32,000 nucleotides of DNA from an archaeon (GTDB lineage: Archaea; Iainarchaeota; Iainarchaeia; Iainarchaeales; CSSED10-239): contig DAOMZT010000002.1 in assembly GCA_035400625.1 (NCBI GenBank), positions 170,792 through 202,791 on the forward strand, in the 5' to 3' direction. Shown one piece after another: positions 1-32,000 of this stretch. Under the pieces are notes generated by a model. That model worked only from the letters and a program-made list of their open reading frames with translations, was not told the origin of the DNA and ran no database searches. Within the stretch, counting starts at the first letter, position 1, and each line of letters starts with the position of its first letter. The position numbers were made by a program, and so were the translations under genes.

Positions 1-1
1 G

Positions 2-3000
2 ATTAAAGTTCACACTTGAGTTTCTATTTTTTATCAGTTCAATAATTAAATCTTCTGTATCTTCTGTTGATACTTTTATTCCAGGTTTTGGCAAATCCAC
101 ATACGAGGTGTTCAAATTTAGATTAAAAAATAAATTTGTTTTAAATGGGGCATTAAGGTCTAATCTTATTGGCTGATTATTATAATTTCCTGCATTAATT
201 ATATTATGATAACCACCTGTAACTGAGGCAATATCACTATCTTGTGTGGTATCTTCAGTTAAAGGAACTGATGGACCTTTTGGATCTTGTGGTGGCGTAG
301 AACCATTTCCATTTGGCAAATCCAATATTGAAATTCTTGTTTTTATTTCTTTATTTAAGTCTGACAAATATAATGGGATGTTATTCTCTGTATATATGTA
401 GTTGTTAATATCCTGATAATCTAAATATTGAGTAGGATTAGGATAAGGATCAGCAGCAATCAGCCATCCATAGACTTGATTTGTTCCTTTTATATAATAT
501 TTCTTTAGATCCTTTGTAAACTTAAAATTTCCATTGTAGGTATATTTTCCAATATTATAAACTATAGTGTTTCTTGAAGAAATTTCTGTTCCATTTTCTA
601 AGAACAATCTATAATTTGATTTTACTTGCTTAGATATTGTAACAGTGTTATTTGAAAGACCATAATTTGCAGGGAACAAGAAACTAAAATAAATATTGTG
701 TCCTAATTTTGTAAGTGGCAAAGATAAATTTTTATTTTCTAGCATTCCATTAGAATTTGTTGTTCCAAACACTATTGTTTGTGGAGAATTAACAACAGCT
801 GATATTTTAACTCCAGATATTGGACTACCAGATATATTTCTAACCCTAAAACTAATAATATTATCTCCTGCATATATATCATTATTTTCTGTTGTATCTC
901 CAGTAATAATTTCTATTATTACATTAGCATCTGTTGGATAATATGCTAAAACAGGAACAGAATACGGATTTAAACCAGAAATGTTTAGTATATCTGTAGT
1001 AATATTAGAATCTGTATTTAAATCATAACTTGTACTATCATTATTTGGCTGGTATAATGTGGCACTAGCCATACCAACATTGTGTATAAGATTGTTATTT
1101 TGATGATTATTTTGGTTGTTATTATGTTGATTAAATCCACTAGGCGTATTATTAATAAAGAAATCTGTTGCTGAAATTACTGAGCTGTGATCTATTTGGG
1201 TTGCTAGGGTTGCATCTATATCATTTATTGTATAATTTATTGCATTAATACCTGTTGCATTAATGTCTGTTTGAGTATTATTAGAATGATTTCTTTTCTT
1301 AAATTTATATGCATTATATATTAGATGATTATATGTATTTACTGAGTTTGCAACAACCGACCCATTTATTGTATTATTTTTCAAATATAATAATTTCTGA
1401 GAATAATAATAGTTCTTACCAATCTCTAATATATATTTGCTACCAAGTGGAGTTAATTTTTGACCAACTGTGTTTGTGGGTAAATTATAATCATAAATAT
1501 CATATAAGAACATATAATCAGAATTATTAAATGTTAATGCGCGACTGTGATAAGGACTATAGAAATACCCGTCAGGAACCATATCACATTCTTGCCAAGA
1601 AGTACTCAAATTAGGGCTCAACTTATATTCATTATCTTTTGTCTCTGTTAGCCCCTTATAATAAATTACATAATCAGAAAGATTTGTTATACCATTTTGG
1701 AATTTCACATCAACAAAGAATTCTATTTGTTCTGCAAGAGTGTCTGAAAAGTCAATTTTTACCCATTTAAAGCCAGAAGTTGATGCTGAACAATTTGTTT
1801 GAGAATGATCAATATCGTTATTTGCTAAGAAATGGGCAGGATCCCATACTGCCGTTTCTCCAGAGAAGTTACAGCCATATTCGTTTTCGCTATTAAATGC
1901 TATTACTTTTTCTAATCTTAAATAATCTGATGGTAAAGCAACTCTTTTCCCTGCCCTGACATAAGCATATGCACGATCTCTGTTCTCTTTTTTATTAGTT
2001 GTTAATTTAAACTTTAATTTAAAGGTCTTAGAATATTCTGTTGCTAGATTGATTATATTTTTATCAATATTTCCACTTTCATCATATATACCTAATAATT
2101 CAATATTAGAAAACGCTTCTGTTCTGGTATTTGAAAGAGCGATGGTGCGATAAACTTTTTGTCCAGGAATAAGTGTAATTAAGCTTGTTTGATATGTGGA
2201 TTTGCCATCTGCAGTAATTATTGCATATATGTTTTGAGAAAATTCATTAAATATATATTCTTTGTTAGAATCTTGAGAGGTTCCAGCCACAACATAGTTT
2301 GTTATTTCGTCTCCATTAGATTTAAAGAAATAAATATTATAATCAATTGTAGGTGTTACTTTAAGATTTAATATTGTTGCCTGATCTTCTAATTCCACAT
2401 CTAGTTCCATAAATTCATTAGCATCTAATCTCTCAGTTTGTGAAATGCCCTGTTCTGGACTTTTAATTGCATAGGCATAATATTTTCTACCAGACCTAAT
2501 AAATGAGAAATTACAATCTCCTGAACTATTTGTTATTTGTGGACCAGCAATTGGTATATCGTCGTCACCATCTCTGAAAATATATACACTTGCTCCAACT
2601 ACATTGTATGCGCTTCTAGAAACATTAACTCCAATTTTACCAGTATTAAGTTCAGATGAATATTCTAATGGCACAGTAATTGTTGCATTATTATCAAAAC
2701 TATTCAAATTTATAATGTCAGGGGCAAAATAACCATAATTTTCTGTATTTGTTACAGAAATTCTATAAGTTACTGAACTAGCAACTGGCAAAGAAAATGT
2801 TGCTTTATTAGTATCTTCTCTTGTGCCTACAGCTTTAACTAAATTTGTATCTGTTCTTTTTGTATATATTGTGATATCCCCCCTTATTTCTCTTTCAGTA
2901 TTGCCATTAGCATCTACTAAAACTACATTTAATGTCTTTCCACCAGTTGTTAATAAAACATTTCCTGTTGTATTATTATTTATTGATACTTGGTATGGTC

Positions 3001-4273
3001 CAAATCTATCTAATGTAGAAACATAACCTTCTTTACTTGCAGAAACTGTATATGCTCCTGGAGTTAGGTTAGTAAACACATAAGTTCCATAAATGGTTGT
3101 TGTTCCTGAAGAAACAAATATGTTTGATTCGTTTATTTGCGTTGTTGGATCATCAGGCCTATATAATTGTAAATACACATCTGGAATTGCTACTTGTGTG
3201 TTTTGATCCTTTACTGTTATTTCTAAGGTTCCATAGTTTTGTGCTATTGGTGTTAGCATAATTACATTACTTTCAGGAACCAATCTGTTTTGAATAGAAT
3301 TGTAAAATTCAGAATAAACGTCAACTCTTAAATCTCCACAACCAGCTGGAACACTAACAGATAATTGTCCTGTGCTTGTGCTTTTTGAACTAGGATCTGG
3401 TGTAGTGCCTGAATTTGCACAGCGTAAATTTACTCTTATTGGTTTTGTTGCTAAAAGTATATCATTTTCTTTAAAAACTAAATTTCTGGTTGTTGGGTTC
3501 ATTAGATGTAATTTTAAATTAGTGTCTATTTCTAATTTCACTAAAACTGAATTATTTCTGCCTTTAAGTTTTAGTTCTTTTGTTTGAGTATTATAAGATT
3601 CTTTTTCTACAATTAATTTAACATTTTTTTTCTTCCCAAAATCTTCAAAGATTGCTTCTCCAAAGACTCCTGTTTGAGATGTTTTGTTTATATCTCCAAT
3701 TGATAATATTGCTGTTGCTCCAGAAACTGGCATATCTAAAATATCAGTCACAGTAACTTCCAATACTGGTGATCCCATAAGACCACTAAAAATTCCTGAA
3801 AAGAATATTAACCAAATTAAAGCAAATATAAATATTATAAATAAAATAAAGCTAGGAAATACTTTGTCTATTTTATCTACTAATTTTCCTATTGGTATAA
3901 CTTTATTTATGCCATCGATCATAGAATAATAAAGATTTTCAAAAAAGAAATATATCTTCTTAAAGAAAGTAATTATTGGTAAAAAGATATTTTTCTTATC
4001 TTTTTTTGGAGCTACAAGTGATGGTTTTTCTTTAGTGTCTTCTTTTAAAGATTTAGAAATTTCTTTAAGAATCTTTTCTTTTTCTTCTGGTGTTGTTATT
4101 ATTTTTTCTTCTTTTTGTTTATTATCATATAATTTATCAACTACTCTTTTGGCTACATCCTTATCATAGCCATCAAAGATAATTAATTTCTCTAATTCCT
4201 CTTTTGAGAAGCGATTTTCTCTGCCTTTTAGCATATTGTAGATTTTCTCTACTTCTTCATCTTTTTCATTCAT
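2..4273 (-). CDS. Family A giant membrane-anchored surface protein, 3'-truncated by the window edge (>=1424 codons); colinear paralog of 8230..14169
   Basis: Absent from the ORF track because it has no stop inside the window. Hand translation starts at ATG 4271-4273, which is preceded in frame by TAG at 4277-4279, and reads MNEKDEEVEKIYNMLKGRENRF... I checked the frame codon by codon at 4202-4273, 1742-1860, 1982-2041 and 2-61 and saw no stop. No other minus-strand ORF is listed for 1..4279. The protein has a K/E-rich N-terminal tail of ~138 aa and one TM helix (VFPSFILFIIFIFALIWLIFFSGIF, ~3779..3859). CarboxypepD_reg-like units follow, e.g. LEITVKDQNTQVAIPDVYLQLYRP...IYGTYVFTNLTPGAYTVSASKEGY (about 3010..3240). 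GCNFSGETAVWDPAHFLANNDIDHSQTNCSASTSGFKWVKIDFSD aligns with GCRYHGDLESFDSNYFITNFESDYSFNNCIAGKYKWLEFDFSD of the 1979-aa protein. Confidence 0.85.
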   Translation of the reverse strand, partial: MNEKDEEVEKIYNMLKGRENRFSKEELEKLIIFDGYDKDVAKRVVDKLYDNKQKEEKIITTPEEKEKILKEISKSLKEDTKEKPSLVAPKKDKKNIFLPIITFFKKIYFFFENLYYSMIDGINKVIPIGKLVDKIDKVFPSFILFIIFIFALIWLIFFSGIFSGLMGSPVLEVTVTDILDMPVSGATAILSIGDINKTSQTGVFGEAIFEDFGKKKNVKLIVEKESYNTQTKELKLKGRNNSVLVKLEIDTNLKLHLMNPTTRNLVFKENDILLATKPIRVNLRCANSGTTPDPSSKSTSTGQLSVSVPAGCGDLRVDVYSEFYNSIQNRLVPESNVIMLTPIAQNYGTLEITVKDQNTQVAIPDVYLQLYRPDDPTTQINESNIFVSSGTTTIYGTYVFTNLTPGAYTVSASKEGYVSTLDRFGPYQVSINNNTTGNVLLTTGGKTLNVVLVDANGNTEREIRGDITIYTKRTDTNLVKAVGTREDTNKATFSLPVASSVTYRISVTNTENYGYFAPDIINLNSFDNNATITVPLEYSSELNTGKIGVNVSRSAYNVVGASVYIFRDGDDDIPIAGPQITNSSGDCNFSFIRSGRKYYAYAIKSPEQGISQTERLDANEFMELDVELEDQATILNLKVTPTIDYNIYFFKSNGDEITNYVVAGTSQDSNKEYIFNEFSQNIYAIITADGKSTYQTSLITLIPGQKVYRTIALSNTRTEAFSNIELLGIYDESGNIDKNIINLATEYSKTFKLKFKLTTNKKENRDRAYAYVRAGKRVALPSDYLRLEKVIAFNSENEYGCNFSGETAVWDPAHFLANNDIDHSQTNCSASTSGFKWVKIDFSDTLAEQIEFFVDVKFQNGITNLSDYVIYYKGLTETKDNEYKLSPNLSTSWQECDMVPDGYFYSPYHSRALTFNNSDYMFLYDIYDYNLPTNTVGQKLTPLGSKYILEIGKNYYYSQKLLYLKNNTINGSVVANSVNTYNHLIYNAYKFKKRNHSNNTQTDINATGINAINYTINDIDATLATQIDHSSVISATDFFINNTPSGFNQHNNNQNNHQNNNLIHNVGMASATLYQPNNDSTSYDLNTDSNITTDILNISGLNPYSVPVLAYYPTDANVIIEIITGDTTENNDIYAGDNIISFRVRNISGSPISGVKISAVVNSPQTIVFGTTNSNGMLENKNLSLPLTKLGHNIYFSFLFPANYGLSNNTVTISKQVKSNYRLFLENGTEISSRNTIVYNIGKYTYNGNFKFTKDLKKYYIKGTNQVYGWLIAADPYPNPTQYLDYQDINNYIYTENNIPLYLSDLNKEIKTRISILDLPNGNGSTPPQDPKGPSVPLTEDTTQDSDIASVTGGYHNIINAGNYNNQPIRLDLNAPFKTNLFFNLNLNTSYVDLPKPGIKVSTEDTEDLIIELIKNRNSSVNFN

Positions 4274-4279
4274 AATCTA

Positions 4280-6523
4280 TCATTTAATATTAAATAATGG
4301 TGTAAAGTATATTTCTTTTATTACTACATCGTTTTGTAATTTAAATTTTAAAAGATATCTTTGTGCTTGGCAAAACAATCTTACATCATCAATACCATAT
4401 CCTTTTTCTTCAGGGATATTAGTTAAATCAAAGTTTTCAGGGTTATAATGTAAAATGTCTTTTGCTATCTTATATTCTTTTATATTTGTTCCTGCAAATT
4501 GTTTTGAATCTGGCATTATATTTTCTCCAGTCTTTAGACTATAAACCACATAATTTTCATCACTTGGATATCCTGGTGGTTTAAACAAGCTTCCATCTGG
4601 ATTAACATAATAAATATTTAAATCAGTAATCACCCCTGCATTATCAGTATAAATTGTATATTCTGTGTCTGTTCTTAATGCGAAGTTGTTAAGTTCTAGG
4701 CTATCACATACAGGGCAATTAATCTCTTCTACATCAACACGCCCAACCTTACTTGATTCGGAATCAAAATCATTTTGTATTATTCCTAAATTTGCAAGGC
4801 GCAATGTTAAATTATCTGTTTTATATGATAAACTGGAATTTCCAGAAGATGCTGCATGACAACCATTAATATTTATTGCAGTTTCTTTTACTGGAACATA
4901 CTTAATTAATTTTAAAGATTTTGGTAAGAAACTACCGGATTTTAAATAATTAATATTTATGTTACCTATTTTTGGATCTATGTTTTGATTATTGCAACTT
5001 TCATCACAATGACAAAAAAGACTATTTATATTTTCTACATTTTGTTCATTTAATTCATTAGTTATGTTAAAGTTAAGAGATAGATTTTCTAATTTATCAA
5101 TATTTATTGAACCAATAGAGCCTGCCTTACCTTGTCCACGATTTTTATTTACATTAACTTTGCCACTCAATGCATAATAATAGAAATCTTTTTCATTTAT
5201 AAAATTAGATATATTATAATCACTTATTGAACCACCAACGCCACTTTCACCATACTTGCCCCCACCATCGCTTTTGTTGCCTCCCATCTCTCCATCTCCT
5301 GCAGATAAATCATATCTTAATATCCCTTGATTCACAATATTGTATTTTGTATTAGGTATATAAATAAATTTTATATGCCCCCCATAACCCCCTTTACCGC
5401 CATTTGCAGAATCAGCACCACATGTATTATTGCCACCATTACCACCTCTTCCACCATTACCTGATTTTATGGTGATATTAAATTCTGCTTGTTGCTGTTC
5501 ATCTTCTTTTAAATTTTCTAAATTATAAACTATAAAATTACTATGGCCTCCATTTCCTCCTGCACCACCTGATTTTGGAGAACCACCACAATTGCCTTTT
5601 TCGCCACTGCCTTTTGCACCATTTGCTCCATTTCCTGATTTTAAAAAAACATTAAATTTACCATAATTTTTGATAAACCCTTCTTGTATTATTAATACTG
5701 ATTGCCCACCATTACCCCCAACACCACCATTTTTATTATATCCTTTAGATCCTGCACTACCTTTTGCTCCATCGGCAGCAAATAAATTAATATCAACAGT
5801 TCCATAATTAATTATATTATATGCAGATAATATAGCCACACCTCCATGAATTCCATGATCTATAGGATCAGAATATGTTGTACTGTGATCATTTGGTTTT
5901 GTAGCAATTAGTGAAATATTTAAATCGGCATTTTTTTCTATAATTAAATTTTGAAAATTAAGTCTTGTTCCATGACCTACTCTATTAGGACTACCCACAT
6001 TTCCATCAGTATCTAATGCCCTTCTTTGTCTTTCTGTTATATTTATTAGTGTGTTGGTTAATATTTTAGTTTCATTAACATCCATACTTAGTATGCCAGG
6101 GATTGGGCTATATCCAACTAGCAACTCTTCATCATTATCCACTATAAAATTCAAAGTAATTGAATTGTTAGGATTACCAGAATCAAATCTTATTTCATCT
6201 ATCCCAGAAATTGTTATTTTTTCGTTATTCTCAGTAATTTTAAAATTCTGATTTTGAGAAATCCACAATATAAATTTTTTATTGTTACAATGCTCATTAT
6301 TAGAAATCCTCACAAAATTAAAATTAGGATTTATTATTTCTTCAGAATTGTTCAATTTTAAAAAATATTCATTTGATTGCGAAGCCAACGTTCCTTCATA
6401 CTCTACATCTTGTAGTACATTCTGCATATTTTGAAAACAATCAACAGCATAAATTGGAACAATCACTATTTGTATAAATATTAAAATCATTAAAATTTTT
6501 AATGTTGTTTTTATTTTTGACAT
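4280..6523 (-). CDS. Family B secreted Gly-rich repeat (predicted beta-solenoid) protein, 747 aa; function unknown
   Basis: Start is ATG 6521-6523 and stop is TGA 4280-4282, immediately followed by TAG at 4277-4279. Signal peptide is MSKIKTTLKILMILIFIQIVIVPIYA/VD. Residues ~187-490 form about six ~50-aa coils with loops such as GGVGGNGGQS, GGAGGNGGHS and GGKGGYGGH. The C-terminal third is colinear with the 690-aa ORF (INYLKSGSFLPKS/INYLSNGSYLPKT; CPVC/CPHC; LFCQAQRYLL/LFCYGQEYIL). Only 6 nt separate its stop from the next start. Confidence 0.9.
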   Translation of the reverse strand: MSKIKTTLKILMILIFIQIVIVPIYAVDCFQNMQNVLQDVEYEGTLASQSNEYFLKLNNSEEIINPNFNFVRISNNEHCNNKKFILWISQNQNFKITENNEKITISGIDEIRFDSGNPNNSITLNFIVDNDEELLVGYSPIPGILSMDVNETKILTNTLINITERQRRALDTDGNVGSPNRVGHGTRLNFQNLIIEKNADLNISLIATKPNDHSTTYSDPIDHGIHGGVAILSAYNIINYGTVDINLFAADGAKGSAGSKGYNKNGGVGGNGGQSVLIIQEGFIKNYGKFNVFLKSGNGANGAKGSGEKGNCGGSPKSGGAGGNGGHSNFIVYNLENLKEDEQQQAEFNITIKSGNGGRGGNGGNNTCGADSANGGKGGYGGHIKFIYIPNTKYNIVNQGILRYDLSAGDGEMGGNKSDGGGKYGESGVGGSISDYNISNFINEKDFYYYALSGKVNVNKNRGQGKAGSIGSINIDKLENLSLNFNITNELNEQNVENINSLFCHCDESCNNQNIDPKIGNININYLKSGSFLPKSLKLIKYVPVKETAININGCHAASSGNSSLSYKTDNLTLRLANLGIIQNDFDSESSKVGRVDVEEINCPVCDSLELNNFALRTDTEYTIYTDNAGVITDLNIYYVNPDGSLFKPPGYPSDENYVVYSLKTGENIMPDSKQFAGTNIKEYKIAKDILHYNPENFDLTNIPEEKGYGIDDVRLFCQAQRYLLKFKLQNDVVIKEIYFTPLFNIK
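5054..5965 (-). repeat. Protein-level tandem coils (~50 aa each) with Gly-rich loops in the 747-aa family B protein
   Basis: Residues ~187-490 read as successive units: RLNFQNLIIEKNADLNISL.. / AILSAYNIINYGTVDINLFAADGAKGSAGSKGYNKNGGVGGNGGQS / VLIIQEGFIKNYGKFNVFLKSGNGANGAKGSGEKGNCGGSPKSGGAGGNGGHS / NFIVYN..EFNITIKSGNGGRGGNGGNNTCGADSANGGKGGYGGH / IKFIYIPNTKYNIVNQGILRYDLSAGDGEMGGNKSDGGGKYGESGVGGS / ISDYNISNFINEKDFYYYALSGKVNVNKNRGQGKAGSIGS / INIDKLENLSLNFNITNE. The Gly codons create local GC-rich islands on the plus strand (runs of cc). Confidence 0.8.
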
Positions 6524-6537
6524 TTTTTATCTTTCTA

Positions 6538-7941
6538 TTATTTATGTATTTTAAAAGGGTATTCTAAAGTAATATCAGGATACCCCATATCTTGATTACT
6601 ATTTAACTTAAATCTAAATAAATACGAATCTAAAAGGTTAGTATCTATTGATTGATCATATAAAAATAATTTAAAGAAAATATTTTCGGTTTGGAATATA
6701 TTAGAAACCATGTGATTTAAATTTTTTGTGTTATATAACCCTGCATTACCAGCAGTATCTAATGAAACATCTAGTGGATTATAAGTAATTGCAGAATTAA
6801 TTGTTCCAAAAATTATTGGTGTTGATGTAATATTTGAATCACTGGTAAACAGATATTCTGAAATTTGATTAGATACGCTAATTGGCGAACAACTCTTGTT
6901 TACTTTATTTATATGTGTTACGCCAGTATTTTGTGTATTTAAATCAATTAAATTACCCTCTGGCCTTACATAACTTAAATTACATATTTTATAATTTATA
7001 TTACTTGGCAGAGATATTGGGCCACATGTTGAAAGATATAAATTCCCATAATTATTTGCATTAATTATTTGAGTTGGCAAATTTCCGGTAATAGATTTAA
7101 AATGGAAATTACATGTATTATTCAGATAAATTGTATTATCTACTTTTGTTGAACAATTTAAATTTATTGTGCCATTATTATCTACTTGCTCAAATGAGAT
7201 AATATCTGCAAAATAATCTGTATTTAAATTATATGTTTGTTGATTAGGTGTTTGCTCCTCATTTTCTTCATCTTCTTCTAAATAGTACTTTAATGAATAA
7301 TAATAGTTGCATTCTTGTTCATAACCTACATAATTTTTATTATTTATAATATTTAATGTACCTGTATTTTTTATTTCAATTCTATTAAATAAAATATTGC
7401 TTTCAGGCACATAAGAATATAAATATCCATTAATATAATATTCGCCTAAACACGCATTTTTACTAATATTTACATCTAATTTGTTTCCTAAAATTAAATT
7501 ATTTACATTTCTAAAATCAATTTGAGTATCAGTTAAATTGCCTCTATCTATTTTTATTGTTGTAAATTCATTAATTTTTATAAGATTAAAATCAGAAAAC
7601 ATTATATTTATTTTATTAATATCAGGGTTTAAAATAAAACAATCAGAGAGTGTAGTATCAAAAGTTACACAAGAAACATTAAAATTTGCATTTTGATTTA
7701 TCACTAAATTTATTCCAGATCTGCTCGGTCTTATTTCACTCCCAACAATATTATAGTCTCCTCCATTTAAAATACAATTACCTGTTTGTGAATTATAATT
7801 ACAGGTTGCAATACCGGTTTGAGAATTATACAAACCCATTATGTCTACATTATCTGAAAAAACGAAACCAGAAATAGATATACTTATAAGTATTATAAAT
7901 AGTAAGATTATTCCTTTTTTTGAGTGATTTGTATTCTCCAT
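6538..7941 (-). CDS. Family C secreted Asn-rich protein, 467 aa; function unknown
   Basis: Start is ATG 7939-7941 with GGTGA 9 nt upstream. Stop is TAA 6538-6540, 14 nt before the next start. N-terminal hydrophobic signal is KKGIILLFIILISISISGFVFS/DN. The last ~115 aa align with the mature 16327..16734 product (STPIIFGTI/TYPIIFGNI; YLFRFKL..LEYPFKI/DIFRFYF..LTFPFKL). Confidence 0.88.
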   Translation of the reverse strand: MENTNHSKKGIILLFIILISISISGFVFSDNVDIMGLYNSQTGIATCNYNSQTGNCILNGGDYNIVGSEIRPSRSGINLVINQNANFNVSCVTFDTTLSDCFILNPDINKINIMFSDFNLIKINEFTTIKIDRGNLTDTQIDFRNVNNLILGNKLDVNISKNACLGEYYINGYLYSYVPESNILFNRIEIKNTGTLNIINNKNYVGYEQECNYYYSLKYYLEEDEENEEQTPNQQTYNLNTDYFADIISFEQVDNNGTINLNCSTKVDNTIYLNNTCNFHFKSITGNLPTQIINANNYGNLYLSTCGPISLPSNINYKICNLSYVRPEGNLIDLNTQNTGVTHINKVNKSCSPISVSNQISEYLFTSDSNITSTPIIFGTINSAITYNPLDVSLDTAGNAGLYNTKNLNHMVSNIFQTENIFFKLFLYDQSIDTNLLDSYLFRFKLNSNQDMGYPDITLEYPFKIHK

Positions 7942-7950
7942 TTTAATTTG

Positions 7951-7955
7951 TCACC
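7951..7955 (-). promoter_or_regulatory. Shine-Dalgarno-like GGTGA, 9 nt upstream of the 467-aa gene ATG
   Basis: Plus-strand tcacc at 7951-7955; the ATG is at 7939-7941. Confidence 0.5.
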
Positions 7956-7965
7956 ATTTATACAA

Positions 7966-8037
7966 TCACCAAAATAACAATAAAACAATAAACTCAATTA
8001 TAAGTATGATTATTATTAATTTTAAAGTTAGTTTCAT
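7966..8037 (-). CDS. Possible 23-codon hydrophobic micropeptide (MKLTLKLIIIILIIEFIVLLLFW)
   Basis: Hand translation runs from ATG 8035-8037 to TGA 7966-7968. GGGGA (plus-strand tcccc, 8044-8048) lies 6 nt upstream of the ATG. The stop lies 24 nt upstream of the 467-aa gene start, and that gene's GGTGA site falls in the gap. The ORF is too short to tell from chance in AT-rich DNA. Confidence 0.25.
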   Translation of the reverse strand: MKLTLKLIIIILIIEFIVLLLFW

Positions 8038-8229
8038 GTAATTTCCCCTATATACTATATAATATATTAATTAAATATATTTATATAACTTTTCATAGAT
8101 AAAAAATGAGATTTTTAAGTATAATCATTCGATTGTGCTTAATCTACATGTTGAAACTTAAAAAACACAATTTCTTCAACAGATAGATTAAAATGGTCAT
8201 TGTCCCTTCACTATATTTTATATTTTTAC

Positions 8230-11200
8230 TTAATTATTGTAATTGGTTTCTATTTGGTTTCTATTACTTCGTGTAATTTTTATCTTATCTGAAACCCATT
8301 TGATCTTTGAACTTGATAGAGTATTTGAGATACATGCGTTCCCATCTTTTACTTGGTCTAACATTTGATTTATTGAGTAAATGTCTGGAACTCTTGAGAC
8401 TAGAGCAAGTTCTGTTGTGCCTTCTAAACTACTCAAACCATATAGTCTTGACTCAACATTATTATCTAAATCTGATAATGTTAATTTAATATCTAAATAA
8501 TCTACATTTACAGGCAAATAAATCATTGATTCTAATAGATATTTCTCATCTAAATTGTTTCCAAATTTGTCTTTTGTAAGTTCGTGTCTTAAATAGTTTG
8601 CATGTGACCCAAAGACAGCTATATCATCCATTGCATTATTATAATTTGAATCAGAGAATAATTTCCATTTGAATAAATTGTTTGTGCTTATAGGGAATTG
8701 ATTATTAACCATTAATTTATAGTTAAAACTCTTATCTTTTATGCCATTTACTCTTGCAAACACATTTATTGGTCTTGAAGGAGTAAAGTTAAAAACTATG
8801 TTTTTCTTTTCTGAACCAGATGTATTATCTACTGCTAAATCTAATAAATTACCATTTGTATTTAAAACATCAGTTACTTGCCAATTTACAAGATAGTTGC
8901 TTGGATAATTTGCAGTAATATTTGTTACTCCTGAACAATCAGAGGTACAATTTTCTGCAACCCCATATAATTTTATTGATGTTGCAGATGGTTCTGTTAC
9001 TAACAAATCAGAATATTCATAATTTCCTACAATTGTTGAACCATAACCTACTCTATGTGCCTTGTCATTTACTACTCCAAAGTCCCCATCTATTGGAATA
9101 TAATAAAACAGATTGTTTTTATTTAATGGAATATTTTGAACCAATTCTAGGTTAATATTAAGATCCTTTGTAAAAGCAGGATCAAAATCATTAACAACAA
9201 TTTTGTATTTTCCGACTTCTTTTGTTGGATTGTTGTTTGGCGTTCTTTTAGTTATTGTGATTTCTTTATCGTGGTCAGAATCCAAATATTTTTCTGAAAA
9301 TGCAGAAGAAATACTATGTGTAATAAATTGATCATAATGTCCCCTAAAGTCCTCTAACAAGTCTTCTGATTCTATGCCATCATACATCAAATAGATATGA
9401 TAATCTTTGCTTGTGTCATAATCAGAAGAGCTAATTAATGTAAATATTGAGTATAGTGCTTGAACAGAATCACAATGTGTTTTATCAGCATCATATTCCT
9501 CTTTATCATCTATACAAAGAGTTTTCCAATTTAATGTTTGGTCTCCCCAATTATATAATACTTTTGGAAGAGCAGATTCTCCAACACTACAAGCTTCTTG
9601 TTCTTCAGTATCGCAAATACCTAAAATAAAATAATCGCCCCCTTGTGCTTGTCCACCTACTCCCATACAAAAATGACCAGTAACCCCTATATTGTTTAAT
9701 ACAGTTACTGGAGTTTCAGGTATATATGTAACAATTATTGTTATTGGCTTTATCTCTGTTACTTGCACATTATTTACAGTTAGATAGAAATTCATTTGTT
9801 TATTATAGGTTTCCTCTAAATCTGGAATAGTCATTAGATTGCTGTAATTCCCGTCTATTTTTATTGGCACCTCTATGTGGTTTTGAGGTGTGATAGGCAT
9901 TGGTATATCAATTGAAGCAGATTCATAGGCAAGAGGATTGGAATTTAAAAGCTCTATTCCTGTTAATTCTAAACTATAGCTTTTAGTGTTGTTTTTTATA
10001 TTATACACCATTGTTGAACTACAATTGTCTTCTCCCTTACAAGCAATGGTTAAGTGCGTTCCTGGCAAAGACAATTGGTAACTTTTGTTTTTTGGATATA
10101 ATGTTATTTTTATTGGAACCTCATATATAAAATTCTCTGTTTGATTACCAATCTTTATATTTATGTTTGCATCTTTTTCTATAATTTCTGTAAAATTAAT
10201 ATTCTTAAGAACAAATGTAAAATTAAAATTACCAACCAATCTATTTTGAGAAGAATTGTTTGTGTGTGCCTGAGTAAAGTTAATATAATTAGAGATGTCT
10301 TCTCCAACAATCTGTGTATCTAAGATATCATAGTTTATTGGGTCGGTAAATAAAAGATTAAGATCATAACTTATTGAAATATTATCAATAACTTCTTTTA
10401 TTAGCTCTATTCCTGCCCCTTCTTCACCCTCATAAAAACCATTAACATTAGTTGTTGTAAACTTAGAAAAATCCTGTATATCTAATATTTTAATTCTTGC
10501 TGAAGAGTTTGTGTCTTTGTAAAGTGTAATGTCTGGCATTTCTCCTGTATTTTTCACAGTAAATATGTTATTATAACTAAAATTAATATCTTGAATATCT
10601 GTGTCAGGATCAATATGTAACCCTGCAGAAATCACATTGCTTTGGTTTAGGTCTTTTGGTAAATTATTAACAGCCATTAAATTCTGATTAATTATTTCTT
10701 CTAAAAACACCTCGTTGTCAGAAACAGAAACCGCTTCTAGTTTTACTACTCTATTTGTGTTATTTTTAATAATATAGTCTTTTACCAAATCTGTTGCTTT
10801 TTTCTTACCACCAATGTTTGTTAAAAGAATATCATATCTTAATCTGTTGTTGTTTGTTATTAATTTATTGTCAAGATCATAAATATTTATTCCTGTGCCA
10901 ATAACTTGAGAAAAGGTTAGTTCGTTATTTGGAAGATTAGAGCCTGGTATTGTAAAAATAAAGGTAATGGTTTTTCCTGAGTCTTCTAAAGGTATAAATA
11001 TCTCTGTATTTAATGTGTTGTTTGTTATTTCTCCTAACTCTGTAGCAATTGTTTGACCAGAGACTATATATTTTACAGCTATGTTATTTTCATAGTTGCC
11101 TGTTTTGTTCTTTAAACTAATATTAAGATCATTAGAACCAACATAAATTTTTCCATCTGTTGCATTGGAAGTAACAACTGGAACATATGTGCTCTCAGAA

Positions 11201-14169
11201 TATGATAAAATATTTGTTGAGGCTGTTGCTAAAGATGAATTGTCTTTCTTAAATAATTGTGTTCTTAATGTTGGCTGATCAGTTAATGAAAAGAAGTCTA
11301 TTGGTTTGCCAATTAAATTGTTAACAAAGTAATAACCAATACTTGTGGTCTTTGAAGATATGTTAACAGAAGTATTATTATCTATTGTTTGTATGATTGG
11401 ATTTGTTGATGTTTTATCTTTAAAATAACTGTTTGTAAAAACATAGTTGTTATTTGTGTTTTGAGTGTCTGTAATTATGTCTCCTGTTCTGTTGGTATCA
11501 GAGAACTGTATGAAGCTTAAACTATAATTATAGTCCTTTCCAATATAAAGTATATAATCTGAACCAAATTTAGTTAGTTCTGAATTTCGGTCAAATAACT
11601 TAATTACATAAGAATAATTGGAATTGTCAAAAGGTATTGCTTCTACTTGGGTTGGTGCATAGAAATATCCTTCTGGCCTTATTGACCATTCATTCCAGTT
11701 TGAAAGGTTTGGAGAAAAGGAAAATGTTTCTAAATCTGAATTTAATGATCTGTAATAGATTTTGTAATTGTCAATGGTTGTAATTTCGTTTTTGAATTTT
11801 ACATTTACAGAATATTCTATAATGTTTGCAGTAACATCACTAAAATCAAACTCTAGCCATTTGTATTTTCCTGCTATGCAGTTGTTAAAAGAATAATCAG
11901 ATTCAAAGTTTGTAATAAAATAGTTGCTATCAAAAGATTCTAGATCTCCATGATATCTACAGCCTGTTCTTATCTCTGTGTCTTTTGGAACAAACAAGTC
12001 TGTGTTTGTTAAATAAATAAAGTCTGCATTTTCTGTTAGATATCTTCCTGCTTTTATAAATGCTTTCTTTATTACGTTTGTTCTGTCTGAGCCAAATACA
12101 GTCTTAAATTTTAACTTATATTCTTTTGTTAAATCGTTATTTCCTGAAAAGGTTAAATTGTCTATCTTTATTGTGCCTGTGGAATCATAAAGACCTAAAA
12201 AGGAGGTGGCTGTTTGAATTTCTGATATAGTAGGGAAGGTTATTTCTTTGTAAGCTACCTGTCCAGGAAATAGTGAGATAAGGTCTGTTTGATATAATAG
12301 GTCGTCTTTTTCAATAGTCAAATATATTCTTGAACAATCATCACCACAATTAAACACAAAGGTTTTGTTTGTATCTTCAGTAACATTTGTAGCAATTACA
12401 TTTTCTGTAGGTATTTGCTCTCCAGAGACTTCAAAAAAAGAAATGTTATAATCTTGATTTGGTGTTATTTTAAGATTAAGGGTTTTAGATTGATTACCTA
12501 AAGACACATTTAATTCTAAAACATCATTACTATCAAGCTCTTGTGCTGGCAGAGAATCACCATCTGCACTTTCGTTTCTTAATATAGCATAAGCGTAATA
12601 TTCTCTTTTGCTTTTTACTAAATCAAAATTTGCATCTCCGCTTGAATTTGTAGTTTTTGGATTTTCTGGATTGTATAGCACGTATTCATCATCTAACTCA
12701 TAAAATAAATAAACTAATGCATTTGCTCTCTTATAGCCGTTTTTTGTAACATTAACATTTATGCTCCCACTATTTAATGAGGACAAATATTCTAAAGGTA
12801 TTTCTATGGTTGTGTTAGTGTCTGCAGAAAGATTATTGACATCTACTGGTGTTGGTGGCAAATAGCCATTATCTTCTGTGTTTGATACAATTATTCTATA
12901 ATTATTATTTGCAACTAGAGCAAATGTTGTTTGGTTCACATCTCTTCTAGTAGTAATTAAACTTGAGACATTCTGGTCTCTTTTATAAACTGAGATATTG
13001 CCAGTAACTGGAACACTAGTGTTTTGATCTTTTAATTTAACTATTAGATTTGTAAGTTTTCCTATGGTACAGCCATTACCATTAGGATTAGGGGTAACTA
13101 AACCTGTTAATAATGGACTATTACAATCAATTTTTCCATCTTTACAAAAAGGAGCATATATTGGGTTTGAACAGTTAATGTTTGCTAAATCTGATGCTGT
13201 AATTAAAGTAATGTTTGCAGTTGTTATGTTATTATTAACAATATTATAAGGCCCTAGCTTTGGAAGGCTTATATATCCTGTTTTATCTATTGATAAAAGA
13301 TAATTTGATTGAGGTGCATTAAACTTATATTTACCATAAACATCTGTTGTTCCTGTGCTATATGTGACATCTGATTCGTTTGTTGGTGTTTGTAAATCAT
13401 CTACATTATGTAGTCTTAGATTAGCATATGGTACTGCTTGTCCGATTATGTCTTTTACAGTAACTTCTAATGTGCCTGTATTTGTATTAACTCTTGTTAG
13501 TTCAACTATGTTATCTTCGCTAACATTTCTGTCAGTTATTAGTTCATAATTTGAAGATACCACACTTACTAACAAAAAACCACAATAGCCAGGCTGTAAG
13601 ACATTTGTTCTTCCGTTTGTTACTGTTGTTGTTCTAGGTTCTGGTATTTTTTCAGAATTAGAACATTTAAAAGTAACATTAAGATTATCAGTAACAACCA
13701 CATCATAGCTTTTAAATATTATTTCTCTGCGTCTCTCAGAAGAGGGCCCCTTAAATTCTCCAGAGGTTGTGTCCATTTCAAGAGTTATTGTTTCTTCTTT
13801 TAGTTTTTTATCTAGTTTTATTTGTTTTGTTGTAGGAAAATAATTTTCTTTTGTTGCTTTTATTTCTAGATCTTTAAATTTTAGATCTTTAAACTCAGTA
13901 TAGCCAAAGGCATCTGTGCTTTGTGTTATTTCGTTATTTATTGTTACGCTTACTCCACCTAATGAAAAGTTCTGTTCATCTACCACATATACTTCTAGTG
14001 TTTTTTTGCTTCCACTAAATAATAATATTAAGATAATTATCAAGACAATTACCGCAATAATAATAAATATTATTTTTGTAAATTTCTTTTTTGGTTTTTC
14101 TGTGGTCTGAGGATTGTTCTGTTCTACTGTTTGTTTAATTTCGTTTATTAGTTTTTCTTGTTCGCTCAT
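8230..14169 (-). CDS. Family A giant membrane-anchored surface protein, 1979 aa (beta-sandwich repeat array plus C-terminal head module)
   Basis: Start is ATG 14167-14169 and stop is TAA 8230-8232. A polar 30-aa N-tail is followed by a TM helix (KIIFIIIAVIVLIIILILLFSG, ~14011..14079). CarboxypepD_reg/PEGA-type units follow (LEVYVVDEQNFSLGGVSVTINN..FGYTEFKDL..IKATKENY; LEVTVKDIIGQAVPYANLRLHN..TDVYGKYKFNAPQSNYLLSIDKTGY). Later units resemble PapD/CARDB-like sandwiches (STMVYNIKNNTKSYSLELTG). The head module runs from ALPKVLYNW (9573 downward). The sequence is Asn/Thr-rich with many N-x-S/T sequons. Confidence 0.95.
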   Translation of the reverse strand: MSEQEKLINEIKQTVEQNNPQTTEKPKKKFTKIIFIIIAVIVLIIILILLFSGSKKTLEVYVVDEQNFSLGGVSVTINNEITQSTDAFGYTEFKDLKFKDLEIKATKENYFPTTKQIKLDKKLKEETITLEMDTTSGEFKGPSSERRREIIFKSYDVVVTDNLNVTFKCSNSEKIPEPRTTTVTNGRTNVLQPGYCGFLLVSVVSSNYELITDRNVSEDNIVELTRVNTNTGTLEVTVKDIIGQAVPYANLRLHNVDDLQTPTNESDVTYSTGTTDVYGKYKFNAPQSNYLLSIDKTGYISLPKLGPYNIVNNNITTANITLITASDLANINCSNPIYAPFCKDGKIDCNSPLLTGLVTPNPNGNGCTIGKLTNLIVKLKDQNTSVPVTGNISVYKRDQNVSSLITTRRDVNQTTFALVANNNYRIIVSNTEDNGYLPPTPVDVNNLSADTNTTIEIPLEYLSSLNSGSINVNVTKNGYKRANALVYLFYELDDEYVLYNPENPKTTNSSGDANFDLVKSKREYYAYAILRNESADGDSLPAQELDSNDVLELNVSLGNQSKTLNLKITPNQDYNISFFEVSGEQIPTENVIATNVTEDTNKTFVFNCGDDCSRIYLTIEKDDLLYQTDLISLFPGQVAYKEITFPTISEIQTATSFLGLYDSTGTIKIDNLTFSGNNDLTKEYKLKFKTVFGSDRTNVIKKAFIKAGRYLTENADFIYLTNTDLFVPKDTEIRTGCRYHGDLESFDSNYFITNFESDYSFNNCIAGKYKWLEFDFSDVTANIIEYSVNVKFKNEITTIDNYKIYYRSLNSDLETFSFSPNLSNWNEWSIRPEGYFYAPTQVEAIPFDNSNYSYVIKLFDRNSELTKFGSDYILYIGKDYNYSLSFIQFSDTNRTGDIITDTQNTNNNYVFTNSYFKDKTSTNPIIQTIDNNTSVNISSKTTSIGYYFVNNLIGKPIDFFSLTDQPTLRTQLFKKDNSSLATASTNILSYSESTYVPVVTSNATDGKIYVGSNDLNISLKNKTGNYENNIAVKYIVSGQTIATELGEITNNTLNTEIFIPLEDSGKTITFIFTIPGSNLPNNELTFSQVIGTGINIYDLDNKLITNNNRLRYDILLTNIGGKKKATDLVKDYIIKNNTNRVVKLEAVSVSDNEVFLEEIINQNLMAVNNLPKDLNQSNVISAGLHIDPDTDIQDINFSYNNIFTVKNTGEMPDITLYKDTNSSARIKILDIQDFSKFTTTNVNGFYEGEEGAGIELIKEVIDNISISYDLNLLFTDPINYDILDTQIVGEDISNYINFTQAHTNNSSQNRLVGNFNFTFVLKNINFTEIIEKDANINIKIGNQTENFIYEVPIKITLYPKNKSYQLSLPGTHLTIACKGEDNCSSTMVYNIKNNTKSYSLELTGIELLNSNPLAYESASIDIPMPITPQNHIEVPIKIDGNYSNLMTIPDLEETYNKQMNFYLTVNNVQVTEIKPITIIVTYIPETPVTVLNNIGVTGHFCMGVGGQAQGGDYFILGICDTEEQEACSVGESALPKVLYNWGDQTLNWKTLCIDDKEEYDADKTHCDSVQALYSIFTLISSSDYDTSKDYHIYLMYDGIESEDLLEDFRGHYDQFITHSISSAFSEKYLDSDHDKEITITKRTPNNNPTKEVGKYKIVVNDFDPAFTKDLNINLELVQNIPLNKNNLFYYIPIDGDFGVVNDKAHRVGYGSTIVGNYEYSDLLVTEPSATSIKLYGVAENCTSDCSGVTNITANYPSNYLVNWQVTDVLNTNGNLLDLAVDNTSGSEKKNIVFNFTPSRPINVFARVNGIKDKSFNYKLMVNNQFPISTNNLFKWKLFSDSNYNNAMDDIAVFGSHANYLRHELTKDKFGNNLDEKYLLESMIYLPVNVDYLDIKLTLSDLDNNVESRLYGLSSLEGTTELALVSRVPDIYSINQMLDQVKDGNACISNTLSSSKIKWVSDKIKITRSNRNQIETNYNN

Positions 14170-14183
14170 AATTAATCTTTTTT

Positions 14184-16256
14184 CTAGTCACTAAATAATT
14201 CTCTTAATGGTACAAATGGGAAATTAAAATTTTTTATAGTACCACCATCAGAAGTAATCTTTCCATCTAAAATATATTCTTGGCCATAACAGAACAGATA
14301 ATCTTCTTGGTTTAGTTCATCAATATCATCTTCTGGAGTATGGCTATAATAAATTAAATCTTCTGGTTTTATTTTATATTCATAATTGTTTGTCTTTTGG
14401 TTAAAAACACCAGAAATTGGATTTTTATTTGTATAAACAGGTAATTGTTTATTATCTGTTCTTTTTGTATAATATTTTGATTGATTTAAAGGATTGGAAT
14501 AATAAACTTTTAAATCTCCAACATTAATTGTTCCGTCAATATTAGAAAAAAGGCTATAATCTCTTGTATATCTGTTTTGAGAATCATCAAGAGGCATAAC
14601 TTCACAATGTGGGCAATAATTAGAGGTTAAATCAAATTCTGAATTTAACATTGAAATAACATCTGAGTTTGTTGCTTCTATCCTTATATATTCTTTAATA
14701 TCAAAATCAACTTTTGTTGGATTAATATAACATCCCTTTATGCTAATATTGTTATTAAAATATTCATCATCAACTATTGGTGTGCCTGCAGAAATAGTTT
14801 TTGGAAGATAAGAGCCATTACTTAAATAGTTTATTTTTATATCTGATAATTTTAGATTTAAATAAGGTAATGGCAAGATATTGCCACCATTATCTTCTCC
14901 ATCATAACCATTATTACTTGTTGCAATAACAGCCAAATCATATTGATGATTAGTAAAATTAAAATTAGATGTGATTTCAAAACCATTACTTGATTTATTC
15001 TCTAAAAAATCAATAGTAATATCTCCTATTTTTCCTGGTATTCCAAAAGATGCAGAATTCTCTGGTGCACAAGTTCCATCTGGACTAATATCAACATCTC
15101 CTAATGCACCATTTTTTATATTTAATTTAAATTCGGAGGAATTTAATTTATTTAAAAAAGTATTAATTTTAATATCACTTATATTCCCGCCATGACCTCC
15201 ATCTCCATTATGTCCATCTTTGCAATGATCATCATAATTTTCTGCACGTTGCACACCGCCCGAACCGCCATCTCCTGCGGTTGCATTAAATATTATACTC
15301 TTATAATTAGTTATTTTGTCTATATTTGAAATAAATATATTCCCTGCGTTGCCTCCATTACCCCCATTATATGTTTCATCTTGTGGGCCTTCATCTTTTT
15401 CACTATAGCCTCCTTTTCCGCCTTTCCCTGTTTCTAAACTGATTTTTAAATTATTATAATTTTCTATTTGTTTAATACTAAAGTTTAAATCTCCCGAATT
15501 ATCTCCATCACCCGCACTAAAACCACCATCATGAATAGTTCCTGTATCCCCCCCTGAAAAAGATTGCCCGTCTCCACCATTCCCTGTTTTTAAATCAATA
15601 TCAATAAAACCATAATTCTGAATATTATTAATTTTTAAATTTACATATCCACTTCGAGTTCCATGTTTTGATTCTAAGAATGCATAATAATTATTTCCAA
15701 AAGCATCTACTCCATAACCAAAACTTCGATTTCCTATTTTGCCATCATTGCTTTTTAAATTTAAATTTAGATTTGCATTAGGATAAACAAATATTGATTC
15801 TATATTTACATCGTGAGATTTATCAGTTGCTTGCAATGGGGAATATGTTTTAATATCAAGTTTTTTTTCAGAATTTACAATAATATTTGGTAACGTTATA
15901 GATTTTGCATCTTCATATATCGTTATTTTTGAATTATTGTTTGCAATAAGATTTATGTTTGTATAATCAAAAAAATTAAAATTAAAATAATCTGATTTCA
16001 ATAAGAAATTATATCCATTTGTATAAAAATTAATTTTATAATCATTACAACTTGTTAAACTAAATGGAGGTGCTGTGGTTTTTACTAATACAGAATCATT
16101 AATATTACAATTACATTCTAATTTATCATGATTACAGTCACAACTTACTTTGCCAGTCAATGGAGAATCATTATAAATTTCAACATTACAATTAGCAAAC
16201 ACTCCATTTGTTGCCAATATTATTATTAAAAATATAATTGCATATTTTATTTTCAT
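14184..16256 (-). CDS. Family B secreted Gly-rich repeat (predicted beta-solenoid) protein, 690 aa; function unknown
   Basis: Start is ATG 16254-16256 and stop is TAG 14184-14186, 14 nt before the 1979-aa start. Signal peptide is MKIKYAIIFLIIILATNGVFA/NC. Coils occupy residues ~198-436 (YVNLKINNIQNYGFIDIDLKTGNGGDG..; LNFSIKQIENYNNLKISLETGKGGKGG..; IFISNIDKITNYKSIIFNATAGDGGSGG..GDGGHGGN). It is a paralog of 4280..6523. Confidence 0.9.
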   Translation of the reverse strand: MKIKYAIIFLIIILATNGVFANCNVEIYNDSPLTGKVSCDCNHDKLECNCNINDSVLVKTTAPPFSLTSCNDYKINFYTNGYNFLLKSDYFNFNFFDYTNINLIANNNSKITIYEDAKSITLPNIIVNSEKKLDIKTYSPLQATDKSHDVNIESIFVYPNANLNLNLKSNDGKIGNRSFGYGVDAFGNNYYAFLESKHGTRSGYVNLKINNIQNYGFIDIDLKTGNGGDGQSFSGGDTGTIHDGGFSAGDGDNSGDLNFSIKQIENYNNLKISLETGKGGKGGYSEKDEGPQDETYNGGNGGNAGNIFISNIDKITNYKSIIFNATAGDGGSGGVQRAENYDDHCKDGHNGDGGHGGNISDIKINTFLNKLNSSEFKLNIKNGALGDVDISPDGTCAPENSASFGIPGKIGDITIDFLENKSSNGFEITSNFNFTNHQYDLAVIATSNNGYDGEDNGGNILPLPYLNLKLSDIKINYLSNGSYLPKTISAGTPIVDDEYFNNNISIKGCYINPTKVDFDIKEYIRIEATNSDVISMLNSEFDLTSNYCPHCEVMPLDDSQNRYTRDYSLFSNIDGTINVGDLKVYYSNPLNQSKYYTKRTDNKQLPVYTNKNPISGVFNQKTNNYEYKIKPEDLIYYSHTPEDDIDELNQEDYLFCYGQEYILDGKITSDGGTIKNFNFPFVPLRELFSD
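14949..15665 (-). repeat. Protein-level tandem coils (~50 aa each) with Gly-rich loops in the 690-aa family B protein
   Basis: Residues ~198-436 show the same strand / N.G turn / strand / Gly-loop periodicity as 5054..5965. The units are listed in the CDS evidence for 14184..16256. Confidence 0.8.
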
Positions 16257-16326
16257 GTTTTTCTTGCTTTAAATTTATGTTGTTTTTTACATTTTTTATT
16301 TTGTGTTATTTTTCATACTTTATATT

Positions 16327-16734
16327 TTATGATAACTTAAATGGAAAAGTTAATGATAAGTTCTGATCTGGATTTATCTTTAGATTTGTTTCAATAAAGT
16401 AAAATCTAAAGATGTCTTTTGCAGTTAGTGATTGAAATTTGTTTTGATTTAGATTACCAATATAAAAAAATACATTTGTTTCTTTTTTAACACACGAAGA
16501 TGTAAGCTCTATCTCTAAGTCTTCTTGAGATGGCTTAAATACACTTGGAGAGAAGTTGTCCCCACAAACAATTTTTATTCCATCTGGTTCTTTAATATTT
16601 CCAAATATTATTGGATAGGTCTTTATGTTCTCTTTAGGGAAAGCTATCCAATCTGTATTTGTATCTTCTGCAAAAACATTATTTAGAAATATAACTAAAG
16701 AAAGAACAATTATTAATTTTTGAATATTTTTCAT
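16327..16734 (-). CDS. Family C small secreted protein (~135 aa from the first ATG); function unknown
   Basis: The ORF-track start at 16764 is TTG (plus-strand caa, 16762-16764) and would overlap the upstream gene by 20 nt. The first ATG (16732-16734) gives MKNIQKLIIVLSLVIFLNNVFA/EDT, a canonical signal peptide. It leaves a 10-nt gap after the upstream stop at 16745-16747. Stop is TAA 16327-16329. The product is homologous to the C-terminal domain of the 467-aa protein. Confidence 0.8.
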   Translation of the reverse strand: MKNIQKLIIVLSLVIFLNNVFAEDTNTDWIAFPKENIKTYPIIFGNIKEPDGIKIVCGDNFSPSVFKPSQEDLEIELTSSCVKKETNVFFYIGNLNQNKFQSLTAKDIFRFYFIETNLKINPDQNLSLTFPFKLS

Positions 16735-16744
16735 ATTATCACTT

Positions 16745-32000: not shown

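Follow-up and report, generated by a model that had tools for sequence, protein, structure and literature searches.

What fold is built by a protein repeat in which short strands alternate with long glycine-rich stretches, and are those stretches floppy or part of the structure? The question is raised by two genes in the window, by which we mean the whole 32,000-nucleotide stretch of DNA that was analyzed; its source is an uncultured archaeon, probably of the DPANN group. The initial annotation of this locus had proposed a novel beta-solenoid with flexible glycine loops. We find that the regular repeat is real, and that the glycine stretches look like ordered polyglycine-II (PGII) helices rather than floppy loops. 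In our assessment, there is about an even chance that the repeat domain is a hybrid of beta-solenoid and PGII scaffold, whose edge loops have a binding role alongside neighboring giant proteins.

Two paralogous proteins are encoded beside giant surface proteins

All sizeable open reading frames (ORFs) in the window lie on the minus strand. The first gene, B1 (positions 4280..6523, minus strand), is a 747-aa ORF whose product comprises a signal peptide (aa 1-26), an N-terminal beta domain, the repeat domain, and a Cys-containing C-terminal domain. Its AF2 model has an N-terminal, signal-like helix at residues 2-20 and is otherwise all-beta. The second gene, B2 (14184..16256, minus strand), is a 690-aa ORF with the same architecture. 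The two proteins share 28% identity across ~490 aa (E = 2e-20) and are thus paralogs. With their N-terminal signal-like helices, both are predicted to be Sec-exported surface proteins.

Both genes lie 6-14 nt from their neighbors. A giant protein of 1979 aa with an N-terminal TM helix (8230..14169, minus strand) begins 14 nt past the stop of B2, whose probable partner it is. Another giant lies directly downstream of B1 (1..4270, minus strand), where it is cut by the window edge; it reaches 2178 aa in full-length contigs and is probably the partner of B1. CarboxypepD_reg and SpaA domains are present in the giants. The gene order B2, giant, ~480-aa protein, B1, giant is kept in archaeal MAGs, with relatives at 41-56% identity. 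The B family sits among giant surface proteins without annotation that form a conserved block in small-genome archaea.

A word-indexed search returned 11 clusters of B1 homologs. At E <= 1e-30, 43 homologs (mostly full-length, some of them fragments) were found among 1.84 billion representatives, and contigs were scanned for relatives with a profile built on a 9-sequence alignment. Fifteen metagenome contigs with B1 were read. Two JGI metagenome samples with the B gene come from what we take to be anaerobic digesters. Two neighboring proteins, of 467 and 145 aa, were also tested as glycine-less relatives of the family or as sharers of its C-terminal module, and neither relationship was supported.

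A unit of about 50 residues is repeated a fixed number of times

The repeat domain of B1 spans 5054..5974 (minus strand; aa 184-490) and contains seven stacked strand pairs, with paired (GGX)n segments in units 2-5; the initial annotation had named 5054-5965 (minus strand; aa 187-490). DSSP places the strand pairs of the AF2 model at residues 184-206, 230-248, 275-295, 328-353, 384-407, 436-452, and 473-490. The segments between them are confidently predicted and are neither helix nor strand. Unit 2 (5699..5836, minus strand; aa 230-275) reads AILSAYNIINYG, TVDINLF, AADGAKGSA, a loop, and NGGVGGNGGQ. Unit 3 (5540..5698, minus strand; aa 276-328), the best-formed B1 unit (unit-HMM i-E = 1.6e-9), runs through a strand, an NYG turn, a strand, SGNGANGAKG, a Cys/Pro-containing loop, and SGGAGGNGGH. 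In unit 4 (5372..5539, minus strand; aa 329-384), the turn carries an acidic insertion, followed by SGNGGRGGNG, a loop, and NGGKGGYGGH, and unit 5 (5225..5371, minus strand; aa 385-433) has AGDGEMGGN, a loop, and YGESGVGGS.

In B2, the repeat domain covers 14949..15896 (minus strand; aa 121-436) and has eight strand pairs in a domain-only AF2 model; the span initially named was 14949-15665 (minus strand; aa 198-436). Its canonical glycine-bearing part (15174..15644, minus strand; aa 205-361) comprises three units with a 52-residue period. Unit HMMs built in each case from the other subfamily recovered these three units in B2 (206-255, 258-307, and 310-359; the first has fewer glycines and a lower score) and four in B1 (236-273, 278-327, 344-384, and 395-433), in each case with degenerate caps. 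The initial count of five to seven units per protein thus holds if the glycine-poor caps are included, as in the seven and eight strand pairs of the models, but the canonical units number only four and three. Unit profiles scored the real regions at 47.5 and 66.8 bits, against maxima of -1.9 and -1.7 among 200 composition-preserving shuffles.

The consensus of 106 units has the order strand, N-x-G turn, strand, GNGGxGG, variable loop, GGxGGxGG, in agreement with the h.h..h.N / N.G / h.h.h..G pattern of the initial annotation. Both loop strings quoted in support of that pattern are present, at residue 297 of B1 and residue 276 of B2. Glycine makes up 20% of the repeat region in B1 and 18% in B2, compared with 5% elsewhere, and its autocorrelation peaks at lags of 50-56 in B1 and 52-55 in B2 (52 for the canonical B2 units). 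The regular period of about 50 residues with two strands per unit is borne out, the units being confirmed by the unit HMMs and the shuffles.

Unit number is fixed across 48 proteins, down to ~27% identity, and 40 of the 48 full-length family members have four canonical units. No long-period tandem repeat was found at the DNA level with TRF, which indicates that the units are old and diverged. Local blastp self-comparison likewise gave no off-diagonal repeat alignments, and the units were detected by HMMs instead.

Predicted models show repeating strand pairs and match known folds weakly

Structure prediction gave ordered models with repeating strands and not a disordered region. The full-length AF2 model of B1 (pLDDT 87.7, pTM 0.86) contains repeating strand pairs, and the B1 pattern was reproduced when residues 120-441 of B2 were modeled alone (pLDDT 86.6, pTM 0.86), both models coming from one method with shallow input alignments of 28 and 21 sequences. 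AF2 may over-regularize repeats.

Among PDB structures, the top Foldseek match to the domain model was 7jjv (E = 6.5e-3, probability 0.51), a springtail antifreeze protein made of nine PPII helices, with TM-scores against the domain model of 0.13 and 0.28. Below it, the matches were weak and almost exclusively to SufB/SufD and to proteins with a parallel beta-helix, as would suit a stack resembling a solenoid. No structural match is strong (best E = 6.5e-3, TM <= 0.28), and Foldseek found no fold match at E <= 0.001 in the PDB or the viral BFVD. No convincing superposition on a parallel beta-helix was obtained, as pectate lyases, Ag43, tailspikes, and others matched at E >= 0.4 and TM <= 0.23, and there were no Pfam matches to PbH1 or pectate-lyase families. 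Searched as a whole against the PDB, the B1 model gave only marginal Ig-like matches, which probably stem from the flanking beta domains.

How the strand pairs pack is the point on which the closest alternative turns. Within a unit, the two strands are joined by a linker of only two residues, as is usual for an antiparallel hairpin and less so for a solenoid arc. The hairpins could then form one antiparallel meander, with PGII hairpins as a second layer on one of its faces, giving a two-layer beta/PGII sandwich that is not a solenoid. The two-residue N-Y-G turns, typical of hairpins, favor such an arrangement, as does the statement that PPII bundles are antiparallel as a rule (bioRxiv 10.1101/2023.11.25.568672). 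However, the weak Foldseek matches below the top one are nearly all to SufB/SufD and to parallel beta-helix or solenoid proteins and not to meander sheets, the conserved turn Asn resembles the Asn ladders of solenoids, and no spacers separate strands from glycine motifs: strand 2 passes directly into the first motif, and the second motif directly into the next strand 1. We consider this sandwich unlikely, though it is the alternative that survives best.

Sequence searches recurrently return weak matches to the Obg fold

Searches of Pfam and NCBIfam over the repeat (B1, B2, their neighbors, and distant relatives) returned nothing above threshold. Together with the lack of a PDB or BFVD fold at E <= 0.001, this upholds the proposal that the repeat domain is novel. 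We found no description in the literature of a PGII solenoid or of DPANN glycine-rich surface proteins. The only recurrent Pfam match was GTP1_OBG (PF01018), which was found below threshold in 5 of 28 members (best score 20.7 bits, cut-off 27); B1 was not one of them. The glycine-rich domain of ALK/LTK (PF12810) was absent from the Pfam, PDB profile, and Foldseek lists. A cyanobacterial "filamentous hemagglutinin" match (P0073), considered as a possible B-type unit, proved to be a repeat of the usual FHA type, in which GGN motifs occur singly.

In sequence searches of the PDB with whole-family and 50-position unit profiles, which returned Obg-family chains plus two others, weaker and unrelated, every match had E >= 0.067. 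For the whole-family profile, four of the six chains at E <= 10 were bacterial Obg and the other two were Obg-family mitochondrial GTPases; for the unit profile, four Obg chains led a list of six, the last two being the weaker, unrelated ones. All Obg matches fall on residues ~7-44, with PDB E values of about 0.07-0.8. The unit profile aligned over 38 columns (hhalign, 88.4% probability, E = 2.8e-6) to three Obg fragments that were picked from the same Obg matches being tested, and a reversed-sequence control reached 10% over 6 columns. In ObgE, the corresponding segment consists of a strand, a PPII helix, loop 1, a PPII helix, and a strand, and tip loops make functional contacts (PMC4028186). 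The B unit matches this strand-PPII-loop-PPII-strand element in register and directionally. These comparisons neither show nor exclude common ancestry of the B unit and the Obg fold.

Glycine segments appear ordered rather than flexible

Glycine in the repeat follows a triplet pattern, with lag-3 autocorrelation in both proteins (z = 6.9 in B1 and z = 5.0 in B2) and lag-6 autocorrelation in B1 (z = 4.7). It had been stated that there is no G-X-Y triplet periodicity and that the repeat is not collagen-like. The second part stands, but local triplet periodicity of glycine does exist: the pattern is GGX, in runs of two to three triplets, unlike the G-X-Y of collagen. The X positions are mostly polar (N 22%, S 16%, and D 13%). 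Across the family, glycine columns are the most conserved (0.87), followed by strands (0.48), X positions (0.41), and the loops between motifs (0.35). Variability and indels are confined to the short stretch between the two glycine motifs of each unit, and the indel hot spots, after B1 residues 260, 311, 369, and 419, all lie there.

These results bear on the reading closest to the initial annotation, in which long, flexible, low-complexity Gly/Asn/Lys/Ser loops link the coils of an ordinary two-strand beta-solenoid and either make up an elastic or sticky fringe or act in cation or glycan binding. The loops are indeed rich in G, N, S, D, and K, DSSP assigns them no regular structure, and in the B2 domain model the mid-loop blocks fall to pLDDT 64-77. 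Those blocks are the only ones that are lower, however, and the glycine segments of full-length B1 have 10-residue pLDDT means of 84-98. Classic DSSP has no PPII assignment, so a "-" over the glycine segments is what PPII structure would be expected to give. Top-ranking conservation of glycine columns, strict GGX phasing, a PPII bundle as the top fold match, and the in-register match to the PPII element of Obg all tell against flexible loops as well. We regard this reading as improbable. The original beta-solenoid is thus supported in part, by repeating strand pairs and by solenoid-like, if weak, Foldseek matches; flexible glycine loops are not supported.

Less probable still, and in our view very unlikely, is that the regular fold is a prediction artifact, imposed by AF2 on a partly disordered, low-complexity segment. 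Shallow alignments and the lack of a strong structural neighbor (Foldseek searches of PDB and BFVD) would allow this. Against it, five B1 models agree (pLDDT 82.7-87.7), the domain-only run of the paralog gives the same pattern, and purifying selection on single glycines and a fixed unit number in 48 proteins would be unexpected for disordered linkers. Finally, a Ca2+-binding RTX-like beta-roll, or a collagen-like or Pmp-like repeat, which motifs rich in Gly and Asp/Asn in a secreted protein might suggest, is effectively refuted: Pfam matches to RTX (HemolysinCabind), collagen, and Pmp families were absent even at E <= 1, tandem GGxGxDxUx nonapeptides are lacking (the B unit has ~50 residues, not 9, and the motif GGxGGxGG), B1 and B2 have no long uninterrupted G-X-Y run, and, as the initial annotation had noted for Pmp repeats, the GGAI motif is absent from both proteins, with FxxN occurring one and seven times in the two within Asn-rich sequence.

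A proposed hybrid of beta-arches and polyglycine helices

In the hybrid architecture that we favor, the central domain of ~300 residues would be a fixed-size stack of ~50-residue coils. A canonical coil would run from strand 1 through an Asn-x-Gly turn to strand 2, then through (GGX)~3, a variable loop, and a further (GGX)~3 into strand 1 of the next coil. Its two glycine segments would be short PPII-type polyglycine-II helices, leading out and back like helices 1 and 2 of Obg. Stacked over successive coils, these helices would form a two-layer PGII sheet that extends the two-sheet beta stack. The result would be a flat, rigid hybrid plate, with Asn-Gly turns on one edge and indel-rich loops on the other. 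Repeat anatomy, conservation pattern, confident ordered models, lack of a family assignment, and synteny are observed; the PGII geometry and the parallel stacking are what we infer. Synthetic (Pro-Gly-Gly)n and (Ala-Gly-Gly)n, which like GGX are two-thirds glycine, form double-layered PPII sheets (bioRxiv 10.1101/2023.11.25.568672).

Invariant glycines would then act as the scaffold and variable loops as a binding edge, comparable to T2-type gp38 adhesins and to Obg with its loop tip. A cell-surface attachment apparatus could include each B protein together with the giant membrane-anchored protein immediately downstream of it; the binding surface of the loops, their proteins' pairing with the giants, and a role as adhesins are all putative. 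More tentatively, we suggest an undescribed architecture in which a beta-arch and a polyglycine-II hairpin each make up half of every coil (a tandem Obg-like element), forming a rigid plate with a hypervariable loop ridge. DPANN-type archaea may use it, in fixed pairing with the giants, to recognize host cells, and bacteria may independently have co-opted it for surface proteins and for pore-forming toxins (MACPF and cholesterol-dependent-cytolysin (CDC) fusions).

Glycine-rich PPII/PGII assemblies are of interest for protein design. If the proposal is true, the alternation of beta and PGII elements within each coil is a new modular way to build such assemblies, and the orphan Obg fold gains its first possible relatives outside the GTPase. 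Little is known about how small-genome archaea attach to their hosts, and the question becomes testable with a candidate binding subunit whose variable edge can be defined. That the B unit is also present in bacterial fusions to MACPF and CDC domains may point to a targeting module of general use.

Comparison with known systems

Folded glycine-rich PPII/PGII assemblies are known from few, unrelated proteins; those listed in one source are springtail antifreezes, Obg, aceto(phe)none carboxylases, phage gp38, and ALK/LTK (bioRxiv 10.1101/2023.11.25.568672). The combination of strands and putative polyglycine helices in the B repeat is unmatched by the solved structures and curated families that we searched. 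Springtail, or snow-flea, antifreeze proteins (7jjv) resemble B in their triplet periodicity and are two-layer bundles of short glycine-rich PPII helices, as proposed for the glycine segments of B. Unlike B, they consist of PPII helices only, without beta strands, have about 80-130 residues, and bind ice; nothing leads us to expect the last of these in B proteins. Mycobacterial PE_PGRS proteins likewise contain (GGX)n runs, which in their case are AF-predicted to form PGII bilayers (a "sail"). However, PGRS regions are long, near-pure GGA/GGN arrays without regular strand pairs and are restricted to mycobacteria, and B has no PE domain. Right-handed parallel beta-helices and SufB/SufD solenoids have stacked repeats and a conserved turn Asn, as B does, but a beta-helix coil has ~18-25 residues compared with ~50 in B, where half of the coil is glycine-rich and non-beta.

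The Obg fold (PF01018; 1lnz, 1udx, and 5m04) is like the B unit, with its putative helices, in the order of strand, G-x-GG-x-G PPII helix, loop, GG-x-GG-x-GG PPII helix, and strand. In Obg, these helices extend outward from a base of beta structure, and binding is done by the loops at the tip. Obg, however, is a single eight-stranded barrel with six PPII helices and is cytoplasmic and fused to a GTPase, whereas B carries the element three to four times in tandem within a stack of seven to eight strand pairs, is secreted, and lacks the GTPase domain.

T2/S16-type phage gp38 combines conserved glycine-rich motifs with hypervariable receptor-binding loops (PMC12892980). No match indicative of homology to gp38 was found in PDB profile searches or in Foldseek searches of PDB and BFVD, and the resemblance is one of logic only: in gp38 (6f45), as in B, glycine-rich motifs alternate with indel-rich loops. 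The beta-helix and the PGII sandwich of gp38 are separate subdomains, whereas strands and the proposed glycine helices alternate within each B repeat. In gp38, the loops leave one end of a PGII scaffold that is accompanied by a beta-helix subdomain, and they serve surface recognition. By analogy, gp38-like recognition is the functional model that we favor for the B proteins.

Repeat units of the B proteins

The paralogous, putatively secreted surface proteins B1 (positions 4280–6523, minus strand; 747 aa) and B2 (14184–16256, minus strand; 690 aa) share 28% identity across ~490 residues (E = 2e-20). Their repeat regions, which were studied at residues 187–490 of B1 and 198–436 of B2, contain 18–20% Gly, compared with 5% elsewhere in each protein. 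We excised units from an alignment of the 28-member family and aligned 106 of these. The consensus, ~50 positions long, is [LF]x[IV]xx[IL]xN[YN]G - x[LFI]x[IL]x[LIV]x[SAT] - G[ND]GGxGG - variable loop - GGxGGxGGx[IVL]. Cross-subfamily unit HMMs found four canonical units in B1 and three in B2, with weaker capping units on the flanks. Repeat-region HMM scores were 47.5 and 66.8 bits, against maxima of -1.9 and -1.7 over 200 residue shuffles, and Gly autocorrelation was maximal at lags of 50–56 (B1) and 52–55 (B2). Together, these results bear out the ~50-residue units of strand, N.G turn, strand and Gly motif described in the initial annotation. The units are old, since no long-period DNA repeat was found by TRF. 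Unit copy number is fixed; exactly four canonical units occur in 40 of 48 full-length relatives.

Predicted order in the Gly segments

The initial annotation had also described 'flexible' Gly loops of 20–30 residues with no triplet periodicity. Four results speak against this. Gly-Gly pairs are strongly enriched at a lag of 3 (z = 6.9 for B1, 5.0 for B2) and, in B1, at a lag of 6 (z = 4.7), the motif having the form (GGX)2-3 rather than G-X-Y. In the 48-sequence alignment, conservation is highest for Gly columns (0.87), ahead of strands (0.48), X positions (0.41) and the inter-motif segment (0.35). Large insertions are confined to the stretch between a unit's two Gly motifs (after B1 residues 260, 311, 369 and 419). 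AlphaFold2 modeled B1 with high confidence (pLDDT 87.7, pTM 0.86), and placed seven strand pairs in its repeat region, the two strands of a pair being linked by a two-residue turn. The B1 Gly segments are neither helix nor strand by DSSP, yet have 10-residue pLDDT means of 84–98. The B2 repeat domain modeled alone (residues 120–441; pLDDT 86.6, pTM 0.86) reproduced this pattern, and only mid-loop blocks fell, to pLDDT 64–77. Note that classic DSSP does not assign polyproline-II (PPII) helices. Ordered segments left unassigned are thus the expected appearance of PPII or polyglycine-II (PGII) helices.

Matches to known families and folds

No Pfam or NCBIfam model scored above threshold. The sole recurring Pfam match was GTP1_OBG, which was sub-threshold (20.7 bits; cut-off, 27) and present in 5 of the 28 members. 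At E <= 10 the whole-family profile retrieved six PDB chains, four of them bacterial Obg and two Obg-family mitochondrial GTPases. The 50-position unit profile retrieved four Obg chains first (E = 0.07–0.11), then two weaker, unrelated chains. All Obg matches fall on residues ~7–44, for example KVYVKGGDGGNG...GGPAGGDGGKGGDV. With hhalign, the unit profile matched three Obg fragments at 88% probability (E = 2.8e-6, 38 columns), compared with 10% and 6 columns when the fragments were reversed, which keeps composition and GGX phasing. At the level of profile comparison, the match is directional, in register and more than compositional, because it is lost on reversal. In ObgE, the matched segment runs from a base strand through a PPII helix, loop 1 and a second PPII helix to a strand; six PPII helices make up the protrusion, whose tip loops touch the ribosome (PMC4028186, PMC9545696).

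Structural and sequence matches of the repeat domain were uniformly weak. Foldseek found no PDB entry at E <= 0.001 for the B2 domain model. The best match was 7jjv (E = 6.5e-3), a springtail antifreeze protein with nine PPII helices, followed by SufB/SufD and then many right-handed beta-helices (TM <= 0.28). The whole B1 model gave only marginal Ig-like matches in PDB and none of significance in BFVD. These weak matches suggest a model that is PPII-bundle-like and solenoid-like in local character, without a global neighbor. The repeat domain belongs to none of the families tested.

Relatives and distribution

Close relatives are few. Word-indexed searches returned 11 B1 clusters and 20 B2 clusters, and 43 matches at E <= 1e-30 were found among 1.84 billion representatives. 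Descriptive names are lacking throughout; any relative that is named is called 'hypothetical protein', and sources, where given, are 'archaeon' MAGs. Contigs bearing some of these relatives reach 0.8 Mb. We infer a DPANN affiliation for the B-family archaea.

A further ~60 weaker matches (E 1e-13 to 1e-3) cover the repeat region only, and several contain the family B unit at a median spacing of 51 residues. Bacterial carriers include Oscillospiraceae hypothetical proteins and fusions to MACPF, thiol-activated cytolysin, Flg_new/LRR_5 and PEP-CTERM. The bacterial ~51-residue strand-strand-GGxGGxGG-loop-GGxGGxGG unit occurs in P0075, P0076, P0078, P0071, P0066, P0068 and P0091, matches in which it is fused to one or another of these four kinds of module. 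Pfam and NCBIfam annotate nothing in the repeat part of the bacterial matches. A cyanobacterial FHA-like match was rejected as a family B unit, its repeat being different, with a single GGN.

A block of surface proteins

The window is AT-rich (~29% GC), no tRNA genes were found in it, and it is nearly filled by co-directional minus-strand ORFs encoding large proteins without Pfam families. Across 1–32000 these form a single block, whose products number at least 10, are secreted or membrane-anchored and have hardly any Pfam annotation. The gene order B2, 1979-aa giant, 467-aa protein, B1, 2178-aa giant is kept in MAGs at 41–56% identity; archaeal loci L005 and L007 keep B2, giant, ~480-aa protein, B1, giant. 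Gaps flanking B1 and B2 are 6–14 nt. At the N-terminus of both B proteins, a signal-like hydrophobic helix precedes an invariant Cys. The giants in this gene order have an N-terminal TM helix, and CarboxypepD_reg/SpaA-like domains occur in all three giants of the block (1979, 2493 and 2178 aa). The conserved order, tight gaps, signal-like helices and giant architecture suggest that each B protein and its downstream giant act jointly at the cell surface.

The 984-aa protein (28680–31634, minus) and the 2493-aa giant (16745–24226, minus) have in common a C-terminal module of ~740 residues (27% identity, E = 1e-44), which no Pfam family covers and which ends in the conserved tail '...C-V-N-x-D-N-x(4)-E-x-[FY]-[YW]-N-P-K-x-I'. 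The 638-aa protein (24322–26238, minus) and the right-edge-cut ORF at 31652–31999 (minus) share a ~50-residue, Cys-rich C-terminal segment (C..GCVC......A[RK]C; 40% identity, E = 4e-10). By eye, the last ~25 residues (..[KR]FKL.. then ..[FY]P[FL][KV]..) are similar in B1 (4283–4360), the 467-aa ORF (6541–6620), the 145-aa ORF (16330–16400) and B2 (14187–14260), and might be a shared docking strand; homology among these four proteins was unsupported by BLASTP and hhalign. As listed, with a TTG start, the 145-aa ORF has 20 nt (16745–16764) in common with the 3' end of the 2493-aa gene. The true start of this ORF may be an internal ATG (MKNIQK...), which lies immediately before a hydrophobic signal-like segment.

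Sharp GC-skew troughs (-0.40 at 5001–6000 and -0.31 at 15001–16000, with GC slightly raised) coincide with the Gly-rich repeat regions, where the minus strand carries GGN codons. They are a coding-composition effect and do not signal replication or a mobile element. Downstream of the block, the source contigs have genes for a bacterial-type HU (Bac_DNA_binding), for HisRS and for a Fic-domain protein (L001, 20018–20287 and 22224 onward); HU is slightly surprising where the genome is labeled only 'archaeon'.

Proposed structure and function

Each canonical coil would run from strand 1 through the Asn-x-Gly turn to strand 2, PGII helix a, the variable loop and PGII helix b, and on to strand 1 of the next coil. 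Strand 2 joins the first Gly motif directly, as the second Gly motif joins the next strand 1, without a spacer. The coil would be flattened into two layers, one half a beta-arch with a hydrophobic core and the other a PGII hairpin whose core is Gly-Gly. Stacking of 7–8 coils would give a plate with Asn-Gly along one edge and the variable loops along the other. Two-thirds-Gly peptides such as (Pro-Gly-Gly)n and (Ala-Gly-Gly)n assemble into PPII sheets of two layers, their third residue pointing outward (bioRxiv 10.1101/2023.11.25.568672). Because of this double layering and the missing spacers, we favor the flattened coil; a meander sheet accompanied by a PGII layer, in place of a stacked coil, is a less likely alternative. 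On these models, the repeat is probably a new hybrid of beta-solenoid stacking and Gly-rich PGII bundling, Obg-like at the level of the unit. This is more interesting than a 'solenoid with floppy loops'.

By analogy with the scaffold-plus-loop logic of gp38 and Obg, we propose that the B proteins may be rigid scaffolds with a variable binding ridge, that is, adhesin or recognition subunits. In gp38 of T2-type phages, a PGII sandwich is built from conserved Gly-rich motifs, and the hypervariable loops that protrude from it bind the receptor (PMC12892980), and the tip loops of Obg work in the same way (PMC4028186). The B proteins, too, combine invariant glycines with indel-rich loops, which would lie on one edge.

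Follow-up and report, generated by a model that had tools for sequence, protein, structure and literature searches.

A conserved C-terminal module of anchored Ig-repeat surface proteins at a gene locus of a DPANN archaeon

Background

Among the closest described systems is that of Candidatus Forterrea multitransposorum, in which five membrane-anchored proteins of >1,800 aa are encoded in a 42-kb region that makes up 5% of the genome, and a role in cell-cell interaction was proposed for them (Probst & Banfield 2018, PMC5905446). The parts of that article drawn on here make no mention of a shared C-terminal module, an Ig-like insert, a hairpin, a short form or a paralogue structure; they refer to arguments that some Diapherotrites are free-living, which weakens any host-contact reading of such proteins. 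DPANN genomes are tiny, yet more than 30 kb of the locus described here is spent on surface giants, and such giants, the main candidates for cell contact, are nevertheless annotated as 'hypothetical'.

The homologous locus of Forterrea (L011; CP045477.1, 246778-268760) encodes two module proteins, of 964 and 2,466 aa, whose order matches that seen here and whose modules are 37-39% identical to those of the proteins p984 and p2493 of this study; a p690/p747-like gene follows. The window, i.e. the whole stretch of DNA analysed, comprises 32,000 nucleotides of an Iainarchaeota assembly (GCA_035400625.1, contig DAOMZT010000002.1, positions 170,792 to 202,791).

Gene features of the locus

Five copies of the module were counted at the locus (Table 1), including p2178 and the very diverged p775, in agreement with the three to five that an earlier note on this DNA had expected. 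Protein p2178 (2,178 aa) is the next giant; its short module falls outside the window, past the left edge, and was read from an extended version of the same contig (L004); this tail is recognized by the module HMM (E=1.1e-24) and is 38% identical to the p1979 module, and full-length orthologues of p2178 are present in L082 and L084. The profile of the p775 family aligns with the module profile (hhalign probability 92.7%, E=4e-7) over the N-terminal C…G-x-T-G…CD…YCDxxQ element, and the C-terminal end of this family, VCFN…(L/F)W(H/L)NP, resembles the module C-terminus.

The N-terminal transmembrane (TM) anchor of p1979 (aa 33-51) is followed by an Ig-like stalk of ~1,450 aa, and no hydrophobic hairpin was detected by hydropathy in front of its module. 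Protein p984, for which 30 orthologues were found, comprises a signal peptide, a weakly hydrophobic hairpin-like segment and the module, without any stalk. Ig-like Pfam matches were obtained in the stalks. Matches to CarboxypepD_reg (PF13620; Pfam gathering cut-off 32.3 bits) in p2493 (67.5 bits) and p1979 (30.5 bits, just below the cut-off) also fall in the stalk, outside the module; the public record names p1979 a 'carboxypeptidase-like regulatory domain-containing protein'. PDB searches with p747 and p638 yielded no match, and the small genes conserved downstream in the Iainarchaeum clade (clusters C2, C4, C3, C5 and C7) have no Pfam annotation.

Table 1. Coordinates of the module copies and related features in the window
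Feature	Position	Strand	Basis
p1979 gene (N-terminal TM anchor, Ig-like stalk, short module)	8230..14169	-	ORF, translation
Short (core-only) module, p1979 aa 1500-1979	8233..9672	-	HMM, jackhmmer, AF2
Long module, p2493 aa ~1771-2493, GKFRFAFISK strand to C-terminus	16748..18916	-	BLASTP, HMM, motif coordinates
Ig-like beta-sandwich insert, p2493 aa ~1867-2077	17996..18628	-	Alignments
Hydrophobic Gly-rich helical hairpin, p2493 aa 1510-1573, between stalk and module	19508..19699	-	Kyte-Doolittle
Strain-variable cassette, p2493 aa ~1465-1700 (hairpin and first half of pre-module domain)	19127..19834	-	
Long module, p984 aa ~269-984	28683..30830	-	AF2, orthologues, profile
Ig-like insert, p984 aa 381-525	30060..30494	-	DSSP on model, Foldseek
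Hairpin-like Gly-rich segment after signal peptide, p984 aa 31-88	31371..31544	-	Strain alignment
Very diverged fifth module copy, p775 aa ~234-775	26259..27884	-	hhalign
p2178, N-terminal ~1,424 aa in window	1..4273	-	Open frame running off window

Homology of the C-terminal tails

The earlier note had placed a shared module at 8233..9573 (p1979 aa 1533-1979), 16748..18802 (p2493 aa 1809-2493) and 28683..30713 (p984 aa 308-984), on the basis of six motif triplets. In the translated minus-strand ORFs all six triplets are present, colinear and at the positions given, e.g. ALPKVLYNW from aa 1533 of p1979 (9547..9573, with the end of p1979 at 8233), ALPNVSFNW from aa 1809 of p2493 (18776..18802) and VLPKVAYNW from aa 308 of p984 (30687..30713). 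Of the further motifs attributed to p2493 and p984, Y.I.WE and TIFYTP were found, and C…F(Y/F)(W/Y)NPK is real, albeit with another spacing than reported. The module sizes of ~450 aa (p1979) versus ~680 aa (p2493, p984) hold as well, with the Ig-like insert accounting for the difference; the conserved unit begins ~30-40 aa further upstream than the noted intervals (D-C…G-x-T-G; p1979 aa ~1515, window ~9627).

Homology of p2493 and p984 is evident from BLASTP (p2493 aa 1753-2474 against p984 aa 246-956; E=4e-49, 27% identity, alignment spanning ~800 aa). For the p1979 tail, a chance likeness to the other two due to its low-GC, Asn/Lys/Ile-rich composition has to be weighed, given that BLASTP yielded only E=0.006 against p984 and, with sequences too diverged, no match against p2493, and that HMMER reported a large bias term. 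Against this stands a family HMM made without p1979, which gave a colinear match to its tail with E=1.7e-9 (database size 1e6 sequences). Scores were 1180 bits for p984, 600 bits for p2493 and 52.5 bits for the p1979 tail, compared with a mean of -1.9 (sd 1.8, maximum 8.1) for 300 shuffles of the tail, -1.8 for the reversed sequence and -1 to -11 for four p1979 stalk segments, which are natural sequence of the same composition. A jackhmmer search started from the p1979 tail alone recovered 125 family members and converged on the entire family, covering aa 14-477 of its 480 aa in two pieces that flank the insert site, and an alignment of 20 sequences, both short-type copies among them, has 14 invariant columns. 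The jackhmmer recovery and the shuffle control refute a composition-driven resemblance, to which we give practically no credence, and the three tails are homologous. Membership in the family is defined by a match to its profile that is significant and colinear across the core motifs (CDATQ, LMKDGY..DF..DF, GxY, YYMPFDG, RQGYG, PSRxTPV, WxG and C…NP), and such a match was obtained for each of p984, p2493 and p1979.

Anatomy and structure models

The module opens with an N-terminal element that contains Cys (D-C…G-x-T-G…LPKV…W…C-D…Y-C-D-A-T-Q) and a long helix, and continues in a beta-rich core of ~430 aa with an invariant acidic cluster, LMKDGYSxDFxxDF (D557, D562 and D566; p984 numbering throughout), and the motifs G-x-Y, YYMPFDG, RQGYG, PSRxTPV, W-x-G and C…NP. 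Conserved cysteines are C349, C817 and C939, and the polar residues D350, Q353, D557, D562, D566, R687, N739, R744, D819, D834 and N952 vary little or not at all among 275 sequences. In p1979 the positions corresponding to D557, D562, D566, R687 and Y690 are D1597, D1603, D1607, R1706 and Y1709. The Ig-like insert follows the CDATQ helix and precedes the YLMKDGY strand; p984 and p2493 each have one, p1979 and p2178 have none, and its length ranges from ~64 to ~260 aa across the family, of which it is a variable and not a defining feature.

AF2 models were made from shallow alignments of 33-37 sequences, with a mean pLDDT of about 71-73. The p984 model has a pLDDT of about 80-93 over aa 290-984, with an all-beta insert by DSSP, and the core-only model of p1979 has a pLDDT of 70.9 and a pTM of 0.76. 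Searched by Foldseek against PDB and BFVD, the p984 model gave Ig-like matches from the insert only, with whole-model TM <=0.13; integrin matches were discarded as meaningless (TM ~0.12, rmsd >20 Å). The core-only p1979 model had no match in PDB at E<0.01 (best E=1.2e-2, TM<=0.15). Lectin, toxin, peptidase, glycosidase, pore-forming and fusogen folds were not matched by these moderate-confidence models in PDB/BFVD, a lack that may be due in part to model quality; the ligand or host binding suggested in the earlier note stays putative. Pfam, NCBIfam and PDB sequence searches with single module sequences, with the profile and with 37 members singly produced nothing consistent, and the module lies outside any annotated family in these searches, with the insert being the only part matched by Foldseek.

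Family extent and operon order

A family-wide profile search retrieved 791 representative clusters, most of them giants with a length of about 2,400 aa. In line with the earlier note, the position of the module is C-terminal throughout, and in each of the 150 representatives listed no more than a few tens of residues follow the match. An N-terminal TM or hydrophobic segment is present in 95 of 99 giants. Judged from the sequences retrieved, the family does not extend beyond DPANN archaea, namely Iainarchaeota/Diapherotrites and Micrarchaeota: of the 75 genome loci (L005-L079), almost all belong to Iainarchaeum or to Diapherotrites including Forterrea and AR10, and a few to Micrarchaeota. IMG/VR contained no match to the family, and a viral origin of the module was dropped. 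A word-indexed homologue search with the p1979 tail gave no match even though p1979 itself is in the collection, which is taken as a limit of the index (low-complexity words) rather than as absence; a pattern scan of metagenomes found relatives.

In 25 of the 34 loci of at least 16 kb, two to three module genes lie on the same strand, with most gaps <125 nt. The arrangement is syntenic in L001-L003, L011, L013 and L015, and orthology tracks tandem position across genera, i.e. first genes group with first and second with second. The copies within a locus are ancient paralogues (22-28% identity) by these comparisons, in an operon order that is conserved across genera, and the short and giant paralogues most likely work together as one cell-surface contact apparatus.

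Selection and strain variation

The core is under purifying selection and evolves slowly (dN/dS 0.10-0.19). Strains differ most of all in the hairpin cassette just upstream of the module, and also in the Ig-like insert. For the p984 insert a dN/dS of 0.31-0.40 was obtained, and in comparison to a 99%-identical sequence (P0001) eight of the 12 amino-acid differences of p984 fall in the insert (Fisher p=0.004), six of them within aa 473-488. The p2493 cassette shares only 21-37% identity with its counterpart allele in P0045, L085 and L087, compared to 96-100% for the remainder of the protein. In p984, strains carry one of three discrete alleles of the first helix of the hairpin-like segment (aa 32-66), and the second helix, NPIITGVIGAGVSAYMTY, is conserved; the density of variable sites is 0.36 in this segment versus 0.04 in the core. 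Gene content at the locus also varies between strains.

Two expectations of the earlier note did not survive these data. Multiple copies had been taken to suggest a diversification of specificity, but they are ancient paralogues with position-specific orthologues and a slowly evolving core; and the tip had been expected to diversify, but strain change is concentrated in the Ig-like insert and the swapped hairpin cassette, not in the core. The intuitive picture is thus corrected: the conserved tail is not where specificity evolves.

Position of the module relative to the membrane

The module is predicted to be extracellular, in line with the earlier note, from the signal/anchor sequences, the sequon-rich Ig-like stalks and the conserved cysteines; N-glycosylation sequons are enriched in the p1979 stalk (z=4.2), not in the module. 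In p1979 the module should be extracellular because no membrane segment lies between stalk and module, and by homology the same should hold for all copies.

The hairpin of p2493 lies ~200 aa upstream of the module and reaches 1.6-2.0 in 19-residue Kyte-Doolittle windows; it is called from this hydropathy, and topologies with two passes, three passes or no membrane-spanning are all compatible with it. Across the family, 39% of members have a strongly hydrophobic segment 190-350 aa upstream of CDATQ, compared to 1% of control windows, and the module is therefore probably tethered next to a membrane in most members, as far as hydropathy can tell. The membrane-distal tip proposed in the earlier note fits p1979 and p2178, which have no hairpin, but neither p2493, with its hairpin, nor p984, which has a hairpin-like segment and no stalk. 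In some members the two hydrophobic segments are separated by hundreds of residues, made up of Cys-rich repeats.

Possible roles of the module

In the reading that we favour tentatively, with a probability of about 40%, the interval first noted would be the core of an unnamed extracellular DPANN domain, C-terminal in anchored Ig-repeat surface proteins, with a conserved contact or docking role. The N-terminal TM helix would anchor each protein in the archaeon's own membrane, with the glycosylated Ig-like stalk exposed outside the cell, and the module would serve as a conserved, little-glycosylated contact or docking domain for a conserved partner. Candidates for this partner are the paralogues encoded alongside, a surface ligand that is itself conserved, or the two together, and a bound cation may mediate the action of the acidic cluster. 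Specificity would be adjusted by two parts outside the core, the Ig-like insert and the swappable hairpin cassette upstream. In p1979 and p2178 the module would sit at the free end of the stalk, and in p2493 and p984 the helical hairpin would re-tether it beside a membrane.

Several features of the locus would suit a lattice or assembly domain, i.e. a module that self-associates in an S-layer-like array and sits at the membrane on the hairpin, with the stalks forming a canopy and with no foreign ligand: the hairpin that immediately precedes the module in p2493, in p984 and in a large part of the family, the strongly conserved core, the short and giant forms kept as fixed tandem partners, and the small number of glycosylation sequons in the module, as expected of a packed interface. 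We consider this doubtful in view of the far end of the stalk as the site of the hairpin-less p1979 and p2178 modules, and of five paralogues per locus with strain-variable gene content, unusual for a main lattice protein. Furthermore, signatures of the kind that identified Micr_00292 of Micrarchaeum as an S-layer protein (TIGR01564, TIGR01567) are lacking: neither these nor PF05123 matched the window proteins (Pfam, NCBIfam), and Pfam searches of 37 family members were likewise negative, for which a canonical S-layer protein is rejected. A surface-displayed hydrolase or lyase of new fold, attacking a partner envelope with the acidic cluster, Arg and Tyr as active site, is unlikely. The positions D557, D562, D566, D834, R687, Y690 and N739 are invariant or near-invariant in 275 sequences across phyla, the core is under strong purifying selection, and degradative folds have been proposed for DPANN surface proteins elsewhere (bioRxiv 10.1101/2023.10.27.564410); the invariant Asp, Arg and Tyr could equally be compatible with a catalytic site as far as their conservation goes. 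Yet similarity to enzymes is lacking in sequence and fold, there is no conserved His, Ser or Cys nucleophile, the invariant positions are mostly Gly, Pro and aromatic residues as is typical of a structural core, and five paralogous copies per operon would be unusual for an enzyme.

The Gly-zipper-like hairpin, conserved in position, varying in hydrophobicity and the hypervariable, recombining part of both p2493 and p984, brings to mind a membrane-active device, in which hairpin and module would insert into a partner membrane as a pore, bridge or fusion site and the cassette would set target or partner specificity. Cytoplasmic bridges have been reported between some DPANN archaea and their hosts. 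Module and Gly-rich hairpin would then be a new membrane-engaging apparatus for DPANN cells docking onto, perhaps breaching or bridging, a partner membrane, with the hairpin cassette and the matching p984 allele as exchangeable specificity or compatibility determinant; this we hold to be very improbable. The idea is purely one of analogy, Foldseek gave no match to fusogens or pore-forming toxins, p1979 and p2178 have no hairpin, fusion peptides are normally conserved and not hypervariable, and the simplest view of the hairpin is that of an anchor in the cell's own membrane. A putative conserved extracellular contact or docking domain is retained as the most likely role of the module. A polymorphic toxin or contact-dependent inhibition system was rejected, the C-terminal module being conserved (dN/dS 0.1-0.2, across phyla) and the variable block internal.

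The shared module provides a searchable marker for about 800 representative clusters, with no Pfam entry and no structural relative, and the separation of a conserved core from two variable elements (Ig-like insert and hairpin cassette) can guide expression, mutation and strain typing.

Comparison with known systems

Archaeal S-layer proteins (SlaA/SlaB; Micr_00292 of Ca. Micrarchaeum harzensis; MJ1_0160 of Nanobdella aerobiophila) are similar in being secreted or anchored, rich in Ig folds and sequons, and in their occurrence in DPANN archaea, but the giants described here match neither PF05123 nor any NCBIfam model and are much larger, with several paralogues per locus and a strain-variable gene content. 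Giant repeat adhesins of bacteria and other DPANN/CPR organisms (RTX adhesins such as LapA; SPEARE of Nanohaloarchaeum) share the great length, the Ig-like repeats, a distinct terminal region and a proposed function in attachment; in contrast to these, RTX and T1SS signals are absent here, as are protease, nuclease and lectin domains, and the terminal domain constitutes a separate family.

The layout of invasin/intimin-type adhesins, with an N-terminal membrane anchor, an Ig-like rod and a C-terminal contact head, is the analogy behind the interpretation in the earlier note and fits p1979 and p2178; weak Big_1 and Invasin_D3 matches were obtained in a related giant. A beta-barrel anchor domain was not matched in Pfam, nor a C-type-lectin-like head by Foldseek with both module models. 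Unlike these inverse autotransporters, the proteins described here are archaeal, are anchored by a single TM helix instead of a beta-barrel and, in most members, carry a hydrophobic hairpin before the head.

The shared C-terminal module

The giants encoded in the window (proteins are named by length in amino acids) share a C-terminal module, which consists of a core alone in p1979 and p2178 (short form) and of a core plus an Ig-like insert in p984 and p2493 (long form). All motifs that the earlier note had listed for p1979, p2493 and p984 are present, colinear and at the positions it gave. p2493 and p984 align over ~800 residues (BLASTP, E=4e-49); p1979 is far more diverged: BLASTP reaches no better than E=0.006 with p984 and finds no match of its tail in p2493. 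The p1979 tail matched colinearly a profile HMM of 14 family members from which p1979 was left out (E=1.7e-9 at a database size of 1e6 sequences), and scored 52.5 bits vs. -1.9 ± 1.8 for 300 shuffles (maximum 8.1) and -1 to -11 bits for four control segments of the p1979 stalk, i.e. the Ig-like region following the N-terminal TM; chance resemblance is excluded. Seeded with nothing but the p1979 tail, jackhmmer converged on 125 ORFs that bear the module, and their alignments fall into two blocks (query ~18-88 and ~70-477) either side of the insertion point; therefore, the 450-aa and 680-aa versions noted before have one common core, the longer carrying an inserted domain.

No match to the module was found in Pfam, NCBIfam or PDB sequences. 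When 1.84 billion representatives were searched with the module profile, 791 clusters passed E≤1e-3 and 517 passed E≤1e-30, the module invariably being C-terminal; most members are 2,300-2,700 aa long, and another group lies around 980 aa. Scanning the species genomes of GTDB gave 75 loci, nearly all from Iainarchaeum or Diapherotrites (Forterrea multitransposorum and AR10 among them) and a few from Micrarchaeota; none was found in the viral contigs searched. The module is a real, statistically solid domain family without name or known fold.

Structure and conservation

AF2 models, of moderate confidence and based on shallow alignments, were obtained for p984 (pLDDT ~80-93 over aa 290-984) and for the core-only tail of p1979 (pLDDT 70.9, pTM 0.76). 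In the predicted layout, a small element with Cys precedes a long helix; the optional Ig-like sandwich follows, and then ~20 beta-strands with a few helices. Foldseek, proposed earlier for lectin-, toxin- or peptidase-like folds, matched only the Ig-like insert in PDB and BFVD and gave no fold match for the core (core-only p1979 model: best E=1.2e-2, TM≤0.15), a negative limited by model confidence.

Gly, Pro and aromatic residues make up most of the near-invariant positions among 275 non-identical members; further such positions are D350 and Q353 of YCDATQ, an acidic cluster (D557/D562/D566) in LMKDGYSxDFxxDF, R687 and Y690 of RQGYG, the polar residues N739, R744, D819, D834 and N952, and the cysteines Cys349, Cys817 and Cys939. 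Compared with an orthologue of 85% identity, p984 gave dN/dS values (Nei-Gojobori) of 0.10-0.19 in core segments, 0.31 in the Ig-like insert, 0.32 in the pre-module domain, and 0.40 in the signal peptide plus hairpin segment (Gly-rich, hydrophobic, upstream of the module).

Locus layout and neighboring genes

The window has a GC content of ~29%, and all large ORFs are on the minus strand, in the transcription order p638-like gene end, p984, p775, p638, p2493, p145, p690, p1979, p467, p747, p2178. Only the first ~1,424 aa of p2178 lie in the window, the frame being open at its left edge; the extended contig (L004) gives the full 2,178 aa. Exact look-up finds the proteins in MAGs whose label is 'archaeon' or 'Candidatus Diapherotrites archaeon'; the only name given to p1979 is 'carboxypeptidase-like regulatory domain-containing protein', and both p2493 and p984 are annotated as 'hypothetical'.

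Coordinates of features in the window
Feature	Position	Strand	Remark
p747	4280..6523	(-)	secreted, Gly-rich
p467	6538..7941	(-)	signal peptide
p1979 stalk	9673..13992	(-)	sequons, z=4.2
p690	14184..16256	(-)	secreted, Gly-rich
p145	16327..16764	(-)	signal peptide
p2493 aa ~1465-1700	19127..19834	(-)	~230 aa, strain-variable
p2493 stalk	19727..24049	(-)	sequons, z=1.9
p2493 N-terminus	~24080..24226	(-)	motif YY.LEDKYY.F.D…P…D.IDK..PSF
p638 + p775	24322..28583	(-)	absent between p984 and p2493 orthologue in close strains
p984 aa 32-66	~31437..31541	(-)	Gly-rich, right after signal peptide
p984 ATG of MKSNLK	31620..31622		start in most close variants
p984 listed GTG start	31623..31634	(-)	probably four codons too early
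Upstream gene C-terminal end	31635..32000	(-)	Cys-rich tail …GCVCVRDKSGKKWVVTARC… resembles p638 C-terminus …GCVCIIQQSGAKRVVPAKC…

The longer p984 start is kept in two JGI gene calls (P0205, P0206). The N-terminal motif of p2493, ~45 aa, conserved and cytoplasmic, precedes the TM anchor and resembles an extended signal region; it is common to module giants and a related module-less family (P0041-P0099; cluster C1 giants in L001-L079), and the N-termini of p1979 and p2178 differ from it.

p747 and p690 are homologous (BLASTP, E=7e-16) and carry long GGxGG-type repeats; both genes sit immediately upstream of a giant with the short module, and relatives follow module giants in Forterrea (L011), L015 and L010. 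No Pfam or PDB match was found for either; they may be beta-helix proteins. p145 and p467 end alike (…LSLTFPFKLS vs. …ITLEYPFKIHK) and each precedes a p690/p747-type gene, and thus a cassette of three genes (for a small protein, a Gly-rich protein and a short-module giant) is repeated. The Cys-rich tail of the upstream gene and p638 is a second tail element shared within the locus. In the Iainarchaeum clade (L017-L047), conserved unannotated neighbors follow the module genes in 11-27 loci (two small polytopic membrane proteins of ~130 aa, two coiled-coil proteins, one ~510-aa protein); this association may be functional or may be mere synteny.

Position of the module relative to the membrane

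An N-terminal TM is present in 95 of 99 giants, and the stalk contains CarboxypepD_reg and prealbumin-like Ig folds. N-glycosylation sequons exceed shuffled expectation in both stalks listed in the table; no enrichment was found in the modules (z=0 to -1.4). In p2493, a 64-aa hairpin segment (aa 1510-1573) separates stalk and module. Family-wide, the equivalent segment lies 190-350 aa upstream of CDATQ; it shows strong hydrophobicity in 39% of members, compared with 1% of control windows, and is weaker and Gly-zipper-like in the remainder. p984, ordered as signal peptide, hairpin-like segment, pre-module domain and module, looks like a giant minus its stalk.

No hydrophobic segment was found before the module in p1979 and p2178, and therefore their module is on the stalk side, i.e. 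outside. By sequence homology with these two, an extracellular position would hold for all copies, in which case the hairpin would cross a membrane an even number of times or not span one. The membrane-distal tip proposed earlier stands for p1979 and p2178; the hairpin upstream of the module in p2493 and p984 limits the 'distal head' picture to the short-type giants.

In giants of the family outside the window (P0041, P0042, P0044, P0065), hundreds of residues lie between the two pre-module hydrophobic segments, made up of six-Cys repeats (C-x5-7-C-x3-4-C-x10-12-CC-x3-C) or of low-complexity linkers. The Cys-repeat loop is either cytoplasmic (zinc-binding) or extracellular (disulfide-rich), and its side bears on topology.

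Paralogues and strain variation

The multiple diverged copies reported for the locus number five. The short module of p2178 is 38% identical to that of p1979, and full-length orthologues of the short type, from a strain of 97% identity and from another organism, are 31-34% identical to the p1979 module. Profile-profile comparison links the p775 family to the N-terminal element of the module (probability 92.7%, E=4e-7), its C-terminus being the same VCFN…W(H/L)NP element.

Of the 34 loci that extend over ≥16 kb, 25 have two or three module genes, on the same strand and with gaps mostly <125 nt. Module similarity follows tandem position across genera, first with first and second with second: the closest modules to that of p984 are in the Forterrea-like clade, in first genes of ~964 aa (38-40% identity), and the closest to that of p2493 are in second genes of ~2,470 aa (36-40%). 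The duplication is therefore old, with both copies kept side by side, which suggests cooperating, non-redundant partners, not a recently diversifying array.

Eight of 12 amino-acid changes between p984 and a 99%-identical variant fall in the Ig-like insert (Fisher p=0.004), six of them at aa 473-488. p2493 is 96-100% identical to alleles of other samples (L085 13054-20502, L087 13054-20508) except at aa ~1465-1700, where identity is 21-37%; this block takes in the hairpin and the first part of the domain after it, and looks like a recombination-swapped cassette. Among p984 strain variants of >90% identity, aa 32-66 occur as three discrete alleles; allele A accompanies p2493 cassette type 1, and B and C type 2, in few independent lineages. 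Gene content also differs between strains >90% identical: in L085 and L087 the p2493 orthologue directly follows p984, p775 and p638 being absent. Compared with L085, L086, L087 and L088, these two intervening genes are particular to the strain type of the window.

Interpretation and comparison with known systems

The functional role proposed in the earlier note is plausible only in part. We tentatively regard the module as a conserved domain for extracellular contact or docking, belonging to a surface apparatus of several paralogues (probability about 0.4); specificity would be tuned by variable elements outside the module core, such as the Ig-like insert. A lattice or assembly domain is a weaker candidate. 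It is unlikely that the module is a new-fold enzyme using the invariant acidic, Arg and Tyr residues, and a membrane-active device formed by module and hairpin is very improbable; the short-type giants carry the module with no such segment detected before it.

Membership of the inverse autotransporters, the canonical archaeal S-layer families and the polymorphic toxins was tested and failed, as did known lectin, enzyme and fusogen folds. In the passages of PMC5905446 consulted and in domain libraries, no description was found of the module and its two forms, or of the hairpin and the cassette. For Forterrea, PMC5905446 describes homologous recombination giving localized variation. The 42-kb Forterrea region with five membrane-anchored proteins of >1,800 aa, for which that paper proposes a role in cell-cell interaction, is the locus homologous to the window (L011). 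The domain family, itself without a name, belongs to a protein class already suspected of mediating DPANN cell contact.
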